A stretch of DNA of 64,000 nt from Leptonemataceae bacterium (GCA_965227295.1 OZ245742.1:5760001-5824000), one strand, 5' to 3'. Counted from the first letter of the stretch, positions 1-64,000 are shown. Made by a program: numbers and translations. The notes: generated by a model not told the origin, from the letters alone.

Positions 1-4
1 TGTC

Positions 5-1894
5 ATGATTACGTTCGCCACGCAGTTTTTTCGCGAGCACAGCGAAACGGTCATTCAGGAGTACAACCTCAGCCTGGCCCAACTGATCGGCCGCAAAGTA
101 GAAGGCGATCTCCGGGAAACCGCCGAGCGCTCGCGTTTCCTGGCGCAGCTCCTGGACGAGCCGGCGATTTCGGACGAACGCCTGCAAACTTACGCCGGGC
201 AATTGTTTGCAGACGATGCCGGATGTATCTTCGTCGCCGTCGGTGAACGCAGCGGCGACAACCTGGTTCTCCGCTATACCTGGAAAAACCCCGCCTTCGA
301 TGCGCCCGCAGAATCCGTACAGGATCTACGCACGCTCATTACCGGTCCCGGCAAACTCACGAACGTTTACTCCGCCGCCCTGGCCGGGACCGTCTCCGTA
401 CGAAACATCTCGGCCGAAGCCGGCTTTCCGTTGCTGGCCCTCGGACTGCCGGCAAACGCCGACGGCCGGGCCGGCAATCGCGTGCTGATCATCCTGCTCG
501 ACTCCAACGGTTTGCTGCGTACGTTTCAGGAAACCGGACGCACCGAACTCTTTGATCTGTTCATGGTCAACGAAACCGGACGCATCCTGGCGCACTCCGA
601 TCCGGCCATGACCGCCGCCGGCACCAACGCCGGCGACGTTCCCATTGTCGCCACGCTTCTGGGGAACGGCAGCGTGAACGGCTCCCAGAAGTACGCCTAC
701 GATGGCGTCCTTCAGCGCACGACGAACCCAGGAACGCAGGAATACCTGGGAAGCTACCAGCACCTGGACTTCGGACGTCTGGCGGTGGTATCCACGGTGG
801 AAGCGGATCGGGTCTTCGAAGCGGTGTACGCGATTCGCCGCTGGAATCTCAAACTTACGCTGATCGTACTCTTGTGCGCGTTCGTGTTCGTCTTCTTTTT
901 CTCGCAGACACTCAGTCGACCCATCCGCCGGCTCGTAGACGCGACCCGGGAAATCGAACGCGGACACTATCACGTAGAAATCGAACCCGTGAGCCGGGAC
1001 GAGGTCGGCGTTCTTACGAAGGCTTTTCGTTCCATGGCGAAGGGCCTGGAAGAAAAGGAGCGTGTGAAGAACACGTTCGGTAAGTTCGTGAATCCGGAGA
1101 TTGTACGGAGAGCTATGGAAGGTGATCTAAAACTCGGCGGTGAGAACAAAATCAGCGCCGTTCTTTTTTCCGATCTTCGGAACTTCACGGCCATGTCCGA
1201 AAACATGCCGCCGGAACGAGTGGTGGCGGTCCTCAACGATTACTTCACGCACATGGTGGACTGCATCCATGCCCGCTTCGGCGTCGTAGATAAGTTCATC
1301 GGCGATGCGATCATGGCGCACTGGGGCGCTTTGCTTTCCAACGGCAACGATACCGAGAACGCCGTCAACGCGGCCCTGGATATGCGCGAAGCGCTGCGCC
1401 ACGTAAACGAAAATCTCGGCGTTCACAACGGCCGCGGCCCGCGCCTGCAAATCGGCATGGGCATCAACACCGGGCCGGTCCTCGCCGGACAGATCGGATC
1501 GGAAACGCGTCTCGAGTACACCGTCATTGGTGACACGGTCAACCTGGCGTCGCGCATCGAGTACTTAAACAAACACTTTGGTACGGACGTACTGATTTCG
1601 GAGTACGCCTATCGCATGGTGGAAGGTTCTTTTCACGTGGTGGAAATGCCGGCCATCCGCATCAAAGGCAAGAGCCGACCTGAAGTTGTCTACGCCGTTC
1701 TCGGTCGCCTGGAAGATGCGAATTGCCCGGAGAATCTGCACGAGTTGCGTCTGCGCTACGGCATCGATTACGATCCGGAACGCGCCATGAAGTACATGGA
1801 AGCGTCGAGCGACCAGTTCGTCAGCGAAACGGAACTCTCTCACGGCAGCCGGCGTAACGGCAAAGCCGTTCGGCCCGGAGCGAGGTCTCCATGA
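5..1894 (+). CDS. Membrane class III adenylate/guanylate cyclase with Cache-like sensor and HAMP domain (N-terminus probably outside the window)
   Basis: TM helix, HAMP (SRDEVGVLTKAF), cyclase motifs FSDLRNFT, DKFIGDAIMA, GINTG, YTVIGDTVNLASRIE. Confidence 0.93.
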   Translation: MITFATQFFREHSETVIQEYNLSLAQLIGRKVEGDLRETAERSRFLAQLLDEPAISDERLQTYAGQLFADDAGCIFVAVGERSGDNLVLRYTWKNPAFDAPAESVQDLRTLITGPGKLTNVYSAALAGTVSVRNISAEAGFPLLALGLPANADGRAGNRVLIILLDSNGLLRTFQETGRTELFDLFMVNETGRILAHSDPAMTAAGTNAGDVPIVATLLGNGSVNGSQKYAYDGVLQRTTNPGTQEYLGSYQHLDFGRLAVVSTVEADRVFEAVYAIRRWNLKLTLIVLLCAFVFVFFFSQTLSRPIRRLVDATREIERGHYHVEIEPVSRDEVGVLTKAFRSMAKGLEEKERVKNTFGKFVNPEIVRRAMEGDLKLGGENKISAVLFSDLRNFTAMSENMPPERVVAVLNDYFTHMVDCIHARFGVVDKFIGDAIMAHWGALLSNGNDTENAVNAALDMREALRHVNENLGVHNGRGPRLQIGMGINTGPVLAGQIGSETRLEYTVIGDTVNLASRIEYLNKHFGTDVLISEYAYRMVEGSFHVVEMPAIRIKGKSRPEVVYAVLGRLEDANCPENLHELRLRYGIDYDPERAMKYMEASSDQFVSETELSHGSRRNGKAVRPGARSP

Positions 1895-3621
1895 GCGGGC
1901 CGGGCAATACCGGCGAACGGCGGGACCGCTACGTGATCGGTGTAGCGCTGTTGATCATCGGCGCCCTGGTTTACTCGCTGTACCTGGATCGTTATCGCCG
2001 CCTGGAAGCGGGCAACGCGCAATTGATCGGGGAGATGGTGCATCACTCCGGCTCGACCCGCCGCCGCTACGCCGATCGCGCGCTGTGGGAAAGCGCGTCC
2101 ACCGGCGATTCGCTCTACGATCGCAATCTGATTCACACCGGTCAAGACAGCACGTCGCATCTGCGCCTGAGCGACGGCACGCGCATTGAGCTGGGACCGC
2201 AAACATTGATTGTGTTGCACTTACGGCCCGCACCGGATCGCCCCGGGCCGGCCATTGAACTCCGCAAAGGCTCCGTGCGCGTGCATCGCCTGCGCCCGAA
2301 GAGCGCCTATCGCGGCGAGTTGATCGTTCGACACGGCGAACGCTCCGCCGGTATGAAGAACGGGAGCGTAAACTTTCAGAGCGTTTCGGCCACCGACGAT
2401 GCCGGCAACCACACGGCGGCGTTGCGGGTTCATCCGGAGCTGGGTCTCGTCCATCTGTATGACGACGGCGCAAGCGTGGACAGCATCGGCCCCGCCGAAC
2501 ATGCCCTGCTGCTGCCGAAGGAAAGCCGCGCGGATCGCCCGGCGGTGCAACTGCTGCATCCGCCGCAGGGCGCCCTGCTTTCCACGGCGGAATCGAATCT
2601 CAACGTCACCCTGCTCTGGAAACGCAACGGCGGGGAAGAGCGGCGCGGCGGAGAACTCAAGATCGCGAAGGATCCAGGTTTTACGAATGTGGTCCGACAT
2701 CGTGCTCTGAGTCCGACGTCGGTCGAAGACGGCCGCGCGGACGTGAATCTGTCGCCCGGGGTCTACTACTGGACCCTTGCCGCGAAAAACGCCGGCGACC
2801 CTGCCGTGGGATTCTTTCGCGTGCAAAGTACAACGGAAAAACACCTTACGAATCTTCAGCCGCAGCGAGTGGATGCGGAACGCATCGCTTTCCACTGGGA
2901 ACGCGACCCGCAGGCCCTCTACTATCGCCTCGAAGTTTTTTCCGGGGACGGACGATCGTTGCTGAGCAAGAAAGTACAGAGCAACTTCGCGACCCTGCGC
3001 CTCACGGCGGGGGACTATTCCTATCGCGTCAGCAGTCGGCGATCGCCCCACTCCGGCGAACCCGGCCTGGAAAGCGATGCCATGGCGTTCCGACGCCTGG
3101 AAGGCGGCGACATCGAACTACAGAATCCTCCGGAACACCGGGTCGCCGGCGTACGAGCGGAGCGCCGTCGCGTTCCGACGACATCGCGGCCGCAGACGCT
3201 GCAGTTGCTTTATCCTTACAACGGCGCCACGGTGGACATGGCCGACGTGAATGTCGTCGCGTTTCACTGGAGCAAGGGCCGGGCCGACGGTGTACGGTTT
3301 CGCCTCTACGACGTCGGCAACGGCCGCGCCCTGTTGCACGAAGAAACGGTCAACGGCAATCGACTGAACTTTCAGGACCTTCGCAAACTTACGAACGGTG
3401 GCAGTTACGAGTGGGAGCTGGAAGGTTACGGTCGCGCCCGGTTCCGCATCTCGCTCAGCGTGCAGCCGGATCGTCCCGAGTTCGTGCGCGACACGGAGGC
3501 GGAACCGTTAACGCACGCAGGCAATACCCGAAACCGGCCTGGATCATCGGCGGGGCCCTCGTCTGCGCAGCCGTGCTCTTGCTATGGCCGAGGCCCCTCG
3601 CCCCGCGGAACGCCGCGCTGA
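1891..3621 (+). CDS. FecR-domain membrane protein with C-terminal Ig/FN3-like repeats (true end may be 3510)
   Basis: ATGA overlap with the cyclase stop; N-terminal TM; FecR-like IHTGQDSTSHLRLSDGTRIELGPQT; repeated LLxP..W..Y.W modules. Confidence 0.8.
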   Translation: MSGPGNTGERRDRYVIGVALLIIGALVYSLYLDRYRRLEAGNAQLIGEMVHHSGSTRRRYADRALWESASTGDSLYDRNLIHTGQDSTSHLRLSDGTRIELGPQTLIVLHLRPAPDRPGPAIELRKGSVRVHRLRPKSAYRGELIVRHGERSAGMKNGSVNFQSVSATDDAGNHTAALRVHPELGLVHLYDDGASVDSIGPAEHALLLPKESRADRPAVQLLHPPQGALLSTAESNLNVTLLWKRNGGEERRGGELKIAKDPGFTNVVRHRALSPTSVEDGRADVNLSPGVYYWTLAAKNAGDPAVGFFRVQSTTEKHLTNLQPQRVDAERIAFHWERDPQALYYRLEVFSGDGRSLLSKKVQSNFATLRLTAGDYSYRVSSRRSPHSGEPGLESDAMAFRRLEGGDIELQNPPEHRVAGVRAERRRVPTTSRPQTLQLLYPYNGATVDMADVNVVAFHWSKGRADGVRFRLYDVGNGRALLHEETVNGNRLNFQDLRKLTNGGSYEWELEGYGRARFRISLSVQPDRPEFVRDTEAEPLTHAGNTRNRPGSSAGPSSAQPCSCYGRGPSPRGTPR

Positions 3622-4409
3622 TCGAACGCACGGTGGAATGGCATCCCGTCCGCGGCAGTTCCGGTTATCTCATCCAGGTTCGCGGCGGGGACGGCACGCT
3701 CCTCGTCGAACGCGAGGTCTCGGATCCCCGCGCCGAACTGCTCTTAAATGAAGGTGAGTATCAGTTACGCGTCGCCTCGCTGAATAAATTCGGCGAACCG
3801 GCCTCCTGGTCCGGCTGGACCAAACTGAGCATGAGTTCCACCAGGGAACAACCCCGGCCGAAGCTGCGCCCCGCGCCGCGCGCGGGGCCGCCCCCGGAAA
3901 TCACCGAAGCTCCGACTGAAACGGAGAAAGTCGCAGAGGAAGGTTGGGGCTGGCAAATCTTCGTACCTGGTCTTACGCAATTCCAGCGCGGTCAGTGGGG
4001 ACGCGGCGGTGCGTATGTCGCCGCTTTCACGGGATTGGCCGCCGCGGGTTACGGCGCCTACCAGAGCGGCAACGGAATTGCCTCGGCGGCCGCGTCTCGA
4101 AACGTGCTCTATTTTCCGGCGGCGTTTTCGGGACAGCCGCTCTTCGCCCTCTATCTTGTGCAGGAGGATGCGGCCGGCCGTGCGACTTATGCCGGTGCCC
4201 GGGCACAGCAACGCACGGTCGGCCTGCTCGCTCTCGGCCTCTATCTCTTTCAGATTTTCGACGCCGTCTATCCGGGCCCGGACCCGGAGGTAGAGGAGCA
4301 GTCCTTCTGGAACATCGATACATTCACGAGGGCGGCACCGGCGCACTTCGCGGCCGGTCAGCAGCCCTTAGACCAGGGAGCATCGATACGTTTTACGTTT
4401 ACGTTTTAG
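3507..4409 (+). CDS. Exported/membrane protein with FN3-like domain, Pro-rich linker and C-terminal hydrophobic domain (start uncertain)
   Basis: Hydrophobic N-terminus WIIGGALVCAAVLLLW; FN3-like VEWHPV..GY..GEYQLRVASLN; FVPGLTQF..G motif; C-terminal FTFTF; GGAGG at 3495-3499. Confidence 0.7.
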   Translation, partial: VNARRQYPKPAWIIGGALVCAAVLLLWPRPLAPRNAALIERTVEWHPVRGSSGYLIQVRGGDGTLLVEREVSDPRAELLLNEGEYQLRVASLNKFGEPASWSGWTKLSMSSTREQPRPKLRPAPRAGPPPEITEAPTETEKVAEEGWGWQIFVPGLTQFQRGQWGRGGAYVAAFTGLAAAGYGAYQSGNGIASAAASRNVLYFPAAFSGQPLFALYLVQEDAAGRATYAGARAQQRTVGLLALGLYLFQIFDAVYPGPDPEVEEQSFWNIDTFTRAAPAHFAAGQQPLDQGASIRFTFTF

Positions 4410-4423
4410 TTAAGATCAAACCA

Positions 4424-5113
4424 ATGCAACTTAAGGCTTGTACATATTCTTTGCTGTTCGTCGCCGCCCTGGCAGGCGGGGCGTGTTCGCAGCCGTATCC
4501 CGACGCTCCCGACGAAGTACTCATGCTGTCCTTCTTGAGCGTCGCCCCGGCCGTGGCCGCCGCCGCCGATGCCGCGGATCCCGAGAACAACCCCATCGTG
4601 CTGAAAAAGATCTTTTACACCAGCGCAAGTTTCAACGGCAACCTGGGCGGGGTCACCGGGGCGGACGGTTTGTGCGGGGCGGACGCCAATCGTCCCGACG
4701 GCTCGACGTACCACGCAATGCTGGTCGACGGCACGAATCGCATCGCCTGCACCAACGCAAACTGTACACCCGCGAACGCAAGCGACGGAACGAACTGGGT
4801 CTTCGCTCCGAACACTACGTACTACCGTAACGTAAGCGGAACGCTGCAGCCGGTCATCACCACGAACGCGAACGCCGTCGTGGACTTCGGCTCCGCCACG
4901 CTCATGAACAACGGCTTCTCGGACAGCCCGGCGGACGAGTGGTGGACCGGCATGGGCGCGGGCTGGAACGCGCTTAACGATTGCTCGGACTGGGGCAGCG
5001 GCGGTGCCGGCAACGGCGAGACGGGAGCCGGACAGGCCGTGGACGGCGACGCCGTCGCTCTCGGAACGCCCACGTGTTTCTTAAGCTATCGTCTGGTCTG
5101 CGTGGAGCAGTGA
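4424..5113 (+). CDS. DUF1554 (Len/endostatin-like) lipoprotein
   Basis: Lipobox AGGA-C; NGNLGGVTGADGLC, YHAMLVDGTNRIAC, WVFAPNTTY, WTG and terminal LVCVEQ, typical of leptospiral DUF1554 proteins. Confidence 0.85.
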   Translation: MQLKACTYSLLFVAALAGGACSQPYPDAPDEVLMLSFLSVAPAVAAAADAADPENNPIVLKKIFYTSASFNGNLGGVTGADGLCGADANRPDGSTYHAMLVDGTNRIACTNANCTPANASDGTNWVFAPNTTYYRNVSGTLQPVITTNANAVVDFGSATLMNNGFSDSPADEWWTGMGAGWNALNDCSDWGSGGAGNGETGAGQAVDGDAVALGTPTCFLSYRLVCVEQ

Positions 5114-5116
5114 GGA

Positions 5117-5443
5117 TTATACGGGATTGACGTCGACGATCTTCGTAAATTCCACGAGTTCGAGGATCGAGTGGATTTTACTCTTAACATTTACGAAGCG
5201 AAACGTAATGCGACCGCGGCTCTTGTCCGTGATGATGCGGTACATGTTTACGAGTTCGGTGATGCCCATCGAGTTGAGGTAATCGACGTGTTTGAAGTCC
5301 ACCTCGATGGACTCCACACCGGACAGATCGTCTTCATATTCGCGCATGGCGTCGGCAATCTGACCGCTGCCGTCGATGCGGGGGACGTGGACCAGCACTG
5401 AGAGTTGCGTCCCGTCCTTCTCTTTCGTGATTTCAATATGCAT
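5117..5443 (-). CDS. STAS-domain anti-anti-sigma factor
   Basis: 108 aa; VDFKHVDYLNSMGI motif with phosphoacceptor Ser. Confidence 0.85.
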   Translation of the reverse strand: MHIEITKEKDGTQLSVLVHVPRIDGSGQIADAMREYEDDLSGVESIEVDFKHVDYLNSMGITELVNMYRIITDKSRGRITFRFVNVKSKIHSILELVEFTKIVDVNPV

Positions 5444-5482
5444 GGGATGTTTACAGAGTGCGAAGGCGAGCCGGCGCGCCTG

Positions 5483-6148
5483 CTACGCTTCGACGAGACC
5501 GGCCTTGATGGCGTACTTCACCAGGTCGGCGACCTTGTGGACGTCCAGTTTCTTCATGATGTTCGCCCGGTGCACCTTCGCGGTCCGCGGAGAGATCCAC
5601 AGGGCTTTGGCGATTTCTTCATTGCTCATGCCCTCGGCGATGAGCTTCAGGATTTCGCGCTCCCGATTGGTGAGCACCGAAAACTGCTGCGCGATGGGAG
5701 CGTCGTTGTCCTTCCGGCCGCCGGCGCGAAAATCCGACATGACCTTCTTCGCAATGCGCGGACTGAGATACGTCTCGCCCTTCAGCACCGCCTCCACCGC
5801 GCGGAGCAAGTCGTCTCCGGCCTCTTCTTTGACGATATAGCCGTGAATGCCGTACTTCAGCAACTGATAGACGTACTCTTCGTTATCGTGCCGCGAGAGG
5901 ACGATGATCTTAATGTCCGGATGATAGCGTCGCAGCTTGCGCGTGACTTCGATGCCCGTGGTCACCGGCATGGAAATGTCCATGACCGCGATGTCCGGCT
6001 TCAATTGCTCGATGGCTTCCAGCGCCTGCTGCCCGTCTCCGGCCTCACCGACCACCTCGCAGTCAGGCAGCGTCGTGAGGATGTGCTTCAGGCCCTCACG
6101 CAGAATCGTGTGGTCGTCAGCCAGAAATATGCGAACAGGCTTGCCCAT
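5483..6148 (-). CDS. NarL/LuxR-family response regulator
   Basis: REC domain (LADDH, MDISMP) plus LuxR HTH (LTNREREIL..GMSNEEIA..ISPRTAKVHRANIMKKL). Confidence 0.95.
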   Translation of the reverse strand: MGKPVRIFLADDHTILREGLKHILTTLPDCEVVGEAGDGQQALEAIEQLKPDIAVMDISMPVTTGIEVTRKLRRYHPDIKIIVLSRHDNEEYVYQLLKYGIHGYIVKEEAGDDLLRAVEAVLKGETYLSPRIAKKVMSDFRAGGRKDNDAPIAQQFSVLTNREREILKLIAEGMSNEEIAKALWISPRTAKVHRANIMKKLDVHKVADLVKYAIKAGLVEA

Positions 6149-6217
6149 ATCTTACAATACTATCTATCATCGGGGACAGCGGCGAAGCGGGCAAACAAAA
6201 AAAGGTTGTCCAATCGG

Positions 6218-7552
6218 TCAAAACTCGGGCACGACCGCTTCATTTTCCGGGAAATCATACCAGTTTCGCGCCGACACGCCTCCGGAGCTGTACCAATCAT
6301 CAAACAGCGGATACGCCGGATGAATATTGCCGCGTTCGTAGGGCCAGCGCCAGTCCCCCGGTACCATCAGCGCCCAGGGAAAACCCGCGGGATCGACGAA
6401 ACGATCGGCACCGCCGTCGTCGAAGTAACGCCCGGCGAAATGGATGTCGTGACCGGTGTTCAGCACACGGAGAAAAAGATCGTACGGCATGGCTCCGAGG
6501 TCCGCGCGCTGCAGCGGCGCCGCCGGCGTAATCTCGAAATTCGCGCGCTCTCCGGTGCGAAACTCACCGGCGTTCGGCGCGGTGTTCGAAGCGGAGATCG
6601 TTCGGTCGCTGCGCGGCATAAGTTCCACTCCGGTGAAGTTAGCAACGATGCGATCCTCGCTGTGCACGACGTTTTCGAGTTCATCGTAACGCATGAGCCG
6701 CAGCCGCGCGTTTTCCGCTCCCGGCAAGGTCAAATGCAGCGTATGTTTGTAGCCGGCTCCGCGGGCGACGTGCACGATTTCGCCGCGCAGGCCGACGATG
6801 CGCCCCCGGGCGTCCAGGTCTTCTTCGTATCTCAGGCGCAGCACGTAATCGTTGAAGTCGGCGTCACCCTGGCGCGGATACAAATCCTCGAAGGCGATGG
6901 TGTAGTGCTGCAACGGCGGCGAAGGATAACGCACCATGGTTGCGCGGGTCGGGTCGTCCGGATAATGGTCCTGATCGTCGGGAATGCCGTCCCCGTCCCG
7001 ATCCATCACCGGTACCGGGCCCACCATCGCCATAATGTTCAACGTGCGGCGAATTTCCTGGACCATGGTAAGATCCACCTGTTGCCGATAGGTCTGACCG
7101 GCGAACTGATATTCGATGATCACCGCGGGCACGGCGCGGTTGATGGTGATGCTTCCCGTGGCGTTGCCGTTCGCGTTCGTAGCGGCCTGAAAGAGCACCT
7201 GCTCACCGGTGCTGTTGTCCACCAGTTCAAAGACGCGCACGCGACTGCCTTCCACGGGGGCCACGGCATCGACGACGGTTATGAAGACATCCACGGTCTG
7301 CGTGGTTTCAAAGAGAAAGTTCGGATCGCCCACCAGGTCGTCGATTTGAATGGAGAAGGGTACCGTTTCCGTTTCCCCGGCGTTCACGTCCGCCGGCTCG
7401 ACTTCGGCCCCCGGCGGCGGCAGCACCGCGGCCAGGCCCACCAGCCAGGCGTAGTTCTCGTCTTCCGGAGACGAACAGGAGCCGAGACCGAATGCGAGCA
7501 CGATCGCAAAAAGCAAGCGGATGATGGGACGAATAAAACTGCGCGCGTTCAT
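6218..7552 (-). CDS. LruC/DUF4842-domain lipoprotein
   Basis: Lipobox GLGS-C; DRDGDGIPD..D.YPDDP; TIAFEDLYPRQGDADFND; FPWAL..P; AYP.F..W..SGG. Confidence 0.85.
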   Translation of the reverse strand: MNARSFIRPIIRLLFAIVLAFGLGSCSSPEDENYAWLVGLAAVLPPPGAEVEPADVNAGETETVPFSIQIDDLVGDPNFLFETTQTVDVFITVVDAVAPVEGSRVRVFELVDNSTGEQVLFQAATNANGNATGSITINRAVPAVIIEYQFAGQTYRQQVDLTMVQEIRRTLNIMAMVGPVPVMDRDGDGIPDDQDHYPDDPTRATMVRYPSPPLQHYTIAFEDLYPRQGDADFNDYVLRLRYEEDLDARGRIVGLRGEIVHVARGAGYKHTLHLTLPGAENARLRLMRYDELENVVHSEDRIVANFTGVELMPRSDRTISASNTAPNAGEFRTGERANFEITPAAPLQRADLGAMPYDLFLRVLNTGHDIHFAGRYFDDGGADRFVDPAGFPWALMVPGDWRWPYERGNIHPAYPLFDDWYSSGGVSARNWYDFPENEAVVPEF

Positions 7553-7573
7553 ATAAAACTCCTGCACGCAATT

Positions 7574-7602
7574 ATTAAAATACGGTTAGCCCGCTTTTGC
7601 AA
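7574..7602 (-). promoter_or_regulatory. Putative sigma70 promoter of the LruC-domain gene
   Basis: Minus strand TTGCAA-17 nt-TTTAAT, then AGGAG RBS before ATG 7552. Confidence 0.5.
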
Positions 7603-7710
7603 TAAGTCGGGAGGACTAGATACTCTAAGGTTCGAGGTGTAGTTTTACGTAAGCCCTGGATTACTAAATATGCTTTAGCATTTGCGATTAAGGTGTTGAT
7701 TTAACCTTCT

Positions 7711-8982
7711 TTATGTCGCGGTGCGTTCCGCCGCGGCCAGGGCCGCGAGGCGGCCGGAGGTCCATGCGCTCTGAAAATTGAAGCCTCCGGTGATTCCATC
7801 AATATCAAGGATTTCACCCGCAAAGAACAGACCCGCGTGACGCCGGCTGGCAAACGTGCGCAGATCAATCTCGCTTAGCTTTACACCACCGGCGGTTACG
7901 AATTCTTCCTTAAATACGCCCTTACCGCTCACCGTAAATACCGTCCGCCGCAGAACGTCCGTAACCCGCTGCACCCCGGCCGACGGCATCTCCGCCCAGC
8001 GCAATTCCGCAATCCCCGCGGCAGCGGCGATCCGCCGCCAGAGTCGACCCGGCAGATGTTGCTGCAAACGCGGCTGTTCGCCGCCGGCCTTGCGGGCCCC
8101 GGCCGTCGTCTTTGCCTCGATAATGGCATCGCGCACTTGGTTTTCGTTCTGCTCCGGACAGAAATCGATACTGAGCTTCGTGTTGTACTCCAGGGCATGG
8201 AGTTCCCGGGCCGCGAAGGCCGACAGGCGCAAAATCGCCGGACCGCTGACGCCCCAGTGCGTAATCAGCAACGGCCCTTCGGCCGCATAGCGCGCACGTT
8301 GCCGGCGTTCGCCGACGTCCGGCAGACTCACCCGCGCGCGCGGAACGCTGAGCCCGGCAAGATCGTTCCAGCCGTCGCGAAGTTCGAACGTAAAGATCGA
8401 GGGTATCGGCGCGACAATTTCATGGCCGAGTTGTTCGGCCAGCCGGAATCCGCGCCGATCCCCGCCGCACGCTAATATTAACTGCTCGCATGTTAGTTGT
8501 CTGCCGCCGGATGTTTCCAGGGCAAAGCCCTCATCCTCCGCGCGCACGGAGCTGATCGCCGCATTCGTAAAAAGATCCACGCCGGCCCGGCGGGCGGCGT
8601 CCGACAGCGTACGCACAATGTCGTTCGAGTCGTCGGATTCCGGAAAGACCCGGCCGTCTTCCTCGGTCTTGAGGGCGACGCCGCGCGCGGTGAACCAGGC
8701 CATGGTGTCCCGGGCGCCGAAACGACTCAACGGGCCGCGCAGTTCACGCGAGCCGCGCGGATAGTGGGCCGAAAACTCCGCCGGGGAATCCAGAAAGCGG
8801 CCGTGGGTCACATTGCAGCGCCCGCCGCCGGAAATGCGCACCTTGTCCAGGAAGCTTCGCCCCGCCTCAAAGATCGCAACGTTACGCAAGCCGGTCTCCG
8901 CGGCCGTAACGGCGGCGAAGAATCCCGCGGCGCCGCCGCCGACAATGATCAGAGAATAATGACTGCGTTCGTTGCCGGTCAT
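7711..8982 (-). CDS. HI0933/YhiN-family flavoprotein
   Basis: GGGAAG, KVRISGGGRCNVT, EEDGRVFP, LITHWGVSGPAIL, VTAGGV, GGFNFQSAW. Confidence 0.93.
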   Translation of the reverse strand: MTGNERSHYSLIIVGGGAAGFFAAVTAAETGLRNVAIFEAGRSFLDKVRISGGGRCNVTHGRFLDSPAEFSAHYPRGSRELRGPLSRFGARDTMAWFTARGVALKTEEDGRVFPESDDSNDIVRTLSDAARRAGVDLFTNAAISSVRAEDEGFALETSGGRQLTCEQLILACGGDRRGFRLAEQLGHEIVAPIPSIFTFELRDGWNDLAGLSVPRARVSLPDVGERRQRARYAAEGPLLITHWGVSGPAILRLSAFAARELHALEYNTKLSIDFCPEQNENQVRDAIIEAKTTAGARKAGGEQPRLQQHLPGRLWRRIAAAAGIAELRWAEMPSAGVQRVTDVLRRTVFTVSGKGVFKEEFVTAGGVKLSEIDLRTFASRRHAGLFFAGEILDIDGITGGFNFQSAWTSGRLAALAAAERTAT

Positions 8983-8994
8983 ACACCTCCGCGC

Positions 8995-10899
8995 TCAGCC
9001 AGGCGCACCGGTTTCCCGTTCCATCCGTTCCCGGGCCGCGTGCTCCAGGGCCCGCCGGTCACCGTAGACCACGGCCAGTTTTTTGGCCCGGGTCAAAGCG
9101 GTGTACAGCGCCCGGCGATTCAACAGAGGATGATCGCTCTGTTCCGGCAGAAAAAACAACACCTCGCCGTACTCCGAACCCTGGGACTTGTGCACCGTCA
9201 GAGCAAAAGCCGGTTCGTAGGCGTGCAACATTTCCGGCAGGAAACTTCTAAACTGCTGATCGCCGGAAGCTAATTCAAATACGAAACGCAAGCGTCCGCG
9301 GCCGTCCGGCACCGCCAGGCCCACGTCCCCGTTGTAGAGGTCCCGCCGGGGATCGTTGCGAGTGATCATCACCGGCGTGCCGGGACTGAGTTCGTCTGAG
9401 CGTACATTAGCATTCAAACGTGACGAGAGCCAGAGTTGTGCGCGACGGTTCAGGGCGGAAAAGCCGCTCGCCCCGCGCCGCGTGAGCGTGAGCATCCGCG
9501 ACCGGTCCAGATAACCGAAGAGCTCCGCATAAACATCCCGACGTTCCTCCGCCGCCGCGGGTAAACGCTGCAATTTGTCCAACAATGCAAAGTAACGTGC
9601 ATCGTACGAACGAAGGAGCCACGAATGCACGACATCCTTCAAGTCCGCGTCTTCAGCGGCCAGGTGATGGCAACCGACGGCCGGCCAGAGCTCCCGGCAG
9701 CGGGGAAAGGCGTCCAGGTCCGCATCGCCGGCGTTCACCGCACGGGCCGCATGCAAGATGGCGTCGCCGGAACGATGGCTGCTCCGGAGTTCCACGACCG
9801 CCGGCGCGGTTTCACCCTGGCCGCGCAGAAAATCCGCCAGAACCGCCCCGGCCTCCACGGACGGTAGCTGATCGCGATCGCCGATTAAGATGAGACGGGT
9901 GCGCCCGCCATCGACATCCAGGGCCTCCAGCAACCGGGCCATGAGCGCCGCGTCCACCATGGAAACCTCATCCACGATCACGATGCCCGGCGGCAGCGGA
10001 TGATCTGCGCCGTGCATAAAGCTGTGCCGTCCGGCGTGATAACGCAACAGGCGGTGTAACGTTTTCCCGCTTAAACTTAAGAGCTGCGCGTCCGCCTCCT
10101 CCGCGTCACCGAGACTGCGAATCCCCCGACGCACGGATTCCGTCATGCGCTGTGCCGCTCGCCCGGTGGGCGCCGCGAGGTAAATGTCCTTCGCCGCAAA
10201 CCCCAGTCGCGCGAGGGCCCGCAGCAGAGTCACGATCGTGGACGTCTTTCCGGTCCCCGGGCCGCCGGTGATGATCATGAACGGCCGGACCAGCGCGGTC
10301 TCAACGGCCTCGCGTTGTTCCGGTGTGAGCCGCAGGCCCTCGCCCCGATCATTGCGAATGGGCCGCTCATCGATGACCTCCGCCAGGACACCACTAACAT
10401 CTTTTTTGTGAATATTAACAAGCCCGCTGGAGAGCGCGGCGGCCCGATCGCGAATGATTCGCCGGGCCTCGTAGCCGCGCTGAAAAAAAAGATAACCGGT
10501 CCCGTCGTCGTCGAACTCCAGAAACAAGGGCCGGTAGCGATCATCGTCCGTGGCCAGCAGCGGGCCTGCAAAGGCCCGTAGATCTCCGGAAAGACAGAAG
10601 CGCGTCAGTCGATCCGCAATGCGCCCGGCCGGTTCCGCGGATATGGCCGTCGCCCGGCGCAGCAGACGCGCCAGGGCCTCGGGCTCGAGGCGCAGACACA
10701 GGCTGCCTTCCTCCAGGGCAAAAAACAACGCCACGAGCAGCACGGGCAGTTCCTGAGCACCGGGAGCATAGGCGCACAGGTCTCGAATGGTCGCGAGACG
10801 TCCGGAAGCACGCAGGGGATCCGCAGCAAACATCAGATCAAACAAAGTTTGCTCTTCTGCATTCAGCGTTTGCAGGATCGCCGCATGGGCCGGCGGCAA
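8995..10899 (-). CDS. recD: Exodeoxyribonuclease V alpha subunit
   Basis: GGPGTGKT, APTGRAAQR, VDEVSMVD, GDRDQLPSVEAG, TVHKSQGSEY, LYTALTRA; downstream of recB. Confidence 0.95.
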   Translation of the reverse strand: MPPAHAAILQTLNAEEQTLFDLMFAADPLRASGRLATIRDLCAYAPGAQELPVLLVALFFALEEGSLCLRLEPEALARLLRRATAISAEPAGRIADRLTRFCLSGDLRAFAGPLLATDDDRYRPLFLEFDDDGTGYLFFQRGYEARRIIRDRAAALSSGLVNIHKKDVSGVLAEVIDERPIRNDRGEGLRLTPEQREAVETALVRPFMIITGGPGTGKTSTIVTLLRALARLGFAAKDIYLAAPTGRAAQRMTESVRRGIRSLGDAEEADAQLLSLSGKTLHRLLRYHAGRHSFMHGADHPLPPGIVIVDEVSMVDAALMARLLEALDVDGGRTRLILIGDRDQLPSVEAGAVLADFLRGQGETAPAVVELRSSHRSGDAILHAARAVNAGDADLDAFPRCRELWPAVGCHHLAAEDADLKDVVHSWLLRSYDARYFALLDKLQRLPAAAEERRDVYAELFGYLDRSRMLTLTRRGASGFSALNRRAQLWLSSRLNANVRSDELSPGTPVMITRNDPRRDLYNGDVGLAVPDGRGRLRFVFELASGDQQFRSFLPEMLHAYEPAFALTVHKSQGSEYGEVLFFLPEQSDHPLLNRRALYTALTRAKKLAVVYGDRRALEHAARERMERETGAPG

Positions 10900-10933
10900 A
10901 AGTTCACGCTCCGGCCTTATGTCGCTTTTTAGT

Positions 10934-13900
10934 TCAGACGTATGCAGGGAGTTCCTCCGTCAGCGCGAGCAGCTCGCGTTCCTCCGGGCGCACGAAGTAG
11001 ACGCCCCGCCCGGGACGCCCCGGGTCCATGCCGCGCAGAAAAAAGTAAAACACGCCGCCGAAATCGCGTTCGTAGTGAAAATCGGGGACGGTCTGTTCCA
11101 GCCACAGTAACAACGCGTGACCGTAGATGCGCGCCTGAAGATGATAGTCGTGGTGCTCCATGGCCTGTTGCAGGGCGGGGGCGTCGTAGTCGCCGTTCTC
11201 CAGGTCGTTGGACTTCCAGTCCGCCAGGTAGTACCGGCCCTCGTGGCGAAAGACGAGATCGATGAATCCCCAAACATAACCGTCGATTACATTTAGCTCG
11301 GTTGATTCTAAGGGCGGCGAGGTCCGCAGGCGCGGGACGTGAAAGTAAAACTCCATCTCATGGATACGATCGACGGGCCTGAGATCGCACAGGCGCAAAC
11401 CGCCGGCCGGTTCGAGGCTCGCCGTCAGCGTTCGCGCCAGCACGGCGTGCACCGGCGACAGCAGGCCGTGTTCCGGATCGGGATCCCCGAAACGCCGCAA
11501 CCGTTCCACGATCAGCTCGCGGTTCTCGGTCGAAAGATCATCGGGACGCGGCAACATGCCCGTTCCGCCGGAGCGGGCGTAGTCGGCATAGTCGACGTGT
11601 TCCAGAAGATCGTGAAACATCACGCCGGCCTCCGGGCCGCGCGGCAGGACATCGCCGGCGCTGTTCACGGCGGCGTCTTCGTCGAGGCCCCGGGCAACCT
11701 GCGGTGCCGCGGCGAACAATACGTTCTCGTCCCCGGCGGCCACCGGCTCGCCGAACTGCAACAAACGTTCCCGATGCCGGGCCGCTCCCCGCACCAGGGT
11801 CGTGTAGGAGACCAGGTCCACCCGGCGCCCGGCGGCGTCGCGCGGTGGTGCGGGGAAAGACTCTGTGATTAACTTATTTTCCTTGGAAGTTAGAGTCGAC
11901 GCCGTAACTTCCGGCCCGATGATCGCAGTGCGTCGCTTCGTTCCAGGGACAAAGCCGGCATCCTCGCTTTGACCGAGGCCGGATTGATCCACGGCATCGC
12001 GAACAAAACGAGCCACCGGACCGGCGGAAGTCCGCCCGGCCCCACTCGCACGATAGTACGGTACATACAGCTTCAGTGACGCGCGGGTAAAAGCCACGTA
12101 AAACAGACGACGATCCTCCGCGTCGGCCTCGTCCGCCTGCCGCTGCACATCCGACTTGAGCAGGTCGTAGACCTTCGTTCCATTCTCGTCGTGATACTCG
12201 AAGTACTCGCGCTGATAGTGCGCGATCTGCGTGAGCCCGCCGGCGACGAACACCACCGGGAACTCGAGCCCCTTTGCGGCGTGAATCGTCATGATGCGCA
12301 CGCGCGGCGCCTCGCTTTCCTCGCGATGGATGTCCTGTTCGTCTTCGATGGAAAAGCCGGAAGCGTTGCCGCCCCGCAGCGCATGCAGATGTTCCAGTAG
12401 CCCGGTGAGATCCAGGCTGCGCCTCGACGCCGCTTCCAGCAAATCGTCCATGATTTGTTCGTAGTTCACCAGCCGCCGCTCCCAGGCCGGGTCGGGGCCG
12501 TCGGCGTACGGAGCAAGGCCGAGACTCTCCTGCATGAGCCGGCGAAAGAACTGCGGCCAGGCCCGGCGTCCGGCGTACTCACGGAGGCGTAGCAGCAGTT
12601 CGCGGGCCGGACCCTCTTCGAGGTTGCTGTCGACATTCCGCAACTCGTCCGGGCGCAACCGGAAAAAACGACTCAGCAAAACCTTGCGAAAACGAGCCGC
12701 ATCCGCCGGACGTTCGACCGCGGCGAGCAGCAGGGCGATTTCGTAGGCCTCGATACTGTCGTACAGTCCCGGCTTTTTATAGAAGGTATGCGGAACACGC
12801 CGGTGATCAAAGGCCGCTTCGACGGCCTCCACATCGCCGCGACCGCGGACCAATACGCAAACATCGCCGAAGTCCAGGGGGCGCACCGCCCCATCGCGTT
12901 CTATCTCGATCTTTCCACTTAATATAATCTCACTGACTTCTTGTGCAACAAACTCAGCGAAGCACCGACGTGCCGACGTGCCGCTGCCGGCCTCGTCCAG
13001 GTCCACGAACTGCACGGCCGGGCGCGCGGAGTCATCGCGCTTTGCGCGCAGACGGCGCGTTTCTTCACCGGCCGCGGCCAGTTCCGCGTAGCGAATGCCG
13101 ACGTCCTGCCCGAAGTAGGCCGGATCGGCGAACAGACGATTGAACACGTGCACCAGGGCGGGAGACGAACGAAAGTTCACGCCCAGACGATACAGCCCGG
13201 CCCGGCCCTCCGCGGCCAGCGATTCGATGAGTGCCCGAGCGCCGAAGTAGGCGTGCACGTCCGCGCCGCGGAAACCGTAGATGGCCTGTTTCGGATCCCC
13301 GACGATCATCAGCACGCCCCGAACGGGGCCGTAACTTTCTTCGATATAAAGTTTGCGGAAAATGCTCCACTGGACCGCGTCCGTGTCCTGGAACTCATCT
13401 ACGATGGCGTAACGGTAGCGTTCGCGGAGCGCCTGGAGCAGCATGCCGTCTCCCGGCAGCGCCCGGTCTACGAGTTCAATCATGTCCTGGAAACTCACGA
13501 GGCCGTGTTCTGCTTTGTATCGGGCGAGATCGCGCCCGAGGCTCGCGATGCTGTCCGCCGCGAGACCGCGGGCGACGGCGTCGACTTCCGTACCGCCGGC
13601 CGCAATGCGCAGTTCTTCGAGTACGGCGACGATCTCCGGGAGTTCGGGACAGGCCGTCAGGTTTTCGCCGGCGGCAGTCCAGTGACGTTCGCTTAACACC
13701 CGAAAGCCGATGTCCTCCGGATCGTCCAGGGCGGGGCGGCACGTTTTCAGGAACTCACGCCACAATGCCAGGGCCGGCAGTGATCCTTCGCGGAAATCCC
13801 CGAGAAGTTCCAGCAGCGGCAGCAGGATCTTCCGGACTTTCTTATTGCGGGAGTTCTTTTTTTGATTTAACGCTTCGAACCCGGCCACGAGCGCGCTGCG

Positions 13901-14605
13901 TTCCGGAACGCGCCCATCCACCGGCCCGGCGAGATCGACGAGAGCTGCTAACTTCTCTTGAACGAAAGCTTCCAGATCACGAAAGCGCTCGAGCCAGGCG
14001 GGGGAATCGTTTTCATCCGGCGGCGGCAGGATGCTTTCGTACTCCGGGCGGAAGTTTGCGGCGATGCGACGCACGGTGTTTTCGAACCGACTCTCCCCGT
14101 TGCGATCGATGTCCGGATAGCCGGACAGGTGCAACACGGCTTCCAGGTCCTCACCGTACCGCCGCGGCCACTCCGCGCGCATCTGCTGCTTCAACAGGTG
14201 TTCGAGCAACGGCCCATCGTCCACGACCTCGTACTCAAACGAACGGCCCAGTTCAAAACCGTAGTTCTGCAATACCTGGTGGCAGAAGCCGTGGATCGTA
14301 TAAATGCCCGCCGAATCGAAATTGTCCACCGCACGCCGCAGACGCGCACGTTGTTCCAGGTCGTCCGTACAAACGTGGACGGCTTCTTCGAGGCGCGTGC
14401 GAATGCGTTCCTTGAGTTCACCGGCGGCCTTTTCGGTAAACGTCACGACGAGGAGGCGGTCCACGTCCACGCCCTCGTCGCGCACGAGACGCAGCACGAG
14501 CCGTTCGATGGTGTAGGTCTTACCGGTACCCGCGGAGGCTTCGATGACCGCCGGTTGGTCCAGGCGGATCTCGTCCGGGCTGCGCACGTCGTGATACTCG
14601 TTCAC
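10934..14605 (-). CDS. recB: Exodeoxyribonuclease V beta subunit
   Basis: EASAGTGKT, VTFTEKAAGEL, VDEFQDTD, GDPKQAIYGFRGAD, TIHAAKGLEF; C-terminal nuclease GFIDLVF..DWKSN. Confidence 0.95.
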   Translation of the reverse strand: MNEYHDVRSPDEIRLDQPAVIEASAGTGKTYTIERLVLRLVRDEGVDVDRLLVVTFTEKAAGELKERIRTRLEEAVHVCTDDLEQRARLRRAVDNFDSAGIYTIHGFCHQVLQNYGFELGRSFEYEVVDDGPLLEHLLKQQMRAEWPRRYGEDLEAVLHLSGYPDIDRNGESRFENTVRRIAANFRPEYESILPPPDENDSPAWLERFRDLEAFVQEKLAALVDLAGPVDGRVPERSALVAGFEALNQKKNSRNKKVRKILLPLLELLGDFREGSLPALALWREFLKTCRPALDDPEDIGFRVLSERHWTAAGENLTACPELPEIVAVLEELRIAAGGTEVDAVARGLAADSIASLGRDLARYKAEHGLVSFQDMIELVDRALPGDGMLLQALRERYRYAIVDEFQDTDAVQWSIFRKLYIEESYGPVRGVLMIVGDPKQAIYGFRGADVHAYFGARALIESLAAEGRAGLYRLGVNFRSSPALVHVFNRLFADPAYFGQDVGIRYAELAAAGEETRRLRAKRDDSARPAVQFVDLDEAGSGTSARRCFAEFVAQEVSEIILSGKIEIERDGAVRPLDFGDVCVLVRGRGDVEAVEAAFDHRRVPHTFYKKPGLYDSIEAYEIALLLAAVERPADAARFRKVLLSRFFRLRPDELRNVDSNLEEGPARELLLRLREYAGRRAWPQFFRRLMQESLGLAPYADGPDPAWERRLVNYEQIMDDLLEAASRRSLDLTGLLEHLHALRGGNASGFSIEDEQDIHREESEAPRVRIMTIHAAKGLEFPVVFVAGGLTQIAHYQREYFEYHDENGTKVYDLLKSDVQRQADEADAEDRRLFYVAFTRASLKLYVPYYRASGAGRTSAGPVARFVRDAVDQSGLGQSEDAGFVPGTKRRTAIIGPEVTASTLTSKENKLITESFPAPPRDAAGRRVDLVSYTTLVRGAARHRERLLQFGEPVAAGDENVLFAAAPQVARGLDEDAAVNSAGDVLPRGPEAGVMFHDLLEHVDYADYARSGGTGMLPRPDDLSTENRELIVERLRRFGDPDPEHGLLSPVHAVLARTLTASLEPAGGLRLCDLRPVDRIHEMEFYFHVPRLRTSPPLESTELNVIDGYVWGFIDLVFRHEGRYYLADWKSNDLENGDYDAPALQQAMEHHDYHLQARIYGHALLLWLEQTVPDFHYERDFGGVFYFFLRGMDPGRPGRGVYFVRPEERELLALTEELPAYV

Positions 14606-17600
14606 GCGGGGCCCCCGGCTTTGCTGACTTTCTTTGAGGAAGATTTAGCGGCCTTCTCCGGCGCGAGCAACGGTCCCGGCAACGCAAAGCGCCGTTGCAC
14701 GAGGTCGTAGACGTCCCGGGGCAGCAGGTCCTCGCCGCCGCGCTCCATGCTCGCAACAAGTCGCAGGAGACCGTCGCGATCTTCCCGTTCCGCCTCGCGG
14801 AGCTCGTGAATTTCCCGGCGATACTGCGCACGGGTTTCCGCATCCGCGCCGTGGCCGGTCGCCCAGGGTCGCATCGTGGTCTTGCCGAGAACCGCCGCCA
14901 GGGGGACGTCGTGAAACGTACCGAACAGGAAATCCTCACAGAGCGATTGCAGATAAGCGCGCGCCGTCGCCCGGCCGGGATCGGTCAGCACAATGCGATC
15001 CGACTTCTCCCGGGCCACCACCTGGACTTCGAAGGCCGGGGCCGGCTCCGCGAAATCCGCGGCGGCTTCCGCGGCATACAGCATCATCGCGAATAGAAAG
15101 CCGCCGAGATAGTCTTCCGGACGGACCCCGCTCGCTCCGCTGATCGTAAGGCAACCGGCCAGGCGTCCCTGTTCGTCGAGCCAGGCAACGTGACCGGCGG
15201 AGCCGTTGAGTTCCAGCGGGAGTGTCTCATCCTGCAAACTCAACTGCAGCGCCGGTCGCTGCAACATTGTAAGCGCGCTGTCGTTCGCAAAGCGACGCGC
15301 CGCGGCGTCCTCGCCGAAGACCACCAGGCAGCGGCGATCGAACGGGTGCTTCGCATGCCAGGCCTGCAAGATAGCGCTGCGTCGGCGGATCAAGTTCACA
15401 AGCAAACGACGGTCGCGACCGGCGAAGGCGCCGTGGGGCATGCGACCGCGCAACATCTCACGCTGATAACGCTTTAGAATGATTTCGGTAACCGCTTCCG
15501 GCAACTCGTCGACACTGACATTCCGGCCCAGGGCCGCATGCAACGCGTCCACGGGTAAGCGGATGTTCTCCGGAAACTTCGAGTAGAACGGTTCGTCTTC
15601 TTTGCGCGTGCGTTGTACGCCTTCGTCTTCGGTATCCGGGCGCAGGCCGTGGCGGCGGCGCAACAGGGCTTCGGCCGGGGATACGAGAAAGGCCTTTAAA
15701 TCGCGCAGGTCCACCAGCTCGCCGACGGATTCATGCATGGCGCCGGTTGCCTGGAGTTCCGCCGGGCGAAAGCTGCGCCGCAGAAGGCTTGCCGGCAAGT
15801 CGCTTAGCTTTTCCTGTGCGTCACTTAGCAGGGATCGCCGCGCCGCGTTCAGCAGCGCCACCGAACGATCCTCGACGGAGAAGTTCGCCATGACGTCGGC
15901 GTTCTCTTCGCAGCGTTGCAGGTAGCGCTCGCCGGAGAGGCGCAGCGGTACGAAGTCCCGCCGGAACGCCGCGCCGCCGAGGAACTCTTCGCTCAGAACG
16001 CTCTCGAACTCGGCCACGGGAGAACACGGCTGGAACTCACGGTCCTTGCGGGTATCCCGGCATTCGTAGAGCAGGTACAGTCGATCCTTTACCGACAGGA
16101 GCAGGTTTTCGAGAAAGAGCAGCCGGTGGACCTCGGGCGCGTTTGCATCGCCGATGCGCCGCTTCGCGGTCAATAGATTCAACGCCGAAACGTCGGCACG
16201 GCCGGGGAAATCCCCGCTCTCGCCGAGACCTGGAATGTACACGATGCGAAAGGGCACCGGGCGCATGGGACGCAGAGATGCGATGGTTACGCCGCCGGAG
16301 AGATAGCCGCCGCGGCTGCCGGAGATGCTGCGACCGTGATCGAGAAGATAGGCCCGCAGCAGGGCGAAGCTTAATGTTTGACCGGTAACACTTAAGAAGT
16401 TTTGAAAATCGGCCAGGGCGGCGAAGATCTCGTCCCGCACCCGGGATTCCGCCGGGCGTTCCGGCGGCGGCGCCAGGTACTCGTGCAGGATGGCCCGCAG
16501 TTCATCCAGGGCCTCCGGTTTTCCCGCGGCGCAGGACTCCGTACACTGCCGCAAACGAAAACGCAAATCTTCCAGCACCGTCGACAGCACGGCCAGGCTG
16601 CGTTCGTCCCGGCTGTGCATGTCCTCGAACGGCTCGACGTCTTCGAAGACGGCCTCGTCGTTGCTCTGCATGATGCGTCCGAGCCGCAGGCGCCGCAGGG
16701 CGTGCTGCCAGGTATACAAACCGTCGTCGTTCACTTCCAGTTCGCGCTGATGACTCGCGTCGAAGCCGCGGTAGACGTTCAACCGATCGGCCCAGTCCAC
16801 CCAGGCCAGGACCTGTTCGCGGGCCACGCCGTGGGCCGCGGGGGACGCGAGAAAGGCGTCGTTCATCGCGAACTCGAAGACGTCTTTGCGTGTGAACGCC
16901 GACTCGCAGAGGTCAAGCAGCGCCGTGAGGCCCGCCGTGTAGACGCTCTCGTTCCCGGCGGAGAAGTCGGTCAGATTGTACGGAAGCAGCGGACGATCGA
17001 ACTCGTCACGCCCCGCATCAAAGACGGCCTCGATGATTCCGCGATACCGTTCCATGTCCGGCAGCAGGACGGCGATGTCGGTAAGACGCAGCGAAGGATC
17101 GGCCTGCATGTTTTGTAAGATGCTGTGAAAGACCGTTTCGATTTCCCGGCGGCGACCGGGACAACCGACGATGCGCACGCTGTCATCCTGCCGCACGGTT
17201 CCGCGCGCGCCGTCGTTCGCACGGCGCGGATTTCCGGCAAGGGAACGCTGAATGTGATGCAGCAACGTCCGCGCCGGTGCACGGCTCCGCGTGTCCGCGT
17301 AAAAGACGTCGTTGGGCCGGGCGTTCGCCGCGAGCAGATAAAACATTTCCCGCGCCGGTTTGCCCCAGAGATCGAAGAGCCGCGCCCCGCTGTCCGTGCG
17401 CAAACGTTCGTCACCGAGCCCGTCGACATCGATCATCTCCGGGTCGGCGACGGACGTGCACGCCGTCCAATCATCCTCGCCCGGCGACGTGCTTTCAAAG
17501 ACGCCGGCGTAGGCCCGGTGCGCCGCCGGCAGATAAAAACGAAAGTCCGCGAACTCACCGAGCTCGAAGATCATTCGCGTGTGCAACCGCGAGAGCTGCG

Positions 17601-18417
17601 AGATACCGAAAACATGCACGGTACGATCCGGCAACGGTTGCAAATCCTTACGACGATCCACTAATACGCGGCGCGCGTACTCCGCGAGGCTGACGACGCC
17701 CAGGCGATCGATCAACCCGGCCTGGCGCTCCCCGTCGCGTTCGAAGCCGAAGACACGCCGGTACAATTCACGCTGGGCGCGGAACATCGGCCGCACGTTC
17801 TCCGCCGTGCCGCCCTCGGTTTCGATGGGACCGGGATCGATGGACGGACGCTTAAGCCAGGTGGACAGCGTGGAATGGCGATGGTACTCGTACTCGCGAA
17901 AGAGACCGGCCAGACGCCGCGCGAGATAGTAGCCCCGGCGTTCGGCCGCGCCCGGTCTCTCCGCGCCCCGCTGCAGGTATTCGTGCAGCACGGCCAGCTC
18001 CGGCGCGCGCATGACCTCGTCGTCGGCGAAGACACCGAGAATTGCAAAGATTAGATGATCGTCAGTTAAGAGACGCGGTCGTTCCTTTGCCGGATCCAGC
18101 TCCGTAAGGATCGTGAAAAAACCTTCTTCGAGAAACTGAAAGTTCACGTGGGCGCATACGCCGCGGGCGCCCGGGCCGCCGTCCTGCCGGGACAAACGCA
18201 TCTGCAACCAGCGGCGCAGGTTGCGGTTCGGCACGAGCACGAGCGGCGGCGCGAAGGGATCGTAGCGATCGTGCATGGTGTCGCCCGTAACGGAGGCGAA
18301 CAGCCTGCGTGCCAGGCGTTCGAGATCATCGCTGAAGTACGCTTCGATCCGGCGACCGGCGTGCCGGCGCTCGGGGGAGAACAACTCCAGCTGTGCTTCG
18401 GAGGACGGGCGCTTCAC
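14602..18417 (-). CDS. recC: Exodeoxyribonuclease V gamma subunit
   Basis: VLVPN...WL, RREIE, DIAVLLPD, LRPMRPVPFRIV..G; first gene of the recC-recB-recD operon. Confidence 0.9.
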   Translation of the reverse strand: MKRPSSEAQLELFSPERRHAGRRIEAYFSDDLERLARRLFASVTGDTMHDRYDPFAPPLVLVPNRNLRRWLQMRLSRQDGGPGARGVCAHVNFQFLEEGFFTILTELDPAKERPRLLTDDHLIFAILGVFADDEVMRAPELAVLHEYLQRGAERPGAAERRGYYLARRLAGLFREYEYHRHSTLSTWLKRPSIDPGPIETEGGTAENVRPMFRAQRELYRRVFGFERDGERQAGLIDRLGVVSLAEYARRVLVDRRKDLQPLPDRTVHVFGISQLSRLHTRMIFELGEFADFRFYLPAAHRAYAGVFESTSPGEDDWTACTSVADPEMIDVDGLGDERLRTDSGARLFDLWGKPAREMFYLLAANARPNDVFYADTRSRAPARTLLHHIQRSLAGNPRRANDGARGTVRQDDSVRIVGCPGRRREIETVFHSILQNMQADPSLRLTDIAVLLPDMERYRGIIEAVFDAGRDEFDRPLLPYNLTDFSAGNESVYTAGLTALLDLCESAFTRKDVFEFAMNDAFLASPAAHGVAREQVLAWVDWADRLNVYRGFDASHQRELEVNDDGLYTWQHALRRLRLGRIMQSNDEAVFEDVEPFEDMHSRDERSLAVLSTVLEDLRFRLRQCTESCAAGKPEALDELRAILHEYLAPPPERPAESRVRDEIFAALADFQNFLSVTGQTLSFALLRAYLLDHGRSISGSRGGYLSGGVTIASLRPMRPVPFRIVYIPGLGESGDFPGRADVSALNLLTAKRRIGDANAPEVHRLLFLENLLLSVKDRLYLLYECRDTRKDREFQPCSPVAEFESVLSEEFLGGAAFRRDFVPLRLSGERYLQRCEENADVMANFSVEDRSVALLNAARRSLLSDAQEKLSDLPASLLRRSFRPAELQATGAMHESVGELVDLRDLKAFLVSPAEALLRRRHGLRPDTEDEGVQRTRKEDEPFYSKFPENIRLPVDALHAALGRNVSVDELPEAVTEIILKRYQREMLRGRMPHGAFAGRDRRLLVNLIRRRSAILQAWHAKHPFDRRCLVVFGEDAAARRFANDSALTMLQRPALQLSLQDETLPLELNGSAGHVAWLDEQGRLAGCLTISGASGVRPEDYLGGFLFAMMLYAAEAAADFAEPAPAFEVQVVAREKSDRIVLTDPGRATARAYLQSLCEDFLFGTFHDVPLAAVLGKTTMRPWATGHGADAETRAQYRREIHELREAEREDRDGLLRLVASMERGGEDLLPRDVYDLVQRRFALPGPLLAPEKAAKSSSKKVSKAGGPA

Positions 18418-18450
18418 GGCTACTAAGGTATGCGCAAATGATCTTAGTGA

Positions 18451-18492
18451 TTATCCACAGGATAGTCGCAGCCGCCGGAGGCGTGTGGATAA
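18451..18492. promoter_or_regulatory. Pair of perfect DnaA boxes in inverted orientation upstream of recC
   Basis: TTATCCACA at 18451-18459 and TGTGGATAA at 18484-18492 in an AT-rich intergenic region. Confidence 0.65.
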
Positions 18493-18547
18493 TTATGTCA
18501 CATTAGATTATGTCGCTTTTAGTTTGTATGCCGCGGCGTGGTGCCGG

Positions 18548-19048
18548 TCAATCGTTTTGTGCTTCGTCCGGTTCGCCCGGGTCCACCGCCACCATGACGT
18601 TGGCGAGGCCGTTCTCGGCAAACTCGTTCAGATACACGTGCATGAGATTATGGAAGAGATCGTCCTCGCTCATGCCTTCCGGGAGCTGCTCCTTGTTTTC
18701 GATCATGATCTCGGCGTCGCGGGAAGCCAGGCCCTGCCCCAGAGACGCCCAGAAGTTCTGCCGCCCGAAGTTCTCCACAAACTCCAGGGCCGCGGATTCG
18801 AAATCTTCGGACACCGTAATACCCTCCTCGCCGGACTGCGCCACAAGGTCGGCCGCACCGAAATCCTGCGCCCGCTGAAAGAGTTTCACCAGGGTCTCGT
18901 CGTAGACCTCCGGCAGCATCGATTCCTCGTCGCCATCTTCGTCACCGTCGTCCTCGTCTTGCGCCAACGACAGGACGACGGAACCGAGGTAGGCCATCAT
19001 CGCCAGCGCGCGGTACTGATCTTCACTGAGTTCCAGGTTCGTATTCAT
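18548..19048 (-). CDS. Hypothetical acidic protein
   Basis: 166-aa ORF with ATG start and coding-like codon usage; very D/E rich. Confidence 0.7.
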   Translation of the reverse strand: MNTNLELSEDQYRALAMMAYLGSVVLSLAQDEDDGDEDGDEESMLPEVYDETLVKLFQRAQDFGAADLVAQSGEEGITVSEDFESAALEFVENFGRQNFWASLGQGLASRDAEIMIENKEQLPEGMSEDDLFHNLMHVYLNEFAENGLANVMVAVDPGEPDEAQND

Positions 19049-19228
19049 AGTGCAACGACGGCGAAGGCCATGGAACCCGCTGTCCAGCCGAAAACGGAAA
19101 GGCGCTTGACGAAATCCCGCAATCGCAGGATTCTCACTTTCGGTTCGTCTATGACTGTTTGATCCACCCCCGCCGTTTTGCCCCGGTCCATACCGGAGAG
19201 GCGCTTTCGCGCCGAAACAGGATCAATC

Positions 19229-20413
19229 ATGTCCGAACAGAATTTGACGAACCCATCGTTCCGCCCGCTCGAACCCCTGGGCTGGGACCCCTATTTCGAA
19301 ACACAGTACCGCAACGCCCTTACGCGCTGCCCCGAACGCGAGTCCGACGCCGATTCCGTCTATGTCCCCGGCCGCGTCTTCGACGAGCGCCGGGACAGCT
19401 TCATCGTGCGCGGGCCACTAATATCTTCTGAACCTTTGTTAGAAGATTACACCGCGCGCCTGTCCGGTCGACTGCGCGGTCTCATCGCCGGCGGTGACGC
19501 GGTCCGCCCCGTGGCCGGAGACTGGGTGGTTCTCCGCATTGCCGGCTCCCGGGCGGCGCTCATCGAGGCCGTCTGCGAACGGCGCACCGATTTTTCACGC
19601 AAGGAGCCCGGGGAACGCACCGTGCGACGAACGGTCGCCGCGAACGTGGACGGCGTGCTGTTGGTTCAGGGCCTCGACGGGAACTACAATCCGCGACGCA
19701 CGGAACGGTATCTCACGGCCGCTTACGAAAGCGGCGCGCGGCCCATCATCGTGTTGAACAAGGCCGACCTCTGCGACAAAGATCAACTCGACGATCGTTT
19801 GCGCGAAACGGCCGCCGTCGCCCTCGGTGCTCCGCTCTTTGCGATCAGCGCCGGCGAAGGCACCGGCATTGCCGATCTGCGTTCCGTACTCGAAGCGCGT
19901 AAGACCTACGCCTGCCTGGGCAGTTCCGGGGCGGGCAAGTCCACGTTGATCAATCGCCTGATGGGCCGGGACGCTCAGGCGACGGCGTCCGTGCGCGGCG
20001 GCGACGCGAAGGGCCGTCACACGACGACGGCGCGGCGTTTGTTGAGTACGCCCGAGGGCATACTGCTCCTCGACACGCCGGGACTGCGCGAGCTGCAATT
20101 GTGGAGCGACGGCGGAGATACCGCCGAAGGCCTCGCCGAAGCTTTCGCGGACGTCCTTGCCCCGGCCGCGCATTGCCGCTTTCGGGATTGCTGCCACGAG
20201 GACGAACCCGGTTGTGCCGTGCAGGCGGCGATCGCCTCCGGTGAACTCGAGGCCTCACGCTTGAAGGCCTACCGTAAGATGCAACGCGAACTCCGTGTCC
20301 TGGAAGCTCGCAGCAACGAACGCGCGGCCTACGAAGAGAAACACCGTTTGAAAAGATTGCACGGCACGTATCGCAATATTCAACGCGAGAAACGCCGACG
20401 TCAGGGAAGATAG
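19229..20413 (+). CDS. rsgA: Ribosome small subunit-dependent GTPase A
   Basis: VAGDWV, AANVD, circularly permuted NKAD..GSSGAGKSTL..GRHTT..DTPG, Zn motif CRFRDCCHEDEPGC. Confidence 0.95.
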   Translation: MSEQNLTNPSFRPLEPLGWDPYFETQYRNALTRCPERESDADSVYVPGRVFDERRDSFIVRGPLISSEPLLEDYTARLSGRLRGLIAGGDAVRPVAGDWVVLRIAGSRAALIEAVCERRTDFSRKEPGERTVRRTVAANVDGVLLVQGLDGNYNPRRTERYLTAAYESGARPIIVLNKADLCDKDQLDDRLRETAAVALGAPLFAISAGEGTGIADLRSVLEARKTYACLGSSGAGKSTLINRLMGRDAQATASVRGGDAKGRHTTTARRLLSTPEGILLLDTPGLRELQLWSDGGDTAEGLAEAFADVLAPAAHCRFRDCCHEDEPGCAVQAAIASGELEASRLKAYRKMQRELRVLEARSNERAAYEEKHRLKRLHGTYRNIQREKRRRQGR

Positions 20414-20470
20414 TTTCATCCATTGCGCAATCCCGTTCGGACGGCGCCGTTTTTTTGCGTTTACAAATAC

Positions 20471-22393
20471 GTGAAGCAACGGTGTCGTCTGTCCGGGAGC
20501 GAAGCATTGAATCAAATCGGCGATTACGCACTTATCGGAGACTGCCATTCCGCGGCCCTGGTCGGCAAGGACGGTTCCATCGACTGGGCCTGCTTTCCCC
20601 GCTTTGATTCGCCGTCGGTCTTCGGTCGCATCCTGGACGAAAGCGCCGGCGGTTTCTTTCGGATCTGTCCGGCCGGCGCCCTCGACGGCGAAGGCACGTT
20701 AATGGACGGCACAGTCGTACAGCGGCGCTATCTTCCGAACACAAACGTTCTGGTTTCGCGCTTTGAAATCGGCGAGGCAATCCTCGAGGTAACCGATTGC
20801 ATGCCCGTGCGCCGCTATCAACCGGAGGACGCCTCCCGGGTCCGGGGCTTCGGTGCCATCTTACGCAAAGTACAGTGCATCGCCGGAAATCTCGACGTCC
20901 GCGTAAGCATCAACCCGCGCTTCGAGTACGGTTCGTTCACGCCGCGCTTTCGGGCCACATCCGAACGTACGATTGAAGTCGTCGGCGGGGCGGACGCGCT
21001 CTGGATCACCACGACGCATCCGCTGCCGTGCACCAAAGACAGCCTGGACACCATCGTTTCGCTAACATACGGCGAGACAATGTTTATCGAAGCGGCCTGG
21101 TCGGTGTCCCACGAGGAACGTTTACCGGAAGAACATCCCTCCGGCGCAGACCTGGCCGAGCGCCTGGAGAGTACCGTCGAGTTCTGGCACCAGTGGATCG
21201 GCCAGTGTCGCTACATCGGCGAGTTCGAAGAGCCGGTGCGCCGGAGCGCCCTGGTCCTTAAGATGCTCACGTACGCACCTACGGGGGCCGTGGTCGCCGC
21301 GCCGACGACTTCGTTACCGGAAGAAATCGGCGGCGTGCGCAACTGGGACTATCGTTACACCTGGATTCGCGACACCACGCTCACGCTCATCTCCCTGCTT
21401 GTGCTGGGCTTCCGCGCCGAGGCCGACGACTATCGTCAGTGGTTCCGCCGCACGTCCGCCGGTCGCGCGGAGGACCTGCAAATCATGTACGGCATCGACG
21501 GTACGCGTTCGCTGCCGGAGATCGAGCTCAGTCACCTGGCCGGCCATCGCGGTTCGAAGCCGGTACGCATCGGCAACGGCGCCGTAAAACAGATGCAACT
21601 CGATGTTTACGGTTCCATCTTACAGATCGTGTACATCTACGTGAAGACCGGCGGCACCGTTACGGAGACGAACTGGGAATTCCTGCGCGGCCTGGCCGAC
21701 ATCGTCTGTGAGCGCTGGGAGAAACCGGACCAGGGCATCTGGGAAATCCGCGACGAGCCGCGCCACTTCATTCACAGCAAGCTGTTGTGCTGGGCCGCGC
21801 TGGACCGCGCGGTCAAACTCTCCGAAAGAAACAATCTCCCGGGTGATCGCATCAACTGGAAGAACCACTGCGAACGGGTGCGTGAGTACTTAATGGAAGA
21901 AGGCGCGCGTCCCGGTTGGTTCCCGCAGTCCGTGGGCAGCGAGGCCGCCGACGCCTCGTCGCTGCTCGTCCCCGCCATGGGCTTTCTGCCGCCGAAACAT
22001 CCCGCGGTTCTCGCCACGATCGAAAACGTGCGCGATCAGCTCGAAAACGACGGCCTGGTGTATCGTTACCTGGCCGGCGACGGCCTGGACGGCCACGAGG
22101 GCGGCTTTCTGTTGTGTTCGTTCTGGTTGCTCGACGCCCTCATTCACAGCGGCCGCCTGGACGAAAGCGAGAAACTGCTGCAACGACTGCTCGCCCTGGA
22201 GAACGACGTCGGCCTCTATGCCGAAGAAGCCATCCCCGAAAGCGGTGAGGCCCTGGGAAACTTTCCGCAAGCTTTCACTCACATGGCGTTAGTGACTTCC
22301 TGCGCGCATCTGTCAGCGGCGCGGCGGGGGGCTCTGCCGCCGGACGGGACCGCGTACGACTTTGCCGAGTTTGCGCTGTCGCAGTTGCGATAA
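20471..22393 (+). CDS. Glycoside hydrolase family 15 (trehalase/glucoamylase-like); start approximate
   Basis: IGDYALIGDC, DGSIDW.C.PRFDSPS, AAPTTSLPE..GG.RNWDYRYTWIRD, QLDVYG, GNFPQAFTH. Confidence 0.93.
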   Translation: MKQRCRLSGSEALNQIGDYALIGDCHSAALVGKDGSIDWACFPRFDSPSVFGRILDESAGGFFRICPAGALDGEGTLMDGTVVQRRYLPNTNVLVSRFEIGEAILEVTDCMPVRRYQPEDASRVRGFGAILRKVQCIAGNLDVRVSINPRFEYGSFTPRFRATSERTIEVVGGADALWITTTHPLPCTKDSLDTIVSLTYGETMFIEAAWSVSHEERLPEEHPSGADLAERLESTVEFWHQWIGQCRYIGEFEEPVRRSALVLKMLTYAPTGAVVAAPTTSLPEEIGGVRNWDYRYTWIRDTTLTLISLLVLGFRAEADDYRQWFRRTSAGRAEDLQIMYGIDGTRSLPEIELSHLAGHRGSKPVRIGNGAVKQMQLDVYGSILQIVYIYVKTGGTVTETNWEFLRGLADIVCERWEKPDQGIWEIRDEPRHFIHSKLLCWAALDRAVKLSERNNLPGDRINWKNHCERVREYLMEEGARPGWFPQSVGSEAADASSLLVPAMGFLPPKHPAVLATIENVRDQLENDGLVYRYLAGDGLDGHEGGFLLCSFWLLDALIHSGRLDESEKLLQRLLALENDVGLYAEEAIPESGEALGNFPQAFTHMALVTSCAHLSAARRGALPPDGTAYDFAEFALSQLR

Positions 22394-22416
22394 CTATTCC
22401 GGCGCGAAGCATTGCC

Positions 22417-23244
22417 TCATTGGCACGGCGCGTCGCCGTTCTGGACGAGGTATTCCTCGCCGGCCTCATCGTAGTAAATCGAAACGCCGTCTTCGCTCAC
22501 CGATCCGCCCGAATTGGTTCGGAGCTGCCAGCAGCGCGGCTCCGCGGCAGCGCGCGCCCGGTTCGTTCGCGCGTCCACGTAGATCGTGCGATCCGCCGCG
22601 CGTACGTACGCGCCGCCGGAATCCGGCGCCCACACCGGGCCGTCCGTGTACGGGATGTCGGAGACGTATACATCGTTTGCAAACTGCAGTTTATTCGAAG
22701 CTAACACCCCGATGCGCAATCGCCAGAGGTCCGTTCCCGGCGGCGCATCCATGCCGGGGCGCAGTTCTTCGAGCACCGCCACGAACTTCGCGTCCGGCGA
22801 CGGTACCGCGGCGATGATCTGCATGGAATCATCCTGGGGCAAATCATGCAACTGAACTGCGGCGTCACGCTCGCGCACATAGACCGCACGCGCCGCCGAG
22901 CCGTAGTCGTCGCCGGTGCCGCCGAGAAAGACGAAGGCATTCGGCCGTACGGCATACAGTGAATCCGCAACGATCCAGCCCGGGAACTCAAACGCCGGCG
23001 CCGAACGAACGTTTTTGCCCCGTATCTCAAGGGCGAGGACCTCCGTGCGATAGTCGCGCTTGTGAGTCGTGCCCGAGAGCGGATCCAGGGGTGCCTTCTC
23101 GCGATAGTGCAAGCGCACTTCGGCAAAACTCCGGCCGCCCAACCAGGCAATGCTGCGATCCGGACCGCCGGACCGCCAGAACAGCATCCGGCAGCCGGCG
23201 GCCAGGGCGAGCAGCAGCATCAGACTAACTATAACCCACCGCAA
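22417..23244 (-). CDS. Hypothetical lipoprotein
   Basis: Signal peptide with LAAG-C lipobox; starts 1 nt after the stop of the upstream gene. Confidence 0.65.
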   Translation of the reverse strand: MRWVIVSLMLLLALAAGCRMLFWRSGGPDRSIAWLGGRSFAEVRLHYREKAPLDPLSGTTHKRDYRTEVLALEIRGKNVRSAPAFEFPGWIVADSLYAVRPNAFVFLGGTGDDYGSAARAVYVRERDAAVQLHDLPQDDSMQIIAAVPSPDAKFVAVLEELRPGMDAPPGTDLWRLRIGVLASNKLQFANDVYVSDIPYTDGPVWAPDSGGAYVRAADRTIYVDARTNRARAAAEPRCWQLRTNSGGSVSEDGVSIYYDEAGEEYLVQNGDAPCQ

Positions 23245-23245
23245 G

Positions 23246-24520
23246 TTACTGACCGCTCAATTCCTGGAGCCGGCGCAGGCGACGATCTTTGTCCGGCGAC
23301 TGCCACTGCTCGTCCGAGAAGTCGTCGAAGCTGTAGCTCCGCGTCGTGTGCGTTTTGTCCGTATACGGAATGTAGAGCAGGATCGGCTCCTTCTTCGGTT
23401 CCGCCGTCTCGATGGCCTTGAGTTTGGTAGGATCTTCCAGCCAGGACGCCGGGAACGGCAGATTCTCGCAGGTACCGCGCAGGTCACGCAATACGAAGCG
23501 CCCCTCGTAACCGTTGTCCCGAAAGATCTTACCGAAGAACTCGAACGTTACGATCTGCCGGCCCGGGCTCAGCACTTTATCGACGGCGGCCCAGTGCGTG
23601 GGCTCGTCCGCCTCGATCGAAAACAAATTCGCGTGCAGACTGTAACGACATTCGCGGCTCACATCCAGAACGGCGTCGATGTAGAGCGAGCCGTTCTCCA
23701 GACGATCCGTAAACTGTCCGGTAAAACGTGCCGGTACCATGGGCGACGAGTAAAACGATTGCTGGAGTTCCACCTCGCTGTCGCCCTCGAGGCCGGGCAC
23801 CCGCGCGCGTACTTTCAACGTGAGGTTGCCCCAGTACTTCTTGTCTCCCGACGGCGCCTCCCAGGTGAAGACGTAACCGCCGCCGGCGTTCTCTTTGAAC
23901 TCCACACTGCCGAGTCCGGGTTTACCGAAGTTCGGATCGCCTTCGAGTTGCGCGCCGAGAATCTCCACCCCGCCCACGGGACCGCCGTTCGCATCCAGAA
24001 CGCTGAGTCGTGCTTCCAGGGTATCGTCCGAGGTAACGGTATGTTTGTTGAGTTCGAAGACAAAACGCGGCGCGCCCTTTGCGCGTTTGTCCAGTTCTTG
24101 CAGGACCTCTTCTTTCGATTTACCGCCCGCCGCCAGTTCTTCGACGTACTTGCGCAGTTGCTCTTCAGTGCGCAGGTTCGGATCGTTTAAAATCGGCAGC
24201 GGAAGATTCTTGATCTGCCAGGGATTGATCAGGTCCGTCATGTCGCGGCGCAGCGGTCGTGAGTTCGGCGGGTACTGCGCGTAGGATCGATACGATTCCA
24301 GCATGGCCTCCGGGGACGGACCGCGTTCCACCAGGCGTTCCAGTTCCCGCGGCGACAGGAAGCCCTCGTCACCGGTGCGAGAAATTACGTCGTCGCCGCG
24401 CCCGAACTCACCGGCCGGGCCGTCCAGAATGCCGCCGGATTCTTCGCCGGACATGAGGAAGATCAGTACAATCAACAGTACGGCCGCGACCGCAATGGGA
24501 ATCAGAAGTTTCGCTTTCAT
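23246..24520 (-). CDS. Hypothetical membrane-anchored exported protein (beta-rich)
   Basis: N-terminal anchor MKAKLLIPIAVAAVLLIVLIFL; YAQYPPNSRPL motif; coding-like codon bias. Confidence 0.8.
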   Translation of the reverse strand: MKAKLLIPIAVAAVLLIVLIFLMSGEESGGILDGPAGEFGRGDDVISRTGDEGFLSPRELERLVERGPSPEAMLESYRSYAQYPPNSRPLRRDMTDLINPWQIKNLPLPILNDPNLRTEEQLRKYVEELAAGGKSKEEVLQELDKRAKGAPRFVFELNKHTVTSDDTLEARLSVLDANGGPVGGVEILGAQLEGDPNFGKPGLGSVEFKENAGGGYVFTWEAPSGDKKYWGNLTLKVRARVPGLEGDSEVELQQSFYSSPMVPARFTGQFTDRLENGSLYIDAVLDVSRECRYSLHANLFSIEADEPTHWAAVDKVLSPGRQIVTFEFFGKIFRDNGYEGRFVLRDLRGTCENLPFPASWLEDPTKLKAIETAEPKKEPILLYIPYTDKTHTTRSYSFDDFSDEQWQSPDKDRRLRRLQELSGQ

Positions 24521-24582
24521 TCAATCAACTCGTGTATTTGGATTTCCCTCAGTATGCCACTTGCCTCTTTTCTATGAACAAC

Positions 24583-24611
24583 AAAAAAGCCCCCGCTTTA
24601 CGGAGGCTTTT
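24583..24611 (-). terminator. Intrinsic terminator downstream of the alpha/beta hydrolase
   Basis: Minus strand GCCTCCG-TAAAG-CGGGGGC followed by TTTTTT. Confidence 0.7.
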
Positions 24612-24772
24612 GTTTACTTCGGGGCGCTTACGCGCCCGTCCGTGTCTTGTTTCCTTTTAGTGACAACTCTTATCCTGTATACTCTCTAACTTTCTTTTAT
24701 GTTTCTTTAACGCTTTGTTTTTATGTGTGCGTCGGTAAGACTCTTCGCATGAACCGCCGGTGTGCGGGCTGC

Positions 24773-25624
24773 CTACTGGCAACCCCATCCGCTGGATTTA
24801 CACCGGTTCCATTCCCGTTTTGTAGCGTCGTTGATCGAACTGCCGCCGTCGCCGACGTGCGTGCGATCGTAGCCCTGCTTGGAGCTGCTGTAATCGCTGC
24901 TCGATGAACCGCCCCAGATGTAGTGATAGGAATACTTTGCTTTGTCGCACTTGCTGTGGCTGCCCTTGCTGCTGTGACCGCAGGTGCTGTGGAAGGAGAC
25001 CGCGCCGTCATCTTCGCCGGGCAGATACCAGGCTGAATACCAATCGCCGTCGTAGCCGGCGAGGCTCCAGATGCCCACGCCCTTCGTGTCGTTGTGGTTG
25101 TAGGAACCGCGGGCGTTGCCGGTCTTCAGTGCGGAGACCATGCTGTTGGATTCCCAGAACGCGAGGTCCGCAAGCTCGGAACCGCCGGCCGCGCTGGAAG
25201 ACGCCATGACCCAGTCGATGTTAAAGCTGCCGCTCGTCTTATCGAGGAAGTACTCGGTGGCGTAGCAACCGGCACTGTGGCAGATGACCTTGCAGTGATT
25301 CGAACCCGTGCAGCGCTGGTTCAGCACCGTGTTGAGGCTCGACTGCGCGCGGCAAGATCCCCAGGTCCGCGGGTCCGAAGATCCGTCGTAGCCGACGAAG
25401 TAGCGGGTCAGCGAGGTATTGATGTTCTTCGCGTTGCCCCAGTAGTTACCGTTGTCGCTCGTGCTGGTGCCGCAGTGGTTGCTGCCGGAGCGGCCGTGAA
25501 CGAAGATAACATAATCTGCCGCCGCGAGCTCCCCCGAACCCGCGACAAACAGAACCCCGGCCGCCGCCAGAACGGCAACCTGGAACAGACTCTGAACTTT
25601 CTTATGAACTCTCTTTGTTTGCAT
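24773..25624 (-). CDS. Secreted alpha/beta hydrolase (lipase/esterase-like), Cys-rich
   Basis: Signal peptide; FVHGRSG oxyanion region; CHSAG nucleophile elbow; AAGGSELA; PGEDDGAV. Confidence 0.8.
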   Translation of the reverse strand: MQTKRVHKKVQSLFQVAVLAAAGVLFVAGSGELAAADYVIFVHGRSGSNHCGTSTSDNGNYWGNAKNINTSLTRYFVGYDGSSDPRTWGSCRAQSSLNTVLNQRCTGSNHCKVICHSAGCYATEYFLDKTSGSFNIDWVMASSSAAGGSELADLAFWESNSMVSALKTGNARGSYNHNDTKGVGIWSLAGYDGDWYSAWYLPGEDDGAVSFHSTCGHSSKGSHSKCDKAKYSYHYIWGGSSSSDYSSSKQGYDRTHVGDGGSSINDATKREWNRCKSSGWGCQ

Positions 25625-25660
25625 GACGATTCCTGTTTGTGTCAGTGATGGGAATAGTAT

Positions 25661-25676
25661 TGCACAACCCGTGCCA
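25661..25676 (-). promoter_or_regulatory. sigma54 (RpoN) -24/-12 promoter
   Basis: Minus strand TGGCACGGGTTGTGCA versus consensus TGGCACG-N4-TTGCW (one mismatch), about 37 nt before ATG 25624. Confidence 0.7.
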
Positions 25677-25813
25677 GCTTCGTGAAAATAACGAATTCGT
25701 GACTAAAAAGTCCGCCAATACAGCAAAGATCGCAATTTCTTCCACAATAACGACGCAGCGAGGGCATGCCATGCCTGCCATAGTGCACCGCAAACCCACA
25801 GAATTAACAGTTC

Positions 25814-25894
25814 TGCACCAAAGGACTAATCTATTTTGGTGCATCCCGAAATCCCGCCCCTGGCTTAATCTCAATCCAGCACTATTTTGGTGCG
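25814..25894. promoter_or_regulatory. NtrC-type enhancer boxes
   Basis: AGCACTATTTTGGTGCG (25878-25894, GCAC-N7-GTGC) plus half sites TGCACCAAA (25814) and CTATTTTGGTGCA (25831-25843). Confidence 0.55.
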
Positions 25895-25991
25895 CAATTT
25901 GTGCGCCTTCCCCCCGGCGGACAGAGCAGCCATCGCCTGGCCCTCCAAAAATCGGCTTGCGAATCCAGGGCTGCCATGCTTCGTACGTTGT

Positions 25992-26576
25992 GTGAAGCGC
26001 ATAGCAATCATGGCGGTGCTCCTGCCGGTTCTGGTTCTCTTCTGCGGGGGCCGCTGTTTTCTCTTCAGCACCACGCAGAGCTTCAGCAGCCAGTTCGACG
26101 ATGCGAGCGTCAGCACCCGGATTCGTGCCCTTCTGATCCAGGATCCCGATGTCAATCCGCTGAGCATCACGGTGGCCACGGACGAGGGTGAGGTCTTTCT
26201 CCTCGGGCGGGTCAGCAGCAAAGAGGAACGCCTGAAGGCTGAGCGCCACGCGCGCAGCATCGACGGCGTGTGGTCGGTGATGAACCATCTCCGGGTGGGC
26301 GTAAAGACCGAGAGCACCACCTACGCGGACATCCAACTGCGCCAGAAGATCGAAGCACGGCTGCTCCGGGATCAGGACATCCTGGCGCTGAACCTGCGGG
26401 TCTTTACGAACGAAGGTGAGGCGTACCTCCTCGGGCGGGTCCGCAACGATCAGGAACGACGGCAGGCCGTCGCCGTGGCCCGGGAGACGGAGGGCGTGCG
26501 GGAAGTCTTTAATTACATCAAGGCCGGTCTGGTGAAGGCCGAGGCGGAGACCGTCCGAGAACAGACCGCGGAATAG
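25992..26576 (+). CDS. Dual BON-domain (OsmY/DolP-like) exported protein
   Basis: Signal-like N-terminus; two BON repeats (DDASVSTRIRALL...GEVFLLGRV...GVWSV.N.L). Confidence 0.88.
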   Translation: MKRIAIMAVLLPVLVLFCGGRCFLFSTTQSFSSQFDDASVSTRIRALLIQDPDVNPLSITVATDEGEVFLLGRVSSKEERLKAERHARSIDGVWSVMNHLRVGVKTESTTYADIQLRQKIEARLLRDQDILALNLRVFTNEGEAYLLGRVRNDQERRQAVAVARETEGVREVFNYIKAGLVKAEAETVREQTAE

Positions 26577-26590
26577 CCCGGCGACACCGG

Positions 26591-27457
26591 TCAGCCTCCC
26601 CGGGACAGGTCATCCAGGTCGGCAATGAACCCGTCCAATCGTTGCAGGAAGTTTCGCTTCTGCTGTTCGCTGAGTTCGGCCTGCATTTTCAGGATGAGAT
26701 CCTTCGTGGCCGCCCGCCAGCGCTCGCGGTCCCGTCGATAGTAGGCGGGGGTGTTTTGATCCGGGCGGTGCAACCAATCTTCCAGAGCACCGCGCAACTC
26801 CCCGGGATCACCACCGGACGCGGGCAGGAGCGCCAGGAACTCCTTCTGGCGCTCCCGGCGATAGCGCAGGCGACTGCGCTCCAGTTCCGGGACTTCACGC
26901 ACGAGCGCGGCGAAACGATCCCGTTGGGCCGGCGTGAGTCCGCCCGTCCAATCTTCCAGAAAATCCAGACCTTTTTGCGTTTTCTCCGCCAGGCGTTCTT
27001 CCCGCGTCATGCGGATCTTCTCCACGATCTCGCCGTTCTTCTCTTCCAGAATGCCGCTCAGATACTTCACCTGGGCGGGATTGAGGGTCTTCAGAAAACT
27101 CACGGAGTCGGGATAGATCCGCCGATAGACGGCATCCCGGAAGCTGCGTCCCCGATCAAAGAGCCAGTCCACGTCGGAACCACCGAGGCCACGCTCTGCT
27201 CGCTTACGAAAATCGCGCAACGTCCGGGCATAGCGCGGCAGTTCCTGCTGCCTGTGCCAGCGATGGTGCACCGCGATACGCCGGGACAGAGAATCGTACT
27301 GGTTCGAACTGAGATCGAAATAGCCGTTCAGCTCGCGCATCACCAGAAAGTCGGCGTTGTTGTAAGCCTGGCGGTAAATGAAACGCGCACAGCCGCTCGT
27401 AAGCAGGGCGAGAATCAGCAGGAAGATGAGTCGGCGGGCAAGCGAAGAGAAAGTCAT
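26591..27457 (-). CDS. DUF6279-like lipoprotein
   Basis: Lipobox LTSG-C; AYNNADF...YFDL...WHRQQELPRY; W.G.LT..Q. Confidence 0.75.
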   Translation of the reverse strand: MTFSSLARRLIFLLILALLTSGCARFIYRQAYNNADFLVMRELNGYFDLSSNQYDSLSRRIAVHHRWHRQQELPRYARTLRDFRKRAERGLGGSDVDWLFDRGRSFRDAVYRRIYPDSVSFLKTLNPAQVKYLSGILEEKNGEIVEKIRMTREERLAEKTQKGLDFLEDWTGGLTPAQRDRFAALVREVPELERSRLRYRRERQKEFLALLPASGGDPGELRGALEDWLHRPDQNTPAYYRRDRERWRAATKDLILKMQAELSEQQKRNFLQRLDGFIADLDDLSRGG

Positions 27458-27565
27458 CGGGGTTCCTCTTAGCTTCTTATTAAGGCAAGCCCTTGCGGCG
27501 AAGACAAGCGGTTTTCCGCACTCGAAGACTCAGCCCGTAAAAAAAGGCGCCGGGATCGGCAGGAT

Positions 27566-28171
27566 CTACTGGTTCAGGAGAATCGTTCCGACGTCCACCG
27601 TCGTGTTTTCGGAAGAGACCGTAACCGTACTGCCGGAAGACTCGGACGTACTCAGCGCGCCGCCCGAGCCGGTATACCAGCCGTCCGTAAACGATGCCGG
27701 CGTCTGAAAGCAGTCGATGTGCGTATCCACCCGACCGGCGAAGTCGCTGTCGATGGATTCGATCGCGATTTTGTAATCGGCGCCGCCCGCGGGCACACCG
27801 GCCAGAATAAAACTGCCGTCGCGGTTCACGCTGCTGTAGGTCGAAGCGAAGACCGTGGAACTCTGCCGCGCGATGACCACGGCGCTCACGACGGGAGCAC
27901 CGGCCGCGGTGAGGATTCTGCCCTGGATGGTAGCACGATTGTTCATGGCGTTCGGCGCACGCGCGCTGTCCGCAACAGGTGACGCCACCGAATTGCAGGC
28001 GTTATTCAGCACGGACACGACACCCACGAACAAGAGGCCGATGAGCAACAGATCGTCATTGTCGTCGGAGGCCGGCGGGGTCAGGGCGTTGCAAGCACTG
28101 CCGCTGCTCAGGAGAAACGACAGGATCGCGCCCAGGGCGAGCAGGCGCACGCTTTTGTTTTTTGAGTGCAT
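27566..28171 (-). CDS. Lipoprotein with carboxypeptidase-regulatory-like (transthyretin-like) domain
   Basis: Lipobox SGSA-C; TIQGRIL...PVVSAVV...DGSFILAGVPAG..YKIAIE; GAGGAG RBS. Confidence 0.75.
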   Translation of the reverse strand: MHSKNKSVRLLALGAILSFLLSSGSACNALTPPASDDNDDLLLIGLLFVGVVSVLNNACNSVASPVADSARAPNAMNNRATIQGRILTAAGAPVVSAVVIARQSSTVFASTYSSVNRDGSFILAGVPAGGADYKIAIESIDSDFAGRVDTHIDCFQTPASFTDGWYTGSGGALSTSESSGSTVTVSSENTTVDVGTILLNQ

Positions 28172-28194
28172 TGTAAATCGCTCCTCGGTGAAAG

Positions 28195-28950
28195 TTACGG
28201 ACCGTAGACCGCCGCGGCGCCGGCCTTTTCATCGTCCGTAAGCGTGTTTCGCTGGAACGAACTGAAGACGAAGGGATACATCACCGGCAAATTCTGTACC
28301 GTCGTAGAAAACGCCGAACCGTTGAGCCCGCTGATCGAGTGAGCAAAGCCGAGGGTGTGGCCGATCTCATGCAATAACGTGTACTCGTACAGCGTGCACG
28401 TACCGGAGACTGTCAGACAGCTACTGGCACTGGTTGATAACGAGGAGTTGCTCGCGTTCAAGACCAACGTGGCGGCACAGATGTCCTGCGGCCGGCTGGT
28501 GTTGAGGTTCAGAGGAATGCCGATGCCCAGAATTCCGCTGGTCGGATCGGCGCCGAGGGCACGCAGCACGGAGCCGTCCGTATCCCAGACCACGCGCAAC
28601 TGCCCCGCCACCGGCGAGTTAATGAACGCCGTGGTACCGGAGGCGTCGAAGGACTGATCGTACGAAGGCGAAGCGAAGAGCGTACGATTCGAAATAGTGC
28701 CGTTCCATTGATCCAGCACACCCTGCACGATGTTGCCCCGGGCATTCGTGGGAATGTCGCTATCGAAGAGCGGTGTGATGGACGAAGCCGTATTGCACGA
28801 ACTCTCGAATGCCCAACGTTCACGCTCGCCGTTGCCGGCCGTAAAATAGTACCAGGCGTTCGCCGGTGCAAAGGTCGCGACGGCTACCCCGGCGGCGAGC
28901 AATCCGGTAAACACACGGCGGGAAAAGAGCGAAAAAATGGCGACGGTCAT
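28195..28950 (-). CDS. Secreted matrixin-family (metzincin) zinc metalloprotease
   Basis: Signal peptide; HEIGHTLGFAH (HExxHxxGxxH); Met-turn VMYP; LTDDEKAG...YG. Confidence 0.9.
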   Translation of the reverse strand: MTVAIFSLFSRRVFTGLLAAGVAVATFAPANAWYYFTAGNGERERWAFESSCNTASSITPLFDSDIPTNARGNIVQGVLDQWNGTISNRTLFASPSYDQSFDASGTTAFINSPVAGQLRVVWDTDGSVLRALGADPTSGILGIGIPLNLNTSRPQDICAATLVLNASNSSLSTSASSCLTVSGTCTLYEYTLLHEIGHTLGFAHSISGLNGSAFSTTVQNLPVMYPFVFSSFQRNTLTDDEKAGAAAVYGP

Positions 28951-28987
28951 GCGATGTTCAGTCCGTTTAAGATTAGATCACAGAAAC

Positions 28988-29539
28988 TTAAGGGCCCACC
29001 AGTTCCCGGAATTCATCCAGGCTGTAAAAACGCGCGTGCACGGGCGGCGGGTATCCGGTGAGGCGGCGCAGTAGATACGTCGCCCCGGTTTCTTCGTCCG
29101 TGCCCAATTCGATTCGGCCCCACTCCAGAGAGCGCAACGGATAGACACCGCCGACGGGTGCTCCCAGGATAAAAATCAGCTCGGCCCCGTCCTCATCCGC
29201 GGTGCCCGAAGGCATGACACTGCGCAGGCCCGAGAAAATGCGCACACGGATCAGGCCGCCGGGTTCCCCGCCGCCGGACTTAAGCACTTCCAGAACTTCG
29301 ATGTCGTACTCACGGACCGCGCCGCCGGAAGCCGGCCGGGATTGCCGCACGCGTCCGTGAAGCACAAGCACAGCCTTGTCCACCACCATGGCGGTGGTGC
29401 TGAATTCTTCCAGAGCGAAGACATGGCTTGCGGGCAAGAGCAGCAGCGGTAGCGCAAGCGCGTACACGAAAACCGCCGCACGCCCGGAAGAGCGTACGGC
29501 GGCATAAAGACGCGCGGCTGCAAACAATAGAGACGGCAC
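28988..29539 (-). CDS. Exported hypothetical protein (OB/TIMP-like accessory domain type)
   Basis: Signal-like segment; AVLVLHGRV...YDIEVLEVLK pattern; sits between thiolase and matrixin. Confidence 0.6.
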   Translation of the reverse strand: MPSLLFAAARLYAAVRSSGRAAVFVYALALPLLLLPASHVFALEEFSTTAMVVDKAVLVLHGRVRQSRPASGGAVREYDIEVLEVLKSGGGEPGGLIRVRIFSGLRSVMPSGTADEDGAELIFILGAPVGGVYPLRSLEWGRIELGTDEETGATYLLRRLTGYPPPVHARFYSLDEFRELVGP

Positions 29540-29549
29540 GCGTGCAACC

Positions 29550-30869
29550 TCAGGCGCGTTCGATCATCATGGCGCCGGCGACACCGCCGTGCGCACATGC
29601 GGTGATCAACACACGGTTCACATCCTTATTGTTTTCCATGACCATGGCGGCGTTCGCGATCAGGCGGATGCCGGTGGCACCGAAGGGGTGACCGATGGCG
29701 ATGGAGCCGCCGTAAGCGTTGATGCGACCTTCTTCGAATTTCTTTTCCCAGTCCAGGCCGGTGCGCTTTTTCATTTCTTCGAGAGCGCCGAGGGCGGTGG
29801 CCGCGAAGGCCTCGTGGATTTCGATCTGGTCGACGTCGTCGATCTTCAGGCCCAGTTCCTCGATGAGCGCCAGACTCGCCTCGGCCTGGCCGATGCCCAT
29901 GAGGTTCGGATGCACGCCTTTCATCTGAAAGCCGGTGAGATACGCCTGCACGTTCAGTCCGAGCGCTTTCGCTTTGTCCTCGGTGGTGACGATAACGCCG
30001 GAAGCGCCGTCGGAACGAGCACAGGCGTTGAAGATGGTAACGGTGGGGCCGTGGCTTTTCTCGATGAAATCGCCGTACTTCTTTTTGAAATCGTCGAAGG
30101 ACATGGCTTTGTTATCGAAGAGCAGCATGGCCTTGTCCATGCGCGACGGACTCTCGACGATGCCCTTGCGCAGCAGCACGGCTTCGTCGTCTTCCATCAT
30201 CTCGCCCTTCTCACCTTTCGTCGGCACGAGGTATTTCTTGTACTTGCCTTCGGTGGTGGCTTCGTAGGCGCGTTTGTAGCTCTGATACGCGATTTTGTCG
30301 CTCACTTCGCGGCTGAGGTCGTAGTTCTGTGCGACGACCTCGGCGGTTACTGCCATACCGTAGCTGGTTTCGCCGTCGCCGAGGCCGGCTTCCAGCATGT
30401 CCTGGATTTCCACGCCTTCCGGCAGATTGTCCGGCAGCGCCTTCTTGAGTTTATCGACGCTGTTCGTTTTGCCGTTCGCGCGCGCGTTCTTAACGATGAA
30501 CGGCATGCCGGTTTGCGATTCCTGGCCGAGAGTGAGGAAAACGTCGCCTTCTTTCAGCGTAATGCGGCGCGCGGCCTCGGCAACGGCTTCCATCGAAGAA
30601 ACGCAGTTTTGCGCGAGGGTCAGTGCGGGGATTTCGTCGCGCAGGCCGAGTTTGTTCGCGATGATGCGTGCCGGGTTCGGCGACATGGGGAAGCCTTCAC
30701 CGACGAAGACGCCGTCGATTTCCTTCGGGTCGATCTTAGATTGATCGAGGATGTCTTTGGCCACCAGGTAGCCGAGGTCTACGGAAGCGTAGTCGGCGAG
30801 ACCTTTCGAGATTTGCGCGAAGGGCGTGCGCCGGATGGTTGATAGTGCAATCTTGTTTTCGAGTTTCAT
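29550..30869 (-). CDS. Thiolase (acetyl-CoA C-acyltransferase)
   Basis: RTPF, catalytic Cys in QNCVSSM, SDGAS, HEAFA, GGSIAIGHPFGATG, CAHGG. Confidence 0.93.
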   Translation of the reverse strand: MKLENKIALSTIRRTPFAQISKGLADYASVDLGYLVAKDILDQSKIDPKEIDGVFVGEGFPMSPNPARIIANKLGLRDEIPALTLAQNCVSSMEAVAEAARRITLKEGDVFLTLGQESQTGMPFIVKNARANGKTNSVDKLKKALPDNLPEGVEIQDMLEAGLGDGETSYGMAVTAEVVAQNYDLSREVSDKIAYQSYKRAYEATTEGKYKKYLVPTKGEKGEMMEDDEAVLLRKGIVESPSRMDKAMLLFDNKAMSFDDFKKKYGDFIEKSHGPTVTIFNACARSDGASGVIVTTEDKAKALGLNVQAYLTGFQMKGVHPNLMGIGQAEASLALIEELGLKIDDVDQIEIHEAFAATALGALEEMKKRTGLDWEKKFEEGRINAYGGSIAIGHPFGATGIRLIANAAMVMENNKDVNRVLITACAHGGVAGAMMIERA

Positions 30870-30999
30870 AGAGTTTCCAGTTGGTGTTTCTTAAAGAAAA
30901 ATGCTTCGTCCAGCTTGATGGTGCAGGCAGGCCGGGTCAAACGTTTTCCCCGGGGCGGCCTGCGCCGCCGTTTTCAAGACGCGTTACATGCGCGGTGCA

Positions 31000-33252
31000 T
31001 CACGCGCTTTCTCTGCTCTTGCCGGAGTCGTCGTAACCGCAGGCCAGACAGAGGTTGTGACGACCTTTCTCACGCGAAGACTTTTCGAACAACAGGTTGT
31101 TGCACTCGGGACATAATTCCCCGGTCGGCCGATCCCAGGTGGAAAACTCGCACTCGGGATAACGCGAACAACCATAGAACGCCCGGCCCCGTTTCGTCGC
31201 GCGTTGAATGACGTAACCGTCCTTACAGGTAGGGCACGCCCCCAGGGGAATCGGCTTGGCGTTGCGGCAATCCGGAAAACGCGGACACGCAAGAAAGTAG
31301 CCGTTGCGTCCGATCTTTTTCACCATCTGCGTACCGCACTTTTCGCAGACGTAGTCGGTGGGTTCGTCGAGGGCGTTCTTCATCTCCGCGATGTTCTGCG
31401 CCGCGTCCTGCAGGACCACGGTGAACGGCGAATAGAACTTGCGCAACATCTCCACCCAGTCCAGCTCCGAACGGGAGACACGATCGAGGTCGTCCTCCAT
31501 GCGCGCCGTAAAGTCCGTGTTCACGAGATCCGGAAAATGTGCGCCCATGATACCGTCCACCATGAGGCCGAGTTCCGTGGGTTTGAGCGCGCGTTGAATG
31601 CGCACGACGTAGTATCGCTTAAGAAGCGTGGAGATCGTCGGCGCGTACGTCGAAGGCCGGCCCACGCCGCATTCTTCGAGGGTCTTCACCATGGAAGCGT
31701 CGGTAAAACGCGGCGGTGGTTGCGTAAAGTGCTGCTCCGGTTCCAGCTTGCGCAGCTTCAGTTCCAGGCCCTCTTCGAGTTCGGGCAGCGGGTTTTCTTT
31801 TTTCTTTTTGTCCTCGGGATTGAAGACCTCGGTGAAACCCGTAAACTTTACCGTGCGTCCGGTGGCGCGGAAGATCGTATCCGCCGCGGCAATGTCCACG
31901 GATGTATGGTCCGCAATCTCGTCGGCCATCTGGGACGACACGAACTTCTGCCAGATCATTTGATACAAACGCATCTGGTCTTTCGAAAGATACTTGCCGA
32001 TGCTCTCCGGATCGTGGAACGGATCCGTGGGACGAATGGCCTCGTGGGCGTCCTGCGCGGACTTCGACGTTTTGTAAGCGCGCGGTTCTTTTGCAAGATA
32101 GTCCGAGCCGATCTTGCCGCTCACGTACTCGCGCACGCGTTCAATCGCCGCCGGCGAGACCCGGGTACTGTCCGTACGCATGTAAGTGATGAGACCGGTC
32201 ACCTGACTGCCGGCGAGCTCCACGCCTTCGTAAAGTTGCTGCGCGACCATCATGGTTTTCTGGGACGTGAAACCGAGTTTGTTCGCCGCGTCCTGCTGCA
32301 TCTTCGACGTGGTGTACGGCGCCGTCGGCTGACGTTTGCGTTCTTTGCGGGTAATGCTCTTGATCGTCCACGCGGTGTCTTCGAGCGTCTGCGTCACCGC
32401 GTTCATGTCGGCTTCTTTCTTAATGTCCGCTTTTTTACCGTTAATGGAATGCAGGCTCGCCTTGAATTGCGATTTGCCGTGGGCCAGCTTTGCGTCAAGC
32501 GTCCAGTACTCTTCCGGAACGAAGGCATCGATCTCTTTTTCCCGCGCGCAAATGAGACGCAGCGCCACGGATTGCACGCGCCCGGCGGACAGGCCGCGCT
32601 TCACCTTCTTCCAGAGCAGCGGCGAAATGTTGTAGCCCACCAGACGATCGAGGATGCGTCGTGCCTGTTGCGCATTCACCAGGTTCTGATCGATGTCGCG
32701 GGGTTTCTGGATGGCTTCTTCGAGGGCGGACTTGGTAATCTCGTTAAATTCAATGCGTTTGATGTCGTCGTTCTTCGGACCGAGGGCGCGCGAGAGGTGC
32801 CAGGAGATGGCCTCGCCTTCGCGGTCCGGGTCGGCGGCGAGCAGGACCCGCTTCGTAGAACCGGCGAGTTTCTTCAGGCGATTGAGGATGCTCGCCCGGC
32901 CGCGTACGGTAATGTACTCCGGCTCAAAGTTATTCTCCGTGTTCACGGCAATGCGTGACTTGGGCAAATCGATGATGTGACCCATCGACGCTTCGATGAT
33001 GTAGTCTTTGCCCAGGTATTTGTTGATGGTCTTCGCCTTCGCCGGCGACTCCACAATCACGAGGGTCTTCTTACTGTTGTCCGTGCGCCGCGACGTCTTC
33101 TTCTTTGAAGCCTTTTTTTTCGAGGCCTTCTTCGCGGTTTTTTTGGCCGTCTTTTTGCCGGCCGTCTTTTTTTTCACGGCGACCTCTTCCATGGCCGTCG
33201 CCTCCGGCTCTTCGCCGACGGCGCTCTCATTCTCGCTGTCCTGCTCCATCAT
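31000..33252 (-). CDS. topA: DNA topoisomerase I
   Basis: VIVESPAKAKTI, DPDREGEAI, SAGRVQS, ITYMRTDS, QDAHEAIRPT, GRPSTY, C-terminal C4 zinc ribbons. Confidence 0.97.
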   Translation of the reverse strand: MMEQDSENESAVGEEPEATAMEEVAVKKKTAGKKTAKKTAKKASKKKASKKKTSRRTDNSKKTLVIVESPAKAKTINKYLGKDYIIEASMGHIIDLPKSRIAVNTENNFEPEYITVRGRASILNRLKKLAGSTKRVLLAADPDREGEAISWHLSRALGPKNDDIKRIEFNEITKSALEEAIQKPRDIDQNLVNAQQARRILDRLVGYNISPLLWKKVKRGLSAGRVQSVALRLICAREKEIDAFVPEEYWTLDAKLAHGKSQFKASLHSINGKKADIKKEADMNAVTQTLEDTAWTIKSITRKERKRQPTAPYTTSKMQQDAANKLGFTSQKTMMVAQQLYEGVELAGSQVTGLITYMRTDSTRVSPAAIERVREYVSGKIGSDYLAKEPRAYKTSKSAQDAHEAIRPTDPFHDPESIGKYLSKDQMRLYQMIWQKFVSSQMADEIADHTSVDIAAADTIFRATGRTVKFTGFTEVFNPEDKKKKENPLPELEEGLELKLRKLEPEQHFTQPPPRFTDASMVKTLEECGVGRPSTYAPTISTLLKRYYVVRIQRALKPTELGLMVDGIMGAHFPDLVNTDFTARMEDDLDRVSRSELDWVEMLRKFYSPFTVVLQDAAQNIAEMKNALDEPTDYVCEKCGTQMVKKIGRNGYFLACPRFPDCRNAKPIPLGACPTCKDGYVIQRATKRGRAFYGCSRYPECEFSTWDRPTGELCPECNNLLFEKSSREKGRHNLCLACGYDDSGKSRESA

Positions 33253-33403
33253 ACCTCAAAAATCCTGCTGTTCTGGCTCGTGCTTATGTCGGATGCACGC
33301 GTACGCCCGTTTGTCATGTAATATTCGGACGAACCAGCATTTTTTTACGAATTTTCTTCCATATATATGCGAATGTCCACGGATACGGCAAGAATTTCAG
33401 CAT

Positions 33404-34486
33404 TCAGGAGCGAAGATAATACCGCCCGCCGAGCCAACGGAGCCGCCCGGCAGCCACGTCTCGCCGAAAATTGCGCCAGGCGCAGAGGCCCGATCCGCCG
33501 TCCGGGCGATATTCCGGTTCTTCGACCACGCGCCCCTCCAGTTCAGGGACCGGCAGCGGATCGGCCCCCTCGTCCAGTAGAGACCGCGCACCCTCGTTCG
33601 TTCCAGGCAGAGCTTCAAAGACAGGATGATCGAAGGCCCGCACGTCCCGTCCCTCGTCCATGGCGTAGCGAGCGGAAATCATGGCTCCACTCTTTTGCGG
33701 CGCCTGGAGCACCGTGATCGATCGACTCATGCCGGCAATGATTCGGTTCCGCCTCGGGAAATGCCCCGGCCGAACCGGGACGTGCGGAGGGAACTCCGAC
33801 ACTAGGCAGAACGGCACTCCGGCAGCGGTGGCCCGACGCGGGATGTCCAGGTTCGCCCGCGGTCCCGCATGGTCCAGGCCGGCCCCGAGCACGGCAATGC
33901 CCGGAAGGCCGTGCCGAACGGCGGCCAGGTGCGCCAGACGATCGGCTCCCAGAGCCAGGCCGGAAACGATACTTACCGGCCCCCGGCACGCCAGGCCCGC
34001 GACCACACTCTCCGCCACGATATGGCAAATGGATAGAGGGCGGCGCGTACCGACGACGGCATGCGCTTCGCCTGGCCCGGGGTCCGGCCGACCCGCGACA
34101 GGCCAACACGGTTCGCCCTCGTAGAACAGGACCGGCGGCGGATCGTAGATTTCCGCGAGGCCGTCCGGATAATCGGGCTCGGCCACGGTGACGAAGCCGC
34201 GGTTCGGCCCCGGCTCGCGATTTCGGTAGCCCCTGGCTTCTTCGCGGGCCCGCTGCAGCTCCCGCGGCTTGTAGTGGCACCGCAGAAACTTCCACAATGC
34301 CTGGCGGGACCCTTCGCCTGGATCCACAAAGAGGCCAGGCTCCTGCCCGCGGGCCGCCGGGCCGAACAGACCGCCGGCCGCGTAGACGCTGCGCCGGTAC
34401 GGAAGCGAGGCCAGAAATACGGCAGCCTCGTAGCTGAGAGCGAGCCCGGACGCCGACCGGGACAGGACAGGAGAGCCATCGTGCAT
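33404..34486 (-). CDS. dprA: DNA-processing protein DprA
   Basis: YP..L.EIYDPPPVLF, AVVGTR, IVSGLALGAD, SEFPP, FPRRNRIIAG, SGAMISA; conserved dprA-topA synteny. Confidence 0.92.
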   Translation of the reverse strand: MHDGSPVLSRSASGLALSYEAAVFLASLPYRRSVYAAGGLFGPAARGQEPGLFVDPGEGSRQALWKFLRCHYKPRELQRAREEARGYRNREPGPNRGFVTVAEPDYPDGLAEIYDPPPVLFYEGEPCWPVAGRPDPGPGEAHAVVGTRRPLSICHIVAESVVAGLACRGPVSIVSGLALGADRLAHLAAVRHGLPGIAVLGAGLDHAGPRANLDIPRRATAAGVPFCLVSEFPPHVPVRPGHFPRRNRIIAGMSRSITVLQAPQKSGAMISARYAMDEGRDVRAFDHPVFEALPGTNEGARSLLDEGADPLPVPELEGRVVEEPEYRPDGGSGLCAWRNFRRDVAAGRLRWLGGRYYLRS

Positions 34487-34534
34487 GCGCCGGACATAAA
34501 GCCCATCATGCGATACGCAAACAAAATTTAAGAT

Positions 34535-35446
34535 TTAATTCGGTTCCAGCCCGCCCAGGCTTTCCAGGGTATCCAGGTTTTCCCGCGCCTGGCGGTAGCG
34601 CGGCATGTCGCTCAGGGAGCCCGGCAGCAGGCCCTCGCCATGCATGGCCTCCAGGATTTCCAGGATGCTGCGATACTGAGCCGCGGCGCGGTCGAGGTCG
34701 TCGACGGCGGCGTAGAGATGGCCGAGCAGAAAACGCGCGGAAACGTCGCGCCCGGAACGCGCGACGAGGTCTTCCAGTAGATCGATGGCGCGGGGAATGT
34801 CGCGTACTTCCGGGTCCTCGGTCTTGCCGTACAGCAGCGCGAGCTGATAGCGCGGGCGCACATCGTCGGGTTCGATGCGCATCAGGCGCTGGAAGAGATA
34901 GACCGCCGTTCGCCAGCGATTGCGCTCCCAGCCGTTCGCCCGGGAGGCGTTGGCGAAGCAGAGGCCGGCGTCAAAGAGGAGATTGGGATCGGGGCTGTGC
35001 CGGCGCAACGCCGTCTCGAAGTACGGGATGGCCTGATCAAACGTCTGCACGCCGCGGCTGCCGTCCGGTTCGCGTGCTTCTTCTCCGCCGACGGCCTGCT
35101 GCATGTAGAGGGCGCCCATGTCGTAACGACCGGCCTGCATGTAGGCCTTGCCGATCTTCCAGGCGAGCATGCCCTGGTGGTTCGACTCCTGCACGAGCTC
35201 CTGGATTTTTTCGTGCAGTTCCAGAGCCCGCGAGCGGCTGATGTTCAGATCGCGCTCCCATCGGGCGACTTCTTCGTCGTCCAGGCGCGGCGTGGCCGGC
35301 CGGCGTTCGCGGAGGCCCCAGTTACGCAGGCTGTCCTCGGCCTGCTCGCAGGATGAGAATGCCAGGCTCAGCACGGCGAGCGCTGCAGCCACGTAAAAGT
35401 GTTTGAACACTGCTGCGCGCTGCCGGATGATTTCATTGGTGCCCAT
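34535..35446 (-). CDS. TPR-repeat lipoprotein (start uncertain: 35446 or 35410)
   Basis: Lipobox AFSS-C; TPR-like helical repeats (A..Y..AL...P). Confidence 0.75.
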   Translation of the reverse strand: MGTNEIIRQRAAVFKHFYVAAALAVLSLAFSSCEQAEDSLRNWGLRERRPATPRLDDEEVARWERDLNISRSRALELHEKIQELVQESNHQGMLAWKIGKAYMQAGRYDMGALYMQQAVGGEEAREPDGSRGVQTFDQAIPYFETALRRHSPDPNLLFDAGLCFANASRANGWERNRWRTAVYLFQRLMRIEPDDVRPRYQLALLYGKTEDPEVRDIPRAIDLLEDLVARSGRDVSARFLLGHLYAAVDDLDRAAAQYRSILEILEAMHGEGLLPGSLSDMPRYRQARENLDTLESLGGLEPN

Positions 35447-35942
35447 GATCGAAGATTCTCCGCCCGTCCTACAATCTACGGCCGACGTCCTCGCGCAACT
35501 GGAACGCAAATGTTTCGAGACCGGCTGGTCCGCCGCCGACCTGGCATCCGCTCTTGTGGCACCGGCGAAAACGATCGCGCTGATCGCCGATGCGGAGAGC
35601 GACCGTGTAGCGGCCTGGCACGTCACCGAACCGGTGGAGCTTCCGGCGATGCCGGGCGGCTACGCGCTGCTGCGGGAGCTGGAACCCGGCCTCGCCGAAG
35701 TGCTGCGCATAGCCGTGGAACCCGAACGGCGGCGGCGCGGACTGGCCGGTAGACTGCTGCAATATGCGTTCACGGGCAACGACATTTTCACCGGCTCCGC
35801 CACGAACTTCCTGCTCGAGGTCGCGGCAGGCAACGCGGCCGCTGTCGCGCTCTATCGCAAGCATGGCTTCGAGCAGATTCACGTCCGGAAGTCCTACTAC
35901 GCAAACGGTGAGGACGCCTTGATTTTTCAAACGAAGTTCTAG
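35445..35942 (+). CDS. rimI: RimI-like GNAT acetyltransferase
   Basis: LERKCF..GWS, IAVEPERRRRGLA, LEVAAGN..A..LY.K.GF...RKSYY.NGEDA. Confidence 0.8.
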   Translation: MIEDSPPVLQSTADVLAQLERKCFETGWSAADLASALVAPAKTIALIADAESDRVAAWHVTEPVELPAMPGGYALLRELEPGLAEVLRIAVEPERRRRGLAGRLLQYAFTGNDIFTGSATNFLLEVAAGNAAAVALYRKHGFEQIHVRKSYYANGEDALIFQTKF

Positions 35943-35970
35943 ATACTGACGCGGCCGAGGCACAGCACGT

Positions 35971-36375
35971 ATGATTCACGCAAGCACAACGATTCTGGAA
36001 TTCCTGGGAAAGACCCGGCTCACGCCGTACGAGGCCCTGGGTTATTATTTTCTGAAGTTACTGCTGGTATCGTTCGCTCTGTATCTCGTGATCCAGGCGA
36101 TCGGCGCGATCCCCATGCTCGGCCGCTTCTTCCGCGCGTCCTGGGGCAAGCTGGTACTCTACATTCTCACGCTTGCCACGGCCGGGCTGCTCGCGTTTCA
36201 ACTGGTGCCGCTGCGGATTTTACGCGCGCTGGAACTTACGGGCGGGCCCAAAGAATTCGTGTGGCCGGACATTGTCTTTACCGCGCTCATGCTCGCGTCG
36301 CTGAGTCGCTTGTGGGAGTTGGGGCATCGCTGGATTGAAGGCAAGGTTTCGAACGCCGGTGGGCCGGAGTTTTAG
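35971..36375 (+). CDS. Hypothetical membrane protein
   Basis: 134 aa with three hydrophobic segments; follows the rimI-like gene. Confidence 0.7.
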   Translation: MIHASTTILEFLGKTRLTPYEALGYYFLKLLLVSFALYLVIQAIGAIPMLGRFFRASWGKLVLYILTLATAGLLAFQLVPLRILRALELTGGPKEFVWPDIVFTALMLASLSRLWELGHRWIEGKVSNAGGPEF

Positions 36376-37466
36376 CGAACCACCCACGGCTCCGGCAACA
36401 ATCGAACCCCGAACCGTTTCTCCACACCCGCCTGAATCTCCGCGGCCAGCTCACGCACATCGCGCGCGCTGGCGTTCCCGTAGTTCACAATCGCGAGCGA
36501 GTGCTTCTCGGAAATCCCGGCGCCGGAGTTCGGTGGGCGGTAACCTTTTGCAAAACCCGCGCGTTCGATCAACCAGGCCGCGGGTACCTTCACGGCATCG
36601 CCGGCTTCGAATGAAGGCGGTGCTTCGTTGCAACGCGCGCGCAACGCCTCGAATTCCGCGGCCGTAAGCAGCGGATTCATGAAGAACGAACCGCACGAGC
36701 GCGAGTTCGGATCGTCATCGTCGAGAACCATGGACTTGCCGCGCCGGAGTTCCAGCACGGTATCGCACACATGTTTGAGACGATCGTGCGGTGTTTCTTG
36801 CGATGTTTCGCCCTGCGCAGCAACATGATCTTCCAGCCGTCGCTTTAGCTCGGCATAGCGCACAACTGGCTCGGCGTTTTTGCGCAGACGATACGTTACT
36901 CTGGTGACCACGTAACGATCGCGGTCCTGTGATTTAAAGCGACTATCCCGGTACGCAAAGTCGCAGTCGACGTTCTTAAACTTCTTTTCTTTTAACGTTA
37001 AGCGGTCCAGACACACGACCCGATCGATGGACTCGGCCACCTCCTGGCCGTAAGCGCCGACGTTCTGGATCGGCGTGGCGCCCACCGTGCCCGGAATGCC
37101 CGCCAAACACTCGATACCGCCGTAACCGTAGTCGTGGACCATGATCCGCACGAAGAAGTCCCACTGCGCTCCGGCCGCGACGTCCACCAGCACCGTATCG
37201 ACATTTTCCTTAATGTAATCTTCACGAAACCTAATGCCCGTAATCGCGTTCCGGAGGACCAGGCCCGCCACGCCCTCGTCCGGGAAGACGACGTTACTCC
37301 CGCCGCCGAGGACAATGACGGGCATGTCGCGATCGTGAGCGTGGCGGAGGGCGGCGGCGAGTTCGGCGACGGAGCGAGCCTCATAGTAGTACTCGGCGGG
37401 CCCGCCGACTTCGATCGTGGTCAGCGGTGCGAGGGGGACGGCACGCTGGAATTCAACTTCAAGCAC
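36372..37466 (-). CDS. murB: UDP-N-acetylenolpyruvoylglucosamine reductase
   Basis: TT..VGGPA, LGGGSN, GIPGTVGATPIQNVGAYG, FAYRDSRFK, GSFFMNP, AAWLIE, KHSLAIVN. Confidence 0.95.
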   Translation of the reverse strand: MLEVEFQRAVPLAPLTTIEVGGPAEYYYEARSVAELAAALRHAHDRDMPVIVLGGGSNVVFPDEGVAGLVLRNAITGIRFREDYIKENVDTVLVDVAAGAQWDFFVRIMVHDYGYGGIECLAGIPGTVGATPIQNVGAYGQEVAESIDRVVCLDRLTLKEKKFKNVDCDFAYRDSRFKSQDRDRYVVTRVTYRLRKNAEPVVRYAELKRRLEDHVAAQGETSQETPHDRLKHVCDTVLELRRGKSMVLDDDDPNSRSCGSFFMNPLLTAAEFEALRARCNEAPPSFEAGDAVKVPAAWLIERAGFAKGYRPPNSGAGISEKHSLAIVNYGNASARDVRELAAEIQAGVEKRFGVRLLPEPWVVR

Positions 37467-38370
37467 GATCGCTGGCGGGGACCTTGTTACGCAGATGTTC
37501 TTTCGCGCGATTCCACAGCGCGTCGAGTTCCTCTTCGCTCAAGTCTTCGAAGGAGAGCGCGCGCTCGCCGGCATCGGCTTCCATCGTCTGAAAACGTTCA
37601 ATGAACTTCCGGTTCGCGCGGTTCAGGGCCGTTTCGGGTGCCGTCTTGACGTGACGCGCCAGGTTCACGACCGCAAACAGGAGATCGCCCAGCTCTTCTT
37701 CGATGTGACTTGCATCGTCGTCGGCAGCGAGGGCGTCTTCGAGTTCGTCCAGTTCCTCGCGAATCTTCGCAATGACGTCGCGGCGCTCCCGCCAGTCGAA
37801 GCCGGCGCGCGAGGCCTTCTTCTGGATTTTCTCGGCGCGGGAAAGCGCGGGCAGCATGCGCCCGGTTTCGTGCGGGATGCGTGAGGTTTTGTCCCGCTCG
37901 CGGGCGGCCGTGTCTTCGGCGGCGTAGGCTGCGGCTGCTTCCGGCTCGCCCCGGGACGCGGCACGCTTGCGGGCCTTCTCGGCTTTCTCGGCGGCCTTGA
38001 TCTCTTCCCAGTTCTTGAGAATCTCGCCGACGCCGTCCACGGCCAGGCCTTCGAAGACGTGCGGGTGCCGGCGCACGAGTTTGTCGGCAATGCCCCGGGC
38101 CACGTCCTCCAGATCAAAACGACCGTCTTCTTCGGCGATCTCGGCGTAGAAGTAGACCTGGAACAGGAGGTCTCCGAGTTCCTCTTCCAGATCTACGAAG
38201 TCCCCGCGATCCACGGCGTCCACGACCTCGTAGACCTCCTCGATGGCATACTGGCGCAAAGATTCGTAGCTTTGTTTGCGGTCCCACTCGCAACCGCCCG
38301 GCGCACGCAGGCGATGCGTGATTTCCCGGAGGCGCTGGAGCTGAGAGTCTGAAGGATTATTCATCGACAC
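37459..38370 (-). CDS. mazG: Nucleoside triphosphate pyrophosphohydrolase
   Basis: LRAPGGCEWDRKQ, EE.YE, two EELGDLLF motifs, KLVRRHPHVF. Confidence 0.95.
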   Translation of the reverse strand: MSMNNPSDSQLQRLREITHRLRAPGGCEWDRKQSYESLRQYAIEEVYEVVDAVDRGDFVDLEEELGDLLFQVYFYAEIAEEDGRFDLEDVARGIADKLVRRHPHVFEGLAVDGVGEILKNWEEIKAAEKAEKARKRAASRGEPEAAAAYAAEDTAARERDKTSRIPHETGRMLPALSRAEKIQKKASRAGFDWRERRDVIAKIREELDELEDALAADDDASHIEEELGDLLFAVVNLARHVKTAPETALNRANRKFIERFQTMEADAGERALSFEDLSEEELDALWNRAKEHLRNKVPASDRA

Positions 38371-38390
38371 TATGCTTCCGCCCGGCTGAT

Positions 38391-38903
38391 GTGGAACCGA
38401 TGCGTAAGAACTTCACCGGCGCCACGGGCGGCTATTCCATCGAAATACAACGGCAGGGAACCGGCTACTATTGTTTGATCGGAGGCGACGACCAGGCCGA
38501 TCAGCCGGTCCCCGTGGATCACTTCGAGATCGTGGAACCGGGGGTGTTTCGCATCACCCTGCCCGATGGCACCCGCCGTCGCGGGCGTTACCACATCGAA
38601 GACCAGACCTACTTTCTGCACATTGACGGGCGGACGTATCGCTTCGAGGAGGCCCGCCAGGACGCCGGGGCCGGGAGCGCCGGGGGCGAACACCGCACGC
38701 CGATGCCCGGCAAGGTCCTGGCCGTAGAAGTCGCCGTGGGCGATACGGTCGAGAAAGACCAGACCCTGCTGATTGTCGAGGCGATGAAAATGGAAAATGC
38801 CGTGAAGGCGGCGTTTGCGGGAGCGGTGAAGGCCGTGAGCTGCGGCGTGGGCGATCTGGTGAGCCCGGAAGATGTGCTCGTGGAACTGGAGGCGGCGGAG
38901 TAG
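38391..38903 (+). CDS. Biotin carboxyl carrier / biotin-lipoyl domain subunit
   Basis: TPMPGKV...VGD.V...EAMKMEN biotinylation motif, preceded by a BT-like domain. Confidence 0.9.
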   Translation: MEPMRKNFTGATGGYSIEIQRQGTGYYCLIGGDDQADQPVPVDHFEIVEPGVFRITLPDGTRRRGRYHIEDQTYFLHIDGRTYRFEEARQDAGAGSAGGEHRTPMPGKVLAVEVAVGDTVEKDQTLLIVEAMKMENAVKAAFAGAVKAVSCGVGDLVSPEDVLVELEAAE

Positions 38904-38921
38904 CCACCACCCGGCGCGGAC

Positions 38922-39071
38922 TTACTTCTTCTTGAGTTCCTGAAGCATGGCCTGGCGCTTCTGGTAGCGCTCTTTGGAGTTCAGAGACAGCCACTCCCGC
39001 TTGAGTTCCCGGGAATTCCCGCCCTTCTGGGTGGCGTAGCGATTCAGCAATTTGGCCGTCTTCTCGTTCAT
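38922..39071 (-). CDS. Small basic protein, 49 aa (below the ORF-track cutoff)
   Basis: Manual translation MNEKTAKLLNRYATQKGGNSRELKREWLSLNSKERYQKRQAMLQELKKK*; GC3-rich codons; fills the gap between two genes. Confidence 0.75.
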   Translation of the reverse strand: MNEKTAKLLNRYATQKGGNSRELKREWLSLNSKERYQKRQAMLQELKKK

Positions 39072-39116
39072 GGTCCGGCCATTGCGTACCGGCGCCCGGC
39101 GGCGTCAACAGGGAAT

Positions 39117-39689
39117 TCAGCCGAAGATTTGTTTCACCGTGACCTGGAAGCCGTCCAGGAGCCGGCTCTTCGGACGTTCCCCGGCAACCTCGTTCCAGCG
39201 ACGATCCTCGCCCTGCCCCTCGTTGTAACGGACGCGCAGGGTGCGATTGCGCGGATCGAGGATCCAGTACTCCTGGACGCCGCACTGTAGATAGCGGTCC
39301 GACTTCGGCCCGAGGTCCCGGTGGTCCGTACTGTCCGAAAGGATTTCCACGACGAGGTCCGGAGTGCCATGAACGTGGTTCTTAACGATGTTAAGATGCT
39401 CCGTGGCGATGAACTGGATGTCCGGACGCAACGGATCGCCGCCGTCCGGAAGGAGGACATCCAGTTCAATGTAGGCCTTTCCGACGGGGTGTACTTCGAG
39501 AAAACGGCGGAGCGCGAAAAAAAACTCACCGGCAGCTCCGGAATGATCGGCGTTGGGGCTCGGGCTCACGTGCATAACTCCATCGATGACGTCGTAGCGA
39601 TAGTCCGGGTCCTCGTCGAGATCGAGGTACTCTTCGCGAGTGACACGCAAGCCCGCGTACCGGGGCCCCGTTGTGAGCGGGCGGATCAT
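39117..39689 (-). CDS. Uma2/DUF820-family PD-(D/E)xK endonuclease-like protein
   Basis: EEYL...YDVIDG...SPSP...H, RPDI, PDLVVEILS.ST...D...K...Y...GV.EYWILDP. Confidence 0.9.
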   Translation of the reverse strand: MIRPLTTGPRYAGLRVTREEYLDLDEDPDYRYDVIDGVMHVSPSPNADHSGAAGEFFFALRRFLEVHPVGKAYIELDVLLPDGGDPLRPDIQFIATEHLNIVKNHVHGTPDLVVEILSDSTDHRDLGPKSDRYLQCGVQEYWILDPRNRTLRVRYNEGQGEDRRWNEVAGERPKSRLLDGFQVTVKQIFG

Positions 39690-39729
39690 AAAAAAATAAT
39701 AAAATAAGAATCGAACAAGGTCAATTCCT

Positions 39730-39791
39730 TTCTTCACGCCGTCGCATTCGTCGATACGCGGGCGTCTCCAGGCGGCCAGGAGACGCGAAGA
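39730..39791. repeat. Short degenerate member of the hairpin repeat family
   Basis: Ends TTCTTCACG...ACGCGAAGA; internal stem GCGTCTCC/GGAGACGC; shares CTCCAGGC with 58047-58134. Confidence 0.4.
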
Positions 39792-39808
39792 CTATCGCTA
39801 CGGGGACT

Positions 39809-41470
39809 CTAAATCTCGGCCCCGATTCTTCGCAGGATGGTATAGTGATTCGACGGCTCGCGGTTCTCGGGGTACTCCGTGCTGTAGTGCAGGCCGCGGG
39901 ACTCGTGGCGACGGAGCGCGCTGTCGACGATGAGCCGGGCCACCAGGGCGACGTTCCGAAGTTCCAGGATTTTGTTTTGAATGACGGTGCGCCGGTAAAA
40001 ATCGTTAATTTCGTCTGAGAGTAACTTAACGCGCCGCTTCGCGCGATTCAGGCGCATGTTGGAGCGCACGATGCCGACGTAATCCCACATTACCTTCTTG
40101 AGTTCGTCGAAGTCGTGCTGCACCAGGATCCACTCGTCGGCGTTCATGAGGCCCTCTTTCTGCCACTCACGAACCGCGGGATGATGATAGTCGACGGTGT
40201 GATCCTTTAAGTACGCGGCGATGCGCGCGGCAAACACGAGGCCCTCCAGCAAACTGTTCGAAGCCAGACGGTTGCCGCCGTGCACGCCGGTACACGAGAC
40301 CTCGCCGAGGGCAAAGAGGCCGCGGATGCACGTACGGCCCTGGAGATCCGTACGCACGCCGCCGCACATGTAGTGCGCCGCGGGGACCACGGGAATCATC
40401 TCCTTCGAGATGTCGATGCCCTGGTCCAGGCAGTGCGAGAAGATGTTCGGGAAGTGTTCCATTAAATCTTCCCGACTGCGATGCGTGGCGTCCAGATAAA
40501 CGTGCTGCGCACCGGTTCGCTTCAGCTCGGCATCGATGGCCCGCGCCACGATGTCCCGGGGCGCCAGATCCTTGCGCTCGTCGTAGCGTTGCATGAAGGG
40601 TTCACCGTCGCGGCCTTTCAGGATCGCGCCGAAGCCGCGCAGGGCCTCGGAAATGAGGAACGTCCGTTTGTTGCCGGGATTGTAGAGCGACGTGGGATGG
40701 AACTGATAGAACTCCATGTTCGCCACTTCGGCGCCCGCGCGATACGCGAGCGCCACGCCGTCGCCGGTGGCGACTTCCGGATTCGTGTTGTGCAAATAAA
40801 CGTGCCCGGCCCCGCCCGTGGCGATGATCGTCGCCTTCGCACGGATGACGGTAATATCCCAGGTCTGCCGGTCGTAGATGTACGCGCCGAAGCAATGGGT
40901 GTTCGCGCGGGTGCTGTCGTTCTCCGGTACGGGCCAGGCAGCGTCGTCGGGCCATTGCGGAAGATCCGGTTCGCCCTTCAGGTGAAACTTCGTAATGATT
41001 TCGACGGCACTGCTGTGTTCGATGATGGGAATGCTGCGCTCGCGCACCGTCTTCAAGAGAACCTGTTCAACCTCGTGGCCGGTCAAATCGGCGGCATGCA
41101 CGATGCGGTTTTCGCTGTGTCCGCCTTCCCGGCCGAGATGCAACTGACCGTCTTCGCCGCGTTCGAAGTTCGCGCCGAGTTCCATTAACTTACGCACGTG
41201 ATCAGGGCCTTCCGTGACCAGCACGCGCACGGCTTCCGGATCGCAGAGGCCGGCGCCGGCGTCTAAGGTGTCGGCAATGTGACTTTCGAAGGAGTCGTCC
41301 GGCGTGAGGACCGACGCGATGCCGCCCTGAGCCCACGACGTACTCGCATCATCCATGCGTGACTTGGTAACGATGATGACCTTACCGTGCTCTGACAGCA
41401 AGTACGCCGCGTAGAGACCGGAGATGCCGCTCCCGAGGATGAGATAATCGACGTCGAGGACGTTGCTCAC
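39809..41470 (-). CDS. nadB: L-aspartate oxidase
   Basis: GSGISGL, WAQGGIA, REGGHS..RIVH, QFHPT, LISEALRG, LAPRDIVARAI, HYMCGG, GVHGGNRLASNSLLE, ESRGLHY. Confidence 0.95.
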   Translation of the reverse strand: MSNVLDVDYLILGSGISGLYAAYLLSEHGKVIIVTKSRMDDASTSWAQGGIASVLTPDDSFESHIADTLDAGAGLCDPEAVRVLVTEGPDHVRKLMELGANFERGEDGQLHLGREGGHSENRIVHAADLTGHEVEQVLLKTVRERSIPIIEHSSAVEIITKFHLKGEPDLPQWPDDAAWPVPENDSTRANTHCFGAYIYDRQTWDITVIRAKATIIATGGAGHVYLHNTNPEVATGDGVALAYRAGAEVANMEFYQFHPTSLYNPGNKRTFLISEALRGFGAILKGRDGEPFMQRYDERKDLAPRDIVARAIDAELKRTGAQHVYLDATHRSREDLMEHFPNIFSHCLDQGIDISKEMIPVVPAAHYMCGGVRTDLQGRTCIRGLFALGEVSCTGVHGGNRLASNSLLEGLVFAARIAAYLKDHTVDYHHPAVREWQKEGLMNADEWILVQHDFDELKKVMWDYVGIVRSNMRLNRAKRRVKLLSDEINDFYRRTVIQNKILELRNVALVARLIVDSALRRHESRGLHYSTEYPENREPSNHYTILRRIGAEI

Positions 41471-41513
41471 GGTCTCGCCTTGATATGGTCTGCCCTGTTT
41501 GTTATCGCCGCGC

Positions 41514-43352
41514 TCAGGGATCGGGATGTTTTTCCAGGGCGGAGAAGTACGGCAGCGCGCGGATCAACATGAAGTCCGGCTTCAGCGCGTCGTTCTTATG
41601 TTCGCGGATCCACTTCTCGGCCTTTGCGCCGTCGTCGCCGACGGCCGCCTCGAGCTTTTCGGCCCAGGCCTTACGCGTGGGGTCCGGCTTGCGATCGGCC
41701 AGTTCCGGCAGGTGTTTCCACATGTCTTCCTCGCGGAAACGCGGCGGAAAGCTGCCGTCGTTTTCGTCGGAGATTTGCAGGTCCGGATGCACGCCGTAGA
41801 CCTGCACCGTGTAGCCGTCCGGAGCGTAGTAGCGCGCCGATGTTAACTTCACATAAACAGAACCCAGGCGATGGATGCCCTGCACCGTGGCCTTGCCGAA
41901 GGAACGCTCGCCCACGACGAGAGCCGCGTCGTGGTCCATGAGGGCCGAGGCGACGATCTCGCTGGCGGAAGCCGAACCGGCGTTGATGAGCACGATGACC
42001 GGAATGCCCTGCACCAGCGGACGACGGCGGGTTTTCTCTTCTTTGGAATCGGCGGCGCCGCGAACGCGCACTACGATTTTCCCGCGCGGGAGGAGCAGGT
42101 CACTGACCTCCACGGCTTCCTCGAGGTAACCGCCGGGATTGCCGCGCAGGTCGATGACCAGGCCGTTCAACTTGCCGTCGGCTTTTTCAATGAGGCTTTC
42201 GTACTCCTGGATAATGAGCCGCGAGGTATTCTTCTTCGCGTACAGAAACGAGGAGATTTTGATGAGGCCGATTTTACGACCGCCGACGATCTCGGCGGAG
42301 TAGTCCTTGTCCGTGATGAGCCGCGAGGAAACCGCCGTTTGTTTGATGACGCCGCGCGTGATGGCGATGGGCAATGTGCGCAGTTCCGTGGGACGCTCGA
42401 CTTCCAGCACCACGACGGTTTCTTTGGGGCCGCGGATGCGCTTCACGACGTCCGAGAGCGGCATACCGACGATGGGCGTGTTGTCCACTTTGCGGATGAT
42501 GTCCCCGGCCCGCAGTCCGGAGCGCAGCGCGGGACTTCCCGGCAACGGTGTTTCGACAATAACGTCCGTACGACCGCCGCCGCGGAGCAAAGCGCCGATG
42601 CCTTCGAACGTAGAATCTTCCGCCTCGGAGCGCATCTTGTCCCACATGGACTCATCGATAATGGCGCTGTGCGGGTCCATGGCCTGGAGAAAGCCGTTGG
42701 TGGCCGCAAAGTATACGTGGTGCATGCCGAAGGGATTTTCTTTGTACGGGTCCTCTCCGGTATGCGTGGGCGGCAGGTCCTTGTATTTGTCCTTGTTGCG
42801 ATCCACCCAGGCGACGACTTCTTCGAAGTTGGCGCGGTTGAACTTGACTTTGGACCAGGTGGATTCGATGAATTTCTTCAGGCGCTCGTCTTTTTCGCGT
42901 TGTTCCAGAAACTCTTTGCGCCGCTCTTCCTCGCTGAGATTTTTGCGCCGCTGCTCTTCGCGTTTCTCCAGTTTGGAGCGCATCTCTTCCCACTTATCGT
43001 AGTCGGGGACGAAGATGAGGTACGGGTCGTCCTGGCGAATGGACAGGGCCTGGCCGGGCATGAGCCGCTCGGCGGGGATGTACTCCCCACGCTGCTCGTA
43101 GAACTCGCGGGTCATAAGAAACAGCGAGTGCGGCATGGACCGCAGAGCAGCGTCGGCGGCCTCGATGTAGGCCCGCGCGGAATTGACCCGCTCGGGATCG
43201 AGATAGTTGTCCCTGGCGTAAGCTACGACCTTAAAAAAGCTTTCCCGCGTGAAACTATCCGGAACATTCGGGGTTTCAGCGCGGACACAGCCGCAAAAGG
43301 AAATGTATAGCAGCCCAAAACAGGCCAATATGACTCGGCGGGATCCTGACAC
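41514..43352 (-). CDS. ctpA: S41 carboxy-terminal processing protease with PDZ domain
   Basis: DPHS, FEGIGA, PDZ (SPA..GL.AGD.I), DLRGNPGG, SASASEI, SFGKATVQ. Confidence 0.9.
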   Translation of the reverse strand: MSGSRRVILACFGLLYISFCGCVRAETPNVPDSFTRESFFKVVAYARDNYLDPERVNSARAYIEAADAALRSMPHSLFLMTREFYEQRGEYIPAERLMPGQALSIRQDDPYLIFVPDYDKWEEMRSKLEKREEQRRKNLSEEERRKEFLEQREKDERLKKFIESTWSKVKFNRANFEEVVAWVDRNKDKYKDLPPTHTGEDPYKENPFGMHHVYFAATNGFLQAMDPHSAIIDESMWDKMRSEAEDSTFEGIGALLRGGGRTDVIVETPLPGSPALRSGLRAGDIIRKVDNTPIVGMPLSDVVKRIRGPKETVVVLEVERPTELRTLPIAITRGVIKQTAVSSRLITDKDYSAEIVGGRKIGLIKISSFLYAKKNTSRLIIQEYESLIEKADGKLNGLVIDLRGNPGGYLEEAVEVSDLLLPRGKIVVRVRGAADSKEEKTRRRPLVQGIPVIVLINAGSASASEIVASALMDHDAALVVGERSFGKATVQGIHRLGSVYVKLTSARYYAPDGYTVQVYGVHPDLQISDENDGSFPPRFREEDMWKHLPELADRKPDPTRKAWAEKLEAAVGDDGAKAEKWIREHKNDALKPDFMLIRALPYFSALEKHPDP

Positions 43353-43431
43353 TCTTAACTACCTCGGAGGCGGGTATGGAAGTTCTGACGAATTCTCCCG
43401 AACGGGGTTCGCGCGGAAATTCCTCTACTAT

Positions 43432-44424
43432 ATTAAAAGACAGCGAACCCGCCTCATTCTGTCGATATTTTTTATGCTTTTCACGACGGCCTGCGACGAC
43501 GCCGGGCCGTGGCAACAACGCCCGTACTACGACATCTACGACGAGGCGGTGAATCTGTACTATAAACCTCCGCGTCGACCGGAAGCGGCCCTGGCTTTAA
43601 TGGACCGCGCCTGCCGCGAAAACGAGGACAAAACCGACGTACTCTGCTACAACCTCGGTGTTCTGCGCGAATTGCAGGAGCGTCCGACGTCCGAGGCCCT
43701 GGCGGCGTATCGTGCTGCGTACCGATTGCGTCGCCATCCGGCCTATCTCGCCGCCATCCAGCGACTGGAACTGGATCCTTCCGTCTACGAAAGCGAGTAT
43801 CTCCGCGTTTCGGCGTACATGGTCCAGGCATGCCGGGCAAACGATGCAAAAGCGGCCCTGAAGAGGCTTCGCGAATTCGTCCGGGATCGTACGCCGGTTC
43901 AGGACGAGGCCGCCGATGTTCGCCTCCAGAGAACGTACCGCCAGAACTTTGCCCAGCCCTTCTTCGCCGACTGCCTGGAATCGCAGGGCGCGGAGTATCA
44001 GGCCTTGCTCGAACAACTCGCCGAACCGCGCAGCAATCCGGAAGCTTTCGCCGACGACATTTACGAGGCCCGGGCAAAGTCCGACGGCTTTTACGCGCTG
44101 TGGGATGTGGAGCTGTATCTGCGCGACCTCGGCGAAACCACGGATAGCGATCATCCGGCGACGGCGGAATGGCAGGATGTTCTCGCGGCGGCCCGGCGCG
44201 GACGCGGCGATGCGGCGGCGCTGCATCTCGAAGCGTTCTTCGCAACATTGAACGAACTGGCCCGCGAGGAAGTTCGCAAACGGCCGGCGAGTGCGAAAGC
44301 GTTACGCGCACGAGTCAAAGCGATGCAACGCGCCGCGGCGGTGTTGATCCGCGGGGACAGCTACTTCGCGCGGGTCAGGGGCAATGCAAAGGTCCGGGCG
44401 ATCATTGCGCCGGTGCTGCGTTAA
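43432..44424 (+). CDS. Hypothetical TPR-like lipoprotein (start uncertain)
   Basis: KRQRTRLILSIFFMLFTTA-C lipoprotein signal; CYNLGVL TPR-like helix. Confidence 0.65.
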   Translation: MKRQRTRLILSIFFMLFTTACDDAGPWQQRPYYDIYDEAVNLYYKPPRRPEAALALMDRACRENEDKTDVLCYNLGVLRELQERPTSEALAAYRAAYRLRRHPAYLAAIQRLELDPSVYESEYLRVSAYMVQACRANDAKAALKRLREFVRDRTPVQDEAADVRLQRTYRQNFAQPFFADCLESQGAEYQALLEQLAEPRSNPEAFADDIYEARAKSDGFYALWDVELYLRDLGETTDSDHPATAEWQDVLAAARRGRGDAAALHLEAFFATLNELAREEVRKRPASAKALRARVKAMQRAAAVLIRGDSYFARVRGNAKVRAIIAPVLR

Positions 44425-44690
44425 CCTCGCGGGCGTGGCTGCCGCCTCGAATCGCTGAGTAAGATCCATTCATCGTAAGCTAGCGATCGTAACGCGAGCA
44501 TGCATCCGCATCATCAATTCCAGGGAGGCGATGTAATCTTGTAAAATACAATCACGTGAGTGATGCAGACTTTGCACAACCGGCCGAAAATCCTTCCTGC
44601 GTGCATGAATCACATTGAAAAGCGTTTGCGATTCGAGGACAAGCACGGTGCATCCTGATGCAAGAGGACCCAGGGTCCAGGGACGCAATC

Positions 44691-47600
44691 ATGAAAGCCG
44701 ACATTTCCCGCAGCACTTTTCGCGCCGATAAACACTACTCCACCGTACGTTACCAACAAGGCCGCGTACAGGTCGACGCGGACTTCAACGAACAACAGGA
44801 CATCGCTCTTCATCACGAGCGCACGGCAAACGCCGACGTGATCGGGGCCGATGGGGCCCCGTTTCAAACGGACGGCTTCGAGATCCAACCGAACGCCGCC
44901 AACGACAACCTCACCATCTCCGCGGGACGCCTGTATGTAAACGGCATCCTCTGCGAAAACGAAACATCATTTACATTCACCGAACAACCCGATCTTCCCG
45001 GGGCCGCCCTGCCCGCCGACGACGGTGACTATCTTGCGTATCTCGAGGTTCGGGAACGTGACCTCGGCGCCCTGGAAGAACCGGAGCTGCGCGAAACCGC
45101 GCTGGAAGGCCTGGATACGACCCGGCGCACGCAAACATTATGGCAGGTGCAGTTACTGCCGGTTGCGGCGGGTCCGAAGACTTCGCTCACCGCGCCCGTG
45201 GCCTGGCAGGATTTAATCTCGGCCCTGCCGGGACGCCTGCTCGCCGGAACCGACGCCGATACGTTCAGCGGCGACCCGTGCAGCCTGGAAGATCGCGGCG
45301 GTTACACCTCGCCGGAAAACCGACTGTATCGCGTGGAGGTTCATACGCCGGGAGCGCCGGGTACCGCCACGTTCAAGTGGTCGCGGCATAACGCCACCAT
45401 CGCCACGGAGTGGCTGGCGCAGGACGGCAACTCCCTGGTCGTGCAATCCATCGGTCGGGACAGGGAGTTGCGTTTTCGCGCCGGGGACTGGATTGAGATC
45501 AGTGACGAACGGCTGGAACTCGAGGACCGCCCCGGGACCCTGGCGCGCATTGTCACCGTGGCCGGCGACAGCATCGTCATCGACCCGCTGACGCTCGAGC
45601 ACTACGATCCGTCGTTCACCGAACTGGACATTGATCAGTTTCAGGAAGGCAGCCGCCGCATTCGACTCTGGAACGACGCCGATCCGACGAATATTATACC
45701 GGCGGACGGCGCCGAGGTTATAGTGGAAGCCGGCATTCGCGTGCAGTTCGAACCCGACGGCAACCCGGAAGGACGTACGTATCGCACCGGCGACTACTGG
45801 CTGATTCCCGCGCGCGCTCGCAATCGTAACATTGAATGGCATGATGCTCCGGCGCTGCAACCGCCGCACGGCAATCAACGCCACTTCGTGCGCCTGGCGT
45901 TCTTGAATCACACGGGCGGGACCTGGACGCATCTTGCAGACTGCCGTAACATCTTCCCAACGTTACTTAACGAAGACTTCACGATCCAGGGCGGCAACGC
46001 CCAGGCGGCCTTCCCGAACGAAGAGCCGGCCTTCCCGTTACGCGCGCTCGTGTCCCGCGGGTCCGTCCCCGTTCCCGATCGCACGGTCCGCTTTCGCTTA
46101 TTGAGCGGGGACGGCGGCCTGGCCGTGAGTTCCGGCGGAGTCACTGCGGTCAGCCAGTTAATTCCCACGAATGCGGAAGGCGTTGCCGCGGCCTACTTTC
46201 GCGTGGGCCCGGATCGCACTCAGGCGCATCATGAAATTCTCGCCGAGCTGTTGGACGCAAACGACCAGGTCATTCAGTTGCGGCGTTTTCACGTGGATTC
46301 GGCCATCGCCGAAGCGATTTCGTACGAAACAACGGTAGCCGCGGCCGACGGCGCCACAATCAACCCGGCCACGGTGCAGGAAGCCCTCGACGAAAGTTTT
46401 CGCGCGAAGGTCAATCGCTCCGGCGATACGATCACCGGCGATTTGCGCATCGAGGGCAGCCTCACGGTCGAAGGCGACATGCTCGCCCGGGACACGGAGC
46501 ACATCAAGGGCGACGTCGAACTCGGCGACGAGGCCACGGACACCGTGAAGGTCTTCGGCAGAATGATCGGCCCGGACGGTTCGCCGCTGAACATCGCCGA
46601 CGACGCCAACGTCTCCGGCGAACTCTACGTCGAAGAACGCGTGGGTGTCGGCGTACCGCCGGCCGCGGGTAGCCTGCTCAACGTAAACGATTTTCTTAAC
46701 GTTCACGAAAACGGACTTACGGCTCTCGGCGACGTCGAACCCGCGGCGCGGTTGCACATTCGGGGCGTGGACGACGCGGACCCGCTGCGCGTGGACGCGG
46801 CCGTGGCCGGCCCCGGCGGGCGTGTGCATTACATTCCGTTTACCGTAAGTTACGCCGGCGCGACGCCGCTCATCAACTACCAGCTCCCGCTGACGTTCGA
46901 TTCGGCGAGCCTCATCGGCGCCGGCCGCCTGCGCGCGGACCTGGGCGATCTGCGCTTCGTGATCCACGACCCCGCGGCGCCGGATACGTATCTGGTGCAC
47001 TGGGTCGAAAGCGGCATCAATACAGCACAAACCCTCGTCTGGGTTAAGTTAACGGCCCTGGCGCCCGCCGCTTCGATCGAAGTGCGCATGTACTACGGCA
47101 ATCCGAACGCGGTGAGCATTTTCCCGCGGAGCGCGGTCTTCGAGCTGGAGATCCCCGGCCTGGTCTCGGCCTGGTCCCTCGACGAAAATACCGGCACGTC
47201 TCTCAGCGACGCGAGCGGCAACGGCAACATCGGCACGCTCGAAGGCAACACTACGTGGGTGAGCGGCAAGATCGGAACGGCGGTGAACTTCGACGGCGTG
47301 GACGCCGCGGCCCAGGTTCCGCATGCGGCGTCGCTGGACATTACGAAGGACATTACGCTCGCGCTCTGGTTCCAGGCCACGGCACCGGGCACGGGACTCG
47401 CCGGACTCATCGGCAAACATCACACGGCCGGGGCGCGTTCGTTTGCGCTGTTCTTGAATTACGACACGGGCCTGCTGGAGTTCTCGCTGAGCGCCGCGGA
47501 CGACACGACGCAAACGCTCTCCGGCACAACGACGATCAGCTACGGGCAGTGGTACCACGTTGCGGCGGTCTACCGCCGGGCGACCGGCACCATGCAGATA

Positions 47601-49319
47601 TTTTTGAACGGCGCGCAGGATGCGAGTCTGGCCGCCGGATCATTCGACCTGGCTTCGACGAACCTGCCGCTAACATTCGGTGCGACGTTATTTGCGCCGG
47701 ACGGCTCGGCGCTGCGGTACTTCTTTCAGGGCACCATCGACGAACCGCGCGTTTACGCCGCGGCGTTGTCCGCTGCGGAAGCGGCCGTCCTGGCCTCGGA
47801 ACGCGGCTACGCCACCCCGGCGGTACCGGGCATTGATCTTGTGCGTAAGTTCGCCGCAGATGAACCTACGGCCGCGGCGGGAACGGAGATCACCGATCTG
47901 CCGGCTACCGAAGAAACGCTGCTGTTGATTCAGAGCGGCACGGGGAACGTGGGCATCGGCCTCGATAATCCGTCGGAGCGTTTGTCCGTGGGCGGCATCA
48001 TTGAAACGACGACGGGCGGCGTACGTTTTCCCGACGGCACGTTGCAAACGACGGCGGCCGGCGGCGGCAGTTTGTGGGTCGATGAGAATGATACAGTCAC
48101 CGCCGAGGCGAGCGTGCGTGCCCGGGGCGTGCTCGAGGGTCATGAGTTGCAAATCAACGACGTCGCGCTGCGGTTGGAATGGTCGCCGGATCATTCGGCG
48201 CAGCTCACCGCTTCGGACGGCCAGAGCGGTGACCGTTTCGGTCGAACCGTTGCGATCCGGGGAGACTATGCTCTGATCGGCGCGGCCTGGGTCGGTCCCA
48301 TCAATGAAGGCGGCGCGTATTTTTTCGAACGTGAAAGCGGCGTGTGGACCGAGAAGCTGAAGATCACCGGCGATGCCGACGACTACCTGGGCGACTCGGT
48401 GGTCATCTGCGGCAATACCGCGGTGATCGGCGTGCGTGAGGACGATGCGCTCGGGAACGACTCCGGTGCCGTGCGCGTCTACGAACGGCAGAGCGGCGTG
48501 TGGACGCAAACGCAGGAGCTCACGGCATCGGACGGCATTGCGGAAGTCGAGTTCGGTTACGCCCTGGCTTTGTTTGAAGACACGCTCTTTGTAGCGCACC
48601 GGGGCGACACCGGTCTCGATCCAGGCGGCGCGGTGTACGTCTTCGAACGCGTGGGCGGTGTCTGGTCCGAGACGCAGAAGTTCACGGCCGCGGACACTCA
48701 GACCTACGATTTCTTCGGGGCGGCCGGCATGGCGATCTATGAGAACACGGCTGTGATTGGCGCCTTCGGCCACGACAGCCCGGGCAATGATGCGGGCGCG
48801 GCTTATGTCTTTGAACGAGTCAGCGGGACGTGGGTGCAGCAACAGAAGCTACAGCCGGCCGGTATAGAAGCCGGGGACTACTTCGGCAGCAGCATCGCCA
48901 TGCACGGAAACGCCATTGTCGTCGGAGCTTTTTTCGACGATGATGCCGGAAGCAGCGCCGGAGCCGTCTATGTCTTCGAACGCGAAAACGGTGTCTGGGT
49001 AGAGAAACAAAAACTCACCGCGGATGACGGAGCCGCAGGCGACAACTTCGGCAACGCCGTAAGCATCAGCGGGACAACGATCGTAGTGGGGGCTCGCAGC
49101 AGCGGCGGCGGTGATTTTACCGGGGCAGCCTACATCTTTCAGCGGGAACGCGGGCAGTGGATTCAAAAACATAAGCTGCGTCCGGCGGGATTGATAAGCA
49201 ACGACTCTTTCGGTTATTCCGTCGATATCAGCAGTGATCGAATCATTGTCGGGGCCTCGGGCGGCAATGGCTCCACTTACATCTACGACGCCAATCTCCG
49301 ACTCGTCCAGGTTTGTTGA
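44691..49319 (+). CDS. DUF6519-domain tail-fibre-like protein with DUF2341, LamG and 7 FG-GAP repeats
   Basis: MKADISR.TF...HY..V..QQGRVQ.DAD.NE, GRLYVNGILCEN, ENRLYRVEVH, FKWSR.NA, GDYWLIPAR, DCR..F; fibre motifs TVQEALDE, GDTITGDL, GNVGIG..P...L.V.G, FPDGTLQTTA. Confidence 0.85.
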   Translation: MKADISRSTFRADKHYSTVRYQQGRVQVDADFNEQQDIALHHERTANADVIGADGAPFQTDGFEIQPNAANDNLTISAGRLYVNGILCENETSFTFTEQPDLPGAALPADDGDYLAYLEVRERDLGALEEPELRETALEGLDTTRRTQTLWQVQLLPVAAGPKTSLTAPVAWQDLISALPGRLLAGTDADTFSGDPCSLEDRGGYTSPENRLYRVEVHTPGAPGTATFKWSRHNATIATEWLAQDGNSLVVQSIGRDRELRFRAGDWIEISDERLELEDRPGTLARIVTVAGDSIVIDPLTLEHYDPSFTELDIDQFQEGSRRIRLWNDADPTNIIPADGAEVIVEAGIRVQFEPDGNPEGRTYRTGDYWLIPARARNRNIEWHDAPALQPPHGNQRHFVRLAFLNHTGGTWTHLADCRNIFPTLLNEDFTIQGGNAQAAFPNEEPAFPLRALVSRGSVPVPDRTVRFRLLSGDGGLAVSSGGVTAVSQLIPTNAEGVAAAYFRVGPDRTQAHHEILAELLDANDQVIQLRRFHVDSAIAEAISYETTVAAADGATINPATVQEALDESFRAKVNRSGDTITGDLRIEGSLTVEGDMLARDTEHIKGDVELGDEATDTVKVFGRMIGPDGSPLNIADDANVSGELYVEERVGVGVPPAAGSLLNVNDFLNVHENGLTALGDVEPAARLHIRGVDDADPLRVDAAVAGPGGRVHYIPFTVSYAGATPLINYQLPLTFDSASLIGAGRLRADLGDLRFVIHDPAAPDTYLVHWVESGINTAQTLVWVKLTALAPAASIEVRMYYGNPNAVSIFPRSAVFELEIPGLVSAWSLDENTGTSLSDASGNGNIGTLEGNTTWVSGKIGTAVNFDGVDAAAQVPHAASLDITKDITLALWFQATAPGTGLAGLIGKHHTAGARSFALFLNYDTGLLEFSLSAADDTTQTLSGTTTISYGQWYHVAAVYRRATGTMQIFLNGAQDASLAAGSFDLASTNLPLTFGATLFAPDGSALRYFFQGTIDEPRVYAAALSAAEAAVLASERGYATPAVPGIDLVRKFAADEPTAAAGTEITDLPATEETLLLIQSGTGNVGIGLDNPSERLSVGGIIETTTGGVRFPDGTLQTTAAGGGSLWVDENDTVTAEASVRARGVLEGHELQINDVALRLEWSPDHSAQLTASDGQSGDRFGRTVAIRGDYALIGAAWVGPINEGGAYFFERESGVWTEKLKITGDADDYLGDSVVICGNTAVIGVREDDALGNDSGAVRVYERQSGVWTQTQELTASDGIAEVEFGYALALFEDTLFVAHRGDTGLDPGGAVYVFERVGGVWSETQKFTAADTQTYDFFGAAGMAIYENTAVIGAFGHDSPGNDAGAAYVFERVSGTWVQQQKLQPAGIEAGDYFGSSIAMHGNAIVVGAFFDDDAGSSAGAVYVFERENGVWVEKQKLTADDGAAGDNFGNAVSISGTTIVVGARSSGGGDFTGAAYIFQRERGQWIQKHKLRPAGLISNDSFGYSVDISSDRIIVGASGGNGSTYIYDANLRLVQVC

Positions 49320-49379
49320 AGGCCGTAAAATCATGTTGACCACCCCGCCGTGCGGCGCACGCTGCGGGGTCTCAACACT

Positions 49380-50648
49380 ATGGCCATCGACAAAAACAAA
49401 ACTCGCGAACTCTTAGACGGCGTCGACGAACTCTTTGACAGTATGATCGGCGGACTTTCGAAAGACGTCGCCGGCTTTCTGAAACGCACGGTGATGGGGC
49501 CGGCGCTCGACGAGATCCGCAAGTTAATAGAAGAAAGCCGGCCGCCGGTGCTGTTCCTGGCCGGGCGTTCCGGTCACGGCAAGTCGTCGTTGATCAACGC
49601 CCTGGCCGGTCGGGAGATCGCGGACGTCGGCGACATCAAACCGACGACGCCGGAGTCCACGCCGTATCTCATTCACTTTGAAGAACAGTACTCGGCCTGG
49701 CAGGTCGTCGACTCGCGCGGCATCTTCGAAACGACGCGGCCGGACGGCGCGCCGGCCGACGACGCCGTGTCCGTGTTGAAGGCGGACCTGCGCAAACATC
49801 GGCCGGACGTGTTGATGCACGTCATCAGCGCGCCGGAGTTGCGGAACCTGGCGCCGGACCTCGAAGTCTTGCAAAAGATTCGCGACGAGCTGCGGCACGA
49901 GGACGGCCTGGACCTGCCGGTGATCGTCGTCCTGAACAAAGTCGACACGCTGGGCAATCCGCGCGAATGGCCGCCGGAGTCGAACGCGAAAAAGGCCGCG
50001 CTGATTCAAGAGGCCGTGCAGTACATGAGCGGCGACGTGTTGCGTTTACCGGACGCGCAGAACATCGATCGTAACTTTGCCATTCGCGGTGTGTCCTCCG
50101 GCGACGCGAATCGGCCCGCGGTCATTCCGGTGTGTTCGTTGCCGGGCGACGGCTGGAACATCGAAAGCCTCGCCGACTTCATCGGCACGCGATTGCCGGA
50201 CGTCGCGCTCCTGGATTTTTACCAGGCGTTGCGGCGCAAGGAACAACTGCGGCGCATCTCTTCGTCGCTGATCAAACGGTTCTCGGTCATCGCCTCGGGC
50301 ATCGGCGCGTCACCGGCTCCGCTGTCGGACTTTATTGTTCTCACGCCCTTGCAAATTTTGATGGTCGCCATGATTGGCGGGCTTTCGTGTCGCCCCGTCT
50401 CCCGCGAGACGGCCTACGAGTATCTCTCGGCGATCGGTGTGAACCTGGCCGCGGCCGGCGGCGTGCGCTACGTCACGCGGCAGTTGTTGAAGTTCATTCC
50501 GTTTGGCGGCTGGGCGGCGGCCGGTTCGATTGCCGGGGCAAGCACCTACGGTCTCGGCAAGGCGGCGGAGACGTACTTCTTTGCCGGCGAGTTGAAGAAG
50601 CCGGAGGAGTTTCAAGCGGGGTGGAAGGTGGTGAAGGATGGGGCTTAG
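49380..50648 (+). CDS. Era/MnmE-type P-loop GTPase with C-terminal DUF697-like hydrophobic domain
   Basis: G1 GRSGHGKS, G2 PTT, G3 DSRG, G4 NKVD; C-terminal SPAPLSDF..L...Q..M...IG and KFIP..G. Confidence 0.85.
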   Translation: MAIDKNKTRELLDGVDELFDSMIGGLSKDVAGFLKRTVMGPALDEIRKLIEESRPPVLFLAGRSGHGKSSLINALAGREIADVGDIKPTTPESTPYLIHFEEQYSAWQVVDSRGIFETTRPDGAPADDAVSVLKADLRKHRPDVLMHVISAPELRNLAPDLEVLQKIRDELRHEDGLDLPVIVVLNKVDTLGNPREWPPESNAKKAALIQEAVQYMSGDVLRLPDAQNIDRNFAIRGVSSGDANRPAVIPVCSLPGDGWNIESLADFIGTRLPDVALLDFYQALRRKEQLRRISSSLIKRFSVIASGIGASPAPLSDFIVLTPLQILMVAMIGGLSCRPVSRETAYEYLSAIGVNLAAAGGVRYVTRQLLKFIPFGGWAAAGSIAGASTYGLGKAAETYFFAGELKKPEEFQAGWKVVKDGA

Positions 50649-50750
50649 GTTACTCGGATTAGATTTTAGTTGCGGACATTTTGCGACGTGGATCGTGGAC
50701 GAATCTTCAAGCATCAGAAAGACAAACGAGTGATCAAGTAAGATTGTTTT

Positions 50751-50880
50751 GGGCGTGCCCCTCCGCGCTACGCGCTCCGGGTCGCGCTTTCCAGGGCTCC
50801 GCGCTTCGCGCTTCGGTCCTCCGCCTTCGGCTCCGGACTCGCGGCTTCGCCGCGACCCTTCCAATCGCTCACGCGAAGAA
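50751..50880 (+). repeat. Long hairpin-rich dispersed repeat, copy 1
   Basis: GGGCGTGCCC...GGGTCGCGCTTTCCAGGGCTCC...ACCCTTCCAATCGCTCACGCGAAGAA; aligns with 54693-54813 and the reverse complements of 54501-54618 and 60044-60165. Confidence 0.9.
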
Positions 50881-51071
50881 CTCGTCGTTCGATCATGTGG
50901 CTCAGGTGATCATTCCGGACCTTTTTACCCTCACGCCTCCCCCTCGGCGTCCTGTGGCGAATCACAGGCGGATATTCATTTGTCCCGCCGGTTTCTGGAA
51001 TTTCGCCGGGTGGTCCGTTTTCCGCGCGGCCGTGGTCGATTTTCGGGGTGGCCCGCCCCGATATTTGGATC

Positions 51072-51269
51072 GTGAGCGAAAGCAACGATTCCCCGAAATC
51101 ACGCACGCGGTCCCGCTTTAAGGACGCCGGCAGCCCCCATGTCAACAACGACCCGAAAGTGGTGAACCTGGCGTACTATCGGATTAAGAAGTCCCTGCAA
51201 CAGGAAGGCTTCGATCTGGTGACCGATGCGGATGGGAAGTTGACGTTGGTGTTAAGAGTGACGAAGTAG
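51072..51269 (+). CDS. Small hypothetical protein (65 aa)
   Basis: GTG start; KVVNLAYYRIKKSLQQEGFDL..DGKLTLVLR; coding-like codon usage. Confidence 0.6.
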   Translation: MSESNDSPKSRTRSRFKDAGSPHVNNDPKVVNLAYYRIKKSLQQEGFDLVTDADGKLTLVLRVTK

Positions 51270-51272
51270 AAG

Positions 51273-51680
51273 TTAGAGTCTTGCGCGCACTTGCCGCACG
51301 AAATCTTCAAGGTCGCTGAGGCGATTCTCGGCTACGTCCCTGAGTATACTGATGTCCACGTCCGTGTAGCCGTGCACAAGGACGTTTCGAAATCCAATCA
51401 CCTTGCGCAAGTTCTGCGATGTCTCCTGCTTGATCCAATCGTTTCGCGCCAGCTTGTCAAACAGCTCCGCGTTCGTGCGCGGCTCCCCTAATTTCTCATC
51501 CGAAACGATATGCGATCCTATGTCCTGAACTGCCTGGATCGCGATCTGGAGCGTGTGCTCGACGAAACGCCGCTCCTTCAGATCCGTCGAAATCTTCTCG
51601 GGTCGCGCCAGTTCTCGCAAATCGCGGAGGCATGCCTCAATGAAAGCCAGTTTCTTTCGGATCAGATCTTCGTCTGTCAT
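51273..51680 (-). CDS. hepT: HEPN (DUF86) RNase toxin, HepT-type
   Basis: RNVLVHGY matches RX4HXY; ATGA overlap with the MNT gene. Confidence 0.9.
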   Translation of the reverse strand: MTDEDLIRKKLAFIEACLRDLRELARPEKISTDLKERRFVEHTLQIAIQAVQDIGSHIVSDEKLGEPRTNAELFDKLARNDWIKQETSQNLRKVIGFRNVLVHGYTDVDISILRDVAENRLSDLEDFVRQVRARL

Positions 51681-52072
51681 CGAGCGGCCTGCCGATATTC
51701 ATCCAGGATCGGCTTGAGATCCCAGTATTTGTTCCGGGCCTGCACCTCGAATGCAATTCGCCGCGATGGGTCCTGTTCCGTAATGAGAATCCCATCACGT
51801 AAGATACGATGCACGAGGTCCGCCGGAGCGTCGTTCATTACGATCAATTGAGCCGGACGTTCCAGAATTTCGGAAAGATCGGCCTCTAAATCGAACGGAC
51901 GAGCATCAAGAGTTTGAGGCGGCGTTTGTCTATAAAGCAAGCCGACATCTACGTCACTTTTCGCCGTTTGCGTACCGCGAGCGACACTGCCGAACAGGTA
52001 CACTGCCGCCAATCCCGGAACGTCCCGAAAAAATTCTCGCAGGCGATCCTGTATCTCGTCAGCCGGCATCAC
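51677..52072 (-). CDS. mntA: Minimal nucleotidyltransferase antitoxin, MntA-type
   Basis: YLFGSVARGTQTAKSDVD matches GSX10DXD. Confidence 0.9.
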   Translation of the reverse strand: MMPADEIQDRLREFFRDVPGLAAVYLFGSVARGTQTAKSDVDVGLLYRQTPPQTLDARPFDLEADLSEILERPAQLIVMNDAPADLVHRILRDGILITEQDPSRRIAFEVQARNKYWDLKPILDEYRQAAR

Positions 52073-52082
52073 TCAGGCCATC

Positions 52083-54440
<2,358 letters not shown>

Positions 54441-54500
54441 GGGAACAGCGTCGACAGCACGCCCCGGTGATGCAAGCGAGAATGTGAAGTCCAATCCGGG

Positions 54501-54618
54501 TTCTTCGCGCCAGGGATGTGGAAGGTCGCGCGTTAGCGCGAGTCCGGAGCCGAAGGCGGAGGACCGAAGCTAAGCGGAGCCTGTAGCAGCCCGGTCGCCG
54601 CGTAGCGGCGAGGCGCCC
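54501..54618 (-). repeat. Long hairpin-rich dispersed repeat, copy 2 (diverged, inverted)
   Basis: TTCTTCGCGCCAGGGATGTGGAAGG...AGTCCGGAGCCGAAGGCGGAGGACCGAAGC...GGCGCCC. Confidence 0.85.
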
Positions 54619-54692
54619 AAAAAAGTTCCAATTTCAACAGGATTTCCAGGTAAAAATCGATATGCTAACTTATAATGAAGCAATATTTGCAA

Positions 54693-54813
54693 GGGCGTTC
54701 CCCTCCGTGCTTCGCACTCCGGGTCGCGCTTTCCAGGGCTCCGCCTTCGGCTTCGGTCCCCGCTTCGCGGTGACTCGCGCTTCGCGCGACCCTTCCAATC
54801 GCTAACGCAAGAA
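54693..54813 (+). repeat. Long hairpin-rich dispersed repeat, copy 3
   Basis: GGGCGTTCCC...GGGTCGCGCTTTCCAGGGCTCC...ACCCTTCCAATCGCTAACGCAAGAA. Confidence 0.9.
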
Positions 54814-54820
54814 TTGATAG

Positions 54821-54904
54821 TTCGCGGCCGTATTCCCATCCCCGGGCGGCCTTTTTAGTCGGCCCCTGGGCCTCCGGCCCACCCCTCCAATCGCTAACGC
54901 AAGA
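54821..54904 (+). repeat. Short form of the repeat
   Basis: Starts TTCGCG; hairpin GGGCC-TCC-GGCCC; ends CCCTCCAATCGCTAACGCAAGA. Confidence 0.7.
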
Positions 54905-54916
54905 GCCGTGAGCCGA

Positions 54917-55288
54917 CTACGTCACAATAAAATACCAGGCATACAACACCACGCACACCAGATCAAACAAACCCACCGGCAAAAGCGGGCGGCCGAAGGG
55001 ATCGCCGGCGCGACTGAAGACCAGCAACGCGAACACGGCCTTCGATGCGATGGCCGCCGTCATCACCGCCTCGCGCACGGCCGGCGCGGTGCCGGCATAC
55101 ACCAACAGCACCCCCGTGATGCCGACCAGCCAGGCCCAGTGGCGGATCATCAACAGCGCGTTGCGGTCTTCGATGTCCGTACCGGTGAGCGTGCGCAGCA
55201 GGAACCGCGGCGCGATGCTGAGAATGGCGGCCCCGGCAGTGAGCGTGCCGGTGACGTAGAGGATCATTTCAATGTTGTCTGCGATCAT
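54917..55288 (-). CDS. Small membrane protein
   Basis: 123 aa with four hydrophobic segments; directly downstream of hrpB. Confidence 0.75.
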   Translation of the reverse strand: MIADNIEMILYVTGTLTAGAAILSIAPRFLLRTLTGTDIEDRNALLMIRHWAWLVGITGVLLVYAGTAPAVREAVMTAAIASKAVFALLVFSRAGDPFGRPLLPVGLFDLVCVVLYAWYFIVT

Positions 55289-55306
55289 GTGTGTTTTTCC
55301 GTTAAG

Positions 55307-57910
55307 TTACTTTTTTTGATTCTTAGCGTTCGCCCCGGCGCGTTTCTTCGTAAAACGCGTCGCCGTGGCGCTGAGGGGGTCGTCCGGCCAGGGATGTTTC
55401 GGATAACGACCCATCAGCTCTTTTTTCACTTCGGCATACGTGTTCTTCCAGAAGTTGCCGAGGTCTCGCGTCACCTGGATCGGCCGGCGCGCCGGGGACA
55501 GCAGGTGCACCGTAAGCGGCACACGCCCGAAGGCAACGCGCGGTGTCTCCGTAATGCCGAACAGCTCCTGCAACTTTGCGGCCAGCACACACTCGTCGTT
55601 TGCATACTCAAGTGCAACGCGGGTACCCGCCGGAGTTTCGAAGCGTTCCGGCGCGCCGTCGTCGATCGCACGCAGTTGTTCATATGTAAAGCGCGATTGT
55701 AAGATCATCGCAAAATCCAGCTTCGCAAAATCGGCGCGCTTCGTCACGCCGCTCAGGTGCGGCAGCAGCCATTCGTCGGGACGCGCGGCGAGATACACAT
55801 CGGAGACATCCGGCAGGTCGAGATCGTCGGCGTGCTTGCGCAAGAATTCGGCGCGGGCCTGGAACCGCCGGGCGTCGCCGGAGGCGTCCCATTCGTTCCA
55901 GGGCGGCACGACATCGCCGCCGCTCGTTTGCATCATTCCGCGCACGCCTTCGAGCAGCGCCGCTTCGATCTCCGCGGGCTGGAGCGCCGCGTCTCCGGCA
56001 TCGCGTCGCGCCAGACGAATCGCGCCGAGCCGACGTTCATGCGCGCGTACCAGGCGATCATCCTCCCAGGCAACGACGTCGCCTTCGCTGATGCGCGCGG
56101 CGAAGCGCGTTTCGATTTCCCCGGCACTCACTTCGGCGTGCAGGATGATGCGCGCGTCCGCGCCGCTTCCGTCCAGGTGCGCGGCCACGATCCACTCCGG
56201 CGTTTCGCGCTGCGACTCCGGAACGTTCAGCCGCGCGCCGCGTCCGTTCGCGAGCAGGTAACGATCGCGACTGCCGGACCGCCGCCGCGCAATGCGATCC
56301 GGATACGCGAGCGCCAGCAGAGCACCCGCGTTCGCATCGCCGGCATTTTCCGGCGACGATTCGGAGGAACTCCGGCACATCTTACGCAACTGCTGCGCGA
56401 CTCGACGCACGTTCGCGAGAGCCCCCGCGTCCGTATTCGCACGCGCAGTGCCGTGCAACGCGTCCAGGCGCAGAGTAAGATCGGACGGCGGCAGTTCCGG
56501 CCCGCTGCGTCGCAACAGGTCGCGCTCCGAAAGCAGCGCGGCGATGTCGCAGGCAAGATCCGACGGCGCGGCAACCAACATGGCGGCCAGGCGCGGATGC
56601 AGCGGCATCCGTTCCATCTTACGACCGCTCTCCGTAACGACGTACGCCCCATCCAACGCGCCGAGTTCGACTAACAGATCGCGAGCGTGAGTTAGTGCGG
56701 ACCGCGGCGGCGCGTCGAGAAAAGGCAGCGCGTCCGGTTCGCTGACACCCCAGGCGGCCAGCTCCAGGACCAGGCCGGCCAGGTCACTCTCCAGGATTTC
56801 CGGCGCGTCGTGGGCCGCGAGGCGATCGTGATCATGCTGCGACCAGAGACGATAGGCGCGACCGGGGCCCAGGCGCGCACACCGGCCGGCCCGCTGTTCG
56901 GCCGACGCGCGGGATATCGGCACGGTCACGAGTTGACTGAGGCCGCTGCCGGGATCGTAGCGCGGCGTACGGCGGAGCCCGCTGTCGATGACGATGCGAA
57001 TGCCTTCTATAGTAAGCGACGTCTCCGCGATGGGCGTGGCGAGTACGATCTTACGTCGTCCGCGCGGGTCCGGGCGAATCGCCGCATCCTGCTCGCGCAG
57101 GTCCAGATTACCGTAGAGCGGGGCGACGGCCATATCGTGCGCATTGGTAAGAGTTCCTACAAGTTCGTCGTGAAGGCGGCGGATTTCCGGGGCCCCGGGT
57201 AGAAAAACGAGCACGTCGCCGTCGTGTTCGGCCAGCGCGCGTTCGATGACCGGCCGCACCGCTGCCGCGACCGTCCCGGGGCGACGATCGTTGGCATGGA
57301 GCAATGTCGGAGTTCCTACAAAGTCTACCGTAAGGGGATGCAGCTTCCCGGCACTGCTGATGACCGGCGCGGATGATGAGCCGCCGCCGATCAGCCCGGC
57401 CGCGCGTTCGGCGACGCCTTCCAGCGTGGCGGACATGATCAGCAACCGCAAATCCTCGCGGAGCGCACCGCGACTCTCCAGACACAACGCCAGCGCCAGG
57501 TCGGCGTGAATGCTGCGTTCGTGAAACTCGTCGAAGATCACCAGACCCACGCCGCGCAGTTCCGGATCGTTCTGGATGCGCCGTGTGAGGATGCCCTCGG
57601 TCACGACTTCGATGCGTGTGCGTGCGCTTACGTTGCTCTCAAAACGCACGCGATGGCCGATCGTTTCGCCGGGGCGTTCATTGAGCGACTGCGCCATACG
57701 CGCGGCCACCCCGCGCGCGGCGAGGCGTCGCGGCTCGAGCATGAGGATGGTTTGATCGCCGAGCCAGGGTTCATCGAGCAGGGCGATGGGAACGATCGTA
57801 GACTTACCGGCCCCCGGCGGCGCTTCGAGTACGGCGGCGCCGCGGTTCGCGAGCGCGTGGCGGAGTTCGGGGAGGACCTCGGTGACGGGCAGTTCGGGTA
57901 ACGCGCGCAC
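55307..57910 (-). CDS. hrpB: ATP-dependent RNA helicase HrpB
   Basis: APPGAGKST, LEPRRLAAR, DEFHERS, MSAT, AETSLTI, QRAGR; C-terminal LLSPARRPIQVTRDL..FW...Y..V.KE..GRYPKHPWP. Confidence 0.95.
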   Translation of the reverse strand: MRALPELPVTEVLPELRHALANRGAAVLEAPPGAGKSTIVPIALLDEPWLGDQTILMLEPRRLAARGVAARMAQSLNERPGETIGHRVRFESNVSARTRIEVVTEGILTRRIQNDPELRGVGLVIFDEFHERSIHADLALALCLESRGALREDLRLLIMSATLEGVAERAAGLIGGGSSSAPVISSAGKLHPLTVDFVGTPTLLHANDRRPGTVAAAVRPVIERALAEHDGDVLVFLPGAPEIRRLHDELVGTLTNAHDMAVAPLYGNLDLREQDAAIRPDPRGRRKIVLATPIAETSLTIEGIRIVIDSGLRRTPRYDPGSGLSQLVTVPISRASAEQRAGRCARLGPGRAYRLWSQHDHDRLAAHDAPEILESDLAGLVLELAAWGVSEPDALPFLDAPPRSALTHARDLLVELGALDGAYVVTESGRKMERMPLHPRLAAMLVAAPSDLACDIAALLSERDLLRRSGPELPPSDLTLRLDALHGTARANTDAGALANVRRVAQQLRKMCRSSSESSPENAGDANAGALLALAYPDRIARRRSGSRDRYLLANGRGARLNVPESQRETPEWIVAAHLDGSGADARIILHAEVSAGEIETRFAARISEGDVVAWEDDRLVRAHERRLGAIRLARRDAGDAALQPAEIEAALLEGVRGMMQTSGGDVVPPWNEWDASGDARRFQARAEFLRKHADDLDLPDVSDVYLAARPDEWLLPHLSGVTKRADFAKLDFAMILQSRFTYEQLRAIDDGAPERFETPAGTRVALEYANDECVLAAKLQELFGITETPRVAFGRVPLTVHLLSPARRPIQVTRDLGNFWKNTYAEVKKELMGRYPKHPWPDDPLSATATRFTKKRAGANAKNQKK

Positions 57911-58046
57911 GGTGACACTGTAGCGATGGGGCGTAGTTGGTAAACTGTTTTGACCACCGAGGCACCGAGGACGCTGAGAAGATTTTTTTACAGGAGGATG
58001 AGAGGTAGAGAATTGTTGGATGGAGTGGTGTTGCGGATTTCGGGTT

Positions 58047-58134
58047 TTCGCGTGAGGGATTTTGTGGCCCGGCCGCGTCGGGAGCGGCCGGGGCCGCGTG
58101 AGTTGGTTCCCCTCCAGGCACCTAACGCGAAGAA
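58047..58134. repeat. Short form of the repeat with inverted termini
   Basis: TTCGCGTGAGG...CCTAACGCGAAGAA around a GGCCCGGCCGC/GCGGCCGGGGCC stem. Confidence 0.7.
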
Positions 58135-58161
58135 GCGGGGTTAGGTTTATGTGAGAGGGAC

Positions 58162-58632
58162 TTAGGGATCGCTGACGGGGTTTGTTAGACGAATGTGCAC
58201 GTCGTGAGCGATTTCTGGAATCCACTGGGGCGGACAGTGCTTGAGCGCGTGTTTGTAAAGATCCAGGAAGTGTGTGCGCACGGTGTCTGTGTTCTCGCCG
58301 AGATCCATGGATTGAACGGCGTATGCATGACGGGATAACATGCGATCACAGATTTCCTCGTTACCGGCCAGGAGCTCCCGTCGAACTGCGAGATACGCGG
58401 CGCCGTCGTGCTCTTCCGAAAAATCCAGCCCGCCCGGCTTTCGCGCATGGGCGGCCCACATCCGGTCTTGATACATTTCCCGCATGGTCTCGGAAACCCC
58501 GGCGGGGAACTCATGATGGATCAGTTCCTCCCAGTCCGGCTCAACACCGATCTCCGGTTTTTCCGAAACCAGAACGGAGGCGCCCACCGGCTCCGTTCGC
58601 TCACACCGATGCATCGCCCCGCCATGGAACCG
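58162..58632 (-). pseudogene. Probable frameshifted C-terminal part of the pentapeptide-repeat protein (or a separate ORF)
   Basis: A -1 shift at 58632 joins LSHAVLNGA to RFHGGAMHRC, which continues the pentapeptide register. Confidence 0.5.
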
Positions 58633-59987
58633 GCCCCGTTTAGAACGGCATGGCTTAGATCGACTCCATCCAGTTGAATGTACCACAGATTCGCGCCGGT
58701 TAGCGTGGCGGACATCAGATCCGCGCCGATCAGCGTGGCTGACATCAGATTCGCGCCGGGCAGCGTGGCGGACCTCAGATCCGCGCCGGTCAGCGTGGCG
58801 GACATCAGATTCGCGCCGGACAGCGTGGCGGACATCAGATACGCGCCGGTCAGCGTGGCTCTCCTCAGATCCGCGCCGGTCAGCGTGGCGAACCTCAGAT
58901 CCGCGCCGGTCAGCGTGGCGAACCTCAGATATGCGCCGGTCAACGTGGCTCTCCTCAGATCCGCGCCGATCAGCCTGGCGAACTCCAGATACGCGCCGGT
59001 CAGCCTGGCGAACTCCAGATACGCGCCGGTCAGCCTGGCGAACTCCAGATTTGCGCCGGTCAGCCTGGCTGATATCAGATTCGCGCCGGTCAGCGTGGCG
59101 GACCTCAGATCCGCGCCGGTCAAATCGGCCTCGCTCAGGTCCACACCTTCCAGTTTCGCAACACTGTCACTTTGCCACAGCACCGCATACTCCAACTGCG
59201 CCTCGCGCAGGTCCTGGATGCGCCATCCATCCTCCCGCACAATCCGCTCCATCGCCCGAAACGGCGCGCTCTTCGGCACCTCCGTAAGTTCCTTTCCTCG
59301 AAACTTACGCAGCATATGATAGTCCCCGTGCCGGAGCGATGTCGTCTCGCTCAGCACCGCGAGATTCACATCGTTCGCCTCTTTCCACAATCGATAGTGC
59401 CGATCATACACCGCCCGATCCTTCAAGATCACCGCAAAGAAATCCCGCGCCAATCGGGCAAATACCGGCCGGTATTCTTTCAGTTCCTCCGGAATCAAGT
59501 CCGGATCTTCCCGCAGATAATCGCGCAACTGAAACAGCGCCGTTGTTACCTGCCCCTCGCGATCACTCACCGCCCATTCCTGGAGCTTGTAAAAATTCTC
59601 GCGGATGTTTTTGTACTTATCGTTCTTCAACTCCTCAACGCGATTGCGATCCCGAATAAACCAGGCATACCACACAATCGGCGTGGCGCTGACGGCGAGC
59701 AGGAACGTCCAGAAGCCGCCAGAGATCGGCCGGTCGCCGCTGCCTTCAAGGGAATTAACAACCGCAAACACTATCCCCGCGAGGATTAAGGAAATGATCA
59801 GCAGGATGATCCAGATCCACAGGCTGTGGCGCGCATCGTACAGAAACTTCTGGAACGACTCCTTGCGAATCACAAACTTCCAGAGCAGCCAACCGGCCCC
59901 GCTGAGAACGAGGGTTCCAGACAAGGTCACGAGGAACGGCAACTCGATCAAAACCGGCAACACACTCTCAGAAAACAAACGCGGCAT
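58521..59987 (-). CDS. Membrane-anchored pentapeptide-repeat protein
   Basis: Three N-terminal TM segments; long A(D/N/Y)LxxA(T/R)LTG array. Confidence 0.9.
   Translation of the reverse strand: MPRLFSESVLPVLIELPFLVTLSGTLVLSGAGWLLWKFVIRKESFQKFLYDARHSLWIWIILLIISLILAGIVFAVVNSLEGSGDRPISGGFWTFLLAVSATPIVWYAWFIRDRNRVEELKNDKYKNIRENFYKLQEWAVSDREGQVTTALFQLRDYLREDPDLIPEELKEYRPVFARLARDFFAVILKDRAVYDRHYRLWKEANDVNLAVLSETTSLRHGDYHMLRKFRGKELTEVPKSAPFRAMERIVREDGWRIQDLREAQLEYAVLWQSDSVAKLEGVDLSEADLTGADLRSATLTGANLISARLTGANLEFARLTGAYLEFARLTGAYLEFARLIGADLRRATLTGAYLRFATLTGADLRFATLTGADLRRATLTGAYLMSATLSGANLMSATLTGADLRSATLPGANLMSATLIGADLMSATLTGANLWYIQLDGVDLSHAVLNGAGSMAGRCIGVSERSRWAPPFWFRKNRRSVLSRTGRN
58686..59135. repeat. 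15 x 30-bp coding tandem repeat
   Basis: Unit consensus CAGATCCGCGCCGGTCAGCGTGGCGGACCT with exact 30-nt period. Confidence 0.95.
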
Positions 59988-60043
59988 CGTATCATACGAT
60001 GAGCCACCCCATCACCATAAGTCAACACATTCCCGAACTACCA

Positions 60044-60165
60044 TTCTTCGCGTGAGGGATTGGAAGGGTGGCGCGCAGCGCCAGTCCGGAGCGCGAAGCG
60101 CGGAGGACCGCAGCGAAGCGGAGCCCTGGAAAGCCCGACCCCGGCCGCAGGCCGGGGGCACGCCC
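60044..60165 (-). repeat. Long hairpin-rich dispersed repeat, copy 4 (inverted)
   Basis: TTCTTCGCGTGAGGGATTGGAAGGGT...GGAGCCCTGGAAAGCCCGACCC...GGGCACGCCC. Confidence 0.9.
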
Positions 60166-60219
60166 AAAAGAAACTTGCCTTATTCTTCTCACGGCGAACG
60201 CTACGATCCAGGAATCTTC

Positions 60220-61188
60220 ATGAAAGCCATCGTCGTCGAAGAACCGGGGCCGCCGGAAAACTTGCTCTACAAAGACGTACTCGATCCCGTCGCCGAAGAC
60301 GGTTGGCTGACAATTCGCATTCGCGCCTTCGGTCTGAACCGCGCCGAGTTGTTCACGCGCCAGGGCGACTCGGGGCCGGCCGTCCAGTTCCCGCGCATCA
60401 TCGGCATCGAATGTGTGGGCGAAGTGATCGCCGATCCGTCCGGAACTTACGCGCCCGGCCGGAAAGTGGCCACGCTCATGGGCGGCCTCGGCCGTGCCTT
60501 CGACGGCAGCTACGCCGAACAAACGCGCGTGCCGCTTGCTAATGTCGTACCGATCGATACTAAGCTGAGCTGGGCCGAGTTCGGCGCCGTGCCCGAAATG
60601 TTTCAGACGGCGAACGGTTCGCTCAAGTACGCGCTGCGCGTACAGCCCGGCAAAACGCTCCTGATCCGCGGCGGCACATCGTCCGTGGGACTCGCGGCCC
60701 TGGCCCTGGCAAAGTCCCTGGGGCTCACCGTGCTCGCGACCACCCGTCAGGCGGAACGCCGGCGATTCCTGAAAGATCAGGGCGCCGACCACGTCTTAGT
60801 TGACAGCGGCAAGATTCTAAGCGCCGTACATTACCTGTATCCCGGCGGCGTCGATTACGTACTGGACCTGGTCGGCACCCGGACGTTGAACGAATCCCTG
60901 GCCATGCTCGCGGACGGTGGCATCGTTTGCATGACCGGCATCCTGGCCGGCGAGTGGGAGCTGAATCAGTGGAATCCCATGGCGCACATCGGGGCCGGTC
61001 GCTACCTGACTGCCTACTCCGGCGACGGCATTTCCCGTGAAGATCTCCAGGACATCGTCGATCGCGTGGAAAGCGGTTCGATTCGGCTGAACCTGGATCG
61101 CACGTTCGCGTTCGGCGAACTCGTCGAGGCGCATCGTTACATGGAAGACAATCGCGCGACAGGCAAGCTGGTGGTGCTGCTGGATTAG
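60220..61188 (+). CDS. MDR-family (quinone oxidoreductase-like) dehydrogenase
   Basis: MKAIV..EPG.PE.L, AFGLNRAE, GIECVGEV, DGSYAE, IRGGTSSVG, AHRYME.NRATGKLVV. Confidence 0.9.
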   Translation: MKAIVVEEPGPPENLLYKDVLDPVAEDGWLTIRIRAFGLNRAELFTRQGDSGPAVQFPRIIGIECVGEVIADPSGTYAPGRKVATLMGGLGRAFDGSYAEQTRVPLANVVPIDTKLSWAEFGAVPEMFQTANGSLKYALRVQPGKTLLIRGGTSSVGLAALALAKSLGLTVLATTRQAERRRFLKDQGADHVLVDSGKILSAVHYLYPGGVDYVLDLVGTRTLNESLAMLADGGIVCMTGILAGEWELNQWNPMAHIGAGRYLTAYSGDGISREDLQDIVDRVESGSIRLNLDRTFAFGELVEAHRYMEDNRATGKLVVLLD

Positions 61189-61245
61189 CATGATTTTTCT
61201 GCGGCCGCGGTTGACGTTGGATGTCGACCTGCGCTTCCTGTATCC

Positions 61246-62283
61246 ATGGAATATCGCAAACTCGGCACCACCGATCTCGACGTGAGTGTGATCTGCCTGG
61301 GAACCATGACCTGGGGCCAGCAAAACACCGAAGCCGAAGCCCACGAACAAATGGACTACGCCCTGGATCAGGGGGTGAACTTCTTCGACGCGGCCGAGTT
61401 GTATCCGGTGCCGCCCCTCGCGGAGACCCAGGGCCGTACCGAGGAGTACATCGGCACCTGGTTTAAGGCCCGCGGCAATCGTGACCGGGTGATTCTCGCC
61501 ACGAAAGTCACCGGCCCCGGCGAGTTCGTGAAGCACATCCGCGGCGGACCACGTCTGGACCGCCAGGGCATTCGGGACGCTGTCGAAGGCAACCTCAAGC
61601 GCCTGCAAACGGACTACATCGATCTCTATCAGGTCCACTGGCCCGAGCGCGTAACTAACTTTTTCGGAAAGTTAGGCTACACCCACGTGCCGGACAAAGA
61701 CGGCGTAAACATCGCCGAAACCATCGGTGCCCTCGACGAACTAGTCAAGGAAGGCAAGGTCCGGCACATCGGCATCTCGAACGAGACGCCCTGGGGGACC
61801 ATGCAGTATCTACGTTACGCCGCCGCCGAGGGCAAGGCGCGCATCGTCAGCATTCAGAATCCGTACAATCTGCTGAACCGTACGTTCGAGATCGGCCTGG
61901 CCGAAACGGCGATCCGCGAGAAGGTCGGTCTGCTTGCGTACTCGCCCCTGGCCTTCGGCGCACTCACCGGCAAATATCTGAACGGGCAAAAACCCGAAGG
62001 CGCGCGGCTTACACTCTGGAAACGCTTCAGCCGTTACACCAACGCCCCGGGCGTGGCCGCCACCGAAAAGTACGTGGCACTCGCAAAAGAACACGGTCTC
62101 GACCCCGCACAGATGGCCCTGGCCTACGTGAACGGCCGGCAGTTTCTTACGGCGAACATCATCGGCGCGACGTCTATGGAGCAATTGAAGACGAACATAG
62201 ATTCTATTGATGTAAAGTTAAGCGACGACGTTCTGAAAGGCATTGAGGCGATTCATGCGGAGTTTCAGAATCCGTGTCCGTAA
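61246..62283 (+). CDS. tas: NADP(H)-dependent aldo/keto reductase, Tas-like
   Basis: LGTMTWGQQNTE, DAAELYPVPP, LQTDYIDLYQVHWPER, SNETPWG, IQNPYNLLNR. Confidence 0.92.
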   Translation: MEYRKLGTTDLDVSVICLGTMTWGQQNTEAEAHEQMDYALDQGVNFFDAAELYPVPPLAETQGRTEEYIGTWFKARGNRDRVILATKVTGPGEFVKHIRGGPRLDRQGIRDAVEGNLKRLQTDYIDLYQVHWPERVTNFFGKLGYTHVPDKDGVNIAETIGALDELVKEGKVRHIGISNETPWGTMQYLRYAAAEGKARIVSIQNPYNLLNRTFEIGLAETAIREKVGLLAYSPLAFGALTGKYLNGQKPEGARLTLWKRFSRYTNAPGVAATEKYVALAKEHGLDPAQMALAYVNGRQFLTANIIGATSMEQLKTNIDSIDVKLSDDVLKGIEAIHAEFQNPCP

Positions 62284-62290
62284 GCGGGTG

Positions 62291-63994
62291 CTACTCCAAA
62301 TACTCATACGCGCTGCGATATTCGCCGTTCTTCTGCACGAATTCCAGAAAACGTTCGTAAAACGAATGATAACACAGCGTCGCCGAATCCCCTACAACCA
62401 CTAATAACCGGCGGGCCCGGGTTAAGGCGACGTTCATGCGGCGGACCTCGCCCAGAAAACCGGTCTCGCCGTCATCGTTGGAACGCACCAGAGAAATGAG
62501 GATCACGTCGCGCTCGCGGCCCTGAAAGGAATCCACGGTATCCGCCTCGATCATCAGCGCGCCGTCCGCGCGACCGAAGACGTCCTCGCCGTAACGTTCC
62601 CGCAGCACGTGGCGCAGGTGCCGCGCCTGATCGCGATAGGCGGCGATTACGCCGGTACTGAGCTGTTCCCCGGCGTTCGTTGCGGCGCCCTCAATGTTTT
62701 CCAACAACGTCAATAACAGGCGCGCCTCGCCCTCGTTTTTGTAACTGAGCGTTTCCGGATTCTGCTCTTCGACGCAGTCGGCCCCGGCCGTATCCACGAA
62801 AACCAGGGGTGCCGCGTATCCCAGTTCGTCAAGAATCGTCGCCGGCTCGCGTTGTTGCACGACGGAGGCGGTTTGCAGGCGATCCCCGTAAAATTCGCGG
62901 TTGGAAAACGCCACGATCTCCGGCTCCATGCGGTACTGCGTGTTCAAAAAAAAGATGCGCCCGCTCTCCGGATGGCGCCGGACCGTCTTTTCAAAAAGCG
63001 TCTCGCTGAGCTCCGGCGTGCCCGTCCCCGTAGAACTTTCTAACATCAGTGGAGATGACTTTACGACGGGCGGCAGTTGATGATGATCCCCGGCGAAAAC
63101 AACACGATCGGCCTTGCGCACGGCGATCCACGCCGCCGGCTCCAGCGCCTGGGATGCCTCGTCGATGACGGCGAGATCGAAGCGCAGCCCGCGCAGACGC
63201 ACGTTCGAGGCGCCGACCAGGGTCGTCAGGATCACCGTCGCGCGATCGATGATGTGCGCGACGATACCGTCTTCGATCCCGCGGATTTGCTTTTGTAGTT
63301 CACGGTACTCCTGGTACAGGGACCGCCGTTCCGCCGCCTCCGCGGCCCCGAAGTTGCGACGATACCGGCGCGCCTCGCGATGAATCTTTTCGGCTTCCCG
63401 GCGCAGGGCAATGACCGTCTTCATCTCCGGATGTTCTTCGCTCCGGCCCTCCAGGGTATGCCGCCACAGATTCTCGCTCACCCGGGCCGGATGACCGAGG
63501 CGGAGCACGTTCAGGCCCGCGGCGCTTAACTTTTCTACAAGTAAATCTACGGCGGCGTTGGTGGGCGCCGCGGCCAGGATCTTCAGCGACTGCGTGTTTT
63601 CATGCTGCCGCCCGTAGTCCGCCACGGTCGCGATCGCCGCCGTGACCGTGGTGGTCTTCCCGGTCCCCGGCGGTCCGTGAATGACGGCGAACTCGGCGGT
63701 GTTCTGCATGAGTGCGAGCACGCCGGCCACGGCCTCCCGCTGGGACTCGTTTAGATCTTCACACTTCTCCGCAAACTTCCGATGTACGTCGGTTACGGTG
63801 AGGGCCTGCGGACGGCTGTATCCCAGGAGGCGGTCGCGAATTCGTCGGCTGTTTTTGCCCGGGCCTTTGTGGTCCGGCTCCACCAGCGACCGCACGGCGA
63901 ACTCCATTTCACGATACGTGGTCTCATTGAATGTAAGGTCCAGGCCGAGACCGCCGGTCCCGCTCTCGGCCCAACCGGGCAGTTCCTCCGCCAT
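62291..63994 (-). CDS. SF1 helicase, IGHMBP2/Upf1-like (N-terminus beyond the window edge)
   Basis: GPPGTGKT, APTNAAVD, DEASQ, GDHHQLPP, QYRM, TVDSFQGRE, RRMNVALTRAR. Confidence 0.92.
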   Translation of the reverse strand: MAEELPGWAESGTGGLGLDLTFNETTYREMEFAVRSLVEPDHKGPGKNSRRIRDRLLGYSRPQALTVTDVHRKFAEKCEDLNESQREAVAGVLALMQNTAEFAVIHGPPGTGKTTTVTAAIATVADYGRQHENTQSLKILAAAPTNAAVDLLVEKLSAAGLNVLRLGHPARVSENLWRHTLEGRSEEHPEMKTVIALRREAEKIHREARRYRRNFGAAEAAERRSLYQEYRELQKQIRGIEDGIVAHIIDRATVILTTLVGASNVRLRGLRFDLAVIDEASQALEPAAWIAVRKADRVVFAGDHHQLPPVVKSSPLMLESSTGTGTPELSETLFEKTVRRHPESGRIFFLNTQYRMEPEIVAFSNREFYGDRLQTASVVQQREPATILDELGYAAPLVFVDTAGADCVEEQNPETLSYKNEGEARLLLTLLENIEGAATNAGEQLSTGVIAAYRDQARHLRHVLRERYGEDVFGRADGALMIEADTVDSFQGRERDVILISLVRSNDDGETGFLGEVRRMNVALTRARRLLVVVGDSATLCYHSFYERFLEFVQKNGEYRSAYEYLE

Positions 63995-64000
63995 GATCGT

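Follow-up and report, generated by a model that had tools for sequence, protein, structure and literature searches.

Exactly four full-length matches to a covariance model (R1) of a small repeated element lie in the 64-kb window, by which we mean the whole stretch of 64,000 nucleotides that was analysed (Table 1). Copy 1 sits between convergent genes, 97 nt past the stop of gene 49350-50648, whereas copies 2 and 3 are the left and right members of a head-to-head pair, copy 2 preceding the start of the minus-strand gene 52083-54440 by ~55 nt. Copy 4 occupies a divergent intergenic region, where it precedes the start of the minus-strand gene 58521-59963 by ~75 nt, and gives the top R1 score of the whole genome; the fifth-ranked R1 match in the window reaches only 15.7 bits (E 0.09). 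Sequence inspection and the R1 matches agree that these four copies sit where an earlier note on this DNA had placed them. A 3' fragment of a further copy, absent from that note's list, is preceded by a short GGCCTTTTTAGTCGGCCCC-type motif, which also follows copies elsewhere in the genome.

Table 1 Copies of the element and associated features in the 64-kb window. The GNA strand is the one on which the mini-hairpin loops read G-N-A.
Feature	Position	Strand	Details
Full copy 1	50742..50885	+	R1 100.2 bits, E 3.4e-20; GNA mini-hairpin strand is window -
Full copy 2	54496..54627	-	R1 118.4 bits; GNA strand is window +
AT-rich spacer, copies 2/3	54628..54683	.	Separates the 5' ends of the head-to-head pair
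Full copy 3	54684..54819	+	R1 105.0 bits; GNA strand is window -
3' fragment of further copy	~54860..54900	+	Repeat family D5; last hairpin and 3' strands of both long-range helices
Full copy 4	60039..60174	-	R1 129.3 bits; GNA strand is window +

A genome-wide family

Rather than the few copies that the earlier note had considered as a possible genome total, an iterated nhmmer profile recovered 224 copies at E<=1e-3, 189 of them near full length, with copy lengths of 108-217 nt (median 127) and locations dispersed over the whole chromosome. In this larger family, the constant linkers and covarying small hairpins first described from the window are real. With gene calls from a crude caller, on which the gene-context counts rest, 214/224 copies are intergenic, the element runs opposite to the genes in 77 tandem gene pairs and in the same direction in 52, 128 gene ends face its 3' side and 103 its 5' side, and convergent intergenic regions are somewhat enriched (51/214 copies vs 839/4934 intergenic regions). 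Leading-strand copies number 108/224, and this lack of replication-strand bias argues against a strand-specific role in chromosome replication as well as against IS608-like insertion into the lagging-strand template. Neighbouring copies less than 400 nt apart (n = 41 pairs) are nearly always inverted (40/41), with 24 pairs head-to-head, 16 tail-to-tail and a single one in tandem. The head-to-head spacers measure 61-68 nt in 13/24 pairs genome-wide, several spacers are homologous to one another, and larger composite units containing the element have been duplicated as wholes.

Fold, covariation and strand asymmetry

Structurally, helix P1 closes the element and contains a variable hairpin (P2) together with a second long-range helix (P3), inside which lie hairpins P4-P6. 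This fold of two long-range helices and four variable hairpins is real; the earlier note had recognized the small covarying hairpins but described the fold incompletely, having missed the long-range helices P1 and P3 that close the element. Among 175 unique near-full copies, the 13 top mutual-information column pairs forming helices are 93-100% Watson-Crick (96-100% for the topmost) with two to four pair types each, as exemplified by columns 88:100 (GC 79, CG 65, TA 29) and 13:116 (CG 86, GC 38, TA 37, AT 7). RNAalifold on 64 copies returned 23 pairs, with compensatory changes in 18. In 30 homologues from other genomes, in an alignment fitted to the model, 93.3% of cells were paired vs 72.0% for shuffles and at most 52.9% for slid partners, and 21/23 pairs changed on both sides, which 0/500 shuffles reached; one-sided changes were almost absent from these homologues and two-sided changes abundant.

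The hairpins vary freely within this framework. Across 177 copies, P2, P5 and P6 take 119, 97 and 72 distinct sequences, respectively, with perfect pairing in 248/288 of these distinct segments, and P4 is mostly a 2-bp stem with a triloop of the GCGAAGC type (89/177) that covaries with longer versions. The outermost helix, P0, pairs a T-run with AGA, shows U.G in 61/192 cells on the non-GNA strand (RNAalifold alignment) and is paired across genomes in only 65.5% (30 homologues). Core nucleotides are 94% identical among copies vs 51% in variable columns, with 55 core columns at least 90% conserved and the core also kept across phyla. This core consists of three tandem CGNAG units on the folding strand; the nested junctions have conserved junction nucleotides and variable peripheral hairpins, the internal loops are rich in purines, with GGA facing GGA or GA facing GA, and the base-pair "alleles" of different helices are close to linkage equilibrium. 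Energetically, the minimum-energy fold of the copy 4 GNA strand reproduces P1-P6, with an unimpressive folding energy (z = -1.55 for the GNA strand and -1.69 for the other, dinucleotide shuffles).

The two strands of the element are far from equivalent. Over the 224 copies, the motif GCGNAGC was counted 584 times on one strand and 5 times on the other (a density of 21.4 per kb in the copies vs 0.645 per kb per strand elsewhere in the genome), GCGNNAGC occurs 166 times on the GNA strand vs 8 on the other, and at least one of the two motifs is present on the GNA strand of 220/224 copies. When hairpins were called for four modules in 177 copies, 450 of the 681 had T(N1-2)C loops closed by C-G in the model + orientation, i.e., G(N1-2)A on the opposite strand, whereas G(N1-2)A loops on + were found in only 2/681; among the other 229 are ambiguous registers within alternating GC runs, calls in the outer stem and genuine exceptions, for instance AAGA in 18 copies. 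The bias toward GNA loops, originally read from four copies, thus holds in the larger alignment. The motif asymmetry extends outside the host genome, at 127 vs 2 in 60 homologues of other genomes, 7 vs 0 in two Hymenobacter plasmid copies, 6 vs 0 in two microviruses and 5 vs 0 in two dsDNA phage contigs. Across copies, the first and last loop positions are fixed while the stems vary freely, the middle loop base is mostly A, which is the most stable mini-hairpin variant, and the GNA/GNNA loops, the 2-bp GCGAAGC-type stems and the purine-rich internal loops all fall on the same strand. Folding predictions give the GNA strand the greater stability in 121/125 copies under DNA parameters (by a mean of 2.85 kcal/mol) and in 105/125 under RNA parameters.

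The family thus carries 750 exact consensus matches (584 + 166) on one strand of its 224 copies to the DNA mini-hairpins d(GCGNAGC)/d(GCGNNAGC) of Hirao and colleagues, motifs of exceptional stability as DNA. According to a review, these mini-hairpins melt at 70-76 °C and are bound poorly by SSB; phages G4, St-1 and alpha3 have them where primase starts, and they also occur in N4 promoters and in the ssiA of RSF1010 (PMC13037366). They are a physico-chemical motif, not a genetic element, and a natural ~125-nt multi-hairpin scaffold goes unmentioned in the accessible text (PMC13037366).

Distribution among genomes, plasmids and phages

Judged by the spread of sequence matches, the family is not local and probably spreads horizontally. 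The host is a spirochaete, and the placement in the Leptospirales implied by the earlier note fits. Matches to R1 were found in 29/41 Leptospirales genomes, in 26/151 genomes sampled across the phylum (other spirochaete families included), on Hymenobacter and Pontibacter plasmids, and in six IMG/VR viral contigs located with two sequence patterns. Two genomes of the same genus yielded 2 R1 matches each among 80 scored candidates vs 80/80 in the host genome, and no element was found in their loci around partial gene matches of the 49400-62200 query, where synteny is broken.

Two of the viral contigs are complete Microviridae (4604 and 4344 nt) with genes for the F capsid protein, a pilot protein and a replication initiator; in each, a single intergenic copy lies immediately before the pilot gene, its GNA strand being the coding strand. 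The two contigs differ in gene order, and their Rep proteins share only 37% identity. Since it is the mRNA-sense strand that microviruses package, the mini-hairpin strand is the packaged one in both. The opposite arrangement, with the non-GNA strand as coding strand, was observed in two dsDNA phage contigs and in plasmid NZ_CP014303. Since microviruses make up only two of the six element-bearing viral contigs, carriage is not general among microviruses, and the element could be a passenger in them as well. Nine related phage contigs differ at the position immediately following the terminase stop: two carry the element there, one has a mini version and others are empty, which makes this site polymorphic for presence of the element.

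Nature of the element

We prefer a strand-specific fold at the DNA level to an RNA fold because GCGNAGC is so one-sided, wobble pairs are nearly absent and orientation is independent of transcription. Under a scoring able to trim stems at terminal mismatches, 1982 of 2039 stem positions are Watson-Crick, with G.T at 3 on one strand and 11 on the other (0.15-0.5%); as a reference, ARAGORN-predicted tRNAs of the same genome have G.U in 125/1662 pairs (7.5%). It is unlikely, in our estimation, that the element instead works as RNA, transcribed in neighbouring mRNAs or as small RNAs, with roles such as REP/ERIC-like 3'-end stabilisers, RNase barriers, terminators or regulators. Its intergenic placement with somewhat enriched convergent ends would suit such roles, as would the strong folding of both strands as RNA (about -60 kcal/mol mean), the terminator-like position in two dsDNA phages, where the element starts at the terminase stop codon, the U.G pairs in P0, and the combination of conserved junctions and variable peripheral hairpins that is typical of functional RNAs. 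However, orientation to genes is inconsistent, so one RNA sequence cannot be the product at most loci, and the low wobble frequency, the near absence of one-sided changes beside abundant two-sided ones, the conserved 2-bp stems with triloops, which are marginal in RNA, and the presence, in each of two ssDNA phages, of one copy on the strand that is packaged all speak against an RNA. The Rfam check proposed in the earlier note matched no known family, with no match at gathering thresholds in the 64-kb window and, for 11 copies at E<=1, a sole 23-bit match to mir-484 at chance level, and a simple scan found no promoter-like or terminator-like sites at the four window copies. What stands of the earlier proposal is an element selected, or templated, to keep a strand-asymmetric fold as expected of DNA mini-hairpins; its analogies to REP/HUH-transposase and attC substrates are not supported.

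With respect to mobility, the element could be a selfish repeat of the MITE type, mobilised by recombination or by some double-strand transposase, its perfect hairpins being a functionless by-product of DNA mechanics that arises from gene conversion between copies or from template switching that corrects quasipalindromes. The very different copy numbers of congeners, the filled and empty sites among related phages, the inversion of adjacent pairs and the joint duplication of larger composite units are in keeping with this, and the hairpins form perfect palindromes of Watson-Crick pairs, of the sort expected from templated correction, with near linkage equilibrium between helices, as frequent conversion would give; Leptospirales are also reported to be especially MITE-rich, with a median of 154 per genome (PMC11602168). 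We nonetheless find this account doubtful, as the loop ends are fixed while the stems change, a pattern that template switching does not explain, and as the conservation of the core among copies and across phyla calls for recognition by something. Moreover, there is no terminal inverted repeat beyond the 5-6 bp of P1, which themselves vary between copies, no target duplication of at least 5 nt was found (shared end 5-10-mers were not above shuffled partners; 6-mers, 17/166 copies vs 16.5 shuffled), and no parent IS candidate emerged, the genome's one IS110-type gene not being near a copy. Far less probable is a REP/REPIN-type substrate of a RAYT or IS200/IS605 Y1 HUH transposase, although the element resembles the REP/BIME/REPIN sequences of Enterobacteria and Pseudomonas in its hundreds of intergenic, GC-rich, palindromic and hairpin-rich copies, its inverted doublets (as in BIMEs/REPINs), its compensatory variation and a proposed action as ssDNA. 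Y1_Tnp (PF01797) had no match in the single-contig host genome, while control genomes gave matches, and was present in only 2/41 Leptospirales genomes, both without the element, so 0/29 carriers have a Y1 transposase; the TnpB zinc-ribbon family PF07282 gave 0 matches, and a lagging-strand bias is absent. A REP is a single 20-40 nt hairpin, whereas the element is 3-5x longer and multi-branched, crosses phyla, and is carried by phages and plasmids. With a Y1 HUH gene in none of the carriers and a unit of 108-217 nt with two long-range helices, this candidate is largely refuted. Integron attC sites, for their part, form cassette boundaries in an array beside an integrase and conserve structure but not sequence, whereas the copies here are dispersed, conserved in sequence and outside cassette arrays. 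No binding protein or mobilising enzyme for the family was identified.

We posit, with a probability of roughly 0.5, that this is a small, non-coding and non-autonomous DNA element family in which the conserved feature is the fold of one DNA strand, a ssDNA module closest to the ssi/sso priming signals; no published description of the repeat family was found in the literature. The element (about 100-135 nt) would act through a folding strand with G-N-A or G-NN-A loops closed by C-G while it is single-stranded, i.e., during replication, transfer or packaging, with the mini-hairpins keeping SSB off and marking a site for primase or RNA polymerase, by analogy to the G4-type origin, ssiA and plasmid sso. 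It would spread horizontally and have multiplied to ~224 copies in this genome, where most chromosomal copies are probably passengers. That the strand folds as ssDNA in the cell and serves in priming or second-strand synthesis is inferred, as is its manner of copying to new sites.

The ssi/sso signals, comprising the G4/St-1/alpha3 complementary-strand origins, RSF1010 ssiA/ssiB and the sso of rolling-circle plasmids, are likewise non-coding, at about 40-300 nt, and the comparison is one of working, with no sequence similarity claimed. These signals, plasmid sso included, are active only in folded single-stranded form and in one orientation, and in 2/2 carrier microviruses, only two genomes, the mini-hairpin strand of the element is the packaged one. 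Their priming sites carry GCGNNAGC- or CCGAAGG-type DNA mini-hairpins (PMC13037366), and the element carries mini-hairpins too. Unlike ssi/sso, which are single-copy parts of replicons, the element has ~224 dispersed chromosomal copies with no replication-strand bias, and it sits in dsDNA phages in the other orientation.

An extension of this reading, which we regard as decidedly improbable, is that the element is a portable "second-strand origin", a ssDNA module recognized by host primase or RNA polymerase that is also a self-spreading chromosomal repeat without a transposase. Microviruses and plasmids would then carry the module to convert a single strand to duplex, and chromosomal copying would proceed via single-stranded intermediates with host replication functions alone. 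If true, the family would represent a new type of mobile DNA whose defining feature is a structure rather than an enzyme, and the near-independent assortment of base-pair variants would reflect constant re-templating of stems.

Among known repeats, ERIC/IRU, Correia, RUP and other structured bacterial sequences of the MITE type are ~100-150 bp long, occur in wide taxa at uneven copy numbers, form stable structures and encode no transposase themselves; in architecture they are simple long hairpins or units bounded by TIRs, some with TA duplications. The element departs from them in its branched fold, one-strand GNA mini-hairpins, hypervariable stems and lack of a detected duplication of at least 5 nt, and resembles them in size, taxon breadth, variable copy number, absence of its own transposase and stable folding.

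A covarying mini-hairpin element

The four intergenic stretches grouped together in the earlier note proved to be copies of a single element. The covariance model of this element (R1) returned exactly four full-length matches in the window, with a next best score of 15.7 bits. The genome around the window is a single contig of 5.94 Mb with 59.8% G+C, in which a profile made from the four window copies and iterated with nhmmer (E ≤ 1e-3) recovered 224 copies, 189 of them near full length (108–217 nt, median 127); the prospect raised earlier, that the genome might hold only these few copies, therefore falls away. In public-read assemblies, contigs break inside the repeats.

Copies of the element in the window (R1, covariance model of the element; "+", model orientation)
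Feature	Position	Strand	Support
Copy 1	50742-50885	+	R1 match; the four copies span 100-129 bits
Copy 2	54496-54627	-	R1 match, within 100-129 bits
Copy 3	54684-54819	+	R1 match, within 100-129 bits
Copy 4	60039-60174	-	R1 match, within 100-129 bits
3' fragment	about 54860-54900		Repeat family D5

Mutual information, computed over 175 unique near-full copies in "+" orientation, was highest between columns that are Watson-Crick partners, including 88:100 (GC 79, CG 65, TA 29) and 13:116 (CG 86, GC 38, TA 37, AT 7), followed by 40:109, 36:113, 12:117, 67:83, 14:32, 89:99, 45:104, 87:101, 47:102, 64:86, and 65:85, with standard pairing at 93–100% in all of them. The fold comprises a closing helix, P1 (GCG-Y-N with N-R-CGC), whose strands lie about 100 nt apart, a second long-range helix, P3, with an internal loop that is pyrimidine-rich in "+" orientation, and four local hairpins, namely P2 within P1 and P4–P6 within P3. 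RNAalifold, applied to 64 copies, proposed 23 pairs, of which 18 showed compensatory changes. The hairpins are hypervariable in both sequence and length, with 119 (P2), 97 (P5), 72 (P6), and 62 (P4) distinct segments in 177 copies, and 248 of the 288 distinct P2, P5, and P6 segments form perfect Watson-Crick hairpins; identity between copies is 94% in the linkers versus 51% in the variable columns. Among 30 homologues from other genomes, in an alignment that was itself fitted to R1, 93.3% of positions were paired, versus at most 52.9% in slid controls, and 21 of the 23 pairs had changed on both sides (a level that none of 500 shuffles reached). The outermost helix, P0 (a T-run with AGA), is weakly supported (65.5% paired across genomes) and confined to this genome's lineage.

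Within the genome, base-pair variants at separate helices occur at intermediate frequencies and almost in linkage equilibrium: mutual information between helices is 0.01–0.1 bit of about 1 bit, even for two P3 pairs 4 nt apart, and nearly all combinations of variants across helices occur, with coupling preserved between the two sides of every pair. Such near-equilibrium with strict coupling is not accounted for by simple subfamily descent; it might stem from an old, star-like expansion in which compensatory evolution ran independently, from conversion over very short tracts, or from stems being re-templated.

Strand asymmetry and the case for DNA

Among the 681 hairpins called in the four modules, 450 have T(N1-2)C loops closed by C-G on the "+" strand and only 2 have G(N1-2)A loops, the other 229 including alternating GC runs of ambiguous register, calls in outer stems, and genuine exceptions (such as AAGA in 18 P5 hairpins); P6 loops are of the T...C type in at least 162 of 177 copies. 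On the opposite strand, where the loops read G-N-A (the GNA strand), GCGNAGC occurs 584 times in the 224 copies versus 5 on the "+" strand, and GCGNNAGC 166 versus 8 times, such that 220 copies carry at least one of these two motifs on the GNA strand. Per kb, the copies contain 21.4 occurrences of GCGNAGC, compared with 0.645 on each strand of the remaining genome. The conserved core of the GNA strand consists of three tandem CGNAG units, and the recurrent TCC/TCC and TC/TC internal loops become GGA/GGA and GA/GA there, that is, purine-purine appositions. The motif asymmetry recurs in 60 copies from other genomes (127 versus 2) and in the plasmid and viral homologues described below: two Hymenobacter plasmids (7 versus 0), two microviruses (6 versus 0), and two dsDNA phage contigs (5 versus 0). 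When 125 unique copies were folded by nearest-neighbour prediction, the GNA strand came out as the more stable one in 121 under DNA parameters and in 105 under RNA parameters, and for the GNA strand of copy 4 the predicted minimum-energy fold matches the covariation-supported helices. Folding energy by itself is weak evidence for the fold, with z-scores of −1.55 and −1.69 for copy 4 against dinucleotide shuffles.

Several properties favour a fold that acts as DNA more than as RNA. Wobble pairs are nearly absent, with G·T at 3 of 2039 stem positions on one strand and 11 of 2039 on the other, compared with G·U in 125 of 1662 pairs (7.5%) of the tRNAs predicted by ARAGORN in this genome; across genomes, one-sided changes number 0–2 per pair and two-sided changes many. 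The commonest P4, a 2-bp stem with a triloop (89 of 177 copies), covaries with 3–4-bp versions. Two-base-pair triloop hairpins of the GCGNAGC type are very stable as DNA. According to PMC13037366, GCGNAGC melts at 70–76 °C. Finally, the orientation of the element ignores transcription: by counts that rest on a crude custom gene caller, 214 of the 224 copies lie between genes (tandem intervals hold 129 of them, convergent ones 51, and divergent ones 34), those in tandem gene pairs run opposite to the genes 77 times and with them 52 times, and gene ends face the 3' side of the element 128 times and its 5' side 103 times. Because of the near-absence of wobble, the 2-bp P4 triloop, and this indifference to transcription, we consider it unlikely, on a par with the selfish reading weighed below, that the element plays an RNA-level, REP/ERIC-like role. 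A promoter and terminator scan found neither at the window's copies. Rfam returned no match at gathering scores on the window, nor anything beyond a chance-level hit at E ≤ 1 on 11 copies.

Distribution in chromosomes, plasmids, and phages

A blastn search with one copy against 40 relatives gave mostly partial matches in 7 of 41 genomes and was too insensitive, so R1 was used instead. It matched 29 of the 41 genomes of the order Leptospirales, including 13 of 24 in the window's family and 15 of 16 in a second family with genomes of 4–4.7 Mb and lower G+C, where the element forms a GC-rich island and two genomes hold at least 40 and at least 22 copies. Two genomes of the window's own genus gave 2 matches each among 80 scored candidates, versus 80 of 80 in the genome studied here; their genes are only about 70–78% identical to it and synteny is broken. 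Across the phylum, R1 matched 26 of 151 sampled genomes, with 6 of 10 and 2 of 6 in two other families. An exact degenerate pattern run on 185,579 species genomes found true full copies in a Leptospirales MAG and in a MAG labelled Bdellovibrionales, and it also matched a 30-nt piece in a Rhodobacterales MAG. With blastn followed by R1, true homologues were found on the Hymenobacter plasmids NZ_CP014303 (two copies) and NZ_CP040937, and weaker ones on the plasmid NZ_CP134698 of Pontibacter, which like Hymenobacter belongs to the Bacteroidota. One copy on NZ_CP014303 (25889-25995) lies between genes for a toprim-domain protein and a zincin-like metallopeptidase-domain protein, a pair that we take to be reminiscent of the primase and ArdC-like genes of plasmid transfer or leading regions.

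Two sequence patterns identified six element-bearing contigs in IMG/VR, and blastn found no match in the INPHARED phage collection. Two of the six are complete Microviridae genomes (4604 and 4344 nt) that encode the F capsid protein, a replication initiator, and a pilot protein; they are distant from one another, with Rep proteins 37% identical and different gene orders. Each has a single compact copy that lacks P6 (113 and 100 nt, respectively), located in the intergenic region immediately before the pilot gene, and the coding strand is the GNA strand in both cases. Because microvirus virions contain the mRNA-sense strand, it is the mini-hairpin strand that occurs in single-stranded form. Two dsDNA phage contigs have the element right behind the terminase stop codon, in the orientation opposite to that in the microviruses. 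A two-sequence terminase alignment was used to find related phages, as a single-protein query matched only itself; among nine related phages, two carry the element at the site after the terminase, one has a shortened version there, and others lack it, which shows gain or loss of the element at a homologous site. The shortened relative (positions 2848-2920 of IMG/VR 3300031576_000296), which likewise sits right behind a terminase stop codon, retains P1, P2, and the outer P3 strands, has an unrelated short stretch as its interior, and is not reported by R1.

Partner genes, candidate functions, and genomic setting

The earlier note had proposed a substrate of a RAYT-like enzyme, a reading that we now regard as highly improbable. 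The Y1_Tnp domain (PF01797; RAYT and IS200/IS605 TnpA) had no match in the window's genome, with positive control genomes, and among the 41 Leptospirales genomes it was found in only two (G004 and G040), both without the element, so that none of the 29 carriers encodes it. The TnpB zinc-ribbon (PF07282) and the microvirus-type Rep domain (PF23343) likewise had no match in the window's genome while their controls were positive; the blanks for Y2_Tnp (PF04986) and Phage_F (PF02305) are uninformative because their controls matched nowhere either. A single IS110-type gene (PF01548) adjoins none of the copies, and the 22 ORFs adjoining copies in this and other genomes included no common partner, their functions being unrelated (R-M enzymes, RHS/Kelch, PDZ, MerR, and UPF0047 proteins).

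We posit, with a probability of roughly 0.5, that the element is a structured ssDNA module that would work like an ssi/sso signal, spread horizontally, and have multiplied in this chromosome. This reading is favoured by the mini-hairpin scaffold and its position on the packaged strand of both carrier microviruses; the function and the mode of copying are inferred. PMC13037366 describes GCGNNAGC and related mini-hairpins, which are poorly bound by SSB, at the sites where primase starts on the ssDNA phages G4, St-1, and alpha3, as well as in RSF1010 ssiA and N4 promoters; relative to the mini-hairpins of these priming sites and ssiA, the element is a larger scaffold of the same motifs. Against a strong form of the ssDNA-module claim weigh the absence of a replication-strand bias (108 of 224 copies on the leading strand, as set by cumulative GC skew), the opposite orientation in the dsDNA phages, and the fact that few microviruses carry the element. 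A minor share of our credence goes to a purely selfish MITE, with the hairpins as by-products. PMC11602168 reports that Leptospirales are rich in MITEs and that hosts and viruses have MITEs in common. No target duplication of 5 nt or more was detectable at the element ends.

By class, the family belongs among the structured non-autonomous repeats. Searches of the literature on Leptospira REP, MITE, and intergenic palindromic repeats, on GCGAAGC hairpins, and on Microviridae intergenic stem-loops and complementary-strand synthesis found no description of it, nor do the consulted portions of PMC11602168, PMC12306157, PMC4243447, PMC2267715, and PMC13037366 contain one, although the supplement of PMC11602168 may catalogue the family without describing it. 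To our knowledge, few components of bacterial genomes are as poorly understood as small, REP-like structured repeats, with enzyme and active strand unknown for most families. The present element offers clean handles: a covariation-proven fold, an unambiguous strand signal from a chemically characterised DNA motif, and the absence of the usual RAYT partner. Its range links chromosomes of several phyla, including the order of Leptospira, with plasmids, with dsDNA phages, and with ssDNA phages, in which it lies on the packaged strand. The family makes it testable whether natural DNA mini-hairpin scaffolds serve as priming or SSB-excluding signals beyond the classic coliphages. R1 can further be used as it stands to trace horizontal DNA flow, and to connect phages with hosts, in spirochaetes and Bacteroidota.

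Neighbouring copies in the genome are almost always inverted (24 pairs head-to-head, 16 tail-to-tail, and 1 tandem), with an AT-rich spacer of 61–68 nt in 13 of the 24 head-to-head pairs and distances of 3–19 nt in the tail-to-tail pairs, save one at 75 nt; window copies 2 and 3 form a head-to-head pair. Some near-identical dispersed copies have larger common flanks, with a truncated inverted partner, an AT-rich spacer, the full copy, and a short 3' motif. One such composite repeat measures about 400 nt and occurs in at least 4–5 places (for example at 2537806-2538486, 3020704-3021409, and 5890953-5891632 of the contig). Read 5' to 3', it comprises a distinct long hairpin, then the initial ~35 nt of an inverted element, an AT-rich spacer of 62–70 nt, and a full element, and ends with a short GACTTTTTAGTCAGCCCC-type motif about 45 nt further on; window copy 3 and the fragment at 54860 fit this pattern.

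Elsewhere on the contig (2278500-2290500), four same-orientation copies, three of them identical in model columns, punctuate an array of polymorphic-toxin-like cassettes, in which three proteins of ~500–600 aa have a common N-terminal region and a Hint-type module, differ at their C-termini, and are separated by small putative immunity genes. Partial copies adjoining an RHS-repeat gene are similarly regularly spaced in a second-family genome. The window also contains a tandem repeat with a 30-nt period and at least 14 units (58573-59202, family D1) in the ORF 58521-59963 (−), presumably a 10-residue coding repeat, and five diverged repeats with a period of ~160 nt (48308-49028, family D2) in the 1553-aa ORF 44658-49319 (+), which look like repeated protein domains.
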